DNA from: a virus
Taxonomy: Duplodnaviria; Caudoviricetes
IMG/VR virus record: IMGVR_UViG_3300005611_000001
Reading direction: 5' to 3' (one strand)
DNA length: 64,000 bases
Both the position numbers and the translations under genes were made by a program. The notes beneath the pieces are model-generated. The model saw only the letters and a list, made by a program, of their open reading frames with translations. It had not been told where the DNA came from and did no database searches. Position 1 is the first letter of the stretch. The number at the start of each line of letters is the position of its first letter. This document shows, piece after piece, positions 1-64,000 of the stretch.

Positions 1-192
1 TAAAGTTACTATCTTTTTTAGAAGTTTTGTATGTTTCTGAGGCCAGTACCACTTCTTTTGTAGCCTCCAGCCGTCAATAATATCCCCAACAAGATACAAC
101 TTTTCTGGTTGAACAGAGCACAAAAACTCATAGCATTGTTCAGCTTTTGCGTGTCGAGAACCTAAATGAATATCAGAAATAAAAACTATCAT
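1..192 (-). CDS. plcP: PlcP-like / LpxH-family metallophosphoesterase, N-terminal 64 aa only (runs off the window)
   Basis: Not in ORF track. Manual translation from ATG at 192: MIVFISDIHLGSRHAKAEQCYEFLCSVQPEKLYLVGDIIDGWRLQKKWYWPQKHTKLLKKIVTL; DxHLG and LVGDIIDGW..W.WPQ.H motifs as in alphaproteobacterial PlcP. Confidence 0.75.
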   Translation of the reverse strand, partial: MIVFISDIHLGSRHAKAEQCYEFLCSVQPEKLYLVGDIIDGWRLQKKWYWPQKHTKLLKKIVTL

Positions 193-281
193 AAGTAACC
201 TTATAAAATGCTTCTTTCCCTACTCGAGGTTTACTAAGTCCCTGATTTTTTCAAGTATGAATAGGAAAAGAAGCAATACAT

Positions 282-587
282 TTAATCTAATAAAGCGTTT
301 AGAGGATCTTTTATCCATTTTTCAAAAAACTCCGTTTCCCTTCTGTTTTGTTCCAGCAAGTCATCTTCCAGAAGTTCTTTGCGCTGAGGAGGCATTTGTC
401 TTAGTTGTATGAACTCAGCACTCGAAAATAGGGGTTTCTTGCCTGGATAAGTTCCACGGACTTCATAATAATAATTCATTGGGTCTGAGCGAGACCCTTC
501 GGGATCGAGTAGTTCGAGCGACCCCGAGATAGAGCATCCGCCTAGCAACGCAAATCCTAAGAGGTATGCTTTGCTACAGCTTGACAT
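282..587 (-). CDS. hypothetical protein, possible lipoprotein
   Basis: LLGFALLGGC lipobox-like N-terminus; in line with minus-strand block. Confidence 0.5.
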   Translation of the reverse strand: MSSCSKAYLLGFALLGGCSISGSLELLDPEGSRSDPMNYYYEVRGTYPGKKPLFSSAEFIQLRQMPPQRKELLEDDLLEQNRRETEFFEKWIKDPLNALLD

Positions 588-1069
588 AGTTTAATAAAGT
601 ATTTATTATCATAATGTTGTTTCATCATATTAATATGTTTATGAACAACTTGAACATTTCCTTCTACATAACCCTTAGAAGAATCAATTCTATCCAAAGA
701 TACTGTAATATTATTAACAGGAATACCTTCCCAGTCAATTGGCACGCCTGAAAGAGCGCAGCAGCAATTATTCTTTTCCCATAACTCTTGCACATATTCT
801 GGAGTTATAGAGAACTCTAATCCTCTGGTTTCTGCGCCTACCTTAAACTTATTAAAGTGGGATATTCTAACCTTACCTACAAAACCTCTATGGCAGTTCT
901 CAGTTTTTCTATTAGAACACTTTTTGCAGGTTTTTCCTAGCCGAAAAGATTCAATGGCATAATTTCTTCTTAGGTAATCTTGCATTTCTCCGCATTCTGG
1001 GCACGGCTTACACCATCTTCCATCTTCTCTTTGAAAAACTTCAGGCGGTAATTCTAGTGCTTTTGGCAT
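557..1069 (-). CDS. HNH-family endonuclease with N-terminal CxxC pairs
   Basis: SLDRIDSSKGYVEGNVQVVHKHIN motif; CPEC/CKKC. Confidence 0.75.
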   Translation of the reverse strand: MPKALELPPEVFQREDGRWCKPCPECGEMQDYLRRNYAIESFRLGKTCKKCSNRKTENCHRGFVGKVRISHFNKFKVGAETRGLEFSITPEYVQELWEKNNCCCALSGVPIDWEGIPVNNITVSLDRIDSSKGYVEGNVQVVHKHINMMKQHYDNKYFIKLCQAVAKHTS

Positions 1070-1116
1070 ATTTAGTCTCCTTTTTTATGCTATTTTGATT
1101 AATTTACCACTTTACC

Positions 1117-1145
1117 ATAATAGCACAATAGACTAAAAATGTCAA
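1117..1145 (-). promoter_or_regulatory. sigma70-type promoter for HNH gene
   Basis: TTGACA-17-TATTAT on minus strand with A-rich upstream element. Confidence 0.7.
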
Positions 1146-1189
1146 AGAATATTTTTGCTTAGTTAGTAATAAAAACCTATACAGCGGGG

Positions 1190-1480
1190 CTACCATTTAA
1201 TTTTGTTGGCCCACCAGGCTGCACTCATTTTGCCCTTTGCGATATTTCTGGCATGCCGAGCTTTGAAAGAGGCGCGCTTCTTTTTCATTGCTTCGCTTTC
1301 GCCTTTCTTAGGCTTGCCTGCTGTTTTTGCGCCTTGCTGACCGAATCGAATGGTTTTTACCTTGCTACCCACCTTTGCAACCACAATGTGAGATTTTTTG
1401 GGATGGCTGGGAGTGCGCTTCGGCTTGTTGTAGCCTTTTACGCCTGCTCGCTTCAATCTGGAGTCTGCTTTACGAGGCAT
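1190..1480 (-). CDS. small highly basic conserved phage protein
   Basis: 96 aa K/R-rich; IRFGQQG...SFKARH...SAAWWANKIKW family motif. Confidence 0.75.
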   Translation of the reverse strand: MPRKADSRLKRAGVKGYNKPKRTPSHPKKSHIVVAKVGSKVKTIRFGQQGAKTAGKPKKGESEAMKKKRASFKARHARNIAKGKMSAAWWANKIKW

Positions 1481-1734
1481 TATCTTCTCAATTTTGCTCT
1501 ATTTGTACGTTTGTTGTACTTATAGGCCCTTGCAGGACGTCCAGAGGCTTTTGCAGCCCTTGCTTTTGCTCTCTGGCCTGGAGTCATTGCGTTTCTTCGT
1601 CGTCCTTTTGCAGTAAGTTTAGTACCTTTGAGTAATCCAGCTTTATTTAAAAGGCCATACGCGGCAGTTTTGGGGTTCTTGACCCCCTTTCCGCGCAGCT
1701 GGCGCATAAGGCGAGTTACAATTTTAGCGGGCAC
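1480..1734 (-). CDS. small highly basic protein
   Basis: 84 aa, K/R-rich, no acidic residues; GTG start coupled to neighbours. Confidence 0.7.
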   Translation of the reverse strand: MPAKIVTRLMRQLRGKGVKNPKTAAYGLLNKAGLLKGTKLTAKGRRRNAMTPGQRAKARAAKASGRPARAYKYNKRTNRAKLRR

Positions 1735-1870
1735 GCTTCTTTCTTTTCATAATTGCTCGCTGAAGAGCCATCGGCAGCTTTTTCTGCTTTGCTGTCAAGC
1801 CCATAGACTTCTTGCCGCCTTTCCGCTTTTTGCCGCCCATCGGCTTTTTGTTACCATAATGTCCTGGCAT
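1724..1870 (-). CDS. 48-aa highly basic protein
   Basis: Not in ORF track: MPGHYGNKKPMGGKKRKGGKKSMGLTAKQKKLPMALQRAIMKRKKRAR, RBS GGAG upstream. Confidence 0.7.
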   Translation of the reverse strand: MPGHYGNKKPMGGKKRKGGKKSMGLTAKQKKLPMALQRAIMKRKKRAR

Positions 1871-1880
1871 TTACTTTCTC

Positions 1881-2603
1881 CTAAGCTCCGTCGACGAGAA
1901 TAATGTCGAACGCACAAGTAACTTTAAAGTTATTATTTGCTGTAGTAAAGCGAATGTCAATATCCGATTTTTCTGAAATTCTTAAAGGTACGGGAAAGTC
2001 ATAACGATAAGAGTTATCATATAGTTCTGCTATATGAGCGACTCGAAAACCTCCTTCTCCGAAAATTCGAGCCATCATCGTAATTTGCCCGTCGCCGCCC
2101 TTGGAAATGGAAGAGTCTCCGCAAAGAAGATACCCCGTCTTGCCTGCGGGAACTGTATAAACTCCCATAAGACTTTGCCCTCGTCCAGCAGCAATCTGTG
2201 CTACGACGGTTGCTCCGATGCTGGCATTTACAGTTCCTGCTACTCCCCCATTTGAAGTTCCGTACATACGAAAGACTCGAATAAAACTATTTTGAGTAGT
2301 AGCATTCGTGGGGGTACCGTCAGCCGCAGTAAGAACTACAACTTCTCGAAGAGGATTATAGTTTGCATCGAGACCTTCAATTGCTACGCTCTCTCCAGTA
2401 TCGTCATCCGTAGAAGAAATTACATCCAACGCAGTAGCGGTAGCTAAAGTTCCCCAAGGATAAATACCCCCAACCGTCCAAAGAGTCTCCGTTCCTTGAT
2501 CACAGTCAAAATTTGCACCAAACTTATGAATAATACTTGCACCAGGAACGAGCCCTCTTGCAATGTTGAGATAATTCCACTCTACAAAACTATTTCTTGA
2601 CAC
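1881..2603 (-). CDS. conserved beta-rich phage protein (possible virion component)
   Basis: HKFGANFD...ETLWTVGGIYPW motif; GTG start at 2603 preceded by GGAGA. Confidence 0.65.
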   Translation of the reverse strand: MSRNSFVEWNYLNIARGLVPGASIIHKFGANFDCDQGTETLWTVGGIYPWGTLATATALDVISSTDDDTGESVAIEGLDANYNPLREVVVLTAADGTPTNATTQNSFIRVFRMYGTSNGGVAGTVNASIGATVVAQIAAGRGQSLMGVYTVPAGKTGYLLCGDSSISKGGDGQITMMARIFGEGGFRVAHIAELYDNSYRYDFPVPLRISEKSDIDIRFTTANNNFKVTCAFDIILVDGA

Positions 2604-3183
2604 CTGAATCTCCGTATTCAAACATTTCCAGGTCTTTGGCAAATTTCTCTGCAACCTTCAAAGCGGTTTGTATGCTATAATACTCTCGCCAAGGGCGATG
2701 AGTAGAAGAGTTAATAAGTTTTAACTTTGGAAGACCAAACCATTTCATCATATTCTCCCAGTCTTGTTCTAGTGTCTCAAACTTAATGAGATAATCCCAG
2801 CAGGGAATATGAAGATGCATTGGCCTAAAATGAATATTGTGTTCCTCAAAAGGGAGTTCACACACTCGATCAATAAATTCATCAAAAGGCATCTTTGCGT
2901 AAAAACCCTTCGTGTCTGTGATACTGCTTTTACCGCCTTCCCAGAGTTTTTGTTTCCAGCAAGACACTAAGCGATCATAAGGATTTCTTACGCAAGCTAC
3001 CTTAAAAAGAGGGCTGAAAGGAATCTCTTCAAGAGGGACTCTTTTCCAGCCTCCATGTAGCTTGTCTGGGTGAGTACTTCCGCCTGCCCACTCACGAATA
3101 GCTGTTTTCATAGCGCTATTCGCAGCTTTCGGCGTAAACATCAAAAGAAACTTATTTTCTGCGACGAGGTTTAAATCCGCCAT
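2590..3183 (-). CDS. PAPS-dependent sulfotransferase (Sulfotransfer_2-like)
   Basis: FTPKAANS (5'-PSB-like) and VRNPYDRLVS (3'-PB) motifs. Confidence 0.8.
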   Translation of the reverse strand: MADLNLVAENKFLLMFTPKAANSAMKTAIREWAGGSTHPDKLHGGWKRVPLEEIPFSPLFKVACVRNPYDRLVSCWKQKLWEGGKSSITDTKGFYAKMPFDEFIDRVCELPFEEHNIHFRPMHLHIPCWDYLIKFETLEQDWENMMKWFGLPKLKLINSSTHRPWREYYSIQTALKVAEKFAKDLEMFEYGDSGVKK

Positions 3184-3275
3184 ATTCAATTGCTCTTAGT
3201 AGACGAACCATTTTACCTGCACTGCTTTTAGATTTGGCTGTCGCTATTTTCTTTCCGGTTTTCTTGTAAACGGTC

Positions 3276-3671
3276 TTACCTCTTACGACGTAGGGCATCT
3301 TTTAATTCCAATACTAAAGACCAGAAAAGTTTTCCGATGAGTATGAAACGAGGGTAGACCCCTTTAAAATCATGAAGTTTCATTTCTGGAACTAGAGCTC
3401 GATAAAAGTTATCGATGTATTTACCTTGGACTTCAAGAACCGCGTGACCTCGGCCTTTCTTAGTAGTAACGTACCACATTTTGTAGTACCCGGTCATCCA
3501 ACGCCAAAAGAAAGTTTTCCAGCTTCCAGAGTGCAGATAAGAAATTGTAAGAGCATAGTCCTCACAATCTCCTTGCATATCGGAACCCATTACTTCCCAG
3601 CGATCAATACCTTCGTCTTTTTTATATTTAAACTTAGCGTTTACTGCGTCGATTGCGTCTTGAAGTTCCAA
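3276..3671 (-). CDS. transglutaminase-like cysteine protease (BTLCP/C93-like)
   Basis: GDCEDYA and GHAVL catalytic motifs. Confidence 0.75.
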   Translation of the reverse strand: MELQDAIDAVNAKFKYKKDEGIDRWEVMGSDMQGDCEDYALTISYLHSGSWKTFFWRWMTGYYKMWYVTTKKGRGHAVLEVQGKYIDNFYRALVPEMKLHDFKGVYPRFILIGKLFWSLVLELKDALRRKR

Positions 3672-3849
3672 GCCTCACCCTTTCATTTACCAGCGCTTGA
3701 GGAATGCGTTTTCCCTCTTTATATAATTTGGCAATTCTTTTAATTACAGACGCAAGGCGAACTCGTTCTCCGCCCTTTACTCCGCTAAGATACTTCTTCG
3801 GAATTTTACTTTTTGCGTCTTTTGGTACGCGTCTTCTTTTTTGCGGCAC
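3634..3849 (-). CDS. small highly basic protein
   Basis: 71 aa K/R-rich, overlaps neighbours in operon fashion. Confidence 0.65.
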   Translation of the reverse strand: MPQKRRRVPKDAKSKIPKKYLSGVKGGERVRLASVIKRIAKLYKEGKRIPQALVNERVRLGTSRRNRRSKR

Positions 3850-4075
3850 TTTTGTTTCTCGTACGACGAATATCGGTGTCGTGCTTGCGAGAACCTCGCA
3901 AAAACGAATTCACACGAGCATAGGCCCATCTCTGCATTGTCATGCCTGGACGAGACCCACTCGAAAGAAAGGCACCTTGCCCACGACTATATACTTTTAC
4001 AAGATCTCCGGTCGTAAACTTGGTGCCCTTTGCTTTTTGTGCGAGTGTCTTTCGTACAGTCGCGGAAACAGCCAA
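3806..4075 (-). CDS. basic conserved phage protein (DUF5824-like)
   Basis: LVKVYSRGQGAF..GSRPG...WAYARVNSF motif; basic C-terminal tail. Confidence 0.7.
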   Translation of the reverse strand: MAVSATVRKTLAQKAKGTKFTTGDLVKVYSRGQGAFLSSGSRPGMTMQRWAYARVNSFLRGSRKHDTDIRRTRNKSAAKKKTRTKRRKK

Positions 4076-4360
4076 TTAGCCTCTCCGAACCATCCGAGTA
4101 CGACGGCGACGGCGAGCAGGTGCAGCACCGATGCCCCGTACAGAAGTTTTAAAGCTGCCGGTCCGGGGGGTCGCTGCTTTCGTCGTCCGAGTGTTCCGAC
4201 GCACTGCTGTCGAGCCCGTCGAGGCCACTGAGGTCACTTGCGTCCCCGCTGCTCGGTTCATCTCCCGAGAGAGGCCCCGACCCTGCGTGTGCTTCGGTAG
4301 TTTCAGAGAGACGTGCGGACGAGGAACCCCCGTCAGAACTCCGCCTGTTCGTGTTGCCAT
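4076..4360 (-). CDS. small Arg/Thr-rich basic protein
   Basis: 94 aa, AGGAG RBS, ends ARRRRRTRMVRRG. Confidence 0.65.
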   Translation of the reverse strand: MATRTGGVLTGVPRPHVSLKLPKHTQGRGLSREMNRAAGTQVTSVASTGSTAVRRNTRTTKAATPRTGSFKTSVRGIGAAPARRRRRTRMVRRG

Positions 4361-4450
4361 TGTATTCTCCTAAAAAGGCTTCAGCCTCTTTCTTTGTAGG
4401 AAATCTATATAGGCGGTCAGTGCGAACGCGCCAGTATCCTCTACGATAAA

Positions 4451-4654
4451 TCATTGTTTCACCAGTATTTCGAGTTGTGCATGAACTCTAGCAACATCGA
4501 CTTGAAGCTGGTTTACTTTTTCAAGCATTACTTCTTGCTTGTTGAGAGCTTCTTCATGAGCCTCTACTTTTTCGGAAAGTGCAGAAGCCCACCAAATTAC
4601 AGCAGCAAACTCAAGAGTAAAGCCCAGAAGTAGGCTAAGACTTAGTTTCTCCAT
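4451..4654 (-). CDS. membrane-anchored coiled-coil protein
   Basis: N-terminal hydrophobic helix then heptad-like tail. Confidence 0.6.
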   Translation of the reverse strand: MEKLSLSLLLGFTLEFAAVIWWASALSEKVEAHEEALNKQEVMLEKVNQLQVDVARVHAQLEILVKQ

Positions 4655-4661
4655 GAAGTAA

Positions 4662-5297
4662 TTACCCTACAACAAACTTGTTGCTCTTAGCCAAATTTTC
4701 CTTGGCGGGAAGGTATTGTAAGTTACTCAAAACATGAAGACCGCTCACTAGAGGGTTCTGTAGCGGAACGATGTGGTCTACATGGTGTCCCTTCGGGCAG
4801 TTAGCGTAAAAGAGACGTATTTGTTCTTCTTGAGAAGGAATCACCATTCTATTCAACAAGATTGCTTTTCTTTTTGACGCATGGTGTTTTGATACTTCTG
4901 GATGTCTTTTATAGTACTTTTTTGACCTTTCATTGTCGCACTTAGAGCACCAAATACTAAGACCGTTAGACGTAGAGCTCCAGTTACCGAAAGCGTTGTT
5001 TTCTTTGTATTTATTACAGCTTCCACAATATTTGAAATCGCTCAAGTCTAAAAAATAAGTTTTCCAGCTTTTTCCTTTTTCTTTGTTTGCATCGGGGAAA
5101 GTTTTGTTAGTTATTCTTGAAACTGTGTCTTTATTAACATACAGCTTTTTTGATATACTTTCAATATCCCCTTCGTTTAAGTACAAAGAAACTAACTCGT
5201 ATAAAGTGACTTCGGGGCTCTTTCCGCGTTTTCTTTTTACAACCTCTTTTCCAGAACGGCTTAGACAGGTTAAAATATTATTTATTACTTGATTCAT
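4662..5297 (-). CDS. HNH homing-type endonuclease
   Basis: [35 protein letters not shown] motif; CxxC pairs. Confidence 0.85.
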
Positions 5298-5733
5298 CTA
5301 TACCACCCAGCAATTTTGTCATAAGTTTGCCGTAGTTGCCTTGCCCAAATGGAGTTTCATTTATCTGGACATTTGTCTGATTTTTAATCGTTGTTTGCTG
5401 TTGCTGAGCCTTTAGCTCATCCATTCTCATCTTGTGCGCAAGTTGAATGAGGTCCACAAGGTCTTTGCTGGTATACATATCCGATTCTTGCGCTTCTTCA
5501 AACTTTTTCTCAATAATCTCATCCAGAAGGCTACCTAAACGAAAACGATTGCGATAGCCTAGGTCAAGATAAACTTGATCAATATAAGAACGCACTTCTC
5601 GACGATCAAGAATCTCAGCAGCCTTATCTGGAGAGATCGCCAGAGAGGACGCCGCCTCTTTTAGCGATCCAAACGACAGATAAGCGTTGGCCAGCTCGAG
5701 ACCTTCTGGAGAGATCGTCGGGAGTTTATTCAT
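5278..5733 (-). CDS. terS: terminase small subunit, T5 type
   Basis: [12 protein letters not shown]...[19 protein letters not shown]...[13 protein letters not shown]...NQTNVQIN...NYGKLM matches my recollection of T5 TerS throughout. Confidence 0.85.
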
Positions 5734-6041
5734 TACCAGGGCAGACCTGTTGCAGTCTTGGGAGCTTTTTGCTCTTCGATTTGTGCGGCGAGAGAGGTCT
5801 CTGTTGCTTCTTTGTCAATGGTCTGGAAGCACCAGTCGAGAACATCACTTTCAGTAAGGCTTTCAAAAGCAACAAAGCCATCAGCATCTGCATCGGGAGT
5901 GAATCCACAGGTACCGTAGGAAGAAGCATAAAACTTATCTTCGCCTACAGTTTCTGTTGCGTCTACACGCCAATGGGCTACGGTGACTCCACCGTCTGCG
6001 GTATTTCTTTCAAGCTGAGCGATGCTCCAGGTAACTTCCAT
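5733..6041 (-). CDS. conserved acidic phage protein of the type usually found next to tail-fibre genes
   Basis: TWSIAQLER...VAHWRV...LTESDVLDW...GLPW. Confidence 0.7.
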   Translation of the reverse strand: MEVTWSIAQLERNTADGGVTVAHWRVDATETVGEDKFYASSYGTCGFTPDADADGFVAFESLTESDVLDWCFQTIDKEATETSLAAQIEEQKAPKTATGLPW

Positions 6042-6085
6042 TTCTTATCTCCAAAAAATCGAATTAAAATTCGGTTATGTTGTAT

Positions 6086-6114
6086 ATTGTAATCTGTTGT
6101 GTGGCCTAGGTCAA
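6086..6114 (-). promoter_or_regulatory. sigma70-type promoter for the terS block
   Basis: TTGACC-17-TACAAT, A-tract upstream. Confidence 0.7.
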
Positions 6115-6142
6115 GTGATATTTTTTAGAACCTTCGGCCGAA

Positions 6143-6340
6143 CTATAATACTTTTGCTCTTGCCCACGCATTACACTGATGAATGGCAGATACTCTTATC
6201 ATTGGTGAGGGAACAGCACGATTGCTAAAAGAATTCATGCACTGTTCCCGTAAATGACGAACTTGAGCGAGTTGTGCTTCTTCCACTATTGAAGTCGAAG
6301 CACACCCGCCGAGAAGAAATATAATTAAATACTTAGCCAT
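6143..6340 (-). CDS. small lipoprotein
   Basis: MAKYLIIFLLGGC lipobox. Confidence 0.65.
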   Translation of the reverse strand: MAKYLIIFLLGGCASTSIVEEAQLAQVRHLREQCMNSFSNRAVPSPMIRVSAIHQCNAWARAKVL

Positions 6341-6872
6341 CTGACAAAGGATTATCCAGCGCTTTTTGTAGGGTATCTCTTAAATCTTCGTCTAGCTTTT
6401 GCATCTTCATATCAATACGATCTTCTACTTCTCGCATTGTATTTCTAACATCTTTTTCTGACTCTCGAGAAAGGTCAGATACTTGTCGTAGTCGAGAATC
6501 AATCTCGTCTTGTACATCTTTCATTCGCTTGCTTGTATCTTCTGTCACTCTTTCTACTCGAAGAATGTCGTCTCTGAGACTATTCTTAATATCTCTTGTA
6601 TAATCAATTGCATCATCAAGTTTACGCTCAATTGCAACATTGCGAGCTTCTACAGCTTCGATGTCAAGTACCTCTAGCTTTTCTGCCATTTCCTGAAAAG
6701 CCTTATAGGACTCGAAACCTGCGTAAAGTGTTCCTAGCAGAGAGCCAAGAAGTGCAAATGCTGCTCCAATCGTGGTAGGCGTCATCGAAATACCTGCCAC
6801 TGTAAATTTTGTGTTTTTGAGATTTTCAATCTCTTCTTCGACTTTCTCTACTCCGTCCCCCAGATCAGCCAT
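6333..6872 (-). CDS. membrane-anchored long coiled-coil protein
   Basis: TM segment IGAAFALLGSLLGTLYAGF followed by ~120 aa charged heptads. Confidence 0.7.
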   Translation of the reverse strand: MADLGDGVEKVEEEIENLKNTKFTVAGISMTPTTIGAAFALLGSLLGTLYAGFESYKAFQEMAEKLEVLDIEAVEARNVAIERKLDDAIDYTRDIKNSLRDDILRVERVTEDTSKRMKDVQDEIDSRLRQVSDLSRESEKDVRNTMREVEDRIDMKMQKLDEDLRDTLQKALDNPLSDG

Positions 6873-6874
6873 AT

Positions 6875-7297
6875 TTAGTTCTCAAACTTGAGGTTATTGA
6901 GGGCGTTTATTTCCGCTCTCAACTTCTGCACCTCCAATCGTCGTCTTTCCAGCTCTAACTGGTAAAGAGTATTACAATTTAATCTCTCTGCGGGTGCTCC
7001 AATCGGTATCGTTATCTTGCCGTACACACCCACATCTTTCATCTGGTCATTTGTAATTACAGGATCCACAAAAGTGTTTCCAAGTTGATTTCCCTGATTA
7101 ATAATACCCACTACTCCAAACTCAACATTCGTCGCGGACCCAATGGCACTAGAGCAATCTAAGTCGCCCGCTCGAAATCTATCTGTTTGAAAACTTTGCT
7201 GAGTCTGAGGAATTGCAAGGTTCAAAGAACTTGTCTGTGCAAATACGCTCAAAGGTAGCAAAAAAAGTATTAATCTTTTCATTTTACCTTGGAACAA
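6875..7297 (-). CDS. exported protein, Cys-flanked beta-hairpin plus C-terminal coiled coil
   Basis: Signal peptide MKRLILFLLPLSVFA; DLDC...RLNC. Confidence 0.7.
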   Translation of the reverse strand: MFQGKMKRLILFLLPLSVFAQTSSLNLAIPQTQQSFQTDRFRAGDLDCSSAIGSATNVEFGVVGIINQGNQLGNTFVDPVITNDQMKDVGVYGKITIPIGAPAERLNCNTLYQLELERRRLEVQKLRAEINALNNLKFEN

Positions 7298-7716
7298 ATT
7301 TTAGAAGAAATTACAGTACCTTTTACCCCGCGCAGAATCTTGGACATTGAGCAAATATACATTACACGCGTCGAGTCAATCTCTCTTATATAAATGTCAA
7401 TCTTACGTCGACCTAGATGCGGTATTTTTACAATTCGTTCTGCTGTTGCAAAAGGTACTGGAAGCCAGTCTGCGTCATAAACATCAAACTGGTAGTATTC
7501 AATCTCTCGTCGACTGTTAAACAGCTCCATACGAGTTTGCAGTATGCCCGGCATGTAAGAGGGCAAAAGCTGCGGATAGGTAGGAGTAAACTGATGTGCG
7601 CTAGCACTCGATGCGATTAAAGCGCAACACACTCCGCATTTACCACGGAGGTATATTCGCCTCCAGGAAACGCCTTGTCCGCACCATAGTCTGCTTGTGA
7701 ACTTACTCCAAACCAT
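7279..7716 (-). CDS. exported beta-rich protein (fimbrial-chaperone-like?); real start probably GTG 7632
   Basis: ASA-HQFTP cleavage site; alternating hydrophobic strands; two C-terminal Cys. Confidence 0.6.
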   Translation of the reverse strand: MVWSKFTSRLWCGQGVSWRRIYLRGKCGVCCALIASSASAHQFTPTYPQLLPSYMPGILQTRMELFNSRREIEYYQFDVYDADWLPVPFATAERIVKIPHLGRRKIDIYIREIDSTRVMYICSMSKILRGVKGTVISSKICSKVK

Positions 7717-8108
7717 ACTGTACCTGCTACTGTGAGATCAAATTCTGACACATTGTTGTATGTACGCTTATTCGTGTCATAGTCCGCCTGAAGAGGATCT
7801 GTAACTTCTGCAACGCTCACCGACCCCGTCCAGTTTACAACGTCACTCAACGCGGGGCTGGAAGAAAACACTTCGGGTGTGGAAATCACAGCCTTGTAGA
7901 AGTTCGCACTGATTACATCAAACCGAATCACCGGCTCCACACCTCCGTCTGCCGCAGCAGTGCTCAAGCGACTCGGAGTCGGGTTGCCATACACGCCGGG
8001 AGTATCTGTTACAATTACACACTTGGAAGCAACCGTTCCCATAATGGGGGTGTCTTCCGCTAGCACAGGCCCCGCCAAGAAAGCGATTGCCAAAGCCAAC
8101 TTTTTCAT
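7617..8108 (-). CDS. exported pilin-like (Csu/spore-coat-U-like) protein
   Basis: Signal peptide, N-terminal GTVASKC, C-terminal PGGEYTSVVNAEC resembling chaperone-usher pilin ends. Confidence 0.55.
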   Translation of the reverse strand: MKKLALAIAFLAGPVLAEDTPIMGTVASKCVIVTDTPGVYGNPTPSRLSTAAADGGVEPVIRFDVISANFYKAVISTPEVFSSSPALSDVVNWTGSVSVAEVTDPLQADYDTNKRTYNNVSEFDLTVAGTVWFGVSSQADYGADKAFPGGEYTSVVNAECVAL

Positions 8109-8891
8109 TTATTTCTCCTCATACTGTGCGTTTACCATTTCATCATGTAAACGCTGTTGGGCAAAGTTCATTCTACGTCCTTGCCTATTATCAGAAATGT
8201 CCTTCCCAGGAAGAAAAGAGTCTTGTATTGATCCACCCGGCATCGCAACGTAGTAGCTCGCTGGAACAATATCGAGTGCAAAAAATTGTGCTGCAAGCTC
8301 CGCTTGAGCAACGGCGTTCGACCCCGCTTCTCTTGTTCTTTCTTTTACCTGCATCTGGCGGCGCTCGAGATCCTCTTGATTCTGATCTCGTAGAGCGTCC
8401 AGAGTATACTCAACCGAAGGAATCTCTACCGAAGGCGCTGGAGGAATATAGTTAGGACATCCAAGAGTCGGCTCAGCGCAGGAATCGTACTGATAGGTAT
8501 AGACGATGTTTTCGTTGAATACAGTTCCCTGGCCTTGTAGGCTCAAAGCACCAGCACCCATAGTCTCCCCTAAAATATTCAGAGGTGCGCCTCTTGTAAT
8601 TGTGTTGCCTGGCAATCCATTCCAGTTATCTGTGAAAGTAAATAGTCGAGAACCGGCTACTGAGTTCTGCTCAATATTGACTTGAAAATCGTCTGCGGGG
8701 TTTTTGCTCACGGCATAACGCCAGGCGATTCCATTTACGACAAGTCCTGTCTCTGGAGGAAGCACATTCTGCATATTCCAGGTTCGGCCGAGCGCGACGA
8801 CATTCGGCGTACTCTCGAAAACCTCAGATTGCGAGTAGCAGTGCGAGGAGGCTAGCAATGCCAATACCACCAAATGCAGTCTTCTTACCAT
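8109..8891 (-). CDS. exported hypothetical protein
   Basis: Signal peptide; beta-rich N-domain ending YDSC...CPNY. Confidence 0.7.
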   Translation of the reverse strand: MVRRLHLVVLALLASSHCYSQSEVFESTPNVVALGRTWNMQNVLPPETGLVVNGIAWRYAVSKNPADDFQVNIEQNSVAGSRLFTFTDNWNGLPGNTITRGAPLNILGETMGAGALSLQGQGTVFNENIVYTYQYDSCAEPTLGCPNYIPPAPSVEIPSVEYTLDALRDQNQEDLERRQMQVKERTREAGSNAVAQAELAAQFFALDIVPASYYVAMPGGSIQDSFLPGKDISDNRQGRRMNFAQQRLHDEMVNAQYEEK

Positions 8892-9330
8892 TTGAAATTT
8901 CCTTCTCCGGCTGCTCTTCTTCGTGTGCGAGCCATGCAGCTTTTGCCTCTGGACCGATTAGCCCATCGTAGGGGCAGGGTGTCCCGGCATTCATCATGGC
9001 GTCGAACACACGCTTATCCTGGCACATCGTAGAGACGGCGGCAACTTTCATACCCATATCATAGAGCGTCTTTGCGTTCTTGAGGCGCTCGCAGTTCATG
9101 TCTCGTACAGTTGCGCCTGCACTGAGACCAAGAATTTGTGTCTGGACTGCGCCTGCCACTCCGACTGTGCAAAGATCCGAATTACTGAAGTTCATTGTCG
9201 GAATGATTGCGGACGGAGGCGGACTCTCTACGGTTGTCCGAACTGTACTATCTGTTGTGGCCTCCGTCACGATGGGCGCTTCTTGTGCGAGAGCGGTAAT
9301 CGGAAGAAGAAGTAAAATTAGTTTTTTCAT
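8824..9330 (-). CDS. exported protein with Cys-flanked Gly-rich hairpin and C-terminal TM anchor
   Basis: MKKLILLLLPITALA; SPPPSAI..DLC...DMNCERLK...MCQD...GTPCP; hydrophobic C-terminus. Confidence 0.75.
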   Translation of the reverse strand: MKKLILLLLPITALAQEAPIVTEATTDSTVRTTVESPPPSAIIPTMNFSNSDLCTVGVAGAVQTQILGLSAGATVRDMNCERLKNAKTLYDMGMKVAAVSTMCQDKRVFDAMMNAGTPCPYDGLIGPEAKAAWLAHEEEQPEKEISNGKKTAFGGIGIASLLALLLAI

Positions 9331-9364
9331 AATTTGTTTTGGGGGTGGTCCTATCATGTATCAA

Positions 9365-9393
9365 ATTATAAGGGGTTGTGGGGCGGTTGTCAA
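9365..9393 (-). promoter_or_regulatory. consensus sigma70 promoter for exported-protein operon
   Basis: TTGACA-17-TATAAT. Confidence 0.85.
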
Positions 9394-9491
9394 GGATTGT
9401 TTTTGCTTGGGTTCGGTTTTGTAGGCTATAGCGCCTTTTTGGAAGAAGAATTTCTTGCGTGTTACACGTGTGGGTGTGTGGCGAGCAACTA

Positions 9492-9510
9492 AATGAGAAT
9501 GAGTCTCATT
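9492..9510. promoter_or_regulatory. Fur-box-like inverted repeat
   Basis: AATGAGAAT-G-AGTCTCATT (9-1-9, one mismatch). Confidence 0.45.
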
Positions 9511-9537
9511 ACCGCCCCCCGTTATAATATATAACTA

Positions 9538-9564
9538 GCCCCCGTTATATATTATAACGGGGGC
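9538..9564. repeat. 12-bp-arm inverted repeat near putative genome end
   Basis: GCCCCCGTTATA-TAT-TATAACGGGGGC; a partial copy lies immediately upstream (~9516-9535). Confidence 0.85.
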
Positions 9565-9797
9565 GCGTTATTACTTGCGGTAATCACGCCTTATATATGT
9601 AACTAGATGCCCTTTATAATAATAAGAACGCCATGCTACAACGGGCGACTTATAATAATAAGCGTTAGTTATTAGGCGCATTATTTTCTCCAAATAATCG
9701 GATCAGTTATAATTGCGTAAACAAGCGCGCCTAGGGGGATTAAAACCATAATAGCCATAATAATATAAAGCATATTTAAACCCTGTTATAAGGCGCC

Positions 9798-10418
9798 TTA
9801 TAAGGCGCCTTTATTATATAGAAACTGCGCAATAGGTAATTCATAATCACGCGCATCTTCCAAAGCTGTATGCGGCTCCGCTTCTAATTGTTCGCCTATA
9901 ATATAGCGCGCTACATTGTCGGCGGTCATTTTAGGCTTACCCGTTTTAGTTAACGCATTATTAGCATGGCAATATTTAATATAATTCGCGTCATTACTAA
10001 AATAAGCGCGAGCCTTTTGAAGCAAACAAAAACGCTTTCTGAATAATCCTAAATTAATATCTGTCGCCATACACTTTGGATAATCAAAAGAGATATTAAA
10101 TGCGGTGACTGCCGGATTATAGCGCCCCACATTTTTAGATAACCAAATATTAATTAAATGATTAGATGCAATAGAACGCGAACCGGATTCAATGCGTGAC
10201 ATATAATGTTTACGGCGTGCCCTAACATTTTGAATTGACCAAAACTCGCCAGGCTTAGAATGGGGATTGGACCATAATTCCATTTTATCAAACTGATTAT
10301 ATATAAGCGTTCCAATTTCATCTAATACTTCACCGGAATTTAAATCGGCAATTACTGCTCCGAAATCGGCAACAGTATTCCCCGAGGTTGTTTCCGTATC
10401 CACTAAACAGATAATCAT
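9798..10418 (-). CDS. DEDDh 3'-5' exonuclease
   Basis: ExoI VDTETT, ExoII AFNISFD, ExoIII HTALEDA. Confidence 0.85.
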   Translation of the reverse strand: MIICLVDTETTSGNTVADFGAVIADLNSGEVLDEIGTLIYNQFDKMELWSNPHSKPGEFWSIQNVRARRKHYMSRIESGSRSIASNHLINIWLSKNVGRYNPAVTAFNISFDYPKCMATDINLGLFRKRFCLLQKARAYFSNDANYIKYCHANNALTKTGKPKMTADNVARYIIGEQLEAEPHTALEDARDYELPIAQFLYNKGAL

Positions 10419-10858
10419 TTTAAAGCCTCATTTATTAAGGTTGCATCTAGGGCGTTGATGCCCAACTCTCGGGCCATTGCTAGAACCGAGTGATTGTCAT
10501 CATAGAACGTAACGCCGCGCAGGTCCACTCCCAAGGAAAGCAGTTTTTCTCGCTTCAATTCTGCATCCGAACGATTGTCCCCTTCACTGCGCGCCAGAAT
10601 TACTGGCGCTTCTAGGCCATGCTTGCGAAGGTATGCCCTGTCAGCATCACCTAAAACTCGAGCGGTACATATTGCCACCTGCTTATCCGTGGCGAGAGCA
10701 TGGCGCATGAGGCGAGCCAGGGGAAGCAGCGAATCCTGCTCAATTTTTTCCGGCGTGGAATGTTCGCGCCATGCGTCTAGGTCCAGGGAACCATCGGGGC
10801 ACGCCAGCTGGCGATGGCGAGAGCAAACCACGGTCCCATCTAAATCAAAAATAAGCAT
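10415..10858 (-). CDS. dmp: T5 Dmp-like deoxynucleoside-5'-monophosphatase (HAD); start corrected to ATG 10858
   Basis: IFDLDGTVVCSRHR...DGSLDL...QDSLLPL...ICTARV...YLRKHGL...YDDNHSVL; GGAG RBS before 10858. Confidence 0.8.
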   Translation of the reverse strand: MLIFDLDGTVVCSRHRQLACPDGSLDLDAWREHSTPEKIEQDSLLPLARLMRHALATDKQVAICTARVLGDADRAYLRKHGLEAPVILARSEGDNRSDAELKREKLLSLGVDLRGVTFYDDNHSVLAMARELGINALDATLINEALK

Positions 10859-11055
10859 TATATTAGGCTCCAGTAGCCAACAATGGAAACAATATTTAGG
10901 CCCACCAAATTCCAAGCCCGGAGCCTGGCTGCTTGCGTGGTGAGTAGGGCGAGCCCTACGCAAGCGAGCCAGTAACCCCTGACCCCTGGCATATGGTAGG
11001 GAGCGAGGGCGAGCGCGCAAGCGCCCACCCACCCCATAACGTTATCCCAGCGCAT
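10858..11055 (-). CDS. small membrane protein
   Basis: Mostly hydrophobic 65 aa, coupled to dmp. Confidence 0.6.
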   Translation of the reverse strand: MRWDNVMGWVGACALALAPYHMPGVRGYWLACVGLALLTTQAARLRAWNLVGLNIVSIVGYWSLI

Positions 11056-11341
11056 TGAAAAGCGCTCCCAGGCTTTCTTTAGTAGCCTTTTCCAAGCCGG
11101 GAAGGCTAACGCCTAGCCTGTCAGAAATGGCTCGCACGATATCTTCCTTCGATTGAACCGGCGAGCCGTCCTTGCTACGCTTTGCTGCGCGCTCGTATTG
11201 AATACCGGCGCGAACTGCTGCAGCAATAATGGCACGCGGCTTTTCCCCGAATTGTTCGGCGATAGCCGTAGCTTTCGCCATATCCAAGGGCGCAGCTGCT
11301 ACCATAGCAGCCATCACCTCACCTTCAAACTTGCTAGCCAT
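11042..11341 (-). CDS. T5 A2-like DNA-binding protein, copy 1
   Basis: IAEQFGEKPRAIIAAA...SKEDIV...GLEKATKESL; pre-early position next to dmp. Confidence 0.65.
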   Translation of the reverse strand: MASKFEGEVMAAMVAAAPLDMAKATAIAEQFGEKPRAIIAAAVRAGIQYERAAKRSKDGSPVQSKEDIVRAISDRLGVSLPGLEKATKESLGALFNALG

Positions 11342-11384
11342 ATTGAAACTCCTTAATTGAAACGTTTTCCTTTACTGCCCGAGC

Positions 11385-11413
11385 ATTATGGCCCCCGAGA
11401 GCGAGAAAGGCAA
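11385..11413 (-). promoter_or_regulatory. promoter for A2-like/dmp/exonuclease unit
   Basis: TTGCCT-17-CATAAT. Confidence 0.65.
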
Positions 11414-11469
11414 GGTTTTTATCATTGAAATTTTCGATGATAAAAGCGCTTTTCATCGAAAAAAACTGC

Positions 11470-11765
11470 TTGACAGCCCGGCACCAAAAAATGTTATAAT
11501 GGAAATAGCGGCTTCGCCGCGCGCCAAAATAGCATACTTCGGAAGCTAGGTCAAGCCGAGCCGACGAATGGTCGCAAGCAATTTTCATGCCAGGTCTGTT
11601 TGTCCAATTGATTATTTGAATGGGTCCGGGCCTTTCGATAGAAAAAAACAATTGGACAAATGGGCGGGCGGGCTGCTATAATAAAGGTAGCGACCAGGGG
11701 TCGCGCCAAAATTTTACCCGCACCCCTCTTGGGAGATTTTACGCGAGCGGGCGGGGGTCTGTCAA
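11470..11765. promoter_or_regulatory. cluster of promoter-like sites with no downstream CDS
   Basis: + TTGACA-19-(TGn)TATAAT 11470-11500; + TGGACA-18-TATAAT 11653-11682; - TTGACA-18-TAAAAT 11736-11765. Confidence 0.55.
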
Positions 11766-11907
11766 TAGGTTTTTTAGTCTTTTTTGTTATATGCTTATTC
11801 CAAAATAATCCTTGACTTTTGAGATTGGCACGGTTCTTGCATAAGAGCGGGGCCTGCAATATCCATGCCAATTTCAAAAGTCAAGCCCGAGCCGACGAAC
11901 GGTCTTT

Positions 11908-11929
11908 TGCGAATGATTCTCATTCCGCA
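11908..11929. promoter_or_regulatory. Fur-box-like inverted repeat
   Basis: TGCGAAT-G-ATTCTCA-TTCCGCA directly before the tandem array. Confidence 0.4.
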
Positions 11930-11935
11930 AATTAG

Positions 11936-12070
11936 TTGCATTCAACAACTATTACATTCAACAACTATTGCATTCAACAACTATTACATTCAACAACTAT
12001 TGCATTCAACAACTATTGCATTCAACAACTATTGCATTCAACAACTATTGCATTCAACAACTATTGCATT
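11936..12070. repeat. tandem array, 8 full + 1 partial 16-bp units
   Basis: Unit TT(G/A)CATTCAACAACTA; units 2 and 4 carry A at position 3; no spacers. Confidence 0.95.
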
Positions 12071-12205
12071 TGACAATCAAATGCGCGCTTCGCGCCAAAG
12101 TGCAAAGTCAACAATCTATTGAGTTTGCGCTCCGCGCCAAAGTGCGAAAGTGATAAACCTAAAAAACGTGCCGCAGGCACCAAAGTGCGAAACCTAGCCC
12201 ATTAT

Positions 12206-12235
12206 ATTGTACCACGAAAGCACGCGCGTTGTCAA
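12206..12235 (-). promoter_or_regulatory. promoter firing toward the 16-bp array
   Basis: TTGACA-18-TACAAT. Confidence 0.6.
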
Positions 12236-12278
12236 GAAAAACTTTCGATGTCTCTCGACAGACGGTCGAAAATTTTTC

Positions 12279-12307
12279 TTGCTTTTTTGCTCGGCCCTCC
12301 GTATAAT
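12279..12307 (+). promoter_or_regulatory. promoter for A2-like copy 2
   Basis: TTGCTT-17-TATAAT. Confidence 0.75.
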
Positions 12308-12365
12308 ATCTTTTCAAACATAGGGGAAGCAATGGGCATCCCCGGAGACTCTAGGAAAAACTATT

Positions 12366-12662
12366 ATGGCATCTCGTTTCGACGACGCAGTACTCGCAGC
12401 AATGCAGGCAGCAGCTCCTCTCAACCTGGAAAAAGCAGAAGCACTTGCTGAGCAGTTTGGTGAAAAGCCGCGTGCTATTATCGCTGCCGCAGTTCGTGCT
12501 GGCATTCAATATGAGCGCAAGGCTCGTATGTCCAAGAATGGCGGTCCGGCTGTCTCGAAGGAGGACCTGGTTGCGCAGATTTCGGAGAAGGTTGGCGCTA
12601 ACCTGTCCGGGCTTGAGAAAGCTACGAAGCAGTCGCTACAGGCCCTTCTCTCAGCCGTGTAG
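12366..12662 (+). CDS. T5 A2-like DNA-binding protein, copy 2
   Basis: Shares an identical 24-aa block AEQFGEKPRAIIAAAVRAGIQYER with copy 1. Confidence 0.7.
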   Translation: MASRFDDAVLAAMQAAAPLNLEKAEALAEQFGEKPRAIIAAAVRAGIQYERKARMSKNGGPAVSKEDLVAQISEKVGANLSGLEKATKQSLQALLSAV

Positions 12663-12670
12663 TCCGAACC

Positions 12671-12698
12671 AAGCCGGGGCAACTGCCCCGGCTTTTTT
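12671..12698 (+). terminator. rho-independent terminator
   Basis: AAGCCGGGGC-AACT-GCCCCGGCTT + T-tract. Confidence 0.85.
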
Positions 12699-12802
12699 AT
12701 GCTTTACAAAAATGGGCAGCGTAGCTGCGCCAAATAAAGTGCGAAAGCTAACTGAAATTTGCGCGCCTGCGCCGAACCGCACGTTCTCCCCCATTTTCAT
12801 AT

Positions 12803-12831
12803 ATTATACGCGGGCCGGCAAGGTTTGTCAA
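12803..12831 (-). promoter_or_regulatory. consensus promoter antisense to A2-like copy 2
   Basis: TTGACA-17-TATAAT on minus strand, no credible CDS downstream. Confidence 0.7.
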
Positions 12832-12985
12832 GGCTTATTTTCGGTTGTCTCGGGGTAAGCCGGGGCGGGGCAACATAATTTTTGAAAATTTAGTTTAATT
12901 GCAAATAATTCTTGACAATTTTAGGTCGTGTGTGGCCCCCCGAAATACAGTGCGTTCTGCTTCCGACATACCCCGAAAATAAATC

Positions 12986-13014
12986 TTGACTCCAAAGACT
13001 CCTTTGCGTATAAT
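12986..13014 (+). promoter_or_regulatory. early promoter
   Basis: AAAATAAATC-TTGACT-17-TATAAT. Confidence 0.85.
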
Positions 13015-13045
13015 ATGCGCATACTTTGGAAAAGCGGAGAAGATT

Positions 13046-13189
13046 ATGACGAAGGCCCAGTTAGATATGCTAACGGCTTATTACGGTATGGTTCAGGACG
13101 GCTGCTCCAAAGAGCAAGCCCTAAGCTATATTCTGCTCATGAAGTTTGATGCCAAAGATGTGGTGTGGCTTGTGGAGAAAGTAAAATGA
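13046..13189 (+). CDS. hypothetical early protein (start corrected)
   Basis: GGAG RBS before ATG 13046; ORF-track start is the -35 box. Confidence 0.6.
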   Translation: MTKAQLDMLTAYYGMVQDGCSKEQALSYILLMKFDAKDVVWLVEKVK

Positions 13190-13449
13190 AGCGTCCTACT
13201 CGAAAGCAGTTAAACGGTTACTCTTTGAGTGAGCTTAAAACTATGCTCAAACGAGCAGGCCACAAAGTTCCTCGAAACCTAGAGCGAGAGGCATATGTCA
13301 CTGAATGTGATGGGCGTTTGTTTCGGTGGCGTTGGTGGGCGGAAGAATTCGTAGTTGATCGCAGCGAGCCTATTGAAGATTTCGACCGTTGGGCAAATAG
13401 TGTAGAGGGTAGTTTCCCGGTTAGTTCGTTATTTGGAGAAAAAGCATGA
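13186..13449 (+). CDS. hypothetical early protein
   Basis: Coupled start/stop, GGAG RBS. Confidence 0.6.
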   Translation: MKRPTRKQLNGYSLSELKTMLKRAGHKVPRNLEREAYVTECDGRLFRWRWWAEEFVVDRSEPIEDFDRWANSVEGSFPVSSLFGEKA

Positions 13450-13799
13450 TTGTACGAGTAATGTTTGACGCAGCTGACGCGCAGTTCTCTTTCTTTCAGC
13501 CGATGGAATGGACGGAGAAAGTGCGTCGGCATCGTGAGTCGCTGATTGATGCAGGCGAGCTGAATGAAATTGTAGCTGAGCAGTTGTACGACTTTGAAGT
13601 TGTCGAGATGTTCTATGGCGATGAAGTGTTTACTGATGCTTTCCATGTTGAGCGCAACACCAACTACATGATGTTCTTTGATCAAGAGACGAATGATCTC
13701 AATGTTTTCACGCTACATGAGTGGGATAATGTGCTGCAAGAGTTGGCCGACGAAGATGCTGATATGAATCAAATTTTCTATGCGCCTCTGATTGTCTAA
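13446..13799 (+). CDS. hypothetical acidic early protein
   Basis: ATGA overlap with upstream gene. Confidence 0.65.
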   Translation: MIVRVMFDAADAQFSFFQPMEWTEKVRRHRESLIDAGELNEIVAEQLYDFEVVEMFYGDEVFTDAFHVERNTNYMMFFDQETNDLNVFTLHEWDNVLQELADEDADMNQIFYAPLIV

Positions 13800-13802
13800 G
13801 GA

Positions 13803-13988
13803 GTGATGAATATGGTTGAGCAGAGAATAACTTGGACATACCAGTACGGAAATGAAAAAGTCGTCTTTAAGTTTAACATGGATGACAAGACTCACAAAGA
13901 AGTGTTTATGAAATGGGTTGACTTCATGAACGCTATCGGTTATACCGTAGATCCGACTGAAATGGAAGCAATGTGGAATGGTGAGTAA
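13803..13988 (+). CDS. hypothetical early protein
   Basis: AAGGAG RBS. Confidence 0.6.
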   Translation: MMNMVEQRITWTYQYGNEKVVFKFNMDDKTHKEVFMKWVDFMNAIGYTVDPTEMEAMWNGE

Positions 13989-13997
13989 AAATAATTC

Positions 13998-14026
13998 TTG
14001 ACAACACACCTCCAACACCGTATAAT
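13998..14026 (+). promoter_or_regulatory. consensus early promoter
   Basis: AAAAATAATTC-TTGACA-17-TATAAT. Confidence 0.9.
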
Positions 14027-14057
14027 ATGTACATATTTTGAAATGGAGCAATACGCA

Positions 14058-14498
14058 ATGCGAGCAAAAGTTTTTTGGGAACGGTGCTGGAGTACGGAAG
14101 ATGCTCTGCTTACGGAACAGCTGGTTGACTTTGCTATTCGTTATTTTGATCTCGGCAAAGGTAAGCTAGAAGTTCTGATGGATGAGGAAATTGAAAGCGG
14201 TAGTATTGCAGAAGCTCTGAAACTCGGCAAGAAGAAGTTCATGATTGTTCTCTCAAAAAATCAGATTGACTCAGATGAAAGTCTTGCTCGCAGTGTCTTT
14301 CATGAGATGACGCATATCAAGCAGTATATGAAAGACGATTTTAAGATTGGTGCCAAGAAAGTAAGCTGGCAAGGTGAAAAATTCAATGTGAGGTCGGAGA
14401 AAGACTATTGGCTATCTCCGTGGGAAATGGAAGCACGAGCAATGGAAGAGGCTATGCTTCGATTCTGGGAGATTGATTGTGAAGAGCGTGGTGCATAA
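14058..14498 (+). CDS. HEXXH zinc metallopeptidase-like protein (start corrected)
   Basis: FHEMTHIKQY ... PWEMEAR; GGAG before ATG 14058. Confidence 0.8.
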   Translation: MRAKVFWERCWSTEDALLTEQLVDFAIRYFDLGKGKLEVLMDEEIESGSIAEALKLGKKKFMIVLSKNQIDSDESLARSVFHEMTHIKQYMKDDFKIGAKKVSWQGEKFNVRSEKDYWLSPWEMEARAMEEAMLRFWEIDCEERGA

Positions 14499-14610
14499 AG
14501 ATTGTCGGAGTCCGAAGTATCGGGCTCGAGTAGAACGCAACAAGAAAAAATATCATCGACCTGCGGAGAAACGAAATGACCGAAATGGATATGATCGTCG
14601 AGAAGATTAA
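14488..14610 (+). CDS. 40-aa basic ArfA-like peptide
   Basis: Not in ORF track: GTG start, ...HKDCRSPKYRARVERNKKKYHRPAEKR...; weak RBS. Confidence 0.4.
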   Translation: MVHKDCRSPKYRARVERNKKKYHRPAEKRNDRNGYDRRED

Positions 14611-14773
14611 TGAGCAGCTTCGTACTGCTCGTAGTAATTGTGACTTCTTTAATTATGACGAAGATATGCTAGGCTTTCTTCGTGGACGTATTGACGCGCT
14701 AATGGATGCAAAGCGCCTCGTTCGAGAAGCCCAGTTCGAGATTATGAAAAATAGTTCTTGCATGGAATACTGA
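14576..14773 (+). CDS. hypothetical protein
   Basis: GGAG RBS, operon context. Confidence 0.6.
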   Translation: MTEMDMIVEKINEQLRTARSNCDFFNYDEDMLGFLRGRIDALMDAKRLVREAQFEIMKNSSCMEY

Positions 14774-14786
14774 AAAGCCCTATAAT
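14758..14786 (+). promoter_or_regulatory. early promoter
   Basis: TTGCAT-17-TATAAT. Confidence 0.8.
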
Positions 14787-14821
14787 ATATTTTTAAATCA
14801 AAGAGCCACTGGAGGCACGAC

Positions 14822-15139
14822 ATGAGCGAAGTTAAGTACACTGAAGAAATGGTTGAGCGTATGGTCCAGCTTTACACCGCGAATCCTACTCGTGAGACGG
14901 TGGACGCGATTGCAGAGGAGTTCGACAAGCCTGCTCGTTCGATTATCGCCAAGCTCACTCGCGAAGGCGTTTACCAGGCGCAGCCCCGTACTTCTAAGAC
15001 CGGCGAGCCTGTGATTCGTAAGGAGCAGCTTGTGGCATTCATCGCAAACAAACTCGCAGTTGAGCTGCCTTCTCTTGCAAAAGCTACGAAAGCAGACCTC
15101 ACGAAGCTGGCTGCTGCTATTCAGCGAGATGTTGCATGA
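14822..15139 (+). CDS. A2-like DNA-binding protein, copy 3
   Basis: YTEEMVERMVQLY...IAEEFDKPARSIIAKLTREGVY...SKTGEPVIRKEQLV...SLAKATKADL. Confidence 0.65.
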   Translation: MSEVKYTEEMVERMVQLYTANPTRETVDAIAEEFDKPARSIIAKLTREGVYQAQPRTSKTGEPVIRKEQLVAFIANKLAVELPSLAKATKADLTKLAAAIQRDVA

Positions 15140-15384
15140 TGCTTCCTAGCACCAAGTGGACGGAACTGGGCGCTTGGGAAAACAGGCACGACACGAAAGT
15201 GTTCGTGTCTGTTTGTACTCAAGATATTGTTGACTATCTCAAGGAGCAGGGACTTTTTGCTGCCAAAAGCGATATTGTGGATGCTATCGACGAAGCCTGG
15301 GACGAGGACGACATGTCCGAGCTCTACGAAGAAATCTACGATTCGGTAGTAAAAAAGCTATCGAATAAAGTACAAAAAGTATAG
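15136..15384 (+). CDS. hypothetical acidic protein
   Basis: ATGA overlap. Confidence 0.6.
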   Translation: MMLPSTKWTELGAWENRHDTKVFVSVCTQDIVDYLKEQGLFAAKSDIVDAIDEAWDEDDMSELYEEIYDSVVKKLSNKVQKV

Positions 15385-15386
15385 TG

Positions 15387-15413
15387 AAAGGGGTGGCACT
15401 GTCCACCCTTTTT
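15387..15413 (+). terminator. rho-independent terminator
   Basis: AAAGGGTGG-loop-CCACCCTTT + T-tract. Confidence 0.8.
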
Positions 15414-15437
15414 CTTTATAGGTTCAAAAAATAAATC

Positions 15438-15466
15438 TTGACATTTTTTCTCTGCTATGGGATAAT
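15438..15466 (+). promoter_or_regulatory. early promoter
   Basis: TTGACA-17-GATAAT. Confidence 0.8.
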
Positions 15467-15491
15467 ATGTTCTTCGCGCAGGAGTATAAGT

Positions 15492-15779
15492 GTGGGCGAC
15501 ATAATAAAGTTTCCAAACTCAGCTAAAAAGCACGGGCAGCAAGCACAACAAAGACTCAATGAGTTGATTGATATTGTGCATGACTACAGTGTAAAAAACA
15601 GCGAGGCTTGGGTTAATCTTGCGATCAGTTTTACTGAATATCAGCAAGCATTTATGGCCTATGCCTACCTTGTAGGCGAAGATAACGTCGAGGAAGAATA
15701 CTGGGAACTCTTTCTTGGCGGTGAGTATAACTCCCAGGACACATTTCAGTGGGACTTTGAATATGTCTATGACTGGTGA
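15492..15779 (+). CDS. hypothetical protein (start corrected to GTG)
   Basis: AGGAG RBS; begins MGDIIKFP. Confidence 0.6.
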   Translation: MGDIIKFPNSAKKHGQQAQQRLNELIDIVHDYSVKNSEAWVNLAISFTEYQQAFMAYAYLVGEDNVEEEYWELFLGGEYNSQDTFQWDFEYVYDW

Positions 15780-15945
15780 TTATTATATGGACGGCTACGA
15801 TCTTGCTTGTGCATATGCTAACGAAGAGGATGCTCTTTCCGCTCTTCGTGCACAAGGCTACTCGCAGTCTGACATTCAAGCATTTATGGAATACCGCTAC
15901 ACTCTCGATGGGTTTTACGAGGGAGACGTAGAGGATGTCTATTAA
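15763..15945 (+). CDS. hypothetical acidic protein
   Basis: Operon context. Confidence 0.5.
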   Translation: MSMTGDYYMDGYDLACAYANEEDALSALRAQGYSQSDIQAFMEYRYTLDGFYEGDVEDVY

Positions 15946-16291
15946 TTACACTGCAGAGCAGACTACTTACGTTATTGACGAGTACCTGAAGAACAAAGAC
16001 GATGATGAAGTAATTAAGCGTCTAGCCCAGGAACTCAACAAGAGTGAGAAGTCGATTATTGGTAAACTCTCCAAGGAGAATGTTTACGAAAAACGTGTTT
16101 ATCGCAGCAAGTCGGGCGAACTTCCTGTGACGAAAAAAGAGTTAGTTGCAAATCTATCTTCTTTGATTAGTGCAGACCCCGAGAGACTGCAAGGGTTGGA
16201 AAAAGCACCTAAGCTAGAGCTTAAATATCTTATCCAACGATTAGAGGACACACTGCGTGAAACAAGTACTTGCGACGGTCAAGTATTATGA
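15935..16291 (+). CDS. A2-like DNA-binding protein, copy 4
   Basis: YTAEQT..V..EY...LAQELNKSEKSIIGKLSKENVY...SKSGELPVTKKELV...GLEKAPKLEL. Confidence 0.65.
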   Translation: MSINYTAEQTTYVIDEYLKNKDDDEVIKRLAQELNKSEKSIIGKLSKENVYEKRVYRSKSGELPVTKKELVANLSSLISADPERLQGLEKAPKLELKYLIQRLEDTLRETSTCDGQVL

Positions 16292-16478
16292 AACTGCAAA
16301 CGGTAGAGACTGGAATTATAGAGGTCTCAGAGAAGTAGACCTTGGCTATGTCCATGACGAGGATCTGGAAGATGACATGGAAGAGTGGGCTCGTGGCAAG
16401 TTATATCGCTATGGTAACACTCTGACCTGTAAACAAAAACAAGAACTTGTAGGATGGACAGTTAGGGACTCTTACTAA
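16257..16478 (+). CDS. hypothetical protein
   Basis: GAGGA RBS, coupled to next gene. Confidence 0.55.
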   Translation: MKQVLATVKYYETANGRDWNYRGLREVDLGYVHDEDLEDDMEEWARGKLYRYGNTLTCKQKQELVGWTVRDSY

Positions 16479-16951
16479 TGCTTGCAGATGCGGTCATGTG
16501 TTTGGCTTTAAATATTTATTGGGAAGCTCGTAATCAGCCGATTAAGGGGAAGAGGGCGGTTGCAGAAGTAGTGATCAATCGATCATATTCTCCAAAGTTT
16601 CCTAATCATCCGTGTGATGTTATTTACCAAGCTAAAACCTGGCCGAGCGGTCATCCCAAGAAGCACCGGTGCCACTTTAGCTGGTATTGTGATGGCCTGT
16701 CAGACTACCCAACCGATTGGCGAGCATATGCTGAAGCGCTAATACTTGCTAATCGTATTTGGAGCGGGCAAGAAGATAGAGTAGCCCCGTGCGAATTATA
16801 TTATCATACAATTCAAGTGGACCCCGATTGGGCTATGAGATTTGAGCCTACACAAATAATCGGCGACCATATATTCTATAGAGAAAAAGATGAAAAAGAT
16901 TGTACTTCCCCTAGTTTTCGCAAGTTTGATTTCCACGGCCAACGCTGGTGA
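16478..16951 (+). CDS. cell wall hydrolase, SleB/Hydrolase_2 family
   Basis: CLALNIYWEARNQ...AVAEVVINR...FSWYCDG...IGDHIFYR. Confidence 0.9.
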   Translation: MLADAVMCLALNIYWEARNQPIKGKRAVAEVVINRSYSPKFPNHPCDVIYQAKTWPSGHPKKHRCHFSWYCDGLSDYPTDWRAYAEALILANRIWSGQEDRVAPCELYYHTIQVDPDWAMRFEPTQIIGDHIFYREKDEKDCTSPSFRKFDFHGQRW

Positions 16952-17123
16952 TGACACCAAAGATTATAACGCTTGTCTTCAATCCATTAAGCATGAGTAT
17001 CAAGATGTTGCTAAAACCCGCATTTCTCGTATGAACCGGCACAAGATTAAGATTATTGTGTGGGATTTGACTGGCAAGCACGTTGTTTACTGTGATCGTA
17101 AGACGAAAGAGGTGCATGAGTGA
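16890..17123 (+). CDS. small exported protein
   Basis: Signal peptide MKKIVLPLVFASLISTANA. Confidence 0.6.
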   Translation: MKKIVLPLVFASLISTANAGDDTKDYNACLQSIKHEYQDVAKTRISRMNRHKIKIIVWDLTGKHVVYCDRKTKEVHE

Positions 17124-17653
17124 TCGGTGAGAAAGTACCAAATGTTACTCTCTACACGAGAGTTCGTGATGAAAGTATTGAAGGACCAAATCCGTTTCGT
17201 TGGGAACTTGTGCAGACAGGCGAGCTTTTTACAGGAAAGACTGTAGTAGTCTTTTCTCTGCCTGGAGCATTTACTCCAACGTGCAGCACTTATCAGCTTC
17301 CGAACTTTGAGAAGCTGTATAATAAGTTTCAGTTGCAAGGAGTGGACGAGGTCTATGTGTGCAGTGTAAATGATGCGTTTGTCATGAATAAATGGCTAGA
17401 GCATCAAGACGTGAAAAACGTTAAGGCACTTCCTGATGGAAATGGTGACTTCACTCGCGCTATGGGTATGCTCGTGGATAAAGAAAATCTTGGTTTTGGA
17501 AAACGAAGCTGGAGATATGCCTTTATCGCTCGAGACGGCAATATCTCGCATTGGTTTGTGGAGCCTGGTTTCCGTAACAATGCTGACGACGATCCTTATG
17601 GTGAAACAGATCCTGAACATATCTTGAAAATTTTTCTTGATTCTTTGGACTAA
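17120..17653 (+). CDS. peroxiredoxin (Prx5-like)
   Basis: SLPGAFTPTCS, SVNDAFVM..W, PDGNGDFT, RSWRYA. Confidence 0.9.
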   Translation: MIGEKVPNVTLYTRVRDESIEGPNPFRWELVQTGELFTGKTVVVFSLPGAFTPTCSTYQLPNFEKLYNKFQLQGVDEVYVCSVNDAFVMNKWLEHQDVKNVKALPDGNGDFTRAMGMLVDKENLGFGKRSWRYAFIARDGNISHWFVEPGFRNNADDDPYGETDPEHILKIFLDSLD

Positions 17654-17665
17654 AAGCCATATAAT
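17637..17665 (+). promoter_or_regulatory. promoter for ncRNA/tRNA unit
   Basis: TTGATT-17-TATAAT. Confidence 0.75.
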
Positions 17666-17671
17666 ATATAA

Positions 17672-17860
17672 GAAATGGGGGCAGCCGGACCCATAAATCC
17701 GGCATTATAGAGCCCTCCAAGCCTCTTAACAATGCTCAAATCGTGAGGGCCGTTTACCGGTTGTTGGTTCGCCCGGTCTGTCGTTAGCAAGCGCCATCAG
17801 CCACGATTAAGTTGCGTATAGGGGTGGTGCCCAAGGGCGAGATGCAGATAAAAACCATCA
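17672..17860 (+). ncRNA. candidate structured RNA leader before tRNA-Thr
   Basis: Non-coding, GC-rich hairpins GCCGGA..TCCGGC, GCCCTC..GAGGGC, ACCGG..CCGGT. Confidence 0.4.
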
Positions 17861-17867
17861 TTTTTCT

Positions 17868-17942
17868 GCCTCCTTGGCCGAATGGTAAGGCAACTGATTT
17901 GTAATCAGTAGATTGGGAGTTCGATTCTCTCAGGAGGCACCA
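17868..17942 (+). tRNA. tRNA-Thr(UGU)
   Basis: Acceptor GCCTCCT/AGGAGGC, anticodon arm ACTGA-TTTGTAA-TCAGT, TTCGA loop, encoded CCA. Confidence 0.9.
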
Positions 17943-17957
17943 GTTTTTGGAGTGGCT

Positions 17958-18122
17958 ATGTTTACGGAAAAAGAATTATTTCTTATTTTAAAAAATCTAA
18001 GAAGTCAGGAAACGATACTTAACTTTAAGTACGTTGACGATGATAGTGCTGACGTAATTGAAGAGTTGTCTGAAGTTCGTAGTCTAATCAATAAAGTTCA
18101 AGAACTCATTCTGCCCGCTTAG
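17958..18122 (+). CDS. hypothetical protein between tRNAs
   Basis: GGAG RBS before ATG 17958; stop overlaps tRNA-Arg 5' end. Confidence 0.5.
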   Translation: MFTEKELFLILKNLRSQETILNFKYVDDDSADVIEELSEVRSLINKVQELILPA

Positions 18123-18189
18123 CTCAGCTGGATAGAGCATCTGCCTTCTAAGCAGACGGTCGGGAGTTCGAGCCTCTCAGCGGGTACCA
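18113..18189 (+). tRNA. tRNA-Arg(UCU)
   Basis: GCCCGCT/AGCGGGT, TCTGC-CTTCTAA-GCAGA, TTCGA, CCA. Confidence 0.95.
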
Positions 18190-18192
18190 ATT

Positions 18193-18342
18193 ATGACGAA
18201 AGAAGAAATCACGGCGGGGTTGCTCAAAGCCCTTGAAAACGAAAACAAAGCAGAAGCTAGAAGATATTTGCGTCTGCTACGAAAAGCAGGAGAAGAGGAA
18301 TGGGAACTCGAGGCATACGAAGTAATCCTGGAGAGCGAGTAG
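18193..18342 (+). CDS. 49-aa hypothetical protein
   Basis: MTKEEITAGLLKALENENKAEARRYLRLLRKAGEEEWELEAYEVILESE. Confidence 0.45.
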   Translation: MTKEEITAGLLKALENENKAEARRYLRLLRKAGEEEWELEAYEVILESE

Positions 18343-18462
18343 CTCTTGCAAAATGTCATGCGTTGCTAAGATACCTGGAAACGCATAAAGACCCCGTAGT
18401 GGGGCAAAAAGCTCGAATACTCCAGCGTGAGATTGAAGATTTGATACCGGGGCTGCCCCGCT

Positions 18463-18485
18463 AAACCCGCCTAGAGCGGGTTTTT
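18463..18485 (+). terminator. rho-independent terminator
   Basis: AAACCCGC-CTAGA-GCGGGTTTTT. Confidence 0.8.
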
Positions 18486-19064
18486 ATTGCCGGCGGGGTC
18501 ATCGTAAGACCTACTGAGCTAGAAAATATAGACAGTCACGGCGGGGCCTTCCTCACAATTTTCGTTTACGTAAGCTAGGAGAAACTTCGTGTGAAAGAGG
18601 GATAACTTTGAGTAATTTTATTACTTATTCTCTTAAATACGTCCCTTACGAAGGTAACGACTCATATTAGACTTATGGGCTTCAACAAGTGGGAGTGAAG
18701 TATAACCCCGCTTTAGTTTCGTTGAGAAAATCGCGAATTGTCGCATACCCGTCTTAAAAAGTAAATTACATATGGAAGTTTGGTTTCTTCCAGTTATTAT
18801 GCAATAACGGGGATTTAGAGAACCATGCAATTAACTCTAGAGCATTCCAACGATATATCGAAAAAGAAAGGTTTTTATTACACCTGGAGAGAAAGGGTTC
18901 CGCTAAGGCTACACCTTTCGCTCCGACGCTGTAAAAAACGATTTCAATTGCGATATCACTTTGGAGGATTTCACTCTAGGCTTAAGCGCAGCTTCTCATC
19001 AGATTTTAGCTCGGCAGTAGCGAGGCAGAAGTAACTAACATAGCTGCTTCTAAAGAATATAAAT

Positions 19065-19093
19065 ATTTTATCATACATCTATTTGAATGTAAA
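19065..19093 (-). promoter_or_regulatory. promoter into a largely non-coding region
   Basis: AAAAATAATTC-TTTACA-17-(TGn)TAAAAT. Confidence 0.65.
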
Positions 19094-19157
19094 GAATTAT
19101 TTTTGAGCAGGTATGACTACTTTCAGCTGTGTGCTTCGATAGCCATAAAAAAGGCTC

Positions 19158-19532
19158 TTAAAAGGGCCTTAGTGAGTAAGTAAATTTTCTTATCTTTCCT
19201 GCCGCTTTTGAATCGATTTCTTCTGCATTATAGTGCGCAAGCAATGCATTTCCGTACATACATTTCCAGGGAACTTCCCCGGGGTCAGTGCGCGTTGTAT
19301 GTAACTTCCAGATTTCACTCGTAGGACGTTTCATACAGGTCAAATAAAGCCATACGTTCGGAGTCTTCTCAAGTTTACACATTTTACAATGCCCTCTCTG
19401 TAGTAGTGCTCGAGGACTCTCTTTCCAGCGATGTCCTCGCTCACACTCATGTTCGATCGGTCGATTCATACTCCAGTATCGACCTACCGGCCACATTCCT
19501 TCAAGTCGTAAAGTGTATTCTCGTGTATTCAT
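19158..19532 (-). CDS. hypothetical protein with zinc-ribbon-like motif
   Basis: CERGHRW...GHCKMC. Confidence 0.6.
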   Translation of the reverse strand: MNTREYTLRLEGMWPVGRYWSMNRPIEHECERGHRWKESPRALLQRGHCKMCKLEKTPNVWLYLTCMKRPTSEIWKLHTTRTDPGEVPWKCMYGNALLAHYNAEEIDSKAAGKIRKFTYSLRPF

Positions 19533-19696
19533 AGTTTTATTGCTACCATTACTATAAGAGCAATCAGTAGAATATTGACCATCAATAACTCAAGTGCGAG
19601 TATCGTATGATACCAGATCCATCGCGTTTTGTACGCGTTATCAACAGTCAAGTCCTCTGGATCAGGAGACTTGAAAATGTACTTTCGTATATTCAT
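19529..19696 (-). CDS. 55-aa membrane protein
   Basis: Not in ORF track: ...PDPEDLTVDNAYKTRWIWYHTILALELLMVNILLIALIVMVAIKL. Confidence 0.6.
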   Translation of the reverse strand: MNIRKYIFKSPDPEDLTVDNAYKTRWIWYHTILALELLMVNILLIALIVMVAIKL

Positions 19697-19898
19697 ACAT
19701 TATCTCGTTCAGACTGAGACAGTGTTTGCTCTCAAAGTTCTCAATAAAGTTTTCAAATCTTGGAGTATAACTCGTGAAATACTCTCTCACGGGGTCGACG
19801 CAAAGTGGATCAAAGCACAATATAAACCACCCCTCTTTTCTTTTCTCTAGACTATATCTCCACATTGGGGGAAATCCATCATTACTACCCAGGGCCAT
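19662..19898 (-). CDS. hypothetical protein
   Basis: TAATG coupling, operon context. Confidence 0.5.
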   Translation of the reverse strand: MALGSNDGFPPMWRYSLEKRKEGWFILCFDPLCVDPVREYFTSYTPRFENFIENFESKHCLSLNEIMYEYTKVHFQVS

Positions 19899-20068
19899 TA
19901 ATGAACAGGGCTCCAGTTAAACAATTCAGGAAACATATTTAAAGTGCGGTACATAGAATTAGGATCAAGCTCCCAGAACTCTTTCCACTCAGGATCTTCA
20001 TTCATCGAAACTACGTAACGAACATATGGTTCAGTAGGATGCTTTAGATAGAAGAGTCTTATTTCCAT
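19898..20068 (-). CDS. 56-aa hypothetical protein
   Basis: Not in ORF track; MEIRLFYLKHP...; fills gap in operon. Confidence 0.5.
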   Translation of the reverse strand: MEIRLFYLKHPTEPYVRYVVSMNEDPEWKEFWELDPNSMYRTLNMFPELFNWSPVH

Positions 20069-20451
20069 ATGCAGGGTTCCAGATTCGGCTCACGATAGTT
20101 AGGGCCTTTCATTACTTTACCATCTTCACGCCGCAGAGGCTTACCGTCAGCCCCGAGCTTACTCATGTTGCTTGAATGTACTTCTTCAAAGCAAGAGTCT
20201 AGATCAATACCGAAAGCATGACCGGCTCCTAGGGTGACATAAAGAATGTCCGTAAGAGCGTCGGCCACTTCAATAAGTGCTTCTTTCTCATCAATAAGCC
20301 CCTGCTCGTACTTATACAGGCCGTCTCGAAGTTCCTGAACTTCTTCCTCAATAAGATGAAGTCGAAGTTCTAGCGGGCGATTCTTTAGCGCCGGTTCTTC
20401 GTGAACGTGCTGCCCGAAAGAGCGCATAAACTCTGCTACTTTGTTAAACAT
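20059..20451 (-). CDS. MazG-like NTP pyrophosphohydrolase (PRA-PH-like family)
   Basis: LIEEEVQEL...EVADALTDILYV...EVHSSNMSKL...DGKVMKGPNY. Confidence 0.85.
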   Translation of the reverse strand: MFNKVAEFMRSFGQHVHEEPALKNRPLELRLHLIEEEVQELRDGLYKYEQGLIDEKEALIEVADALTDILYVTLGAGHAFGIDLDSCFEEVHSSNMSKLGADGKPLRREDGKVMKGPNYREPNLEPCIWK

Positions 20452-20474
20452 AATAATCCTCCACTTGGAAGAAT

Positions 20475-20503
20475 ATTATAGCTTACACCACACAGAAAGT
20501 CAA
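20475..20503 (-). promoter_or_regulatory. early promoter
   Basis: TTGACT-17-TATAAT. Confidence 0.85.
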
Positions 20504-20520
20504 GTAGTATTTTTTAGCAC

Positions 20521-20548
20521 ATAAAAAAGCCCTCTTCGTGAGGGCCTT
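20521..20548 (-). terminator. rho-independent terminator
   Basis: GCCCTC-ACGAA-GAGGGC + T-tract on minus strand. Confidence 0.75.
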
Positions 20549-20601
20549 ACTGCAGCTGCGCCGAACACGCTTTTTCAGTATATAAAAACGTTTTCCGTGT
20601 G

Positions 20602-20835
20602 TCAATCCGCAGCCTGACCCAGAATCTTTACTAACTCATCATAGCCACCAATCCAGTGCCCGTCGATAAGTATCTTCGGATAAGTACGACTTCTAGGAAA
20701 CTCCTCACGAGCCTCGCTTTCATCAAAGTCATAATGAAGAAGCCGGTACTTATAAGGTAGTCCGGCTTCTTCAAGTAATATTTTGCTTTCTTCGCAGAAC
20801 TTACAGAAGTTCTTGCCCCAGATTTCTATGTCCAT
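20602..20835 (-). CDS. glutaredoxin-like protein
   Basis: CKFC active site, TYPKI..DG.WIGGYDEL. Confidence 0.85.
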   Translation of the reverse strand: MDIEIWGKNFCKFCEESKILLEEAGLPYKYRLLHYDFDESEAREEFPRSRTYPKILIDGHWIGGYDELVKILGQAAD

Positions 20836-21206
20836 AGCGTCGCCAAGTATTTCCCGAAGAGTTCGTAACCTCTTTGAATTCTAGCTTCGTACTCTTCCGT
20901 TAAGTTTACGCCCCCTTCAAACAGAGTGCCGGGCTCACGATATATGGGAGCTTCCAGAGTTACCTGTTCAAAGGTCCAAATTAATTCATTAAGAAGCCAT
21001 TGCCAGCGATCATAATCGTACTCGTTCATGTTTCTTAGATCCACGGGTACGTCAGAATTGTCGACTGTGCCGAAACTCACATCGTTTTCCTGCAACTTGA
21101 GTAACATGGCATAGACTAAAGGAGCAAGTGTACTTTCAAAAGACATGATGTCTTCATCTTCTACATTTAACTCTTTTACTTGCAGATTATGTCTTCGGTA
21201 AATCAT
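20826..21206 (-). CDS. conserved phage hypothetical protein
   Basis: TLAPLV..ML..L...DVP..L...RWQWLLNELIWTFE...RIQRG.ELFGKY..LW. Confidence 0.7.
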   Translation of the reverse strand: MIYRRHNLQVKELNVEDEDIMSFESTLAPLVYAMLLKLQENDVSFGTVDNSDVPVDLRNMNEYDYDRWQWLLNELIWTFEQVTLEAPIYREPGTLFEGGVNLTEEYEARIQRGYELFGKYLATLWT

Positions 21207-22183
21207 ATGTGAGCCAGCCTTTCCATAAAGGTGGAATAACATTTTTCCCAGGACCACTCAGGTCCGGAAACTCGTCCAAGACTTTTGCATTTTTCTATAG
21301 CTTCTTCTAAGTTATTGCTGAGATATCCTGTTTTATTTATCTCTACAATATCGCAGGGTCCGGGTACTGGATAAGCTGCAACCGGAGTTCCTAGTGCTAA
21401 ACTTTCGATAAGTACAATTCCAAAGGTATCGGAGCGGCTGGGAAAGCAAAAAACTTCAGAAGAAGCATATTCATCTGCAAGTTCTTGACCTTTTTTGTAC
21501 CCAACAAAATTTACATTAGAATATTTTTGTTCGAGTATTTTTCTCTCGGGGCCGTCGCCTACAATATGAATGTCATACTTCGATCCCAATACACATAGGT
21601 CTTCTAAGTTTTTCTCTTTGCTAACTCTTCCAACGTACAGCACACGATTTTTAACTGGCTTTTTATTACTGATAAATTGAGCCTTATCTACCCCACGGCT
21701 CCATAATATTAAACTACCATTAAATTTTTTATCACGAAGCTGCAAGCGAATGGACTCTGTAGGAACCAAAGTATTTGCCGCTCTAGAGTGAAACCATCTT
21801 AGATACTTCCACGTAATACCAGAGGGAATTTTATACATCTTTTCTAAAAACATAGGAAATTGAGTATGATAGCTAGTAGTAAATTTCCAGTTTTTCTTAA
21901 TACAATAAAGTCGAGTTAAAAGCCCAAGAGGCCCTTCTGTAGCGATATGAATATGAGTAGGCTTATAGGAAGAAATTTCTTGAAAAACCTTCAAAGGCTG
22001 AACCGTAAGCCTTACTTCGGGGTACCCAAAAGCAGAAACATTGCGAAAGTCATCAGGAGTAAGAAGCCGAAGCTCCGCATAGTCTGGCATAAAAACTTTG
22101 GCAAGTTCTTGAATTTTATTTAGAGTTATTGCAACTCCGTTGACTTGACTTGTTAAGTTGTCACTTACTACTAAAACTCGCAT
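21203..22183 (-). CDS. GT4 glycosyltransferase, Agt-like (candidate diacylglycerol glycosyltransferase)
   Basis: QVNGVAITL, HIATEGPLG, FTTSYHT.FP, WSRGVD, LYVGRVSKEKN, VGDGP, FPSRSDTFG.V.IESLA.GTPVAAYPVPGP. Confidence 0.85.
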   Translation of the reverse strand: MRVLVVSDNLTSQVNGVAITLNKIQELAKVFMPDYAELRLLTPDDFRNVSAFGYPEVRLTVQPLKVFQEISSYKPTHIHIATEGPLGLLTRLYCIKKNWKFTTSYHTQFPMFLEKMYKIPSGITWKYLRWFHSRAANTLVPTESIRLQLRDKKFNGSLILWSRGVDKAQFISNKKPVKNRVLYVGRVSKEKNLEDLCVLGSKYDIHIVGDGPERKILEQKYSNVNFVGYKKGQELADEYASSEVFCFPSRSDTFGIVLIESLALGTPVAAYPVPGPCDIVEINKTGYLSNNLEEAIEKCKSLGRVSGPEWSWEKCYSTFMERLAHI

Positions 22184-22347
22184 TTCTTCTTGTTCCATCT
22201 TTTAATAGCAGCCTTACGAGCACGACGACGAGCGTCACTCGGTTTCTCATAAAACTGGCGCTCACGATATTCCTGGAGCTTCTCGCTCACACCGCGTTTT
22301 AGCTTTCTTAGTGCGCGATCAACATTGTTCTTCACTTGTACTTTCAA
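22171..22347 (-). CDS. rpsU: ribosomal protein bS21
   Basis: Not in ORF track (58 aa, TTG start, AGGA RBS): MKVQVKNNVDRALRKLKRGVSEKLQEYRERQFYEKPSDARRRARKAAIKRWNKKKCEF. Confidence 0.9.
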   Translation of the reverse strand: MKVQVKNNVDRALRKLKRGVSEKLQEYRERQFYEKPSDARRRARKAAIKRWNKKKCEF

Positions 22348-22543
22348 ACTGTAGTCCTAGTTGGCTGTCCACGAGACAGCGCATTGTCTGCAATACTTGC
22401 CCCGCATTGACGAGAAAATCGTCATCCTCAAGTGAACAGCCATACTCCAGACATTTTTTCGTAAATTCGGTAAACAGCTCGTCTACCATATCCTCTCTAC
22501 GGTCAAGAACCGTATACTTCTCACGAGGGAATTGAATAACCAT
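22319..22543 (-). CDS. hypothetical protein
   Basis: First gene after promoter; begins MVIQFP. Confidence 0.6.
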   Translation of the reverse strand: MVIQFPREKYTVLDRREDMVDELFTEFTKKCLEYGCSLEDDDFLVNAGQVLQTMRCLVDSQLGLQFESTSEEQC

Positions 22544-22614
22544 ATATTACTCTCAAAGGAAGTTATGCCTCTTGCTTAATAAAAAGCGGCTTAAATAACC
22601 CTCCATACTCGCGT

Positions 22615-22703
22615 ATTGTAGCTCACTTTCGTCTGGCTGTCAACAAACATTTTTAGGTAGCTTAAAAATAAGTGTTGACACGGCGGGGTCTTTCCCGTAT
22701 AAT
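22615..22703. promoter_or_regulatory. divergent promoter pair
   Basis: - TTGACA-17-TACAAT (22615-22643); + TTGACA-17-TATAAT (22675-22703). Confidence 0.85.
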
Positions 22704-22728
22704 ATATCCATAATTTAGGAGAAATCCC

Positions 22729-22899
22729 ATGAAAATTTTACCCGCTTCTCCCGTGTTTCCCATCAATCCGTTTCAAGAGAGAGTCGAGATTACGACTTAT
22801 CGAGTATCGAACGAGGATGTGCGAGAAGTAACCTACGTGTATGATTCCGAAGGAAATCTAGAAACAACTCGTGTTGTAACTGTGGATGTAGAAGTATGA
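22729..22899 (+). CDS. 56-aa hypothetical protein
   Basis: AGGAG RBS; not in ORF track. Confidence 0.6.
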   Translation: MKILPASPVFPINPFQERVEITTYRVSNEDVREVTYVYDSEGNLETTRVVTVDVEV

Positions 22900-23141
22900 A
22901 AGTAAAGATACCGGAACAAGAAACTCTCACTCAGACTCTTATTGATTGGGCCTGGGAAAAAAAGAAAGCTGGAATCACATTTAAAAAGACTCAAGAGCTA
23001 ATTAAATGTGATGCTACAGAATTTTCTCATCTTCGCAAAGGAAAAAGAAATTTCTCTCTAGAGCGTCTCATTGCAATGCTACGACGTACAGGTGAGTTTG
23101 AAATCGAAGTTATCGTGAGGAGAAAAAATGAAACACTGTAA
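22896..23141 (+). CDS. XRE-like helix-turn-helix protein
   Basis: TFKKTQELI..DATEFSHLRKGKRNFSLERLIAML. Confidence 0.65.
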   Translation: MKVKIPEQETLTQTLIDWAWEKKKAGITFKKTQELIKCDATEFSHLRKGKRNFSLERLIAMLRRTGEFEIEVIVRRKNETL

Positions 23142-23204
23142 GTTTTGGTCCTTTCATCAGCGCAAGTTTCTTTCCTATGACGAGTGGATTAAGGAGACTT
23201 GGTA

Positions 23205-23450
23205 ATGATCATTTTTGATCTTGAACAAGAAATTATGAAAGCCTGGAGTGTCGTAGACGATCTCAAGGATGCGGTAGAGTTTTTAAATGAGTGGCAAGGC
23301 GATGCTCTGAATCCTGAAGATAAGCGAGATAATCTTCTTCTGGGCATGGCAGCTCTCTATCAGATGCGCTTTGAACGTCTCTGGAACACTTTTGAAAAAG
23401 TTACGAAAGAACATCACGCTTTGCGTAGGAATCAAGCAGATGAAAAATAG
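23205..23450 (+). CDS. hypothetical protein
   Basis: FDLEQEIM..W.VVDDL...LLGM..LYQMRFERLW. Confidence 0.6.
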   Translation: MIIFDLEQEIMKAWSVVDDLKDAVEFLNEWQGDALNPEDKRDNLLLGMAALYQMRFERLWNTFEKVTKEHHALRRNQADEK

Positions 23451-23697
23451 ATACGGCGACGAGTATCATTGGGAAAAACTCAATGACAAAGAATACAAGT
23501 TTGTGATGGAAGGCGAGTCGATGGATTACTGTCTTTGGGGCGCGAAAGAAGGCCAAGATAAAATCGATATGAATGATCTTGGTATGTTCGATCCAAGTGG
23601 GGGCCCGTATGTTGCAATTGGATCTTTAGTAGAAGGTAAAGCCATCGAACACATTCGTAGAGCTGAAGAAGGTTTTATCGTAAAGGTAAAGCTATGA
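23440..23697 (+). CDS. hypothetical protein
   Basis: MKNRYGDEY...MFDPSGGPY. Confidence 0.6.
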   Translation: MKNRYGDEYHWEKLNDKEYKFVMEGESMDYCLWGAKEGQDKIDMNDLGMFDPSGGPYVAIGSLVEGKAIEHIRRAEEGFIVKVKL

Positions 23698-24149
23698 GCA
23701 ATAAGAAACTGTTGGAAGGACTTGACGAACTGCGCGAATCACTGCAAGAAGCACATGCTGAGTACGAAGCCGAGAACGATGCATGGTGGAACGGTCTCAC
23801 TGAAGAAGAACGTGAAGATGCGTTCTATGCGGTAATCAAGCGAATGTATCAAGCAGAAGTAATAAATCGCCGTACTTATCGTGGTGCACTGTATGATGTG
23901 TTTGGATTTGATATGGGTATGTACGGCCAAGGCATGAGTTGTGGATACTTTAACCTACACAATATGATCTTCGATAGTTTTGAGTTGAGTGCTATGAAGA
24001 ATGTAACTCGCTTTGAAGTGATTGATGATAAAGGTCGTACTTATGTTAAGTATCTAAAGGACGACGAAGTAATCAAGTATAGTTTACAAGATGATGACCG
24101 TACACTCAAAGTGTTTATTGACAACCTAAGGTGGAAAGAAGATTTATGA
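23694..24149 (+). CDS. hypothetical protein
   Basis: ATGA coupling; ends SLQDDDRTLKVFI motif. Confidence 0.65.
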   Translation: MSNKKLLEGLDELRESLQEAHAEYEAENDAWWNGLTEEEREDAFYAVIKRMYQAEVINRRTYRGALYDVFGFDMGMYGQGMSCGYFNLHNMIFDSFELSAMKNVTRFEVIDDKGRTYVKYLKDDEVIKYSLQDDDRTLKVFIDNLRWKEDL

Positions 24150-24367
24150 ACGAACGAATCCAAGACCTGTATCGAGAAGCAGAGAAATCTGTTGCGTTCG
24201 TGAGTAACTCAACGGAATCTAAACAACTGATCATACGGGAAAAGTTCGCCGAGTTGATTGTACAAGAATGTGCTAGTATTGTGTATAAAACTTGTCAAGA
24301 TGGTGATGCTGGTGCCCAGGCTATTTTGTATGAATTTGATATTGACAATGCCAGAAGTCAAAAATAA
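24146..24367 (+). CDS. small phage protein (EKFAELIV family)
   Basis: MNERIQDL...EKFAELIVQECA. Confidence 0.6.
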   Translation: MNERIQDLYREAEKSVAFVSNSTESKQLIIREKFAELIVQECASIVYKTCQDGDAGAQAILYEFDIDNARSQK

Positions 24368-24385
24368 ACATTTCGGAGTTGAAGA

Positions 24386-24586
24386 ATGAACCGTTTAGAA
24401 ATCTTTCAAGAAGTATATGGCAAGGACTATGTGTTTACTGAAACCGAACTAAGCCAGTTACAACAAGTCGCCGAGTTGATTGTGCGAGAGTGTGCTGCTG
24501 TATTGGATAAACGAATTGCGCCACCCAATCATCCCATGAACAGTTTGGGATATGAATTGAAACAACATTTCGGAGTTGAAGCATGA
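24386..24586 (+). CDS. small phage protein (EKFAELIV family paralog)
   Basis: AELIVRECA...KQHFGVE. Confidence 0.6.
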   Translation: MNRLEIFQEVYGKDYVFTETELSQLQQVAELIVRECAAVLDKRIAPPNHPMNSLGYELKQHFGVEA

Positions 24587-24798
24587 GCATTAAAGTAGAT
24601 CAAAGACGAGCAGTATTCGCAAAACTCAAAGACTATTGTATGCATAGTGGCGACCATGACTACATGGAAGTCACTGAGTGGTCGAACGGTGAAGGGTACG
24701 ACATCTGTATTGATCGCAAGAATGGCGGCGAGAAGTTCAGTCTCACTTACGGTGAGTGGGAACTGTTACAAGTGCTGATAAACTATAAGGGTGAGTGA
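24583..24798 (+). CDS. hypothetical protein
   Basis: [15 protein letters not shown]. Confidence 0.6.
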
Positions 24799-25010
24799 TT
24801 TTAAGTGGAGCTGATATTGTTAAAGTCGGCATTGATCTTGGTGGTGTGTGTGCTGCTCGTATTAAAACTGGCGTGGGATACCCACAACTATCTGCAGTCA
24901 TTGAATGCGCTGATGCTGCGTATGGCCTTAGTGGACACATTATTGCTGACGGTGGTTGTACTTGTCTTGGCGATGTGGCCAAAGCCTTCGGCGCTGGAGA
25001 TGCTAAGGTC
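24795..25010 (+). pseudogene. guaC: degenerate internal fragment of GMP reductase
   Basis: [48 protein letters not shown]; catalytic loop GIGPGSVCTTR mutated, N- and C-terminal parts missing. Confidence 0.75.
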
Positions 25011-25070
25011 CGAGAGTTTTTTGGAGCAGCAAAGCAGGTCGGAAGCAAATTGAGGGAGAGTGATGAACCA

Positions 25071-25244
25071 ATGAATAACGTAGTTCAGTTTCCGATCCAA
25101 GGCGTCAGCACCATCGACGCCTTACGCCACTGCGTTTTATATGCTCGTGAGCATGGGGAGATTGATGTTGTAGCCGGCGCTCATTTGCTAAATGCGCTTG
25201 ACACTGTTGAACAACTGTATCTGTCTCTTACAGAAGGAGAGTGA
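25071..25244 (+). CDS. hypothetical protein
   Basis: Own RBS (GAGGGAG); begins MNNVVQFP; in frame with guaC remnant. Confidence 0.55.
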
Positions 25245-25271
25245 GTGATATATACTAAATTCAAAAGTTAT

Positions 25272-25347
25272 GCCGTCATAGCTCAGTAGGTAGAGCGTCT
25301 GATTTGTAATCAGAATGTCCGGGGTTCGATTCCTCGTGACGGCACCA
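25272..25347 (+). tRNA. tRNA-Thr(UGU), second copy with a different body
   Basis: GCCGTCA/TGACGGC, TCTGA-TTTGTAA-TCAGA, TTCGA, CCA. Confidence 0.95.
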
Positions 25348-25364
25348 ATTCCGAGAAGAGTAAC

Positions 25365-25985
25365 ATGATTACAAAAACCAAGTTTCTTTTTATTCTTGTA
25401 GCCATGTATTGTTTTCTCACATGGGCAATAGAACCTAGTGACGGTAAAGTAAATCAACTTCACCCGATGATTCAAAGCCCGACAAAGAGTATTCCTCTGG
25501 AGCAGCCGCTTTCTCCTCCTCTCTCTTCAAGCAAAGCTGCTCCAGAGGAACCTATCTACGAAGAGCGCGAGATCGAATGCCTCGCGCTCAATTCTTATTT
25601 TGAAGCCCGCAATCAATCCCTTGCGGGCCAAATCGCAGTGGCTCAGGTAGTGCTGAATCGTGTACGCAGCAAAGACTATCCCGACACCATCTGTGAAGTG
25701 ATACAGCAAGGTCCTACCTACGAAAACTGGAAAGGCAACATTCTTCCAGTTCGCAATCAGTGTCACTTTTCTTGGTGGTGTGACGGCAAAAGTGACATAC
25801 CGCAAGACGAAGAAACATATCAAAACATTTTAAATCTTGTAACTCAAATTATACAAGACAAGCCTATTGACATTACAGAAGGAAGTCTGTATTATCATGC
25901 AGACTATGTAAAACCTTTCTGGGCACCTACATTAAAAAGAACACTTGTAATCGATAATCATATTTTTTATAAAAACATTCTGTGA
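25365..25985 (+). CDS. cell wall hydrolase, SleB/Hydrolase_2 family, N-terminal anchor
   Basis: CLALNSYFEARNQ...AVAQVVLNR...FSWWCDG...YYHADYV.P.WA...IDNHIFY. Confidence 0.9.
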   Translation: MITKTKFLFILVAMYCFLTWAIEPSDGKVNQLHPMIQSPTKSIPLEQPLSPPLSSSKAAPEEPIYEEREIECLALNSYFEARNQSLAGQIAVAQVVLNRVRSKDYPDTICEVIQQGPTYENWKGNILPVRNQCHFSWWCDGKSDIPQDEETYQNILNLVTQIIQDKPIDITEGSLYYHADYVKPFWAPTLKRTLVIDNHIFYKNIL

Positions 25986-25993
25986 GGTAAACT

Positions 25994-26644
25994 ATGAGTG
26001 AAGTGAATCTAATTGCGCTGAGCAAGCCTAGCGCAATGACGGGTTGCCATACTGCAGAAGAACTGGTCGCGTATGCTGCGCGCGTGAGCAACCCTGGCAA
26101 TCAGAACAATGCAAAGACTGCACCCAAGTTGCTGAAGTATCTGATTCAAAACGAGCATTGGTCGCCTCTTGAGATGGTGCATATTACCATGGAGATCAAG
26201 ACCACACGCGACATCTCACGGCAGGTATTGCGGCACAGGAGTTTTTCCTTTCAAGAGTTTAGTCAGCGCTATGCTGTATCGGAAAACTTCACCACGCGCG
26301 AATCTCGGCTTCAAGACCCTAAGAATCGACAGAACTCCATTGAGACTGACGACAAGCACCTTGCTGAGAAGTGGAATATGCTTCAGCAAAATGTAATCAA
26401 TCATGCTAAAAACGCCTATCAGTGGGCACTGATGAACGGCATTGCCAAAGAGCAAGCACGAGCAGTGTTACCCGAAGGCAACACCGAGACAACTCTGTAC
26501 ATGGCTGGTTCGCTTCGCTCGTGGATTCACTACTGCCAGTTGCGCATGGCAAACGGTACTCAGAAAGAGCATATGGAAGTGGCTCGCAAGTGTTGGGAGA
26601 TTATCGTTGGTCACTTTCCCGCTATCAAAGAGGCTCTAGAATGA
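25994..26644 (+). CDS. thyX: flavin-dependent thymidylate synthase
   Basis: EHWSPLE, RHRSFSFQEFSQRY, ARAVLP, TQKEH. Confidence 0.95.
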   Translation: MSEVNLIALSKPSAMTGCHTAEELVAYAARVSNPGNQNNAKTAPKLLKYLIQNEHWSPLEMVHITMEIKTTRDISRQVLRHRSFSFQEFSQRYAVSENFTTRESRLQDPKNRQNSIETDDKHLAEKWNMLQQNVINHAKNAYQWALMNGIAKEQARAVLPEGNTETTLYMAGSLRSWIHYCQLRMANGTQKEHMEVARKCWEIIVGHFPAIKEALE

Positions 26645-26790
26645 ACGGAAAGAAAGCAAAGTTGTTGCGTAAAGTAGGTAAAGTTGTACGACGAGAAAAA
26701 AAACTGTATAATACGCTGTCGCATCAAGAGAAAGCCATTCTCAGTGAAATTTATGAATCCGTTTTAGAGAAAAACAAGCCGAGCGAATAA
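26641..26790 (+). CDS. 49-aa basic hypothetical protein
   Basis: MNGKKAKLLRK...; coupled on both sides. Confidence 0.55.
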   Translation: MNGKKAKLLRKVGKVVRREKKLYNTLSHQEKAILSEIYESVLEKNKPSE

Positions 26791-27392
26791 TGAATGTATT
26801 TTATTTACATCCTGATCCAGTAGTTTGTGCTGAGCAACACTGCGATAAGCATGTGGTCAAAATGGTTGTTGAGTACGCGCAGCTAATGTCTACTGCCCAT
26901 CGTGTTGCTGACGGGCAGCTATGGTATGGTCGTTCAACTAACGGGCGACGAATCCAAAGATTCTTTCATCCAGACACTGCGATGAATCAAGAATTGTATA
27001 AAGCTTGCCATATAAATCACCCTTCAGCCATATGGGTTCGACACTCTGCAGAGAACTACAATTGGCTTCAAAACTTATGGGTCGCACTTGCAAGCGAATA
27101 CCAGTATAGATATGGTCGCGTTCATGAATCGTTTCACAAGCTTGAGTATTATCTGCTGTTTCCTCCTGCAAACTTGAAGTCGATTGGTTTTACACAACCA
27201 ACTCCTGCTATGGCGCAGTATCCTCATTGCATTGTTGAAGACGATTCATTAACTTCTTATCGACAATTTTACTGGGAAGATAAACGCCCATTTGCAAAGT
27301 GGACTAAACGAGATAAACCTGAATGGTGGAAAGAATATGAGCGGAAAGGGAAGCAAACCGAGACCTTTATCAGTAGATCAGAAGACATTTGA
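26790..27392 (+). CDS. pyrimidine-dimer DNA glycosylase (DenV)-family protein
   Basis: MNVFYL...CAEQHCDKHVVKM..EYAQLMSTAH...HINHPSAIW...EY..RYG. Confidence 0.75.
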   Translation: MNVFYLHPDPVVCAEQHCDKHVVKMVVEYAQLMSTAHRVADGQLWYGRSTNGRRIQRFFHPDTAMNQELYKACHINHPSAIWVRHSAENYNWLQNLWVALASEYQYRYGRVHESFHKLEYYLLFPPANLKSIGFTQPTPAMAQYPHCIVEDDSLTSYRQFYWEDKRPFAKWTKRDKPEWWKEYERKGKQTETFISRSEDI

Positions 27393-27657
27393 CGAGAACT
27401 GGGATCGCATCTTTGGTGTCAATAAGCCAGAGCCTGCGATTGAAGTCAGCAGTTATTGGTCAGACGACAGTCAGATTGAAGCCCTTGTTATGCAAGGCAA
27501 AGATAAGTCTTACTTCGTCGAAATTTATTCTGATGGCAAGTTCGTATCTAAAATAACAAAGGGCATTTATTGCCTTAAAGATGCAGAAGAAATTGCTGAA
27601 AATGCAGCCCATGAAAAATGGTGGCTTGAGGACATTTATGCCGAAGAATACAACTAA
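27337..27657 (+). CDS. hypothetical protein
   Basis: MSGKGSKPRP...FDENWDRIF. Confidence 0.6.
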   Translation: MSGKGSKPRPLSVDQKTFDENWDRIFGVNKPEPAIEVSSYWSDDSQIEALVMQGKDKSYFVEIYSDGKFVSKITKGIYCLKDAEEIAENAAHEKWWLEDIYAEEYN

Positions 27658-28381
27658 GCGAAAGAAGTTCACACCTCGCCCAAAGAAGACTCTGACGCCT
27701 GCGCCTGACTGGAAAAAACTCCAGCAAGCAAAGACTGAAGATGAACAGATTGCTGCTTGGCTAGAATGTGATGCTTTTGTCCATACTGAAGTTACAGACA
27801 AAGAGTATCTTCATTCTACCAAGAAGTGGATTCGCGACATAAGCGGCTGGGGTCTTTATGAGCAAGCGATTCGTATTCCTGACGTATACCTAGCTACGAT
27901 AGGTAAAAACGGCTGGAAAGCGTACAGACTTGGTTTCATGCCTGATCGTGTTAAAGAGCAGTTCAAAAAAGAATTGCTTGACATGATACGAGACGTTGAA
28001 AAACTTCGCGAGTCTATGGTATACGAAGCACCGATCCATCCTTCCTTAAGTGAACTAGAAGATGATCATCATCTTCATCCTTCGAAGGTCAAAGTTTGGC
28101 TAGAAGCGTGGAAAAAATATCTTTCTTCTTTTAAAAAGAATGAAACGGCGACTAGAGAACAGACGATTGCTCAAGTTTATGTTTACAATATGCAGATTTA
28201 TTTGAAGTCTGGTGTCTGGCTAGATTCTCATTATGGAGAGAAAAGAGAAAACAAAATTATGCCTGTATGCTCTTCTTTGGCGTATGATAAATATGGGGTA
28301 GTGAAAAGAAACGTCGGTGTTTACTATCCCGATATTCATAAAATCTGGACAAAGGAGTTAGAATGTCAATCACAGGATTAA
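27638..28381 (+). CDS. hypothetical protein
   Basis: Long ORF in operon directly upstream of gp33. Confidence 0.7.
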   Translation: MPKNTTKRKKFTPRPKKTLTPAPDWKKLQQAKTEDEQIAAWLECDAFVHTEVTDKEYLHSTKKWIRDISGWGLYEQAIRIPDVYLATIGKNGWKAYRLGFMPDRVKEQFKKELLDMIRDVEKLRESMVYEAPIHPSLSELEDDHHLHPSKVKVWLEAWKKYLSSFKKNETATREQTIAQVYVYNMQIYLKSGVWLDSHYGEKRENKIMPVCSSLAYDKYGVVKRNVGVYYPDIHKIWTKELECQSQD

Positions 28382-28596
28382 TGATGACGAAGACCAAGTT
28401 CTCTAAACATATAGAAGAACTGGTCTCTTATAAACAATTTGGTTACATTGATGCCATTTTATATTTCTGTGAGCAGAATAATCTTGATGAGCAAGATATT
28501 AAAAAATACATTTCGGAACCCATTAAAAATAAAATTGAAGTAGAAGCTATGAAACTTAATTTCATTCCAAAAAGAAACGAGTTACCGTTTGAATAA
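28363..28596 (+). CDS. gp33: T4-like late promoter co-activator gp33
   Basis: FS..IEELV....YIDAIL.FCE.NN.....I...IS..IK.KIE.EA..LNF. Confidence 0.85.
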   Translation: MSITGLMMTKTKFSKHIEELVSYKQFGYIDAILYFCEQNNLDEQDIKKYISEPIKNKIEVEAMKLNFIPKRNELPFE

Positions 28597-29126
28597 TGGA
28601 ACTTGGAACTTATGAAAAAAGAATCGTCTTTTCTTGGTCTAGTATTGAAGAACTGAGAAATACTGAATTTCCTTATGAAGATGCTGGTGTTTATGGTAAA
28701 GAAGGCGCTTCCAGTGTCAATCATAAAAGTAGAAAAACTCATATAAAACATCTACCCACAGGTCATCCAATTTATAAAGATATTATGTTAGACACTAGAC
28801 TTTTATATCCAGAATATAGAATTTCACAAATGGATATTCTGTTATATGAAGTAGGCGAGTTTTTCATGAAGCACAAAGATTATAGTAAACATGCCCCTCA
28901 AAGGGAATTAAGTCTTATCACTCTTTTAGATCGATCAGATGATTTAGAAGGAGGAGACTTATTGATATATCATCAGCGCGATGATAAAATACACAGAGGA
29001 AAATCAATTCCTAAGCTAAATATAGGTGAGTCGATAATTTTTAATTCTTCGACTTATCACGAAGTAACCAAAGTTACTCGTGGATGGAGAAAATCTTCGA
29101 TAACTTGGTTGTACAAAGACTCTTGA
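28596..29126 (+). CDS. 2OG-Fe(II) oxygenase
   Basis: Y..G.FF.KHKD, EGGDL, HEVT.VT.G.RKS. Confidence 0.8.
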   Translation: MELGTYEKRIVFSWSSIEELRNTEFPYEDAGVYGKEGASSVNHKSRKTHIKHLPTGHPIYKDIMLDTRLLYPEYRISQMDILLYEVGEFFMKHKDYSKHAPQRELSLITLLDRSDDLEGGDLLIYHQRDDKIHRGKSIPKLNIGESIIFNSSTYHEVTKVTRGWRKSSITWLYKDS

Positions 29127-29151
29127 AATTTAGAGTCTTATTTGTTATACT
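29123..29151 (+). promoter_or_regulatory. sigma70-type promoter of gp32
   Basis: TTGAAA-17-(TGn)TATACT. Confidence 0.65.
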
Positions 29152-29250
29152 ACAAGACTATATTATGCATCAAGTGGACAAAACTAAAATACTCTGAATA
29201 TAAAAAGAAACACAAAGCTATCTTTTGTGTACATACAAGGAAACATACAT

Positions 29251-30156
29251 ATGTCTTTTGCAAATCTCAAGCGTAATCGCAACTCTATCTCCGATCTAGT
29301 ATCTGCTGCAAGCGCAGACAATGGACCCAAAGACACCAAGTCTTACGTTGACGAGCGTCAATGGAAGCCCACTGTCGATAAAGCTGGCAACGGCTATGCT
29401 GTTCTTCGTTTTCTTCCCGCTGCTGAAGGTAATGAACTGCCCTGGGTTCGTTACTGGGATCACGGCTTCAAAGGTCCGACTGGTCAATGGTACATTGAGC
29501 GTTCGCTGACTTCTATCGGTCAACAAGATCCTGTCTCTGAAGCAAACTCTAAGCTTTGGAACAGTGGTAATGAAGATGACAAGAACATTGCTCGCGACCG
29601 CAAGCGTCGTCTGCACTATGTTGCAAATGTTCTTGTCGAGTCTGATCCTGCAAATCCTGCAAACGAAGGCAAAGTTTTTCTTTTCACTTTTGGTAAGAAA
29701 ATCTTTGACAAGATCATGGATGTCATGCAGCCTCAGTTTGCTGACGAAGCACCTGTCAATCCCTTTGACTTCTGGGAAGGTGCGTCTTTCAAGCTGAAGA
29801 TTCGTAATGTCGAAGGTTATCGTAATTACGACAAGTCTGAGTTTGCATCACCTGCGCCTCTTGCTGGTGGTGACGACTCTGAGCTTGAGCAGATTTACGA
29901 GCAACTGCACGATCTGAATGAGTTTACCGATCCTGCAAACTACAAGTCCTATGATGAACTGAAAGCCCGGCTTGCATTGGTGCTCGGTGAGTCTGCTCCT
30001 CGTACAGTTCGTCAAGAAGTGTCGATGGACACTGTGCAAGCACCTGCACCAGTCAAGTCTGCAGAGCCTACTCTACCGCCTGCTACTGATACTGGTGATG
30101 ATATGGAAGAGGAAGATACTCTGTCTTACTTTGCGAAACTCGCTGCTGAAGACTAA
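29251..30156 (+). CDS. gp32: T4-like single-stranded DNA-binding protein
   Basis: DERQWKP..DKAGNGYAVLRFLP, YWDHGFKGPTG.WYIE, GKKIFDKI, NPFDFWEGA.FKLKIR, acidic tail YFAKLA. Confidence 0.97.
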   Translation: MSFANLKRNRNSISDLVSAASADNGPKDTKSYVDERQWKPTVDKAGNGYAVLRFLPAAEGNELPWVRYWDHGFKGPTGQWYIERSLTSIGQQDPVSEANSKLWNSGNEDDKNIARDRKRRLHYVANVLVESDPANPANEGKVFLFTFGKKIFDKIMDVMQPQFADEAPVNPFDFWEGASFKLKIRNVEGYRNYDKSEFASPAPLAGGDDSELEQIYEQLHDLNEFTDPANYKSYDELKARLALVLGESAPRTVRQEVSMDTVQAPAPVKSAEPTLPPATDTGDDMEEEDTLSYFAKLAAED

Positions 30157-30169
30157 ACTGTCTGAAACG

Positions 30170-30196
30170 AAAAGGGCGCTTCGGCGCCCTTTTTTT
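30170..30196. terminator. bidirectional terminator
   Basis: AAAAGGGCGC-TTCG-GCGCCCTTTTTTT between convergent genes. Confidence 0.9.
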
Positions 30197-31526
30197 ATGC
30201 TCCCGCGTAAGCGTCTGCGCGCGTACCGTTTGACTGAGTAGGAGAAGGTAGAGACATATCACCGCCCATCATTGTCTGATTGCTGACGCTTGTAGGTGCG
30301 TTAGTGTTGTTATTGATAACAGTGATGTTACCTACAGAAGCTGCTTGTTCAGCCACATTTCGTTCCATTTGTTCTCTTCTCGCGGCTGCTCGTGTGCGAG
30401 GTCTTCTTATTTGAGCTTGAACTTCTTCGGGCGTAATTGCTGGAGTAGCAGCAATTGGGGTGCCGATGTCTTCAGCAGCAACAGCTGTTGCACCCGGAAC
30501 AGTTGGCGCACCAGCAGTATTAGCAGGAAGTGTTGCAGCCGCAGCAGTAGCAGCTGCGGCTTTTCTTTGACCGCGCCCTGTAATTGTTGCGCTAGCATTT
30601 GGGTCGTAGTCAATTTCAAAGCCAAATGATCGAAGCTTTTCAGCAAAGCCATCAAATCCAAACTTGTCTGCTACCCATGCAATACCATCTTTGATAAGGT
30701 CAAGCGGCATCATGATCAGCCCATTGATCAGACCAATTATTCCGCCTATAGCACCTGAAATTACTTTTTCACCAAAGTTGCCTTCTTTCTCTTGAAACCC
30801 TTTTACCGCACCGTTGACTATATCAACAATACTCAATAAAAATCCTAAAGGAACAAAGAGTCTACCGACTGCTGCACCAAATGCACGAATAGCACCGAAG
30901 AATTTTCCAAACGTTGCGCCTATCTTACTAAAAACACCACCAACGGCTTCTGCACCATCAGTGATTGGTCTAAAAATTTTCGCTAAAGCACCATCTGGAT
31001 CAAAGAAATTTTTTAATGCAGTGAACTTTTCACTTACAAAATTACCAAACTTTGTGAAAGGCTTGACAATATAATCATCGAAGTAAACATACGTTGTCGT
31101 AACAAGGTCATCAAGCATCGTGAAAAGTCTTGAGCCTCTTCCAAATTTAGTCTCTAACATTTCGGAGATTGGTCTGAAAAGATTTGGAATTTTGACTGCT
31201 CTGAAGATTGCTCGTACAGAATCGAAAACACCTTCAACAAATCCTAAAGCAAGTGCAGGCAAAGTAACTAAGCCACCAATAGCCAGCCCACCGAGCCCAC
31301 CGAATGTTGGTGTCGGCGCGGGTCCACCTGCGTCTGGTGCTGCTCCTGGAACAGGCGCTAGAGAAGGTGCAGGTGTAGCAACTGTTTTTATTTCGCGCAT
31401 CATTTCAAGCATGTCTAGCTTGTCTGCGCGGAGCATTGCGAAAAACTCTAAGAAACGATTATCGATTTCGTCTAATCGTAGATTCGTTTCTTCTTGTTCT
31501 TCAATTAAGTCTCTAAGCGTTGCCAT
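30195..31526 (-). CDS. probable tail length determinant / hub protein (gp29-like position)
   Basis: Helical amphipathic low-complexity core, ends NNNTNAPT..N; follows gp26/51. Confidence 0.6.
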   Translation of the reverse strand: MATLRDLIEEQEETNLRLDEIDNRFLEFFAMLRADKLDMLEMMREIKTVATPAPSLAPVPGAAPDAGGPAPTPTFGGLGGLAIGGLVTLPALALGFVEGVFDSVRAIFRAVKIPNLFRPISEMLETKFGRGSRLFTMLDDLVTTTYVYFDDYIVKPFTKFGNFVSEKFTALKNFFDPDGALAKIFRPITDGAEAVGGVFSKIGATFGKFFGAIRAFGAAVGRLFVPLGFLLSIVDIVNGAVKGFQEKEGNFGEKVISGAIGGIIGLINGLIMMPLDLIKDGIAWVADKFGFDGFAEKLRSFGFEIDYDPNASATITGRGQRKAAAATAAAATLPANTAGAPTVPGATAVAAEDIGTPIAATPAITPEEVQAQIRRPRTRAAARREQMERNVAEQAASVGNITVINNNTNAPTSVSNQTMMGGDMSLPSPTQSNGTRADAYAGA

Positions 31527-31704
31527 TGGCTGCCTCTCTCGCTTGTTTTTCTTCTTCTAAAGCCTGCAGTAACAGAATAATGTATATCTCTCGCTCCCAA
31601 ACCATCATGTTTTCTAATTCTGTTAGTGAGTATTTATGATGCCTTTGTAATAAAAAGTTAGTTTTAAAATGATTTGCTAAATCATCATGAGAGAGGCATA
31701 CTAA
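31513..31704 (-). CDS. gp51: gp51-like C-terminal domain, -1 frame, no upstream start codon
   Basis: LVCLSHDDLANHFKTNFLLQRHHKYSLTELENMMVWEREIYIILLLQALEEEK...; abuts T-TTT-TTT slippery run at 31704-31710. Confidence 0.75.
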   Translation of the reverse strand, partial: LVCLSHDDLANHFKTNFLLQRHHKYSLTELENMMVWEREIYIILLLQALEEEKQAREAANGNA

Positions 31705-32393
31705 AAAAAACTTTGAAGACCTTTCAATTCAAGTGTGTTGTGTTCTCCACATTTTTCACAATCAAACCCAATCGTGTGTTTGACTTGTGGCATTTCTAGT
31801 AGAAAAGAAGAGACGCTTTCGAACTGTTCTTTTGTCATAGACTCAAGAAATGCCCGAACATTTTCTGGTGTTTCATCTTCAATGTCAATTCTCTCATCTT
31901 CTGTTATTACCGCACTCAAGCTATTCGCTAGAACATTAAATCCCATTTCATTTTCATCACCATTAAGATCGATATTTCTGTAGCTAGGGTATTTCATTTC
32001 TACGGTGATTTTTTCATCAATATCAATCAATTTGTTTTTTGTACTTTTCGAACATTGTATTTCTTCTAAATTGATTGTATGTTCATTAGCTTCTTGACAA
32101 TGAACGCAATTGAGATTTATCGTAGAAAGTTCTCCTACTGATTTTGATCGCAATTTGATAAAAATATATTCGATGTCAAAAGTTGTTAGACTGTCAATGT
32201 TGACATCTTGTTGAATACAAGATTTAATTGTATCCAGAATGGCGTTGAGCATTTCGGTGCTGTCACGAGTTTCTGCTGCCATCATTAGAATTTTTTCTTC
32301 TTTGACAAGATAAGGTCTGAACTTGATTTTCTTGCCTGTCGAAGGTATTTCTAATTCATATTTTGGTGTGTCATTTAGTGTAGGTAATGCCAT
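31701..32393 (-). CDS. gp26: T4-like baseplate hub assembly protein (gp26 family)
   Basis: MALP....PKYEL.IPSTGKKIKFRP.LVKEEKIL, DIEYIF..LRSKSVGE, CxxC x2, ends GLQSFF. Confidence 0.85.
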   Translation of the reverse strand: MALPTLNDTPKYELEIPSTGKKIKFRPYLVKEEKILMMAAETRDSTEMLNAILDTIKSCIQQDVNIDSLTTFDIEYIFIKLRSKSVGELSTINLNCVHCQEANEHTINLEEIQCSKSTKNKLIDIDEKITVEMKYPSYRNIDLNGDENEMGFNVLANSLSAVITEDERIDIEDETPENVRAFLESMTKEQFESVSSFLLEMPQVKHTIGFDCEKCGEHNTLELKGLQSFF

Positions 32394-32406
32394 GATTTAA
32401 TCTCCA

Positions 32407-33090
32407 TTAAATATTAGCTGCCACTGCTCCCAATACTCCTGCAAGTGCATTTTTAAGTTTGCCTTTGGGTTGTAACTTCTCGCCTTCCCAATATTGATAA
32501 GAAAATTCTATATTGATTTGGCTGATTTCATTTGTTGCACCATCATTAAAAGTCTCATGAGTAACACTTATAGGATAAGCGCGATCAAGAGTCCATTTAT
32601 AATTCTTTTCTAATTGTGTACCAATGTCTAAATCGAAACTTAGATTGATCGGGCCAAGGCTCACATCTTTGTTAAAGATTGGATAACTCACACCTTTTTC
32701 TAATTGATAGATTTCGATTTTTTTACAATAAGTATCTGGGTAAGCTGAGCTATATCTTCCTTCAACATCATCGTATTTACTTAAAGATAGCTCTTGCCAT
32801 ATTTCAAAATACTCTCTTACCGCTTGATTGTTTAAAACGCGGAAATTCATATTTACATTTGGGTTTACAAATCCATACACAACATCTTGCTTGACAACAC
32901 CTAGCTCACGTTGTACACTAGTTAGCTGGCGTGATGGCAATGTAACATTGGTGCATAATACACCATATTCGTAAGAACTTGTTTCTGGCTGTAATGACGG
33001 AAGGTGAACATAGTATAGATTTGTACGAGCAAATCCTCTACCATCGGTCGCGATTGCTTTAAGTTCTTCGACTGTTCCTGATCTAAGCAT
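32407..33090 (-). CDS. gp54: tail tube initiator gp54-like
   Basis: GFARTNLY.V, LC.NV.LPSR, L..AYP.SV, I.FSY..W. Confidence 0.7.
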   Translation of the reverse strand: MLRSGTVEELKAIATDGRGFARTNLYYVHLPSLQPETSSYEYGVLCTNVTLPSRQLTSVQRELGVVKQDVVYGFVNPNVNMNFRVLNNQAVREYFEIWQELSLSKYDDVEGRYSSAYPDTYCKKIEIYQLEKGVSYPIFNKDVSLGPINLSFDLDIGTQLEKNYKWTLDRAYPISVTHETFNDGATNEISQINIEFSYQYWEGEKLQPKGKLKNALAGVLGAVAANI

Positions 33091-33673
33091 TTATTATTCT
33101 CCGTGAATCTTTGTACACTTGACCCATCGTGCCTTTCTGCCACTGAGCAACAGGCAAGAATGTAGCAATCTCCCACTCAGGTGGTGGAATATATGCAAGT
33201 CGACCTTCGACTTGACTAGTCAAGTAATGCTTGAAACAGGGCTTGAAGTATTTAAACTTTGCTGCCCTGTTTAAAAACTCATACGATACTTCGAACTTCG
33301 TCGTCTCATCGTATTTCTTATTATTCGTAATGTCCATTAGCCCGTCAAGAAACTTAGCGCGAAGCGGAATCGGCAGATAATGTACATTCATACCATAGAA
33401 ACCTTTAGGCGCTGGTCCGACTGCGATCACAAGAGGGAATGCGTCCCAGTAAGGCAGTGTCTCGCGATGCTTTGCGTCATAGAAAAACATGTACATCGAA
33501 CCAGAAGCAGAGCGCGCCCTCTTTTGAATCGGGTCTTCATTCATCAACGCGCGACGATTGATGTTACGCATGTTCTGTACTTTACGACGAAACCACTCGC
33601 GTGACTCTTTAGTCCGCGGTGTGATACCAGCACGAAACGCTTCTTGTTCTACTTTCTGAAAAAGATTACTCAT
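33083..33673 (-). CDS. gp2: DNA end protector protein
   Basis: MYMFFYDAKH...YWDAFPLV, GF.GMN.HYLP, PCFKHYL, EW..A.FLP. Confidence 0.9.
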   Translation of the reverse strand: MSNLFQKVEQEAFRAGITPRTKESREWFRRKVQNMRNINRRALMNEDPIQKRARSASGSMYMFFYDAKHRETLPYWDAFPLVIAVGPAPKGFYGMNVHYLPIPLRAKFLDGLMDITNNKKYDETTKFEVSYEFLNRAAKFKYFKPCFKHYLTSQVEGRLAYIPPPEWEIATFLPVAQWQKGTMGQVYKDSRRIINA

Positions 33674-34146
33674 GTTTTCTTTCTACGAAATGGTTTTAGT
33701 GGCTTGATAGATTTAGGCATAATGCCCTTGCTTTCAAGTTCTTTTTCTGTCCAAATCTCAAAGCCCCAACCCTGATCTTTTGCATATTCTTTAGCGGCTT
33801 CCCATTTATTTATATTCTTAATGTAAGTATAACCCTCTACAATGTATCGTTTTGTTCTACGATTGCCAGTCGGTGGCGATAACTCTTTTGCTGGCTTGAT
33901 TTCGACAAGCACTGTTTTTCCTGATTCGTAGACGATTTTTAAGTCCATGAAATATCGATGAATCTTTTTATCGACCTCATATAGATATGGTATGACAACT
34001 TCTTCGCTAGACCAGTATTTTACTTTGGGGTTTTCATCACACCACTTAAAGCAGTGTCTTTCCCACATAGAACGGTAGATCACATTCTTGCAATCGCCTT
34101 TATACTTCTCTATGTTCTTAACTTTGTATTTGCCTTTATATGTCAT
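33670..34146 (-). CDS. gp4: head completion nuclease (TnsA-like)
   Basis: YKGKY...N.EKYKGD, YRSMWE, WSSEE, HRYFMD, EIKP, NKWEAA. Confidence 0.9.
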   Translation of the reverse strand: MTYKGKYKVKNIEKYKGDCKNVIYRSMWERHCFKWCDENPKVKYWSSEEVVIPYLYEVDKKIHRYFMDLKIVYESGKTVLVEIKPAKELSPPTGNRRTKRYIVEGYTYIKNINKWEAAKEYAKDQGWGFEIWTEKELESKGIMPKSIKPLKPFRRKKT

Positions 34147-34155
34147 GAAAAACTC

Positions 34156-34163
34156 TATAAATA
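34156..34163 (+). promoter_or_regulatory. T4-type late promoter
   Basis: TATAAATA upstream of gp48-like gene. Confidence 0.85.
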
Positions 34164-34196
34164 GAAACAACACTCGCAACTATTTAGAGTATTTAA

Positions 34197-35402
34197 ATGG
34201 TAGACAATAGAAAGAGAGCCCAAGCTCAAAGAGCGCGCAATTTTCAAAAAGACAGAGAGCAGAGTCAAGAAAATCAAACTGCTACCGAAACTGTTGTCAT
34301 TGCGGAAGAAAAATCAACCGACGAACAGAACAAACAGGCGATTGATCCTGATGTTACGGCGCTTGAAAAAGTAAGACGCGACTTAAAATATCCACTTACA
34401 ATTTCAAGCAATTATCCTGCAAGAATTATTTTTAAAGCAATTGAAGTCGAGGGTGTAAACATAGGTGAAAAAATTGGTGATAGCTTTTCTTCTCTTGCAA
34501 AAAAATTCACAAACTTTTTTTCGTCTGAAGCTGAAGCTGTAGAAGGGGCAACAACTTCTATTTCTGACGGAAAGGTTGAAGCAGGCACCAAGCAAAGACT
34601 AGAAGAGCTTGAGCAAGCTGGAAATGATTTTAGTCAATCGTTCGATAATGTTAGCGCTAGCAATCTTGTTGTAGGTACTGTAACGCTTCCTCTTCAGCGT
34701 GATTTGAGATTTAGCGATAATGCACAATACGAAACAGCAAATCTTGGAGTCCTTGGTGGTGCGTTAGAACAAGGAATTCAAGGCAGAAACGCATTTGCCG
34801 GAATCACACAAAACAATCAATTGGTTCAAACTGCTTCTGCAATTGCAGCTTCAGCGGTTGCAAAAGGTGTTGGTGAAGCAGCAGGTGCTGCAATCGGTGC
34901 GACCGTTGCGAGGGGTCCAGGTGCTGTACTAGGTGTGGCTGCGCTTGGCGGTGCGTTCGAAGGCCTTTCTCCTGCTGTACGAAGCGCTACTCGCATTGCA
35001 ACTGCACCTAATCAGCGTACACTGTTTCAGCAAGTGAACATTCGAAACTTTGCCTTTACTTTTAAAATGGTCGCAAACAATCAAAGAGAAGCTGAAGAAA
35101 TTAAAAGCATTGTACAGTTTTTCAGACAAGAACTTTATCCCGAAAAAATACCTTTAGGCGAAACTGGTGTGCCCTTGGGCTATAAGTTTCCAAACATGTT
35201 CGAAATTGAAATCAAAAACAGACTTGATCGAAATCCAGCGTTCAAAATTCAGCGTTGTTATTTGCGCGATGTTCAAACATCATTTAACCCAACAGCAACT
35301 GGTATGCACGATGATGGTAGTTTTGTTGAGGTGGATATATCTCTAGCATTTCAAGAAATTGTTGCACTTGATAAAGCAAAAGTTAGGGATGGTGAATACT
35401 AA
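34197..35402 (+). CDS. gp48: baseplate tail-tube cap gp48-like
   Basis: YPL, PNQRTLF....R.F.FTFKM, YP, YKFPN.F.I, CYL..V..SFNP. Confidence 0.75.
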   Translation: MVDNRKRAQAQRARNFQKDREQSQENQTATETVVIAEEKSTDEQNKQAIDPDVTALEKVRRDLKYPLTISSNYPARIIFKAIEVEGVNIGEKIGDSFSSLAKKFTNFFSSEAEAVEGATTSISDGKVEAGTKQRLEELEQAGNDFSQSFDNVSASNLVVGTVTLPLQRDLRFSDNAQYETANLGVLGGALEQGIQGRNAFAGITQNNQLVQTASAIAASAVAKGVGEAAGAAIGATVARGPGAVLGVAALGGAFEGLSPAVRSATRIATAPNQRTLFQQVNIRNFAFTFKMVANNQREAEEIKSIVQFFRQELYPEKIPLGETGVPLGYKFPNMFEIEIKNRLDRNPAFKIQRCYLRDVQTSFNPTATGMHDDGSFVEVDISLAFQEIVALDKAKVRDGEY

Positions 35403-36151
35403 TGTCAAATTATTTTCAAAATTTTCCAAAAGTTCTGTATCTTTTCGGTGATGAAGAAGAGCCTGTTCTTTTTCAACAGCTGACGAAATATGTCGATCTT
35501 GTCGATACTTTACGCGACAATACTGGCGCATATATCGAATATGAGATTCGCGACGGTGATCGCCCAGACACTCTGTCATATAGATTGTATGGTAAAAGCG
35601 AATACGATTGGACTTTCTTTCTGATGAATGAAAGGCTGCGCGAAACTGGCTGGCCAAAAAGTTTATCGCAGCTGTATTCTTATGCACAATCGACCTTTTT
35701 TCCTAACTATACCGCAAAGTTAGCCATTACTGAAGCTGACAGTGCTACTGCAAGAAGCTTAGCTGACAAATATCCTGTTGGTCAAGCAGTGCTAGTGCAA
35801 GGAAGCGATGGCGTTGTTGTACGCAAGAATCTGGATCTGGGCGAAATTACAATTTCTTCTGATAGTGATATTACAGGCAAAACTGCTTTGTCTTACGCAG
35901 ACGGAACGAATCTTATTGCTTTGTCTGCAACTGTATATGAATATCAGGGTACACATCACTACGAAGGCGATTCAGGTCAATGGCTTGATTTTTTCTATGA
36001 CAGAACTGGTGTTGTTCCTGTCAAATTGCCTATTACGAATCTAGAATATCTAGTTGCAGAAAATGATCTGTCTAGAAAGATTCGCGTACTTAAAAAAGAA
36101 TATGTAGAAAAAGTCGTCGGTGAATTCAAGCGATTGATAGAGAGAACTTGA
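35402..36151 (+). CDS. gp53: baseplate wedge gp53
   Basis: YFQNFPK, Y.IRDGDRPD.LSY.LYG...Y.W.FFL.N. Confidence 0.85.
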   Translation: MSNYFQNFPKVLYLFGDEEEPVLFQQLTKYVDLVDTLRDNTGAYIEYEIRDGDRPDTLSYRLYGKSEYDWTFFLMNERLRETGWPKSLSQLYSYAQSTFFPNYTAKLAITEADSATARSLADKYPVGQAVLVQGSDGVVVRKNLDLGEITISSDSDITGKTALSYADGTNLIALSATVYEYQGTHHYEGDSGQWLDFFYDRTGVVPVKLPITNLEYLVAENDLSRKIRVLKKEYVEKVVGEFKRLIERT

Positions 36152-37515
36152 TGGCTCAAAATCAGTCACAGTTTGGTATACTTGAAGCGTCAATAATCTT
36201 ATCTTCTGCGAAGAACGAAGACAAGGTTGTAGATGTTCGTGGTAATATTGTCGAAGTAAACTTCTTCGAAAATCTTTACAAACCTTATGTAGACGCATCG
36301 ATTGCCATCATCGATGATTTCGGATTAAAAGATGCTCTTTCTTTGCAAGGAACTGAGCGAATCAGAATTGTGCTAGGAGATGCTGAGGCACCAGAAACAC
36401 CAATTATCGTCAAGTATTTTTTCTTTTCGAAAATAAATGACACTCGTCGCCTGAATGAAAGATCAGAAATTCTTTTCATTAATCTTGTTGAAGAACATGT
36501 TTACATAGATTCAATTAAACAGTTTAGTAGATCATATACAAACTCTCTTGAAAATATCGTATCTACCGTTGCCGAAAATGAATTAGGCAAAAAAGTTAGA
36601 CAAGATTTTTTTCAAGGTTCTGTGCAAGGGACAAGAAAAATAATAGTTCCTTATATGAGCCCTCTAGAAGCAATTCAATGGATCAAAGATCGCGCGACGA
36701 CAAGAACAGGGTCCCCTTTGTTTTTATATGGCTCTCTTTATACTGACGAACTAATTTTTTCTGATTTAGATAATTTGCTTAAAGAGCCTGTCATAAACAA
36801 CAAACTGCCTTTAAGATATACGAGCGCAATTGCTAGCGTAGACCAAGACCAAGAAAATTTACGACCATACTATGAAGTTATTTCTTTTAAAGAAATGAAT
36901 TCAGAAAACTCACAAGCGCTTTATGAGAATGGTGCTATAGGTTCATACTATGCAAACATCGATGCTGGAACTGGATCAGTTTCAGGAAGCCACATTAGTA
37001 TTCGTGATATCATTGATGAATTTTATACAAACGAATTAATTTCGCCAGACACTGCTCAGAGCATTTTTGATCCTTCGTTAGAAATAAATGGTAAGCTTTC
37101 AGACGAATATAATTCTCTTCATGTACATCAAGCTTTTTCAAGCGGCACATATAATCAATTTAAAAGCTATCATGACGAAGCTACCGTGCTAGATGAAAAT
37201 GGTGCGCTTACAGAATCTAAATTAAAAGTTAAAAACAAAATTATCAGAACAATATTGAAAAAGAATTTGATTGATATTGGTATGAACGGGTCGCTCTTTT
37301 TCAAAGGCAAAGTAACTGTTGGTCGAAAGCTTCGTGTTTTATTTTTGAATTCTAACGTTGATGGGGATAAAAGTGATCCCATCAAACAAGTTGATAAAAG
37401 AAAATCTGGCGACTATTTGATTCTAGCCATCAATCATAGACTTATCGATGAGAAGCACACATCAGTGTTGAGACTTACAAAGCTTGGCGAATTGCCTAGA
37501 GACTTTGAACTATGA
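36148..37515 (+). CDS. baseplate hub protein (gp27-like position)
   Basis: Between gp53 and gp5; ENLYKPY, SGDYLI..I.H. Confidence 0.6.
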   Translation: MMAQNQSQFGILEASIILSSAKNEDKVVDVRGNIVEVNFFENLYKPYVDASIAIIDDFGLKDALSLQGTERIRIVLGDAEAPETPIIVKYFFFSKINDTRRLNERSEILFINLVEEHVYIDSIKQFSRSYTNSLENIVSTVAENELGKKVRQDFFQGSVQGTRKIIVPYMSPLEAIQWIKDRATTRTGSPLFLYGSLYTDELIFSDLDNLLKEPVINNKLPLRYTSAIASVDQDQENLRPYYEVISFKEMNSENSQALYENGAIGSYYANIDAGTGSVSGSHISIRDIIDEFYTNELISPDTAQSIFDPSLEINGKLSDEYNSLHVHQAFSSGTYNQFKSYHDEATVLDENGALTESKLKVKNKIIRTILKKNLIDIGMNGSLFFKGKVTVGRKLRVLFLNSNVDGDKSDPIKQVDKRKSGDYLILAINHRLIDEKHTSVLRLTKLGELPRDFEL

Positions 37516-38381
37516 ATGTTTTAAGACCAATTCAAAAAGAGTTCTACGGTGATGACTATCGCTGGTTTTTTGGCACGGTCGTAAATGCTGTGCCGCCTAG
37601 TGGTCTTGAAGGGCGTGTCAAAGTTCGAATCTATGGCGTTCACAATCCACTGACAAATGAAATACCTGAAAAAGACTTGCCGTGGGCTCAAGTTCTGCTT
37701 CCGACAACCGAAGGTGGTTCGTCGGGTATTGGTCGAATTCCACAGCTAGTGACTGGTGCATTTGTGTTTGGAATTTTTCTTGACGGTATTTCGTCACAAA
37801 TTCCATTAGTTCTTGGTTCTTTGCCTCGCGTTGAGTTTCCTACTTCTATTCAAAGCGGAAGAGAACTGTCGTCTCCTGACAAGTTTCAATATGATCAAGG
37901 GCGTTTGCAAAACGTTGTTGCACAAACTTTCAAAGACGACAAAGAAGCAAAAGCAAGCGTCGGGCTAAGACGACAGCAAGCAATGAAGTTTTTTATCGAC
38001 AATGGATATGATTTGATTCATTCGGCTTCATTGACAGGTGCGATTGAAGCAAGCTCCGGATTTCAAACATATAACACAGATATAAACTCTGAAACAGTTG
38101 GTATTATTAATTGGAAAAATCGTGCAAAGACAGGCAGCAGGTTTAATGAACTTTTGAAATTTGCGGCACAATATTCTCCTAATTCTGATTGGAGACTATA
38201 CTCAATACAATTACAATTTGTGCTGTTTGAGTTGCGCAATCGATTTAATCTTGTTAATAGCAAATTTCTTTTTACCACAGATATAAAAAGCGCTAGTGAA
38301 ATTCTCAACCGTGACTACATAAAAGGTTCGAATCGCAGCGATCAGTTAGCGCAAAGAGCATATGAAGAGGTGTTGTCATAA
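37512..38381 (+). CDS. gp5: gp5 N-terminal OB-fold fused to tail-lysozyme-like domain
   Basis: GRVKVRIYGVH...LPWAQVLLP...G; C-terminal half resembles Phage_lysozyme2 with degenerate motif. Confidence 0.75.
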   Translation: MNVLRPIQKEFYGDDYRWFFGTVVNAVPPSGLEGRVKVRIYGVHNPLTNEIPEKDLPWAQVLLPTTEGGSSGIGRIPQLVTGAFVFGIFLDGISSQIPLVLGSLPRVEFPTSIQSGRELSSPDKFQYDQGRLQNVVAQTFKDDKEAKASVGLRRQQAMKFFIDNGYDLIHSASLTGAIEASSGFQTYNTDINSETVGIINWKNRAKTGSRFNELLKFAAQYSPNSDWRLYSIQLQFVLFELRNRFNLVNSKFLFTTDIKSASEILNRDYIKGSNRSDQLAQRAYEEVLS

Positions 38382-40285
38382 TGGTGGCTACAGGAAAAGA
38401 AAAACTTCAGGAAACAGTTAAGACGGCAGCGTCTTCTGTTGATACATCTCAGATTGATGAGACAGCACAAACCGCACAAGAAACACTCAACAATTCTGTC
38501 GAGACAGTTGTTGGCGGAGTTGCAGGTGAGATAGAAGGTGGTGTTCAAAGTTTAACACAGAAGTTTGACAAGTTTCAAGATAAGTTAAACAATACCACAA
38601 CCGAAGGCTTGATCGCTGATGGTGCGCAAACTCTAGAGAATCTTGCTACTGATTTTGTAAAAGAACAAGCAAGCAATCTTTTGTCGAAGTTTGGTGTAAA
38701 TGTAAACATTCAGTTTAGTGAACCCGATTCGAATGGTGTTGTTGTTCCTATCGATGCATCACTTGATGCTGACGGCGGCGTCAGTGGAACAATCGCGGAT
38801 GTTCTAAAACTTATTACTGGGCTTGGCATTGATACAGGTAATCTGCAAAAAGCGCTTGTTGAAGGTAGCCCCGAAGGTGTTCTATCTGCAGGAGAAGACC
38901 TTCTTGCAGGTAAAATTGGTGCGTTTGATGGTGCCGCAGCAATAAACTCTTTGACCGATGCTGCTGTATCTACTGTCACAGATACGCTTCAGACCACAGT
39001 ATTGAATGCTTTAGCATCTAATTCAAATCTCAACACAGTTATCAATGCAGTCTCAGCAGTTGAGTCTGACGGCTCGGGCGGTATTTCGTTTACAAGAACA
39101 GCAATTACTGCTTCGCGTATCGGTGCAGGAAACACCGACAGCGCTATATTTAATTCTGCAATCACAAAGAACAAAACAGATCCTCTTGCAGATTTAAATA
39201 ATATTGTCACAGATGCGAAGAATATCAAAGTAAATCTGGACAAAGCTAAATCAGATTTAGAAAATCTTTCGGGCGGTAAAGATCCAAGCACGGTTTTAAA
39301 TTCTGTAAAAGGTGCTGCTGCAGCAAGAGATTCTTACACACAAAAGGGCGACGAGTATCGTTCGCTTGTAAAGACTCGTGTAGCTAAAGGATCGCAAACT
39401 GGAGTTGTGCAAGGAATTAGCACAGAGATTCTAACAGATGTCAAGAAACAAATTCGTGACTTTGCTCCTAGACTCACTGGTGAGCAAGTCAATCAAGTAA
39501 TTGCACTTTCACAAGGTGATGCTGCTGACATTTCTCAAGCGGTTCGTCTCTTGTTTGACGCGACAGGAAAACAGTTCGATACCATTCGTCAGTTTATTAA
39601 ATCAATCGATACCTCAATTGAGAGCGCTACACGAGTTACACCCGAAGAAGCTATCTTTACTGAACCTTATGTCATAGGTTCATACGAAAAAGATTGGAAT
39701 CAAGGTGCAGGTAATCCTAAATTCCCATATATCTCTTCGTTAGAAGAACTACAGGCAGAACTTCGCAATGTCAATCGTGAAGTCACAGAGGTTGTGGTTC
39801 ACTGGACAGAGACACATACTGACAAGAATATTGGGTCAGAAGAAATAAATAAGTACCATGTTGATCTGGGGCTGAACGGCATTGGCTATCACTATGTTAT
39901 TCGTCGAGATGGCTCTTTGCAGAGAGGTCGACCAGTCAACATTCAAGGTCAACACGCACCAATCAATAATCATGATCAAAGAAGCATTGGGCTTGTGTTT
40001 GTAGGCGGTATTAATGTATCGTCGGGCACACCAAATCCTGAGAACTTTTTGTCTGCACAGTCACTGACAAGAAGTCAGATAAACACCTTTGACCATTTCT
40101 GTCGAGCGTTCTATGCAGTGTTTCCGGGTGGTCAGATTGTCGGGCACAGCGAGATTGATGCAGATGAGGTTGATCCTGGTTTTGAAGTGATTAATTACGT
40201 TGAGAACGTTTTCGGAAAAACATCTAAGTTTACTGACCCTCTTTCAGAAAGCCCGTTGACAATCGATGAGATATTAACACAATGA
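38381..40285 (+). CDS. tail-associated protein with C-terminal Amidase_2 (T7-lysozyme-like) domain
   Basis: VVVHWT, IGYHYVIRRDG..QRGRP, SIG..FVGG, VGHS...DPGF. Confidence 0.85.
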   Translation: MVATGKEKLQETVKTAASSVDTSQIDETAQTAQETLNNSVETVVGGVAGEIEGGVQSLTQKFDKFQDKLNNTTTEGLIADGAQTLENLATDFVKEQASNLLSKFGVNVNIQFSEPDSNGVVVPIDASLDADGGVSGTIADVLKLITGLGIDTGNLQKALVEGSPEGVLSAGEDLLAGKIGAFDGAAAINSLTDAAVSTVTDTLQTTVLNALASNSNLNTVINAVSAVESDGSGGISFTRTAITASRIGAGNTDSAIFNSAITKNKTDPLADLNNIVTDAKNIKVNLDKAKSDLENLSGGKDPSTVLNSVKGAAAARDSYTQKGDEYRSLVKTRVAKGSQTGVVQGISTEILTDVKKQIRDFAPRLTGEQVNQVIALSQGDAADISQAVRLLFDATGKQFDTIRQFIKSIDTSIESATRVTPEEAIFTEPYVIGSYEKDWNQGAGNPKFPYISSLEELQAELRNVNREVTEVVVHWTETHTDKNIGSEEINKYHVDLGLNGIGYHYVIRRDGSLQRGRPVNIQGQHAPINNHDQRSIGLVFVGGINVSSGTPNPENFLSAQSLTRSQINTFDHFCRAFYAVFPGGQIVGHSEIDADEVDPGFEVINYVENVFGKTSKFTDPLSESPLTIDEILTQ

Positions 40286-41745
40286 CAAATAAGTTAGACG
40301 ATCTACAAGAAAGAATCGATAGATTCGGCGAAGGTCAAGAAGAGACCGTCGGCGTCCCTCAAGAAGGTTTTGCAGACGCGACTGGTGAATATCCTAATCG
40401 CGATTATTTTTTCGGCACAAGCTTAAACAAAGCAGCAAAGGGCGAAAAAGTAAACAATCTTGATCTGGGTGGTGGTGATTATGGTGTTGCGCTGAAAGTT
40501 CCTGATCAAAAACCTTCACAATATCCACACAATCAAGTACAAGAAACACCATCGGGTCACGCTATCGAAGTAGATGATACGCCTGGTGGTGAAAGAATTC
40601 TAATCAAGCACCGCACGGGTGCTGGCGTTGAAATGCGCGCTGATGGTTCTGTTATTGTCTCTTCGAAGAATCAGCGCATTGAAGTTACGGGTGGTGATCA
40701 TACAACCATTGTCGAAGGAGAAGGAAATCTTGTTTACAAAGGAAATCTCAACCTTACTGTTACTGGCGATTTCAATGTGGATGTCGGGGGTAATTATACT
40801 CTTAACGTTGCCGGAGATAAATCTGAGGAAATCAAGGGACGACACACAAAAATAGTTGACCGAGATCAGAACTATACGATTCGTGGTGCGCGTGGTGAGC
40901 AGGTGGTCGGAATGGCGACCTCTACAGTGCTTGGCGACCAGAATCTAATTACAGCGGGCAATCTGAATCAGTTCACTCAAGGTAATACGGAAATACTTGC
41001 AGGTGGTAGTTTAATTACAACTGCAGTAGATGAATGGGTTGCGGCTTCTTCTACTGCAAACATCACAGCGCGGCATATTAGTATGATCGGGCACAAGGGT
41101 ACGATTGGTGGACCTCTGCTTGATTACTACGGCAAAACGTATGGTGGTTTTCCTGCAGGCATTACTAATCTATCTACTTTCTATGGTACGCTTGTAGGTA
41201 AAGCGGCTGAGTCTATTCGCGCAGATTATGCGATGGTATCTTCGCAAGCAGGGTGGTCTGGATTTGCGGGTGCTTCACTAACTGCAGTAACTGCAGCGAG
41301 CCTTGGTGCTGGGCCGCCGCCTGTAGTTGTTCCTCCGGTACCGGGTATCATGCCGTTCATTCCGATTCCTTCAACCGCGCCGCTGCCAAATCCTGCGATT
41401 GTTGAAATGCAGTTGTCGTCTAGCAACTATGGCGTTCGCGGTGTTACCGTTGATCCAAAACTGAAGAAAAAGATTCTACGTTCTGATGACTACAAAGGAT
41501 TGTTTAACTTCGATCCAAACATTCATGAGATTCGTTCGAAACTTCGTGATCCGCAACACTTTAACAATGGTGGGTTCACAAGCTATCTTGTTTCGCAAGG
41601 TAAGCTGAACAAAGACTTTAAAAAGAATCTGCCAAAGAATATTGGGCGCTCTGCATCAAAGACTGGCACGACCAGATTTGGTGTAAATCTACTTGGTAAT
41701 AATGCTGCTGATAATCGAAGCAAGCGATTTAAGGTGAATAAATGA
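40282..41745 (+). CDS. gp5: gp5 central/C-terminal spike (beta-helix) protein
   Basis: YP.NQVQETPSGH.IE.DDTPGGERI...HRTG, V.GD repeats. Confidence 0.8.
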   Translation: MTNKLDDLQERIDRFGEGQEETVGVPQEGFADATGEYPNRDYFFGTSLNKAAKGEKVNNLDLGGGDYGVALKVPDQKPSQYPHNQVQETPSGHAIEVDDTPGGERILIKHRTGAGVEMRADGSVIVSSKNQRIEVTGGDHTTIVEGEGNLVYKGNLNLTVTGDFNVDVGGNYTLNVAGDKSEEIKGRHTKIVDRDQNYTIRGARGEQVVGMATSTVLGDQNLITAGNLNQFTQGNTEILAGGSLITTAVDEWVAASSTANITARHISMIGHKGTIGGPLLDYYGKTYGGFPAGITNLSTFYGTLVGKAAESIRADYAMVSSQAGWSGFAGASLTAVTAASLGAGPPPVVVPPVPGIMPFIPIPSTAPLPNPAIVEMQLSSSNYGVRGVTVDPKLKKKILRSDDYKGLFNFDPNIHEIRSKLRDPQHFNNGGFTSYLVSQGKLNKDFKKNLPKNIGRSASKTGTTRFGVNLLGNNAADNRSKRFKVNK

Positions 41746-42479
41746 AAATTTTAGTTGATCCACAATATAATCCAGAGCTCCAGCCTCAGATCACTTCTGC
41801 GACTAAACTAGGTCCTGGTATTACATGTGCAAAGTTTCTGGGCGCGCGGGGCTCAAGAACACAGTTCGAAAAGCTGTACGCTCCTGGTTTTTTTGGTGCT
41901 GCGGATCGTAAGCAAATTGCTCGCAATTTAGTTCTGCATGCAAATGCCATGCAAACAATCATTGGCAATCCATCGTTTTATCAGCATCGTCTTGTAGTCT
42001 CTGAAGGTATCTACGAGCCAAATCCTAGTTTTGAGACACAAGAAATTCCAGCTGGTAGTGAGATTGCCGCACGAGCGCTAGCGAAAGCAAATTCTGGTGG
42101 ATCGTACGGTAATGGACCAGATGGGTGGGTTGCAAAGATTCCATTGTATGCTGGTGAGCGCCCAACACCTGGCGGTGTTAATGATTTACGTCGAACAGGC
42201 AGAGCAATCGTCTATCAGTTAATCAACAAAGACGGTAATACTGATCCAAGAACATCGTTTGATCTTGCATTGTTTTGGAAAGATTATATCGACTATGACA
42301 AGTTGACTCTTGACTACGACACTCTTGATCCAAACGGTGATTTGACTTGTCAAATCGTTCTTGAAATGCCAGAAGTTCCACCTTCGTTTGAAGTTTCTTT
42401 TGCATACAATATAGAGACGACATACAATGGTGAGCTTCAGGCGAAGAATGAAATCTTAGAAATTCTTCCCGACGATTGA
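41742..42479 (+). CDS. conserved T4-like hypothetical protein
   Basis: ATGA overlap with gp5C; TKL..GIT.AKFLG. Confidence 0.6.
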   Translation: MKILVDPQYNPELQPQITSATKLGPGITCAKFLGARGSRTQFEKLYAPGFFGAADRKQIARNLVLHANAMQTIIGNPSFYQHRLVVSEGIYEPNPSFETQEIPAGSEIAARALAKANSGGSYGNGPDGWVAKIPLYAGERPTPGGVNDLRRTGRAIVYQLINKDGNTDPRTSFDLALFWKDYIDYDKLTLDYDTLDPNGDLTCQIVLEMPEVPPSFEVSFAYNIETTYNGELQAKNEILEILPDD

Positions 42480-42487
42480 TATAAATA
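42480..42487 (+). promoter_or_regulatory. T4-type late promoter
   Basis: TATAAATA before gp25. Confidence 0.85.
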
Positions 42488-42509
42488 AAAAGAAAAGGTT
42501 TTCACACCT

Positions 42510-43265
42510 ATGTCAAAGATTTTTTCTACAGAAGATGGCAATCTTAGTTCAAGTATTCGCGTCGTAAAAGAGCGCGAGTACTCTGATATTGATTTGTCTC
42601 TCGGCGCAAGAACATCGACCGATGGTGATGTTTTTCGAAAGACGGATGCTGCTTCTGTAAAACAGGCTGTTAAAAATCTGATAATGACCAATAGGTTCGA
42701 AAAACCATATCGCCCTAATTATGGTGCGAATCTTGGCGGTATGTTGTTCGAATTGATGAGTGAAGATGTTGGCGAAGAAATTATAGACAACATTAAAAAG
42801 ACAATACAAAGATATGAACCTAGGGCAAAAGTTTTAAACATAAAAGTAACAGCAACGCCTGACTATAACTCTGTTACAGCAACAATAGAATTTAGAATTG
42901 TAAATACAAATCTTGTCGAATCATTAAAAGTTTCTCTGAACCCGATTTCAGAAGCTGTTATTCCTGTTCTGCCTCTTGACACTTCAGACATTGTTATCTA
43001 CGACAATATTATTCGTGCAGAAAATGATAACAGACTTGCAACATATTTGGGCGATCTTCTTCGTCGCGACTTGTTGATTCCGTCTGTTGATGCGTTATTG
43101 ACAGATCCAGATTCTGATATGATACATGCATTGTTTAATGGTTTTGTTGAAGGGGTGTTGTTAATCGATTCGGCAACGCTAGAAGGTATTCTTACTGTAC
43201 CAAACGAAGATCAGATATTCTTGCAAAATGGTGCTGATTTTATCATACCACAGCAATCAATTTAA
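42510..43265 (+). CDS. gp25: baseplate wedge gp25 with ~110-aa C-terminal extension
   Basis: YSDIDL, AVKNLI.TN..EKP..P..G.NL..MLFE, I..YEPR. Confidence 0.85.
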   Translation: MSKIFSTEDGNLSSSIRVVKEREYSDIDLSLGARTSTDGDVFRKTDAASVKQAVKNLIMTNRFEKPYRPNYGANLGGMLFELMSEDVGEEIIDNIKKTIQRYEPRAKVLNIKVTATPDYNSVTATIEFRIVNTNLVESLKVSLNPISEAVIPVLPLDTSDIVIYDNIIRAENDNRLATYLGDLLRRDLLIPSVDALLTDPDSDMIHALFNGFVEGVLLIDSATLEGILTVPNEDQIFLQNGADFIIPQQSI

Positions 43266-43277
43266 TCGGAGTAAAAA

Positions 43278-45065
43278 ATGGCAACCACCATTAAGTCAAC
43301 AGAACTAGACTTTAATACAATCAAGAACAATTTGAAACTGTTCTTATCTCAGAAGCCTGAGTTCGCCGACTATAACTTTGAAGCATCTGGTCTGTCGAAT
43401 CTATTAGATGTCCTAGCGTACAACACTCACTACAATGCTTTGCTTGCTAATTTTGCATTGAACGAGTCTTTTCTCAGCACAGCACAGCTAAGATCGTCGC
43501 TTGTTGGGCTTGCAGGAAGTCTAGGTTATAATGTTGGTTCTAGAAAAGCTTCTTTTGCAGTGGTAAATTTAAGCGTAACAAATCCAAGCAATCCTTCTAG
43601 TATGACAATGCCTGCAGGAACAACATTTACGACTACAATCAATAACAAGAGCTATACTTTTCAAACAAGAGATTCTTTGAGAGCGACTAACGATGGGTCG
43701 AATGTTTATAACTTCACGCTAGGTGGCAATAGAAACATTCCAATTTATGAAGGTGTTTCAAAAACAAAAACGTTCATTGCAGGTCCTACAAACGAAAATG
43801 ATACTTATGTAATACCAGTAACAAATCTTGATCTTGACACCGTGGTCGTTAAAGTTTACACCAGTCTTACGTCAAACAACTATTTACTGTACACAAACAT
43901 CATCGATGCTACAACCATCGATCAAACGTCAAGAATCTATGTAATGAAAGAATCGCCAAACGGCTATTACGAATTGACATTTGGTAACGGTGTGCGTTTA
44001 GGGCAAAGCCCATCTGCGGGTGATAAAATAGAAGTGACTTACACAACAGTGGCAGGTCCTGAAGCGAACGGTGGGCGAACTTTCACACCGACAGGAACAC
44101 TTGACGGCAGAACAATCAATGTAACAACTACGTCTGTTTCGACTAACGGCTCGTACAAAGAAGAAATTGAATCGATTCGAAAGAACGCTCCTTTCCAGTG
44201 GGCTGCACAGAATCGAATGGTGACAGCAGAAGACTATGCAGCACTGACTCTTCGTAATTTTTCGAATGTAATCAATGATATCAAAACTTGGGGTGGAGAA
44301 GAACACACCACACCAAAATATGGTACCGTCTTTATGTCGATAGTTTTTGACACTGATGATACAACAGTAATTGAGAATACAAAAAGTTCAATTACGACTT
44401 TAGGCAAAGATTTGTCTGTCGCTTCGTTTAATATCGAATTTGTCGATCCTGTCGAAACATATCTTGAAGTTTCTACTGTTTTCCAATTCAATCCAAATCT
44501 TTCTTCTCTTTCACAGACAGCGATTGAAGACGCAGTAAAACTTACAATGCAAACATATTTCGACACAAACGTTGGTGGATTTAATCAGTCTTTCCGTCGC
44601 TCAAGATTGTTAACGGACATCGATGCAACAGACGATGCGATTTTATCAAGCCGTGCTGATATCAAAATGCAAAATAGATTTGTTCCCAATGCTTTAGCAC
44701 CTCTGCAGACTATCTATTTCCCAGCAGCAATTTCTGCGCCTGATGATGTCAATAGAATTATTGAATCAGAGACGTTCTTCTATAACGGTAAAGTCTGCAA
44801 TCTTAAAAATAAGTTAGAAAGTGATGTGTTGCAAGTCATTGAAGTTGCTACCGGTTTGCCTTTGGTTGATAATGTAGGAACTTATTCTGCGACAGACGGC
44901 ACGCTAAGTCTTGTGAACTTTACCGGCACTTTAATTTCTGGTAATCATTTTAAAATCACTGCAATTCCAGCGAACCAATCTGTGATCAACCCTCTGAGAA
45001 ATAATATTCTTACTTATGATGCTCAAGCCTCTAGAGCAAGAGCCGTTCTCACAGATACTGTATAA
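43278..45065 (+). CDS. gp6: baseplate wedge gp6
   Basis: ELDFNTIKNNLK.FL, DYNFEASGLS.LLDVLAYNTHYN, ESIR.NAP..W.AQNRMVTAEDY. Confidence 0.93.
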   Translation: MATTIKSTELDFNTIKNNLKLFLSQKPEFADYNFEASGLSNLLDVLAYNTHYNALLANFALNESFLSTAQLRSSLVGLAGSLGYNVGSRKASFAVVNLSVTNPSNPSSMTMPAGTTFTTTINNKSYTFQTRDSLRATNDGSNVYNFTLGGNRNIPIYEGVSKTKTFIAGPTNENDTYVIPVTNLDLDTVVVKVYTSLTSNNYLLYTNIIDATTIDQTSRIYVMKESPNGYYELTFGNGVRLGQSPSAGDKIEVTYTTVAGPEANGGRTFTPTGTLDGRTINVTTTSVSTNGSYKEEIESIRKNAPFQWAAQNRMVTAEDYAALTLRNFSNVINDIKTWGGEEHTTPKYGTVFMSIVFDTDDTTVIENTKSSITTLGKDLSVASFNIEFVDPVETYLEVSTVFQFNPNLSSLSQTAIEDAVKLTMQTYFDTNVGGFNQSFRRSRLLTDIDATDDAILSSRADIKMQNRFVPNALAPLQTIYFPAAISAPDDVNRIIESETFFYNGKVCNLKNKLESDVLQVIEVATGLPLVDNVGTYSATDGTLSLVNFTGTLISGNHFKITAIPANQSVINPLRNNILTYDAQASRARAVLTDTV

Positions 45066-45068
45066 ATA
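45061..45068 (+). promoter_or_regulatory. T4-type late promoter
   Basis: TATAAATA before gp8. Confidence 0.85.
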
Positions 45069-45095
45069 AGATAACTTCAGATAGAGAATTAAACC

Positions 45096-46451
45096 ATGAC
45101 AGCATCCGTTACAAATAGCTTAAGATCATATCTGTTGAATCTTTTTAAAAAAGATATCGACAGTGATGGGATTGGTTATTACATTGGTATTTCTAAATCA
45201 GAACCTATCACTGCAGAAGATGCAATTACAACGGCAACGGTTGCTTCTATAAACAATCAAACAAAATTTCGTCACACTCTACAATCTGTAAAAGTTTTGA
45301 GTAATGCTTCGTTTGTTGTTCCCACAGTTACTTGGGAAGCTGACGCTGTTTATGAAGCATACGACAATAACAATCCTTTTCAAACAGATTTCTATGTGGT
45401 GAATTCTCTTCGTGAAGTTTTTCTTTGTGTCGAACAGGGAAAAAGACCAGATGGAAGCGCACAGCCTGCGTTTTCAGAGCCAGTAGCAGTAGCAGCAAGC
45501 GGGCAAGCAAAGACATTTAGAACTTCTGATGATTATCTTTGGAAGTACATGTATAAGATGAGCAATCTTGCTTATGGAACTTTTAGAACAGCCTCGTTCA
45601 CGCCAGTAAAAAGAATTACAAATCTCAGCACAACAATTCCAGAAGAAATTGAACAAATTCGACTTCAAGACAGTTCTGTCGGTGGAGAAATTCTAAACAT
45701 TGCAATTGACAGTGGCGGCAGAAATTATACTAATGCTACAGTCACCATTGACGGAAATGGAACAAACGCACAATTTGTTGCTGACATTGTAGATAATCGT
45801 ATCGTAAATATTCGATGCGATTCAAATGGCTTTGGTGGTTATTTGCACGGCTCTGGTTATGATTATGCTAAAGTTACTGTTACTGATCCTGGCGGTGGTG
45901 CTGGTGCTAAACTCAGAGCAGTCATTTCACCCAAGCTTGGCGTGACTTACGATCCTGCTGAGACTTTAAAGTCAAGACAATTGATGTTGCAAACTGATTT
46001 TATTGGCAATGAAAACGCATCTATTGTCACAGGCGACACTGAATTCTATCAAGTGGGTATTATTCAAGGGCTTCAAAAATTTGGTGTAGATTCTGCTTTT
46101 GTAGGTAATACAGCAAGCGCATTAAAAAGAATGGAACTTACTACTGTTCTAGGCTCTTGGTTCGATGATGGGCTGTTTACAAATGCTCTAGAAACAGTTA
46201 CAGCAAAGATTTTTCATCTTGACGCAAGCACACTTTATTATTATCAAGACGAAGAAACTGGATTTGGTTCTTTCACGGTCGGCGAAGAGCTTGTCAATCC
46301 AGAAGGCGGTACTGCAGAAATTGTTACTTTAACAAATCCTACAGTTGATGCTTATTCTGGTGATATTCTATACATAAATACACTTGACACTGCGATCACT
46401 CGCGAAAACGCTCAAACCGAAGACATTCGAATAGTTATTCAGTTAGGATAA
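45096..46451 (+). CDS. gp8: baseplate wedge gp8
   Basis: FYVVNS..EVFLC, D.YLWKYMY, YSGDILYI, EDIRIVIQ. Confidence 0.85.
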   Translation: MTASVTNSLRSYLLNLFKKDIDSDGIGYYIGISKSEPITAEDAITTATVASINNQTKFRHTLQSVKVLSNASFVVPTVTWEADAVYEAYDNNNPFQTDFYVVNSLREVFLCVEQGKRPDGSAQPAFSEPVAVAASGQAKTFRTSDDYLWKYMYKMSNLAYGTFRTASFTPVKRITNLSTTIPEEIEQIRLQDSSVGGEILNIAIDSGGRNYTNATVTIDGNGTNAQFVADIVDNRIVNIRCDSNGFGGYLHGSGYDYAKVTVTDPGGGAGAKLRAVISPKLGVTYDPAETLKSRQLMLQTDFIGNENASIVTGDTEFYQVGIIQGLQKFGVDSAFVGNTASALKRMELTTVLGSWFDDGLFTNALETVTAKIFHLDASTLYYYQDEETGFGSFTVGEELVNPEGGTAEIVTLTNPTVDAYSGDILYINTLDTAITRENAQTEDIRIVIQLG

Positions 46452-46454
46452 AAC

Positions 46455-49400
46455 ATGGCGACACAATTTACTTCTAGTACGTTATCTGGCATTTATAATG
46501 ACGATTGGTCAGAAGCAGATAACTATCACCAGATTCTATTCAATAATGGAAGAGCGCTTCAAGCACGAGAGTTGACGCAGCTTCAGACCATAATTTTCAA
46601 TGAGCTTGGTCGTCTTGGAAAAAACATTTTCAAAGAAGGTGCGACGCTTTCTGCTGGCGGCATTGCAGTAAACGCAGACTATGAGTATATCAAAGTTTCT
46701 GCGACAAATGCTGGTGGTGCTTTTGCGAGTATTCCTGTAGGTACAGTTTTTAAGAATCCTAATACAAACGTTGAAGCAAGAGTATTAGAAGTCAAGCCTC
46801 GTGATGGCGTCAACTTCATTCTTGATACTCTTTATGTTCAGTATATTAACAGTGGTGCTAGCGCAATTGGTTCGACTCCGACTAGATTTGGAGACGGTGA
46901 TGTTCTGTTTGATCAGTCTGGCGGTGGTTATCAGATTACAACAGAAACACCAAATGCTACAGGAAAAGGCGTAAGATTTACAGTAGGCGAAGGCGACTTC
47001 TTTATCATGGGTCACTTCGTTCACACACAAGAACAATCGCTTATTCTTTCGCCGTACACTGAAATTGCAAATGCAACTGTTGGTTTTAAAGTAATTCAAG
47101 AAGTTGTTACTGTCAACGATAACAGCGCACTTTTCGACAATGCTAGCGGTATTGTAAATACAGCGTCACCTGGCGCTGATCGATATCGCATCAGTCTTGT
47201 ACTCACAACACAAGATCAAATTGCTTCGGACGAAACCTTTGTTTTTATTGCAACGGTTGAAAATTCTAAAGTTACAGAAGAAATTGAAGAGAATGATGCA
47301 TATAACAAGATTGAAGAATTTGTTGCTCTAAGAACAAAAGAAGAATCTGGAAATTATGTAGTCAATCCTTTTGTCATCAACGTTCAAGATGCAGTAGTTG
47401 GTGACTCTAGCCTTGAGCTTGTGGTGTCTCCTGGGCTTGCGTATATCAACGGATATAGAATAAGCAAGTCTTCGTCTACAAAACTTAATATCCCTCGTCC
47501 ACAGCAAACAGAGACCGTTGCCAACGATGTTGTGCCCATTGTCTATGGAAATTATTTCATTTCTGATAGCAATAGAGGTCTTCCAAATCTTGACGCAACA
47601 CAAGTAAACGTGTATAATGCTTTTGGTGCCGGCGGCTCAGCTATAGGAACTGCTAGAATACGCGCAGTTCAAAAAGATGGTGCTAATCATCGTGTGTATG
47701 TGTTCGATATTAGCGTCGATTCTGATCAAAGCTTGCGTGATGCAAAGAGCATTGGTACAGGCGCAACAGACATCTTCAATCTCGTTCGCGAAGCTGACGG
47801 TGCTAAACTTTATGGGGTGACAGACAATGATCTTCTGTTCCCAACTTCACGCCCTCGCCCTGAATCTTTTGCTGATGTCATTCTAACAAAACAAATTCAT
47901 GAAGGTAGCCTTGTCGCTGACGGTAGCGGAATCATTACTCTGCAAACTCTTTCTTCTGGGCAAGCTTATACAGACACAACTCTTTGGGTTGTTGCTTCTG
48001 CTGATTCTTCTGCAAGGGCTCACACTGTAGGCGCACCCACGAACAGTGGGCGTGACGTTCAAATTTCTGGCCTTGTTGCAGGTAAAACTTACGAGGTTCT
48101 CTCGTATGTTCAAAAGACTGCTACAAGAAAGGCAAAGACACTCACCACAGCAACTGCAACTCTTCCGAAGCAAACTGACACTGTTAATAACATCACTTAC
48201 TACGAATTTACAGTGCCTGATATCTTCGAAGTTGATTCTGCGAAAGCGAATAGCTCGTCAGGCATCAACATGCTTCCAAGTCTTCTTCTTGATGACGGTC
48301 AGCGCGATAACTTCTATGCGAAGGGTCGTCTGATTATGAATCCTGCGGACAGCGCGCCGCCTAATCTTTTTGTTAATTATCGTTACTTTGCGCGTGGCGC
48401 TGGTGGCGATTTCTTTGATGCAACTTCTTATGGTAATGTGCCTGTTGCATACAAAGACATTCCTAATCATGTGCAAAAAGACGGTACGATTGTAAATCTG
48501 CGCAATTATCTGGATTTCAGACCTGACGAAACTTCGTTTGGCTCAGCGTCTGCCATTTTCGATCTGCCAAGAAATGGTGATAATATCACTGCAGATGTTA
48601 GCTATTATCTACCTCGTGCTGACAAGCTTCTTCTGACACAAGAAGGTGAATTCCAAATTCTGTTGGGGCAGCAAGCTGGTAATCCTCAGTATAAGCCAAC
48701 ACCTGATAATGCTCTTGAAGTCTACAAAATTCTATTAAATGCAAACACTCTTGATGAGAATGACCTCAAAGTTACGCCTGTTGAGCATAAGCATTACACG
48801 ATGGCAGATATTGCCAAGATTGAAGCCAAGCTTGATGATCTTGAAGAGTATACAACACTCAGTCTGCTTGAGCTTGAGCAGAAGCTGAATGCTGCGCTTG
48901 ACAGTGATGGCATTGAGCGTGTTGAAAGTGGTTCACAAGTCGACGACTTTAGTGATCAGACTGGTGCTGATACAAAGAATCCTGACTATGCGGCTGCAAT
49001 CGATCCGGAAAGTAAACTCATTCGCCCAATGATTGACGAAGACAACATTCGTCTCATCATTGACAATACGCTTTCTTCAAATATTCTTAAGAAAGGCGAC
49101 AATGTTTACATCAACTACGACTCTGCTGAGTGGGCAGTGCAGTCTCTTGCTTCTCGCTCTGTTAAGATCAATCCGTTTGGTCTTGTCGACAACGTTGGTA
49201 CGATCAAGCTTTCGCCGACATCTGACGAATGGAAAGAGTCCGTTCAAGAAGCAGAGAAAGCAGTATCAGGTTCGGGAAGACTAGATCGTAAACAAGCGCT
49301 TCTTTGGAACAACTGGTCTTGGAACTGGTTTGGGCGTAGTCTAGAAAATATTGAGTTTGACTATGCACAAATTCGTTCGCCTAATCCAAGAATTCGTCAA

Positions 49401-51845
49401 CGCGCATTGCTAGACTTGCGTGAGCAATATTCTTCTAGCTATACACTTCAGAAGAGAGAAAATTCTAATAGCGGTCGCTTCGTATCTCGTGTTGCGCCTT
49501 CTGATACACTTCGTCAGACAATTGGTAAGCGCATTGTTGACCTTGCTCTGATCCCATGGATTCGTTCTAGAAAGATTTATTTCCATGCGAAGGGGCTTAA
49601 GCCTAACACCAGATTTACACCATTCTTTGATGGTGAGAAAGTGACGCAATGGTGTCGTCAAGAAGTGACCTTTGTTCAGTATTCTGATCGCACAGACGAT
49701 GCTGGTAACCAACGTACACACCAAGCAATCACTGCACACCCAAGTGGATCTACCAGCCTTATCTCTGATGAGAACGGTGAGATCATTGGTTCTTTCTTTG
49801 TGCCTAACATTCGCCCTCAGTATTATCTGCCTAAAATCAATCAGAGCGCAAGATTAAAAGCACAAAACGAACGTTATCGTTCCGGTATTCGCGAATTCAA
49901 ACTGCTTGATATTGATACAAACGATTGGGCTGCTGCAGGTAGTAAAGCATTTACTTATTACTCTGCGAGCGGTACTGTCTGGAATCAAATTACTAATTTG
50001 AATTCAACTCGCCCAAGTGAGTACAATTGGCCGATTCCTTATTGGGCGAACTTCCCGCAGTCTTTCAGTTCTAAAGAACTACAAAACTATGTAAATCAGG
50101 TTCGCGAAGCTGAAGTTAAGCTGGTCGATCCTAAACTATCTGGTAAGTATGGTCCTGGCGCTGGTGCTCTGTCTGTTGCTGCTCTTCGCGGGCTTGACAA
50201 CACTGGGCAAATGTCGCAAGTTCTTTCTGACTATATCGACGTAGATCAGAATCAGTTTGCGTCTAATATTGTTTCGACAATGACTGCGCCTCAGAATCCA
50301 ATGGCACAGACTTTCTATGTCGACAATCAATTTGGTGTTGTGTTGACGAGTGTGCAGTTGTATTTCAGAACGAAGGACACTGGTAATCTTCCTGTTTCAA
50401 TTCATCTGCGCCCCGTAGTAAATGGTCGCCCGTCGAATCACGAGATAATTCCAGATTCTCATGTGTATTTGAATCCTGGCCAAGTAACAGCAATTGGTAC
50501 TAATCCAACTCTATCGGTGATTCAAGAAAGACCTACTACATTCACCTTTACTGAGCCTGTCTATCTTGATCCATGGACTCACTACGCAATTGTTGTGAGT
50601 TCACAATCTACTGAGTATGAGCTATTCAGCGCGAAGACTCAAGAGCCTGTGTTCGGTTCTACGTCTAGAATCGTTACAACTCAGCCTGCACCTGGATCAC
50701 TCTTCTTGCCTCAGAATGGTATGTTCTGGGTTGAGACTAAAGACCAAGACCTTATGTTCAAGTTGAAGCGCGCAAGCTTTGATCTTGGCGGCGCGAGTTT
50801 GATTCTTAAGAATGCAAACTTACCTGCTAAACTTCTGAACAGCAACCCTCTGCAGACATACAGTGGCACTAGAAAAGTTTATGTGCACCAAATGTGTCAC
50901 GGGCTTGAGCCTGGCGATTTAGCGTTTATCGACAGCGCAGAGAATATTGCTGGAATTACAGCGTCAACTTATCTCAACGGCAGTCATGTAGTTGATTCTG
51001 CTGACATTCATGGATTCACTTTCAGATATGATTCTGTCGGACCAGTTGCCAACAGTTCTTCAATTGGTGGCGGTGACAAGGTGCTTTCTCGTAGAAATGT
51101 AATCTTTAATGTGACCAACCCTTACATTGAGACTGTGATTCCTAACAATACTTCTATTGATGTTTCTGCTAAATTTACTGAAGGCAAAAACATTTCTAGT
51201 ACAAGAATCACTGCTTCAGGTCGTTGGACACAAGACGAAGAATATTCGCGTGTGACTCCAAGACAGAATGTCGAGTTTGCAACACCAAAAGCAATTTACA
51301 ATGTTGCTGCTGAAACATTAAATCTTGGTGCAGGCGTTGCTTCGGCTTATGTCAAAGTGGACCTAAAGACAGCAAACAACTATGTTTCTCCTGTTGTTGA
51401 TCTGCAAAGAGCATCACTTGTTCTTGTTGGTTTCTGTCAAGACAACCCTGATGTCACACCACACATCAATCCAGTCGCTGAAACTCAACCATCGGGTGGT
51501 ACAACTGGATCGAAACACATCACTGCGCCTGTGTTCCTCGATCAAGATGCTGTTGGTATTGAAGCACGAGCGCTCGTGAACATCCCTGACGCTGCTGATA
51601 TTGTAATGTATTATCGCACAGCGTCTGCGGATGAAAACATCTATGAAAAGTATTGGAAAGTTCAATCTCCTGTAGATGACATTCCTTTTGATAATAGCAT
51701 AAGATATCGTGACGCACAATGGCTTGCTGGCGGAAAAGGTGGTACTTTGAAACCATTCAATCAAGTGCAGGTTAAATTCGTGCTTAAAGGTGCTGATGCT
51801 GCACCTTCAATGAGAAATTTGAGACTTCGTTATCTGGCGGTGTAA
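46455..51845 (+). CDS. large virion structural / fibre protein (VrlC-like, DUF4815-type)
   Basis: YNDD....NY.QILF..GRALQARELTQLQ, ASPGADRY, RT.EESGNY, YYLPR.DK, YTM.DI.K. Confidence 0.85.
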   Translation: MATQFTSSTLSGIYNDDWSEADNYHQILFNNGRALQARELTQLQTIIFNELGRLGKNIFKEGATLSAGGIAVNADYEYIKVSATNAGGAFASIPVGTVFKNPNTNVEARVLEVKPRDGVNFILDTLYVQYINSGASAIGSTPTRFGDGDVLFDQSGGGYQITTETPNATGKGVRFTVGEGDFFIMGHFVHTQEQSLILSPYTEIANATVGFKVIQEVVTVNDNSALFDNASGIVNTASPGADRYRISLVLTTQDQIASDETFVFIATVENSKVTEEIEENDAYNKIEEFVALRTKEESGNYVVNPFVINVQDAVVGDSSLELVVSPGLAYINGYRISKSSSTKLNIPRPQQTETVANDVVPIVYGNYFISDSNRGLPNLDATQVNVYNAFGAGGSAIGTARIRAVQKDGANHRVYVFDISVDSDQSLRDAKSIGTGATDIFNLVREADGAKLYGVTDNDLLFPTSRPRPESFADVILTKQIHEGSLVADGSGIITLQTLSSGQAYTDTTLWVVASADSSARAHTVGAPTNSGRDVQISGLVAGKTYEVLSYVQKTATRKAKTLTTATATLPKQTDTVNNITYYEFTVPDIFEVDSAKANSSSGINMLPSLLLDDGQRDNFYAKGRLIMNPADSAPPNLFVNYRYFARGAGGDFFDATSYGNVPVAYKDIPNHVQKDGTIVNLRNYLDFRPDETSFGSASAIFDLPRNGDNITADVSYYLPRADKLLLTQEGEFQILLGQQAGNPQYKPTPDNALEVYKILLNANTLDENDLKVTPVEHKHYTMADIAKIEAKLDDLEEYTTLSLLELEQKLNAALDSDGIERVESGSQVDDFSDQTGADTKNPDYAAAIDPESKLIRPMIDEDNIRLIIDNTLSSNILKKGDNVYINYDSAEWAVQSLASRSVKINPFGLVDNVGTIKLSPTSDEWKESVQEAEKAVSGSGRLDRKQALLWNNWSWNWFGRSLENIEFDYAQIRSPNPRIRQRALLDLREQYSSSYTLQKRENSNSGRFVSRVAPSDTLRQTIGKRIVDLALIPWIRSRKIYFHAKGLKPNTRFTPFFDGEKVTQWCRQEVTFVQYSDRTDDAGNQRTHQAITAHPSGSTSLISDENGEIIGSFFVPNIRPQYYLPKINQSARLKAQNERYRSGIREFKLLDIDTNDWAAAGSKAFTYYSASGTVWNQITNLNSTRPSEYNWPIPYWANFPQSFSSKELQNYVNQVREAEVKLVDPKLSGKYGPGAGALSVAALRGLDNTGQMSQVLSDYIDVDQNQFASNIVSTMTAPQNPMAQTFYVDNQFGVVLTSVQLYFRTKDTGNLPVSIHLRPVVNGRPSNHEIIPDSHVYLNPGQVTAIGTNPTLSVIQERPTTFTFTEPVYLDPWTHYAIVVSSQSTEYELFSAKTQEPVFGSTSRIVTTQPAPGSLFLPQNGMFWVETKDQDLMFKLKRASFDLGGASLILKNANLPAKLLNSNPLQTYSGTRKVYVHQMCHGLEPGDLAFIDSAENIAGITASTYLNGSHVVDSADIHGFTFRYDSVGPVANSSSIGGGDKVLSRRNVIFNVTNPYIETVIPNNTSIDVSAKFTEGKNISSTRITASGRWTQDEEYSRVTPRQNVEFATPKAIYNVAAETLNLGAGVASAYVKVDLKTANNYVSPVVDLQRASLVLVGFCQDNPDVTPHINPVAETQPSGGTTGSKHITAPVFLDQDAVGIEARALVNIPDAADIVMYYRTASADENIYEKYWKVQSPVDDIPFDNSIRYRDAQWLAGGKGGTLKPFNQVQVKFVLKGADAAPSMRNLRLRYLAV

Positions 51846-52076
51846 ATGTCTAAATATGTACCAGTGAAAGGCTACTCTGGCTTAGTTCGTGATACAGAAA
51901 CAAATGCACTCATAAATACTAGTGTTTCTGAGATCGAACAAGCCAGAGAGCGAAAAAAACTAAAACAACAAAAACGACAACAAGAGAACGCATTAAGTTT
52001 AAAAGTCGAGCAAATAGAAAATGATGTTTGTGAAATAAAAAATATGCTCAAGACTTTGCTTGAAAAAAACTTATAA
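51846..52076 (+). CDS. small conserved coiled-coil protein
   Basis: V.G...LVRD.ETNALIN..., typical follower of VrlC-like genes. Confidence 0.75.
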   Translation: MSKYVPVKGYSGLVRDTETNALINTSVSEIEQARERKKLKQQKRQQENALSLKVEQIENDVCEIKNMLKTLLEKNL

Positions 52077-52079
52077 ATA
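52072..52079 (+). promoter_or_regulatory. T4-type late promoter
   Basis: TATAAATA before the giant ORF. Confidence 0.85.
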
Positions 52080-52111
52080 GATTACACCAGTCCTGATTTG
52101 TAGAGATTTTA

Positions 52112-55100
52112 ATGCCAGTACGCCCACTAAAACACTTAAATGCAGGCGCGCTCAAAGAACTTCTGATTTCTGAAGAAGATTATCTTGCATATCGTGCCGG
52201 TGTTCATTTAGGTAAAATGAACATCGAAAGCGCTGCTGCATTGTCGCAAGACACGCGCGGCGAATTAGTGGGTATTTTCGAAGATACTTTCTATGGTTCT
52301 GGTTCTGGACCAGTGACAGGGCAGACATATGCTAGAGCATATTCTGTCACACATCTTTCTGATCAGTCTAGTGCGCATCAGGTCACAATTGAAGAGCCTA
52401 TAACACCTTTACCATCAACAGTAAATGTTAACGATTCGCTTGCAATTACTGTGTCTGGTAATGCGATTAGCACTGGTACTGGATATGAAGAAATTGAATA
52501 TCAGCTAGGCTTGTCTGGTACTGCAAGCTATAGCATTACAAGTGTATCTACAACACCTGCAGCAACAAACGTTGCTGGTCTTCAAGCTTCTTGGGAAGAT
52601 TATGCGACCGGAAGTCTTTCTGGTTCGTATGAAGCGACGTTTACTATTCAATTTACAGCTTCTGGTACCGTTAACGTTACGCTGAACGCATCTTCTACTG
52701 ACATAGAAAACGCTGCTCCTGGTGCTTCTGACAGTCATAACTTTTCTACAATAAGTGTACAGCCAGGTGTTCAACCAATCGCGCTTGGTACTGTCAGCGA
52801 AATTTATCAAAACAAAGTTGAAGACTATCCTCTTGATTTGACGAACAATCTCGTTCGCAACCCTTTCTATTGGGATACCTCTAGAAATGGTTTGAAAGAA
52901 ATGAGTGGCGCTGAGCTTGATGTTGTGTGCGAGCGTCTTGTTAAGAAAATCATGGCAAATGAAATGCCAGGTTCTTTCAGACTTTCTGCGTTTTCTCCTG
53001 GTGCTGATTGGCAAGTTTTTCTAGAAGATGTCTTCACTGATACCAGAGGTGACGGTACTACTTTCGACTATTCTATTTGGATTAGAACAAGTGGAACTGC
53101 ACCAACTCCTGTTAAACCAGTAGGTCCTGTCCGCACAAATAATATTTTCTCAGGAATTCGTGAATTAAGCGATCTTGAAACAGAATACACTTTCGGCGAA
53201 AGAATGAAGAAAGTGATTATGGACACTGGGATCGGCACATATGAAATGCGAAAGTCTGGTGACGGTCCTCCTACCGCACCAGGCACTTGGGTCGCAAGAG
53301 GTAGTGCTGTAGATACTCGTCAATCGTTTGCTGCTGGCGCTTCATACGAAGGCACTTCAACTTATGAAGTCCCTTATAATACTGATTATGCAGGAACTTA
53401 CACTGGTGATTATTCTGGGAATTATACTCCAAATTATGAAGGAACTTATGTAAACGAGTATTCTCCTCAGTATACAGATTCTTATACTGGCGATTATACT
53501 GGTGATTATACTGGAACGTTTGAAGGTGATTATGTAGAAACCTACACTGGTAATTTCTTGCAACAGTATACACAAGATTATACTGGTGATTATGTTGGCT
53601 CTTACACACCAACTTATGCTGGTACTGACATTGAAGAGCCATATACAACACCGTACGAAGGTCTAGAATCCGAAGAACAGTACACTGTAGATTTTGAGAC
53701 AGCAAACTATACCGGGAACTTTATCGAAGAATATTCTGGTGATTTCACTACGAATTACACAGGCGATTATGTTGCTACATACGTTGAAGAATTGTATGCA
53801 GGTAATTACGTCTCTGAATATACTGGTGATTATGAGTCACCATACACAGGCAACTTCTTAGAGACTTACGTCGATGATCAGTATACAGGCAACTATGAGT
53901 CTGACTATACTGGTGACTATGAATCTGCTTATACTGGAGATTTCACAGAAACGTATGTCGACGATCAGTACACGGGAGATTTTCTTCAGGAATATACTGG
54001 TGACTTTCTAACACAATATGTTGGTGATTTTCTTGAGACTTATGTTCAAGAGCAATATACTGGTGATTTTTCTGACACATACACTGACGACTTGTACACT
54101 GGTAATTTCTTAGAAAATTACACTGGTGATTATGAGTCTAATTACGCAACACAGTTTCAAGAGACCTATGTTGATGATCAGTACACAGGTAACTTCTTAG
54201 AAAACTACACTGGTGATTACGAGTCTGATTACACTGGTGATTTTACCGAAAATTATATTGACGATACTTACATCGGCAATTTTACCGAAGTATACACTGG
54301 TGATTATGTATCTGCATACGCTGGTGATTATATATCGAACTACATTGATGATCAATATACAGGAAATTATATTGACGCTTACACCGGCGACTTTACTGTA
54401 GTTTACAGTGGTGACTTCGAAACAAACTATGTCGATGAAATATATGCCGGTAACTTTGTAGAAGTTTACTCAGGTGATTTTACCGATAGCTATATTACAA
54501 GCTATGTCGAGACATATCTTCAAGCAGACTATACTGGTAATTATCAGTCTCCATATACTGGCGATTTCATCGAGACTTACACTGGCAACTTTGAGACGAA
54601 TTACACTCAAGAAATTTATTCTGGTGACTTTGAATCTACCTATGCTGGCGACTATGAATCTACATACACTGGTAATTATACCAGTGATTATGAAGTTGCG
54701 CCATATACAGGTGATTATCTAACAGACTACACCGGCGACTTCATCGAAACTTATACTGGTGAATTCATCGAAAACTATGTCGATGATCAGTATTCTGGTG
54801 ACTATGAATCTGCGTACACTGGTGATTTTCTTGAAACATATACTGGTGATTTTGCTCAAAACTTTATTGATGCAGTCTATACTGGTGATTACGAGTCTCC
54901 ATACACTGGCGATTTTACAGAATCGTTCGAAGGTCAATACACCGGTGATTATGAATCGTCATACACAGGTAACTTCTTAGAGACATATAGTGGTGATTAT
55001 GTAACCTCTTTTGCTGGTAATTATATCACTGATTATACAGTAGATTACACTGGTAATTTCATTGAAGAATATATCGACGATATTTACACTGGCGACTACG

Positions 55101-58100
55101 AGTCTGTGTATAGTGGCGATTTTGTTCAGTCGTTTGAAGGGCAGTATACTGGTAACTTCTTAGAAATTTATTCTGGCAATTTTGAGACAGTTTACTCAGG
55201 AGATTTCACTGAAACTTTTGAGGGGCAATACACTTCGTCTTACGAAATTGACTATACTGGTAACTTCCTAGAAGAGTATGTTGATGATCAGTATACAGGC
55301 AACTATGTTTCTGAATATACTGGCGATTTTCTTACGGACTACACTGGTAACTTTGTTGAAAATTATATCGATGGTGTTTATCAGAGCGATTACGAACAAA
55401 CTTATACAAACGAATTCGGTACAAATTATACTGGTGATTTCTTAGACACTTACATCAGCGATAACTACGAATCTTCTTACGATACAAACTACCAAGACAG
55501 TCTCTACGCTAGCCAATATACACAAGAGTATACAGGCGATTATAATCAGGCTTACATTCTAATTTTCCAAGAAGCGTATGCTCAAGCTGAACTAACATAT
55601 AGCAGCTACGAAGGTGCTGCAACATACACTGGCGATTATCTTTCGGATTATCAGTTTGATTATGAAAGAAGATATGAAAGCACCTTTACTACAATTTATA
55701 ATTCAGAACAATATGAAGCGACATTTGACAATCCCACTCCCTACGAGACTCTTTACAACACGCCTGAAGTTTACTCGCAAGGATATGTCGAAGAATACGT
55801 TGGAACTGTCACAACAGCTTATGGCGGTTCTGATTATGTTCAAGATTTTCAAGGCGGAGGTTACACAACTGGTGATCAAGATGACGTAGATACTACCACT
55901 TATTTTAGAGGTGATGTAGAGATTTACGTTGGTGATTATCTTGGATCAGGATATTACGAACAGAATTATCAGCAAGGTGATGGTAATTATGTTAATAGTC
56001 AGTATCTGCCTCCGAATACTCCCCCAGGTGTTGCCCCAAATCTCGCGGCTGGCGGCATAACATATGTCGCTGGGACAGGTGATGGAAATATTTATGCGCA
56101 AACTTATCAAAGCCCGAGCACCAGTTCGGGCGCTGACAACTTTCTAAACACTGACTATTATCTTGGCGGTGTGTCTTACGTCCACGGCTATGTGCCTGGT
56201 GGGGATGATAATTTTATAAATTATACCTCAGGGGTGCCCGTCGCTCCAGATCGTGGAACGGTTTATTATGGTCCTAGTGGCAGTTATTCCGGCGAGAGGT
56301 CAATTGACTACACAGGAACACTTTCAGGCAGTTATCAAGCTGATTATATATTCTTCTCTATATCATATACTGGGCCTACTGGTTCTTATGTTGGTGGTGG
56401 CTACGAAGAAGTATATATTTCAGAAGGCGATCCTATAATAGTGACCGGCGAACCTACTGGGTATTCAGGTCCCTTGACTGGCGATCCTGGATATCCTACC
56501 GTCACAACTTTCACAGGACCTGAAACTCTAAGTGATGATGTGGCAGTTGGTTATGTCCCTTCATATGTAGGAACTTATACACCAGCAGATTACATAGGTA
56601 CTTATGTCGGAGGTTTCGAAAGCCCAGATGCTTTAGGTTATACTGGTGATTATACTGGCAATTATGATGCTGACATCTATTCTCAGTTTTTTGAGTCCGG
56701 GCTCTTCTCTCTTGATGATATTTATGAAGGTGTGATTTATAGCCCGAATGTTTATATAGAAGGCGGCCGCGGGCCTAACCAACTTGGTATCCCGCAATTG
56801 CTCGGGACCTTCTATTATGGACCGCAAGGTGTATTTACTGTAGCATACTTAGGTCCTTTAGGTTGGTTTATTGGGTCAAACCCTGCTTTTTACATTGGTC
56901 CTTATGTGGATACTTATGAAACATTATTTGCAGAAAGAAGTAATGTATACGAACAATCTTATCAAGATGGTTACTTAGACAGCAGCTATCAAGGGGAAAA
57001 TTTCGAAAGCGGGGATGTTTTCGAAGCTCCTCCTTATTCTGGAGATGCCGCCAACTATTTTGGCATCGTCCCCGGGGGCGCCACCGTTAATTATATAACC
57101 AACCCGACTTATGGTGCTTTTCCCGATGGCGGACCCGACGCTGGATATCTCTCACTAGGTGCAGCATTTACTGACGCTATACCCTATACGTCTGGTTATA
57201 CAGACGATCTTCAACCAGGAGACGGTCAAGATAACGTCTATCTGTCTGGTTATGGCGGTGGTTATGAGACTTCAAATGAAGTTTACCAGGGTAATCTCGG
57301 CAATACTTATACAGTTATTAACGAGTATATTGGTGATTATCTCACTGGTGGTTTTATTGCGACTTTTTCCATTAGAGAACAATCGTATGGAGGTTATGAA
57401 GGATATGAAGGTAGCTATCTTGCACCTCCAATTACCACCTATTATGGTCCTTTTGGGAGCTTCGGCGCGCTTTCAGTGTATCAAGGCGTTCCCGCTTATA
57501 CTACAGGATATAGTTACCCCGACTCAATAGATTATTTGGGTTCGTATGTAGGTCCTCCCTCTACTTATTATGGTCCTGGCGGGGGTTTTAGTACACCTCC
57601 TTATGAAGCTGGTAGTACAGACCTTGAAACTTTTGCGGGGACATATGGTTCTGGCGGTGATACAACTGTATATGTCGGTCCAGGTAATCCATATGAAAGT
57701 CAAAACTTATATACTCAAAATTCATATGAAGGACCTGACCAACTTTTTGGGGCGAAGGGATTTGCTACACCTTATAGTGGTTTTGAAAACCAAACTACTT
57801 ATTACGGGCCTCTGCAATATTATATTGGGGGCGAGGAGATCATACTTCCTGGTGATATTATAATACCCGGGCAGCTGCCCGAGGTTGAGCCTCCAGCGTC
57901 TGGTACGACAGACGGTATTGCTTTTGTCGGTGATCTTGCACCAGTTACTTATGGTGCTCATTATATAAATGAAGGCCCTATAACGTATGAAGGCCCTAAA
58001 CTTTTAAATTCGAGTGGAATTTATGCAGGACCAGGCAATTTTGTGGGACCTATAGTTTATATAGGGCTTGTTTACTATGGTCCCGCCGGACAGTTCGCCG

Positions 58101-61100
58101 CTGGGACTGTGTATTCAAGTGACACGAATTATCTAGGTGAGTCTTTTGCTGTTGAATATCTTAGTGACTCATATGTAGATTATTTGACGCCCGGGCCCGC
58201 GGTAGCAAATTACAGTGGTCCTATCGGCACGTATTCCGGTAATATTGCCTATGCGGGCGCTGGGTTCATTGCTTATGAAGGTACCGATTACATTTCAGAT
58301 CACTATATCGATCCTTATGTCTCAACATATGTTAGCGATATAGTTACTCTTTATCTTGGACTTCATGATGGATCTTATTCAAGAAGCTATGTAGGAACTT
58401 ATATAGATGGGTCTGAATCTGGAGAATACATTTCAGAAGAATATGTCGGTACAGGCGACGCTTATCTAGGAAAAGTGACAATCGGACAGTTTGAAGGTGG
58501 TGGCTTCGTTGGTGGTGTCGAAGATCCATACGTTGTTTCTTATGACGAAGCAAATGCTGAAGAATTGTACACAGTTACTTATGAAGCTCAAGAGCTTGAA
58601 ACGTTTACGACTGCAGAATATGAAATAGGGCCCTTTCATCAGATCGAACAATGGCCTGATTATATGGGCCCATTGTCGGATCTTGAAGTTACATACACGG
58701 AAATATTAGGTTATTCAGAGATATACGGAAATACTTATGCTGGCGGTATTGTTAGCACATACACTCCTGCGGGCACAACTTATACAGGTAATTATACAAC
58801 ACCTGTACCTCGAGGTGTAGGAGATTATATTTTTGGTACAGCTAGTTATGATAACCAAGCATATCTTAGCCCCTTTCCTCAAGTCACCTATGTAGGTCCA
58901 ACGGGAATCTTTACAGCTGTTACTGATTATCAAGCTGGCTATGTTGGATTCATTCAAGCTAACTATGGTGGTTACTTAAGACAAATAGTGGGTCCTCCAA
59001 CTTTGGGCGATTATGCCACTAATTTTACTGCTGGTGTTTACGAACAAACATTTTCTTCTGGTCCTTATATCACAGAAGCGAATATTGTTTTCGAACAATC
59101 ATATGTGACGCTTCTAGATGCTGATTACCAGACTGCATACACAGGAACGTTTGCTGCAAACTATGAAGCAACTTATATTGGTGATTATCTAACAGATTAT
59201 GTTAGTGCAACAGGAAAAAATGTTGTCTACACTGGTAATTTTGTTGTCGATTACCTGACAGATTCTTATATCACAGATTACGAGCAAGAAGTTCCTGTCG
59301 ATCAATACGGCGGCGAATATTCAGAGACATATGAGTCTGATTATGAGGGTACTTATTCTGGCACTTATACTTCAGGGTATGAGGGAATCTATACTGGTAA
59401 CTTCACAGTAACATATTCTGGCGACTACATTACCGATTACATTGAAATTTACAGCGGCGATTTTGAAGGTCAATACACCGGTGACTTCTTAGACACCTAT
59501 ACTGGTAACTTCACTGATAGTTACGCTTCTGATTACGAAGATGTGTTTGAAGGTCAATACACTGGTGATTTCCTTGAAACGTTCACTGACTCTTTTGAAG
59601 ATATTTATGTTCAAGAGCAATACACCGGTAACTTCTTAGAAAACTATACTGGTGATTATGTTTCTGATTACACTGGTGATTATGAGTCTGATTACGTTGA
59701 CGATCAGTATAGCGGAAACTATGTTTCTGACTACACTGGTAACTTCTTGCAGAACTTCCTTGGTACTTACACTGGTGATTTCCTTCAAGTTTATACAGGA
59801 AATTATGAAACGGATTATGAGCAAGACGTTTATGCTGGTAATTACATTTCCGATTACACTGGTGATTTTGTAAATACTTACACTGGTAACTTTGTCGAAA
59901 ATTATGTTGACGATTTGTACACTGGTAACTTCTTAGAAGAATACGTTGGTAACTTTACTGACAACTTTGAAGGGCAGTATACTGGTGAATATCAATCTGA
60001 TTATATCGGTAACTTTGTTGAAGAATATGTTGGCAACTTCTTAGATACGTTCGAAGGTCAATACACCGGCGATTATGCTAGCGACTATGAAGGTAACTAT
60101 ACTTCGGATTACGAGACAAATTACGAAGTCACTTTCTTGGGTGTTTACTCCGGCGATTTCTTGGCGAGCTATACCGGCAACTTCATTGAAGAATATACTG
60201 GTAACTTCATAGCGCCGTTTGAAGGTCAATATACAGGTGACTATGTAGACGAATATTCTGGTAATTTTGTCGAAGAATATATCGGCGATTTCCTTGACAT
60301 TTTTGCTGGTCAGTATACCGGTGATTATGTTGATCAGTACACTGGCAACTTCATTGAAGAATACACTGGTGATTTTGTTGACGACTTTGAAGGTAGCTAT
60401 ACCGGCAATTATGTTTCTGATTACACTGGTAACTTTACTCAGAACTACACTGGTGACTTCACAGAAATCTTCGAAGGGCAGTATAGCGGCAACTATGTTT
60501 CTGGATATGAAGGCAACTTCATTGAAGAATACACTGGTGACTTTACTGACAACTTTGAAGGGCAGTATACAGGCAACTTCTTAGACACCTACACTGGAAA
60601 CTATACCGAAGAGTACACTGGTGACTTCACAGAAGTCTTTGAAGGGCAATATGCTACTGACTATGAAAGCGAATACACTGGTAACTTCGAAACAATCTAC
60701 ACTGGCGACTTTACCGATAACTTCCTGGGTGAATATACTGGTGAATTCCAAGATACTTTTGAAGGTCAGTACAGTGCAGAATTTACTGAAATTTACGAAG
60801 GACCCTTCGTACTAGTTTACACTGGTGATTTCGAAGAGCCTTATGAAGGGCTTTACACAGGCGATTTCATCGACAACTACAGTGGTGAATATGCGTCGGA
60901 TTACACTGGTGACTTCACTGCTCAGTTCGAAGGTCAATACACAGGTAACTTTGTAGTTGAATACACAGGTAACTTTATCGATCAGTATTCGGGCGACTTC
61001 ACAGAAACATTTGAAGGTCAGTACGTTGATCAATATCTGACTGATTATGTTGCTGAGTTTGTTGACACTTTCGCAGCACCGCAATATACAGGCGATTACG

Positions 61101-63856
61101 AGTCTACCTACACTGGTGATTTCTTAACTCAATACACTGGTGATTTTTCTGATACTTATGTCGACGATCAATACACTGGTAACTTTGCTGTAGTATACTC
61201 TGGTAACTTCACAGAAACTTATGAAGATCGAGCAACTATCGTTTTCGATGCTGTACAATATACTGGTGAATTCGAAGAAAACTATGAAACCGATACTTAC
61301 ACTGGTAATTTTGAAACAAATTACACGGGCGACTTCTTAGACACTTACACAGCAGAGTTTACAAATAACTTCATTTCTGCACAGTACGAAGCATCGTTTG
61401 TCGAGACATACGTCGGCGATTTCTTGTTGGCGTACACTGGTAACTTTGTAGCATCATTTGAAGCCGCTGTGCAATATGAAACTTCGTTTGAATCAAACTA
61501 TGTTGATAATTTATACACAGGCGATGCTGTAGTACAATACACAGGAAACTTCGATTTCTCGTTTGAAGGTCAGTACACAGGCGACTACACTTCTGGATAC
61601 GAGGGTAATTTTGCAGGGCAATACACTGGTGACTTCTTAGTTGGCTTTGCTGGTGTTTACACAGGCGACTTCACTCAAATTTATACCGGCGATTTCTCTC
61701 AGACATACACCGGTGATTTTACTGCAAACTTCCAAGCAACTTACACAGGCAACTTTACACAGAATTTCGCAGGTGTTTATACCGGCGATTTCTCTCAGAC
61801 ATACACCGGTGATTTTGTCGGTACTGATCTAGAAACTTATACTAGTCCTGATGCTTGGACTTCATATTTTGAAAGCCTTAGTGCCCCAGTTTATTACTGG
61901 CGGGAGTTTAACGGTGTACCTACTACTCTTTATTGGAATAGTACGTTTATAGGAGTCCCACCTCCTAGCAGCCCTGCTACATGGACTACTGGCGGATATG
62001 AATATCAGCGCGCAATCAATCCTTTTACAACAGCCACTACAAAGGCGGGAACTGATAGGTGGTATGCTGTAAGAAGACGCTCTGTTTCTGTTAACTACAC
62101 CGGCGATTACTCTGCTGCTTTTGCTGAAAACTTTGTAGCGTCTGGAACAACGCAGTTCACTGGACCTAGTTACACTGGTGATTTTACATCACCTTTCTCT
62201 GCTCCAATTTACACTGGTGATTTTGCTGAAAACTTTGTAGCGTCTGGAACAACGCAGTTCACTGGTAACTTTACAGCAAGCTATGAAGCACCCACATATA
62301 TTGGTAACTTCTTAGCAACATACACTGGTGACTATGCAAGCAATTTTGATTCTCCTTTCCAGAATACTTTTGCAGGCTCTTCATACACTAGTACGTTTGT
62401 CGAAACTTATCAAGGTGATTTTTCGCTTTCTTTCGAAGGGCAATACCTAGGTAATTATCTGAGCCAGTACGAAGGCTCTTATCTTGGTGACTTCGTTCAA
62501 AGCTATACAGGCAATTTTGCAGTTGAATATACTGGTAACTTTATTGCTCAGTTTGAAGGGCAGTACACAGGAAACTTTGCTGCAGAATATACTGGTAATT
62601 TCTTAGCAACTTTTACTTCTGACAATCCTCAAGACTACACAGGCAATTATATAGGTACTTTTGCAGCAAGCTTTAACGCAGAATATACTGGTGATTTCGT
62701 TCTAGAGTACACTGGTGACTTCTTAGAAGATTATCAAGCAGACTTTGTTGAAATCTTCGAAGGTCAATACGTTGGTGATTTCTCAGATACTTATGAAGGC
62801 AATTTCCTTACTGACTATACTGGTAACTTTACTCAAATCTTTGAGGGGCAGTACACAGGTAACTTCATCGACATTTATGTCGCTGATTACGAGACTACAT
62901 ACATTGATGATCAGTACACTGGTAATTTCATAGAGACATATGAAAGCGACTATGAATCTCCTTATCAAGGCGATTTCACTGCAGGATTTACTGATCAGTA
63001 TACGGGCAATTACCTTGATGAATATACAGGTGATTATGCTGGCACATATACTTCAGAATACGCTTCTGATTATGCTGGTACATACGTCGGAACTTTCGTA
63101 GAAATTTACGGCGGCGCTTATCAGTCTGAATACACTGCTGAATTTACAGAGAATTTTGAAGGTCAATATACCGGCAACTTCTTAGAAGAGTATGTTGGAA
63201 ACTTTGAAACAGTTTATACTGGTGACTTTACAGAAATCTTTGAAGGCCAATATACAGGTGATTTCCTTGAGACATATATCGGAAATTATCAAGATGAATA
63301 CACTGGAGATTTCATTCAAAATTATGAGCAAGATTATTCTGGCAATTTCCAAAGCATTTACACTGGTAACTTTACTGAAGCGTATAGCGGCGACTTTGTA
63401 GCTACATATACTGAAACAAATACGATTGATTACACTGGTAATTACCTTGCTACATTCAGCGATACATATAGCGGAAATTACACACCAGATTATGAAGCAG
63501 ATGGTGTTAATGAAGCTTATGCACAAGAGTATATTGAGCAAGATTACGAATCAGAATATCTGTCTGATTTTGACGGCAGCATATATACAAGAACAGTAGA
63601 GTCTACTTACGAAGGCGCTGCACAAGGGTTACCGTTTAGTGCAGACTATAGTGGTGCTGAAATCACTGAAGATTACACTAGTGATTTCGAAGGCGACGAT
63701 GACATTGAAACTTATCAGGACGATTATACAGGGATTAATTATGAAACCGCATATGCGGATGACATTGAAGTAACAGTTGCTTATCTAAGAGAAGCAGTTC
63801 TTTCTTCAACGCCAACAACAATAGAAACTTACACACTTTATGTTCGTGTTGCTTAA
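52112..63856 (+). CDS. 3914-aa acidic Tyr/Phe-tetrad repeat protein (probable late structural fibre)
   Basis: ~400-aa non-repetitive N-terminus, then ~3400 aa of mostly Y/F-x-x-x units (YTGD, YTGN, FEGQ), short C-terminal TIETYTLYVRVA. Confidence 0.85.
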   Translation: MPVRPLKHLNAGALKELLISEEDYLAYRAGVHLGKMNIESAAALSQDTRGELVGIFEDTFYGSGSGPVTGQTYARAYSVTHLSDQSSAHQVTIEEPITPLPSTVNVNDSLAITVSGNAISTGTGYEEIEYQLGLSGTASYSITSVSTTPAATNVAGLQASWEDYATGSLSGSYEATFTIQFTASGTVNVTLNASSTDIENAAPGASDSHNFSTISVQPGVQPIALGTVSEIYQNKVEDYPLDLTNNLVRNPFYWDTSRNGLKEMSGAELDVVCERLVKKIMANEMPGSFRLSAFSPGADWQVFLEDVFTDTRGDGTTFDYSIWIRTSGTAPTPVKPVGPVRTNNIFSGIRELSDLETEYTFGERMKKVIMDTGIGTYEMRKSGDGPPTAPGTWVARGSAVDTRQSFAAGASYEGTSTYEVPYNTDYAGTYTGDYSGNYTPNYEGTYVNEYSPQYTDSYTGDYTGDYTGTFEGDYVETYTGNFLQQYTQDYTGDYVGSYTPTYAGTDIEEPYTTPYEGLESEEQYTVDFETANYTGNFIEEYSGDFTTNYTGDYVATYVEELYAGNYVSEYTGDYESPYTGNFLETYVDDQYTGNYESDYTGDYESAYTGDFTETYVDDQYTGDFLQEYTGDFLTQYVGDFLETYVQEQYTGDFSDTYTDDLYTGNFLENYTGDYESNYATQFQETYVDDQYTGNFLENYTGDYESDYTGDFTENYIDDTYIGNFTEVYTGDYVSAYAGDYISNYIDDQYTGNYIDAYTGDFTVVYSGDFETNYVDEIYAGNFVEVYSGDFTDSYITSYVETYLQADYTGNYQSPYTGDFIETYTGNFETNYTQEIYSGDFESTYAGDYESTYTGNYTSDYEVAPYTGDYLTDYTGDFIETYTGEFIENYVDDQYSGDYESAYTGDFLETYTGDFAQNFIDAVYTGDYESPYTGDFTESFEGQYTGDYESSYTGNFLETYSGDYVTSFAGNYITDYTVDYTGNFIEEYIDDIYTGDYESVYSGDFVQSFEGQYTGNFLEIYSGNFETVYSGDFTETFEGQYTSSYEIDYTGNFLEEYVDDQYTGNYVSEYTGDFLTDYTGNFVENYIDGVYQSDYEQTYTNEFGTNYTGDFLDTYISDNYESSYDTNYQDSLYASQYTQEYTGDYNQAYILIFQEAYAQAELTYSSYEGAATYTGDYLSDYQFDYERRYESTFTTIYNSEQYEATFDNPTPYETLYNTPEVYSQGYVEEYVGTVTTAYGGSDYVQDFQGGGYTTGDQDDVDTTTYFRGDVEIYVGDYLGSGYYEQNYQQGDGNYVNSQYLPPNTPPGVAPNLAAGGITYVAGTGDGNIYAQTYQSPSTSSGADNFLNTDYYLGGVSYVHGYVPGGDDNFINYTSGVPVAPDRGTVYYGPSGSYSGERSIDYTGTLSGSYQADYIFFSISYTGPTGSYVGGGYEEVYISEGDPIIVTGEPTGYSGPLTGDPGYPTVTTFTGPETLSDDVAVGYVPSYVGTYTPADYIGTYVGGFESPDALGYTGDYTGNYDADIYSQFFESGLFSLDDIYEGVIYSPNVYIEGGRGPNQLGIPQLLGTFYYGPQGVFTVAYLGPLGWFIGSNPAFYIGPYVDTYETLFAERSNVYEQSYQDGYLDSSYQGENFESGDVFEAPPYSGDAANYFGIVPGGATVNYITNPTYGAFPDGGPDAGYLSLGAAFTDAIPYTSGYTDDLQPGDGQDNVYLSGYGGGYETSNEVYQGNLGNTYTVINEYIGDYLTGGFIATFSIREQSYGGYEGYEGSYLAPPITTYYGPFGSFGALSVYQGVPAYTTGYSYPDSIDYLGSYVGPPSTYYGPGGGFSTPPYEAGSTDLETFAGTYGSGGDTTVYVGPGNPYESQNLYTQNSYEGPDQLFGAKGFATPYSGFENQTTYYGPLQYYIGGEEIILPGDIIIPGQLPEVEPPASGTTDGIAFVGDLAPVTYGAHYINEGPITYEGPKLLNSSGIYAGPGNFVGPIVYIGLVYYGPAGQFAAGTVYSSDTNYLGESFAVEYLSDSYVDYLTPGPAVANYSGPIGTYSGNIAYAGAGFIAYEGTDYISDHYIDPYVSTYVSDIVTLYLGLHDGSYSRSYVGTYIDGSESGEYISEEYVGTGDAYLGKVTIGQFEGGGFVGGVEDPYVVSYDEANAEELYTVTYEAQELETFTTAEYEIGPFHQIEQWPDYMGPLSDLEVTYTEILGYSEIYGNTYAGGIVSTYTPAGTTYTGNYTTPVPRGVGDYIFGTASYDNQAYLSPFPQVTYVGPTGIFTAVTDYQAGYVGFIQANYGGYLRQIVGPPTLGDYATNFTAGVYEQTFSSGPYITEANIVFEQSYVTLLDADYQTAYTGTFAANYEATYIGDYLTDYVSATGKNVVYTGNFVVDYLTDSYITDYEQEVPVDQYGGEYSETYESDYEGTYSGTYTSGYEGIYTGNFTVTYSGDYITDYIEIYSGDFEGQYTGDFLDTYTGNFTDSYASDYEDVFEGQYTGDFLETFTDSFEDIYVQEQYTGNFLENYTGDYVSDYTGDYESDYVDDQYSGNYVSDYTGNFLQNFLGTYTGDFLQVYTGNYETDYEQDVYAGNYISDYTGDFVNTYTGNFVENYVDDLYTGNFLEEYVGNFTDNFEGQYTGEYQSDYIGNFVEEYVGNFLDTFEGQYTGDYASDYEGNYTSDYETNYEVTFLGVYSGDFLASYTGNFIEEYTGNFIAPFEGQYTGDYVDEYSGNFVEEYIGDFLDIFAGQYTGDYVDQYTGNFIEEYTGDFVDDFEGSYTGNYVSDYTGNFTQNYTGDFTEIFEGQYSGNYVSGYEGNFIEEYTGDFTDNFEGQYTGNFLDTYTGNYTEEYTGDFTEVFEGQYATDYESEYTGNFETIYTGDFTDNFLGEYTGEFQDTFEGQYSAEFTEIYEGPFVLVYTGDFEEPYEGLYTGDFIDNYSGEYASDYTGDFTAQFEGQYTGNFVVEYTGNFIDQYSGDFTETFEGQYVDQYLTDYVAEFVDTFAAPQYTGDYESTYTGDFLTQYTGDFSDTYVDDQYTGNFAVVYSGNFTETYEDRATIVFDAVQYTGEFEENYETDTYTGNFETNYTGDFLDTYTAEFTNNFISAQYEASFVETYVGDFLLAYTGNFVASFEAAVQYETSFESNYVDNLYTGDAVVQYTGNFDFSFEGQYTGDYTSGYEGNFAGQYTGDFLVGFAGVYTGDFTQIYTGDFSQTYTGDFTANFQATYTGNFTQNFAGVYTGDFSQTYTGDFVGTDLETYTSPDAWTSYFESLSAPVYYWREFNGVPTTLYWNSTFIGVPPPSSPATWTTGGYEYQRAINPFTTATTKAGTDRWYAVRRRSVSVNYTGDYSAAFAENFVASGTTQFTGPSYTGDFTSPFSAPIYTGDFAENFVASGTTQFTGNFTASYEAPTYIGNFLATYTGDYASNFDSPFQNTFAGSSYTSTFVETYQGDFSLSFEGQYLGNYLSQYEGSYLGDFVQSYTGNFAVEYTGNFIAQFEGQYTGNFAAEYTGNFLATFTSDNPQDYTGNYIGTFAASFNAEYTGDFVLEYTGDFLEDYQADFVEIFEGQYVGDFSDTYEGNFLTDYTGNFTQIFEGQYTGNFIDIYVADYETTYIDDQYTGNFIETYESDYESPYQGDFTAGFTDQYTGNYLDEYTGDYAGTYTSEYASDYAGTYVGTFVEIYGGAYQSEYTAEFTENFEGQYTGNFLEEYVGNFETVYTGDFTEIFEGQYTGDFLETYIGNYQDEYTGDFIQNYEQDYSGNFQSIYTGNFTEAYSGDFVATYTETNTIDYTGNYLATFSDTYSGNYTPDYEADGVNEAYAQEYIEQDYESEYLSDFDGSIYTRTVESTYEGAAQGLPFSADYSGAEITEDYTSDFEGDDDIETYQDDYTGINYETAYADDIEVTVAYLREAVLSSTPTTIETYTLYVRVA

Positions 63857-63870
63857 AATATGGAGTTATT

Positions 63871-64000
63871 ATGGGTTACAAATATTTAGATAATGCTTTT
63901 TGGGAAGCAGATGACAGATCGGTAATGAAATGTATTCGTTTGACTGATCAACCTGATGGTAAGCAGAAAAAAGAAGTTCTACAACTTGCTAGAATTCGAT
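63871..64000 (+). CDS. hypothetical protein, truncated by window end
   Basis: GGAG RBS; MGYKYLDNAFWEADDRSVMKCIRL... Confidence 0.6.
   Translation, partial: MGYKYLDNAFWEADDRSVMKCIRLTDQPDGKQKKEVLQLARIR

What the first reader, a model, noticed from the sequence alone, without database searches (positions are those of the whole stretch)
53340..63790. Giant acidic protein built on a strict aromatic-every-fourth-residue repeat
Seen: ~3400 aa in which Tyr or Phe recurs every 4 residues (YTGD-YTGN-FLET-YVDDQ), with occasional 5-mers. K, R, H, C, M and W are nearly absent from the tracts, and D, E, T, G and N dominate. The gene has its own T4 late promoter and follows the VrlC-like fibre gene. Inference: a very long beta-solenoid or triple-beta fibre with aromatic ladders and a polyanionic surface. 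It could bind cations (Ca/Fe), minerals or polysaccharide, or act as a long tether or anti-predation appendage. At ~11.7 kb it is a large genomic investment that I cannot match to a characterised family.
Basis: partly seen in the sequence, partly recalled or inferred. Interest (0 to 1): 0.8.

Follow-up and report, generated by a model that had tools for sequence, protein, structure and literature searches.

The report
Giant tyrosine-repeat phage tail fibre
This 3,914-residue gene of an uncultured aquatic T4-like phage is the giant, extremely acidic member of a large, unnamed family of virion fibre proteins. In this family a body with an aromatic residue every fourth position, from about 40 to about 3,500 residues long, is inserted between an N-terminal anchor domain and a C-terminal strand that is predicted to fold back into that domain.

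Summary
One ORF (52112-63856, 3,914 aa, net charge about -572) has Tyr/Phe exactly 4 residues apart in 85-92% of aromatic spacings, within three tracts totalling about 2,120 aa. A 1,120-aa Gly/Pro/Tyr block and a 107-aa Trp/Arg mini-domain are not periodic.

It is not an orphan. Its N-terminal domain finds 316 protein clusters, almost all unnamed metagenomic viral proteins. Complete members share that domain, a period-4 [YF]-x-G-[DN] body of 318-4,046 aa total length, and a nearly invariant C-terminus, ETYTLYVR[VIT][AS].

AlphaFold2 on a 557-aa relative, and ESM Atlas models of 328-392-aa relatives, place the C-terminal strand inside the N-terminal domain. The body is therefore an out-and-back excursion.

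The gene sits in the host-recognition cluster behind the baseplate protein VrlC, with a TATAAATA late promoter.

Contigs from four other studies confirm the tracts: 95-98% identity, 32 synonymous against 7 non-synonymous differences. They diverge at the central block and the mini-domain.

Best reading: a long adsorption fibre with a conserved shaft and variable host-contact modules. The shaft fold is unresolved, and acidity is a lineage trait.

The scan had read this same stretch before (e1-5388321).

The parts
46455..51845 (+). Upstream DUF4815/VrlC-type baseplate protein (1,796 aa). It marks the start of the host-recognition cluster.
   Evidence: Pfam PF16075 E=1e-57; phrog_358/877; tblastn hits to 'putative VrlC protein' of pelagiphage Mosig and to C48C1; PMC7029224 places the cluster between VrlC and gp14
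51846..52076 (+). Conserved 76-aa helical ORF between VrlC and the giant gene. Its relative in C48C1 is annotated 'virion structural protein'.
   Evidence: Alignment A5: 36% identity to the C48C1 protein and 25-28% to the 71-aa genes of L002/L003, with 9 invariant columns
52072..52079 (+). T4-type late promoter motif TATAAATA, about 33 nt upstream of the ATG
   Evidence: 6 copies in the window. Four lie 23-33 nt upstream of + strand structural gene starts (34197, 42510, 45096, 52112; ORF list).
52112..63856 (+). Giant fibre gene, 3,914 aa (P0001)
52112..53362 (+). N-terminal anchor domain (residues 1-417), the family-defining domain
   Evidence: phmmer: 316 clusters with E<=1e-3 and 77 with E<=1e-30; AF2 model with mean pLDDT 89.5
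52289..52768 (+). Ig-like/cohesin-like beta-sandwich inserted in the anchor domain (residues about 60-219). It is present only in the acidic sub-lineage.
   Evidence: VIA-align Z 8.1-8.7 to BspA_C, cohesins and Gram-positive pilins over model residues 86-220. Absent from most relatives, whose match to query residues about 215-440 begins near their residue 70-110.
53363..55711 (+). Periodic tract A (residues 418-1200): octapeptides in 29-aa super-repeats (three Y-T-G-[DN]-[FY]-x-x-x units plus a YVDDQ-type 5-mer)
55748..59113 (+). Central irregular block (residues 1213-2334): G 16%, Y 13%, P 7%, with recurring YYGPxGxF motifs. It varies between strains.
   Evidence: Depth is near zero in all four other studies over 55870-59125.
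59114..61813 (+). Periodic tract B (residues 2335-3234): 28-aa super-repeats (FEGQ plus three octapeptides)
61814..62134 (+). Trp/Arg-containing mini-domain (residues 3235-3341), a strain-variable cassette
   Evidence: The listed contig pieces of the three runs that cover tract B (X2, X5, X6) stop at 61750-61816 and resume at 62117-62275. One X2 contig carries 574 nt in place of 301 nt here.
62210..63526 (+). Periodic tract C (residues 3367-3805)
63527..63811 (+). Acidic, less regular tail (residues 3806-3900)
   Evidence: 27 D/E in residues 3801-3900
63812..63853 (+). C-terminal closure strand PTTIETYTLYVRVA, nearly invariant across the family. It is predicted to pair with the exit strand of the anchor domain.
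   Evidence: In relative P0080 the equivalent residues 535-557 have pLDDT 96-97 and form strand E529-555, alongside strand E245-269. Structural alignments span residues 43-557 and 3-557.
63871..64000 (+). Start of the conserved downstream gene, which runs off the window. It is homologous to the ~150-aa helical protein that follows the fibre gene in relatives.
   Evidence: Alignment A3: 35% identity to the C48C1 protein, with a shared FW motif. Same gene order in L001-L004.

Best explanation
The gene encodes a virion fibre of an uncultured aquatic T4-like myophage. By gp32, the closest relative is Phage C48C1, followed by the OM43 phage Melnitz and then cyanomyophages. It is the giant, hyper-acidic extreme of an unnamed fibre family.

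Architecture (shown by sequence; the contact itself is predicted):
- An N-terminal domain of about 290 aa, here with an extra Ig-like insert.
- The last roughly 20 residues (ETYTLYVRVA), which together with that domain form one compact anchor.
- Everything in between, which leaves and re-enters the anchor through two adjacent antiparallel strands. The body is thus an out-and-back excursion whose length evolution has scaled from about 40 to about 3,500 residues.

Mechanism (inferred):
- The conserved anchor docks on the VrlC-type baseplate periphery.
- The period-4 [YF]-x-G-[DN] tracts form a beta-rich shaft. Here they take the form of Y-T-G-[DN]-[FY]-x-x-x octapeptides.
- The strain-variable central Gly/Pro/Tyr block and the Trp/Arg mini-domain are the host-contact modules, held far from the tail.
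- The fibre enlarges the capture radius and makes the first reversible host contact.
- The dense negative charge of this lineage keeps such a long fibre extended, untangled and non-sticky in Mg/Ca-rich water.

The shaft fold itself is not resolved. Length estimates for the competing folds are given in the full report.
For: Context:
- gp5-, gp6-, gp25/53-like baseplate genes and VrlC lie directly upstream.
- A TATAAATA motif lies about 33 nt before the ATG.
- Relatives lie between VrlC and the neck genes gp13/gp14, next to a Peptidase_S74 fibre gene. This is the 'host recognition cluster' of PMC7029224.

Family:
- 316 clusters match the N-terminal domain.
- 81 complete proteins in hand (P0001 and 80 relatives) share the C-terminal motif and an aromatic content of 13-26%, mostly with spacing 4 dominant. 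The 80 relatives are 318-4,046 aa long, median 747.

Closure:
- In the AF2 model of P0080 the C-terminal strand has pLDDT 96-97 and lies beside the exit strand.
- VIA-align matches to single-domain proteins span residues 43-557.
- ESM Atlas models of viral proteins of 328-392 aa align over 272-300 residues, spanning residues 3-557.

Stalk-plus-head layout:
- P0030 has periodic tracts of 160 and 173 aa at the two ends of a 1,650-aa irregular core.
- In P0003 the best-matching windows lie 276 aa from each end.

Selection and variability:
- Contigs of four studies match the tracts at 95-98% identity.
- Of the 39 best-supported differences, 32 are synonymous and 7 non-synonymous.
- The central block and the mini-domain are not shared between these populations.
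Against: - No virion proteomics, expression data or micrograph exists for any member.
- The anchor domain has no convincing structural relative. The best match is Z 7.1 to MACPF C-terminal/MABP beta-prisms, which is background level; T4 gp11 scores only Z 3.2. Foldseek finds nothing. Attachment to the baseplate is therefore inferred from gene order alone.
- AF2 gives pLDDT of about 33 for the whole body of P0080, so a folded shaft is not shown.
- In P0001 the two limbs are unequal: tract A has 783 aa, while tracts B and C together have 1,339 aa. The best mirror offset is +660 aa, so a simple one-hairpin model does not fit this member.
- The charges of the two halves of the body correlate (r=0.75) rather than complement each other.
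- The closure could equally be intermolecular, which a monomer model cannot distinguish.
Confidence: 0.6

Rival explanations
1. A conventional one-way trimeric fibre. The octapeptide tracts would form a gp5C-like triple-stranded beta-helix (about 125 nm for 2,120 periodic residues). The N-terminal domain would sit at the baseplate, and the conserved C-terminus would act as a distal trimerisation or registration element, like the fibritin foldon.
For: The octapeptide matches the published gp5C consensus at all four described positions (PMC3004832): G at position a; D/N at b (68-90%); a bulky hydrophobic residue at g (Y/F where gp5C has V); a polar residue at h (T/S/E).

hhalign places the repeat profile on the Gp5_C repeat of the window's own gp5-like protein, with 41% identity over 22 columns.

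Phage fibres are usually parallel trimers whose folding starts at the C-terminus (PMC3004832).
Against: - The hhalign probability is only 2%. Pfam Gp5_C does not hit the protein, and a repeat HMM finds no solved structure.
- The period conserved across the family is 4, with G-[DN] in every tetrad in many members. Super-periods of 8, 12, 24, 25, 28 and 29 differ between members.
- Two predictors put the C-terminus in the N-terminal domain.
- Distal ends of fibres are normally the variable part. Here the end is nearly invariant and the middle varies.
Confidence: 0.2
2. A single-chain beta-solenoid, with one 28-29-residue coil per super-repeat (about 36 nm in total) and seven stacked aromatic ladders.
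For: Strong 28- and 29-aa autocorrelation in tracts A-C, with seven aromatic-led units per super-repeat.
Against: The super-period is not conserved in the family. Members show 8, 12, 24 or 25, or only 4, so it more likely records duplication history. A solenoid puts its two ends far apart, which conflicts with the predicted N-C closure. AF2 usually models solenoids well but gave pLDDT of about 33 for the body of a relative.
Confidence: 0.07
3. The body is not a rigid fold. It would be a flexible, Tyr-rich 'sticker' polymer, comparable to adhesive or low-complexity Tyr/Gly/Asn proteins. It may be modified by the sugar-transferase-like and oxygenase-like genes downstream, and would act as a sticky or elastic tether tied to the anchor at both ends.
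For: No confident structure from AF2 for the body. Composition is dominated by Y, G, T, N and D. An earlier scan note, e1-5388324, reports that a glycogenin-like transferase and a prolyl-hydroxylase-like gene travel with this fibre gene. Here only the gene order and a weak GT-A hint (E=0.025) were checked.
Against: Register is kept over hundreds of residues, and there is residue-level purifying selection (32 synonymous against 7 non-synonymous differences). Aliphatic residues recur at fixed positions. Pro is nearly absent from the tracts. These features are typical of folded beta structure.
Confidence: 0.1
4. Assembly artefact of expanded or collapsed repeats, or a non-functional ORF.
For: No single short-read contig spans the gene.
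Against: Repeat copies are only 60-79% identical in DNA. Independent contigs of four studies tile the tracts at 95-98% identity with mostly synonymous differences. An 11.7-kb open frame with a conserved N-terminal domain and C-terminal motif is matched by relatives of 2,282-4,046 aa on other contigs.
Confidence: 0.02

Closest known systems
Phage C48C1 (OQ984149.1, Kyanoviridae) CDS0201, 'hypothetical protein', 3,347 aa
   Same: It has the same N-terminal domain (38-40% identity) and the same C-terminal ETYTLYVRVA. Its body also has an aromatic residue every fourth position. Its position in the tail-fibre region is the same, and it is followed by the same ~150-aa helical gene. It is the only relative in the 50,697-record phage collection.
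   Different: Its body is basic and Arg-rich (YSRNFAGN and YTRTRxS units; net charge of the first half +166). It carries several globular inserts, lacks the Ig-like insert in the anchor, and has 12/24-aa super-periods.
T4 gp5 C-terminal triple-stranded beta-helix (VXGXXXXX octapeptides; Pfam Gp5_C PF06715)
   Same: An eight-residue unit with G, then D/N, a large hydrophobic residue two positions before the G, and a polar residue between them (against PMC3004832). The window's own gp5-like protein carries units such as VTGDFNVD.
   Different: No profile-level similarity. Aromatic residues replace Val and also occupy position c. The family-wide period is 4, not 8. The length is over 2,000 residues against 140. 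The ends are predicted to meet.
T4 gp37 distal tip: collar domain D10 plus needle D11
   Same: The topology is the same. In gp37 the collar is built from residues 811-881 plus the C-terminal residues 1010-1026, and the needle is the out-and-back excursion between them (PMC6957217). Here too, anchor plus C-terminal strand enclose the body.
   Different: No detectable homology. Similarity to the collar-fold protein gp11 is only Z 3.2 over 49 residues. There are no His-x-His iron sites: His makes up 0.3%. In gp37 the excursion is 128 residues; here it is about 3,480.
Host recognition cluster of marine T4-like myophages (pelagimyophages and cyanomyophages; Zaragoza-Solas et al. 2020, PMC7029224)
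   Same: The gene lies directly downstream of VrlC, where that paper places the tail fibres and glycosyltransferases of these phages.
   Different: The paper does not describe this protein family, its repeat or its closure. Searches for its words 'tyrosine' and 'giant' in that text found nothing.

Membership tests
Unnamed marine myophage fibre family (C48C1 CDS0201-like) | Homologous N-terminal anchor domain | tested here: met
   phmmer of residues 1-440: best hits E=1.6e-141 to 1e-97, 316 clusters with E<=1e-3; 38% identity to C48C1
Unnamed marine myophage fibre family (C48C1 CDS0201-like) | C-terminal motif ETYTLYVR[VIT][AS] at the very end | tested here: met
   P0001 ends in IETYTLYVRVA. 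The motif is present in nearly all complete relatives.
Unnamed marine myophage fibre family (C48C1 CDS0201-like) | Aromatic-rich body with dominant spacing of 4 and tetrad consensus [YF]-x-G-[DN] | tested here: met
   P0001: 68% of gaps overall and 85-92% in the tracts. Family: 5,176 tetrads with G 37% at position 3 and N/D 47% at position 4.
Unnamed marine myophage fibre family (C48C1 CDS0201-like) | Location between VrlC and the neck genes, followed by a ~150-aa helical gene | tested here: met
   VrlC lies upstream. The start of the downstream gene is homologous to the one in relatives. The neck genes lie beyond the window and were seen only in relatives.
T4 gp5C-type triple-stranded beta-helix (Pfam Gp5_C) | Octapeptide with G at position a, D/N at b, a hydrophobic residue at g and a polar residue at h | tested here: met
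   Position statistics of G-type units against the consensus quoted in PMC3004832. This is a match at motif level only.
T4 gp5C-type triple-stranded beta-helix (Pfam Gp5_C) | Recognised by the family profile | tested here: not met
   Pfam scan of the whole protein finds 0 families at E<=0.01, while the window's gp5-like protein does hit Gp5_C. hhalign probability 2%.
T4 gp5C-type triple-stranded beta-helix (Pfam Gp5_C) | Three intertwined parallel chains | not testable with these tools
   No usable multimer model was obtained. This needs a trimer prediction with alignments, or an experiment.
T4 gp37-type collar plus out-and-back needle | Base domain completed by the C-terminal segment, with the fibre as an excursion between them | tested here: met
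   Predicted only: AF2 of relative P0080, VIA-align ranges and ESM Atlas models of short relatives.
T4 gp37-type collar plus out-and-back needle | Collar fold shared with gp10, gp11 and gp12 | tested here: inconclusive
   T4 gp11 (1el6) Z 3.2, 49 residues aligned, 29% identity; a Klebsiella phage baseplate chain also Z 3.2. This is far below the background level.
T4 gp37-type collar plus out-and-back needle | His-x-His metal sites along the needle | tested here: not met
   Only 10 His in 3,914 residues, and none in the periodic tracts.
RTX / beta-roll calcium-binding repeats (GGxGxDxUx) | Nonapeptide period with a GGxGxD turn | tested here: not met
   The period is 4/8 with 28/29-aa super-repeats. 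No Pfam hit of any kind.

The most novel reading that the evidence does not exclude
The period-4 [YF]-x-G-[DN] body is a fibre fold not yet described. It would be an out-and-back beta ribbon, possibly trimerised into a six-stranded tube, grown out of one beta-hairpin of the anchor domain. Evolution can lengthen it about 100-fold without touching either attachment point. In this phage it would give a polyanionic line of 0.2-0.4 micrometres, longer than the whole T4 tail, that fishes for sparse hosts.
Probability: 0.25. Interest if true: 0.8.

Novelty: new variant of a known kind. Interest (0 to 1): 0.62.

Why it matters
Tail fibres decide which host a phage can infect, yet the fibres of the abundant marine T4-like phages are mostly unannotated. 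This work defines a large family by three simple marks: an anchor domain, aromatic period-4 tracts and the ETYTLYVR end. These marks can be used to annotate hundreds of 'hypothetical' genes.

The family also shows an unusual design. Both ends are fixed in one domain while the middle is free to grow from tens to thousands of residues.

If the shaft fold is new, it adds a building principle for long protein rods. The variable central modules are also natural targets for predicting hosts of uncultured phages.

This member invests 11.7 kb in one protein, for comparison with the 156-kb genome of its nearest relative C48C1. It is the most extreme case of length and charge found here, apart from one longer relative of 4,046 aa.

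Tried and rejected
- Megablast of the baseplate region against 50,697 phage records: no match.
- Pfam and PHROGs on the whole protein and on five separate parts: no family. Pfam on the relatives P0002, P0003 and P0030: none.
- Complex prediction with three copies of residues 2619-2870: no verdict, because the fold confidence was too low. It counts neither for nor against trimerisation.
- Foldseek of the N-domain model against PDB and BFVD: only weak hits to the Ig-like insert. Foldseek of the P0080 model against PDB: nothing at E<=0.001.
- phmmer of a tract, an HMM of the 56-aa repeat and an HMM of the N-terminal domain against PDB sequences: only chance-level hits.
- Protein atlas search by features: only unnamed viral clusters.
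- Test for charge complementarity between the two halves of the body: rejected, since the halves correlate at r=0.75.
- Mirror-register test on P0001 itself: no register at offset 0; the best offset is +660 aa.
- Literature searches for C48C1, for tetrapeptide-repeat fibres and for tyrosine-rich T4-like structural proteins: nothing relevant.
- No whole genome is held for this window.
- Expression: no RNA holder was listed for the 10-kb stretch. This says nothing about expression.
- Earlier findings looked up by sequence: nothing.
Full report
**1. What is there**

The window carries the baseplate module of a T4-like myovirus. It includes a tail-tube cap, gp53/gp25-like wedge genes, a gp5-like hub split over three genes, gp6, a further wedge subunit and a 1,796-aa DUF4815/VrlC protein.

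Directly behind VrlC comes a conserved 76-aa helical ORF. It is followed by a TATAAATA motif at 52072-52079 and then one ORF, 52112-63856, of 3,914 aa.

The composition is extreme: Y 13.4%, T 12.1%, G 11.9%, D 8.2%, E 7.8% and F 6.5%, with only 85 K, R, H, M, W and C residues together. Net charge is about -572.

Tyr/Phe follow each other at a distance of exactly 4 in 523 of 774 gaps. About 10% would be expected by chance.

The periodic part is not the whole body. There are three tracts:
- residues 418-1200;
- residues 2335-3234;
- residues 3367-3805.

In these tracts 85-92% of gaps are 4, and 96% are 4 or 5. The tracts are separated by a 1,120-aa Gly/Pro/Tyr block with recurring YYGPxGxF motifs and by a 107-aa Trp/Arg mini-domain.

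**2. Anatomy of the repeat**

Tetrads alternate between a Gly type (Y-T-G-[DN]) and a non-Gly type ([FY]-x-x-x). The unit is therefore an octapeptide.

Three octapeptides plus a seventh unit make the super-repeat:
- 29 aa in tract A, where the seventh unit is a YVDDQ-type 5-mer;
- 28 aa in tracts B and C, where the seventh unit is an FEGQ tetrad.

The DNA copies are only 60-79% identical. The array is therefore old and maintained, not a recent expansion or an assembly collapse.

**3. It belongs to a large unnamed family**

Residues 1-440 find 316 clusters at 50% identity, 77 of them below E=1e-30. None carries a name beyond 'hypothetical protein'.

Complete members share three marks:
- the N-terminal domain;
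- an aromatic-rich body (13-26% Y/F), mostly with spacing 4 dominant and tetrad consensus [YF]-x-G-[DN];
- a nearly invariant C-terminus, ETYTLYVR[VIT][AS].

Total length runs from 318 to 4,046 aa, with a median of 747.

Body charge runs from -0.19 to +0.11 per residue. The acidic members are the sub-lineage that also carries an Ig-like insert in the anchor.

The only relative in GenBank phage records is a 3,347-aa 'hypothetical protein' of Phage C48C1. It is basic but otherwise built the same way.

Super-periods differ between members: 8, 12, 24, 25, 28 and 29. The conserved structural period is therefore 4.

**4. Both ends meet**

AlphaFold2 on the 557-aa relative P0080, using a 54-sequence alignment, gives these results:
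- The N-terminal domain is modelled above pLDDT 90.
- The last 23 residues reach pLDDT 96-97. They form a long strand (529-555) beside the long exit strand of the domain (245-269).
- The body in between scores about 33.

Two further results support the closure. Structural alignments of this model to single-domain proteins span residues 43-557. ESM Atlas models of viral proteins of only 328-392 aa align over 272-300 residues, spanning residues 3-557.

Two independent predictors thus make the C-terminal strand part of the anchor domain. Members with almost no body also exist. The body is therefore an insertion in one beta-hairpin: it leaves the anchor and comes back.

T4 gp37 has this topology on a small scale. 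Its collar is formed by residues 811-881 plus 1010-1026, and the needle lies between them (PMC6957217).

A stalk-plus-head layout is visible in relatives. P0030 has periodic tracts of 160 and 173 aa at the two ends of a 1,650-aa irregular core. In P0003 the best-matching windows lie 276 aa from either end.

P0001 itself is not symmetric. Tract A resembles tract B at a mirror offset of +660 aa, and the mini-domain plus tract C are extra.

**5. Evidence from other samples**

Twenty runs from 15 studies of sea, estuary, fresh and urban water hold parts of the sequence.

Contigs from four of these studies were laid on the gene. They tile the N-terminal domain and the periodic tracts at 95-98% identity. 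Cover almost vanishes over 55870-59125, the central block. The listed pieces of the three runs that cover tract B (X2, X5, X6) break at 61750-61816 and resume at 62117-62275, which is exactly the mini-domain. One contig carries 574 nt there in place of 301 nt.

Of the 39 best-supported differences, 33 are at third codon positions, and 32 are synonymous against 7 non-synonymous.

The tracts are thus under purifying selection at the residue level, while the two irregular modules are swapped between strains. This is the usual signature of a conserved shaft with variable receptor-binding parts.

**6. Mechanism**

Shown:
- the gene context;
- family membership;
- the repeat anatomy;
- selection on the tracts and variability of the two irregular modules.

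Predicted:
- closure of the anchor by the C-terminal strand.

Inferred:
- The anchor docks on the VrlC-type baseplate.
- The tracts form a beta-rich shaft.
- The central block and the mini-domain touch the host.
- The long reach raises the encounter rate with sparse cells.
- The negative charge of this lineage keeps the fibre extended and non-sticky.

The shaft fold is open. Three models give different lengths:
- A gp5C-like triple beta-helix would give about 125 nm. This uses 110 A per 187 residues from PMC3004832.
- An out-and-back ribbon scaled on the 150-A gp37 needle would give 200-400 nm.
- A 28-aa-per-coil solenoid would give about 36 nm.

The octapeptide matches the published gp5C consensus at all four described positions. 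However, no profile method supports homology, and the family period is 4.

**7. Comparison and novelty**

As a kind of object, this is a phage tail fibre in the host-recognition cluster described for pelagimyophages and cyanomyophages (PMC7029224). The family, its period-4 aromatic repeat and the closed topology are not described in Pfam or PHROGs, in the solved-structure sequences, or in the papers searched.

I rate it a new variant of a known kind.

The downstream trio reported in e1-5388324 was checked here only for gene order and for the first gene.

Noticed in passing
window 51846-52076 (+): A 76-aa helical ORF lies between VrlC and the fibre gene. It is conserved in C48C1 (where it is annotated 'virion structural protein') and in two metagenomic relatives. 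Its size and coiled-coil character recall the small T4 fibre chaperone gp57A, but no homology was tested.
   Followed up: partly
window 37512-41745 (+): The functions of T4 gp5 appear to be split over three consecutive genes: a 289-aa gp5 N-terminal (hub) piece; a 634-aa protein with an Amidase_2 domain instead of a lysozyme; and a 487-aa protein carrying the Gp5_C beta-helix repeats.
   Followed up: no
window 61814-62134 (+): The Trp/Arg mini-domain is a replaceable cassette. A contig from another study has 574 nt of unrelated sequence where the window has 301 nt, with 95%-identical tracts on both sides.
   Followed up: partly
window 52289-52768 (+): An Ig-like/cohesin-like beta-sandwich is inserted in the anchor domain. 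It is found only in the acidic sub-lineage (P0003, P0006-P0016). Structural Z is 8.1-8.7 to bacterial adhesin and pilin domains.
   Followed up: partly
L002 10001-19857, L003 10001-15785 and L001 14668-27107: In relatives the fibre gene is always followed by five small genes of about 150, 270, 222, 240 and 118 aa. The 279-aa one has a weak GT-A glycosyltransferase hint (E=0.025). An earlier scan note describes a glycogenin-like transferase and a prolyl-hydroxylase-like protein here. Given 523 Tyr in the fibre, Tyr glycosylation would be worth testing.
   Followed up: partly
window 34156, 42480, 45061, 52072 (+): Four of the six TATAAATA motifs in the window sit 23-33 nt upstream of + strand structural gene starts. 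This is consistent with T4-type late promoters in this phage.
   Followed up: partly
L001 (Phage C48C1) 14668-24711: The C48C1 homologue carries several globular inserts. These include a duplicated ~45-residue segment and repeated ~100-aa modules between short periodic tracts. None is recognised by Pfam.
   Followed up: no
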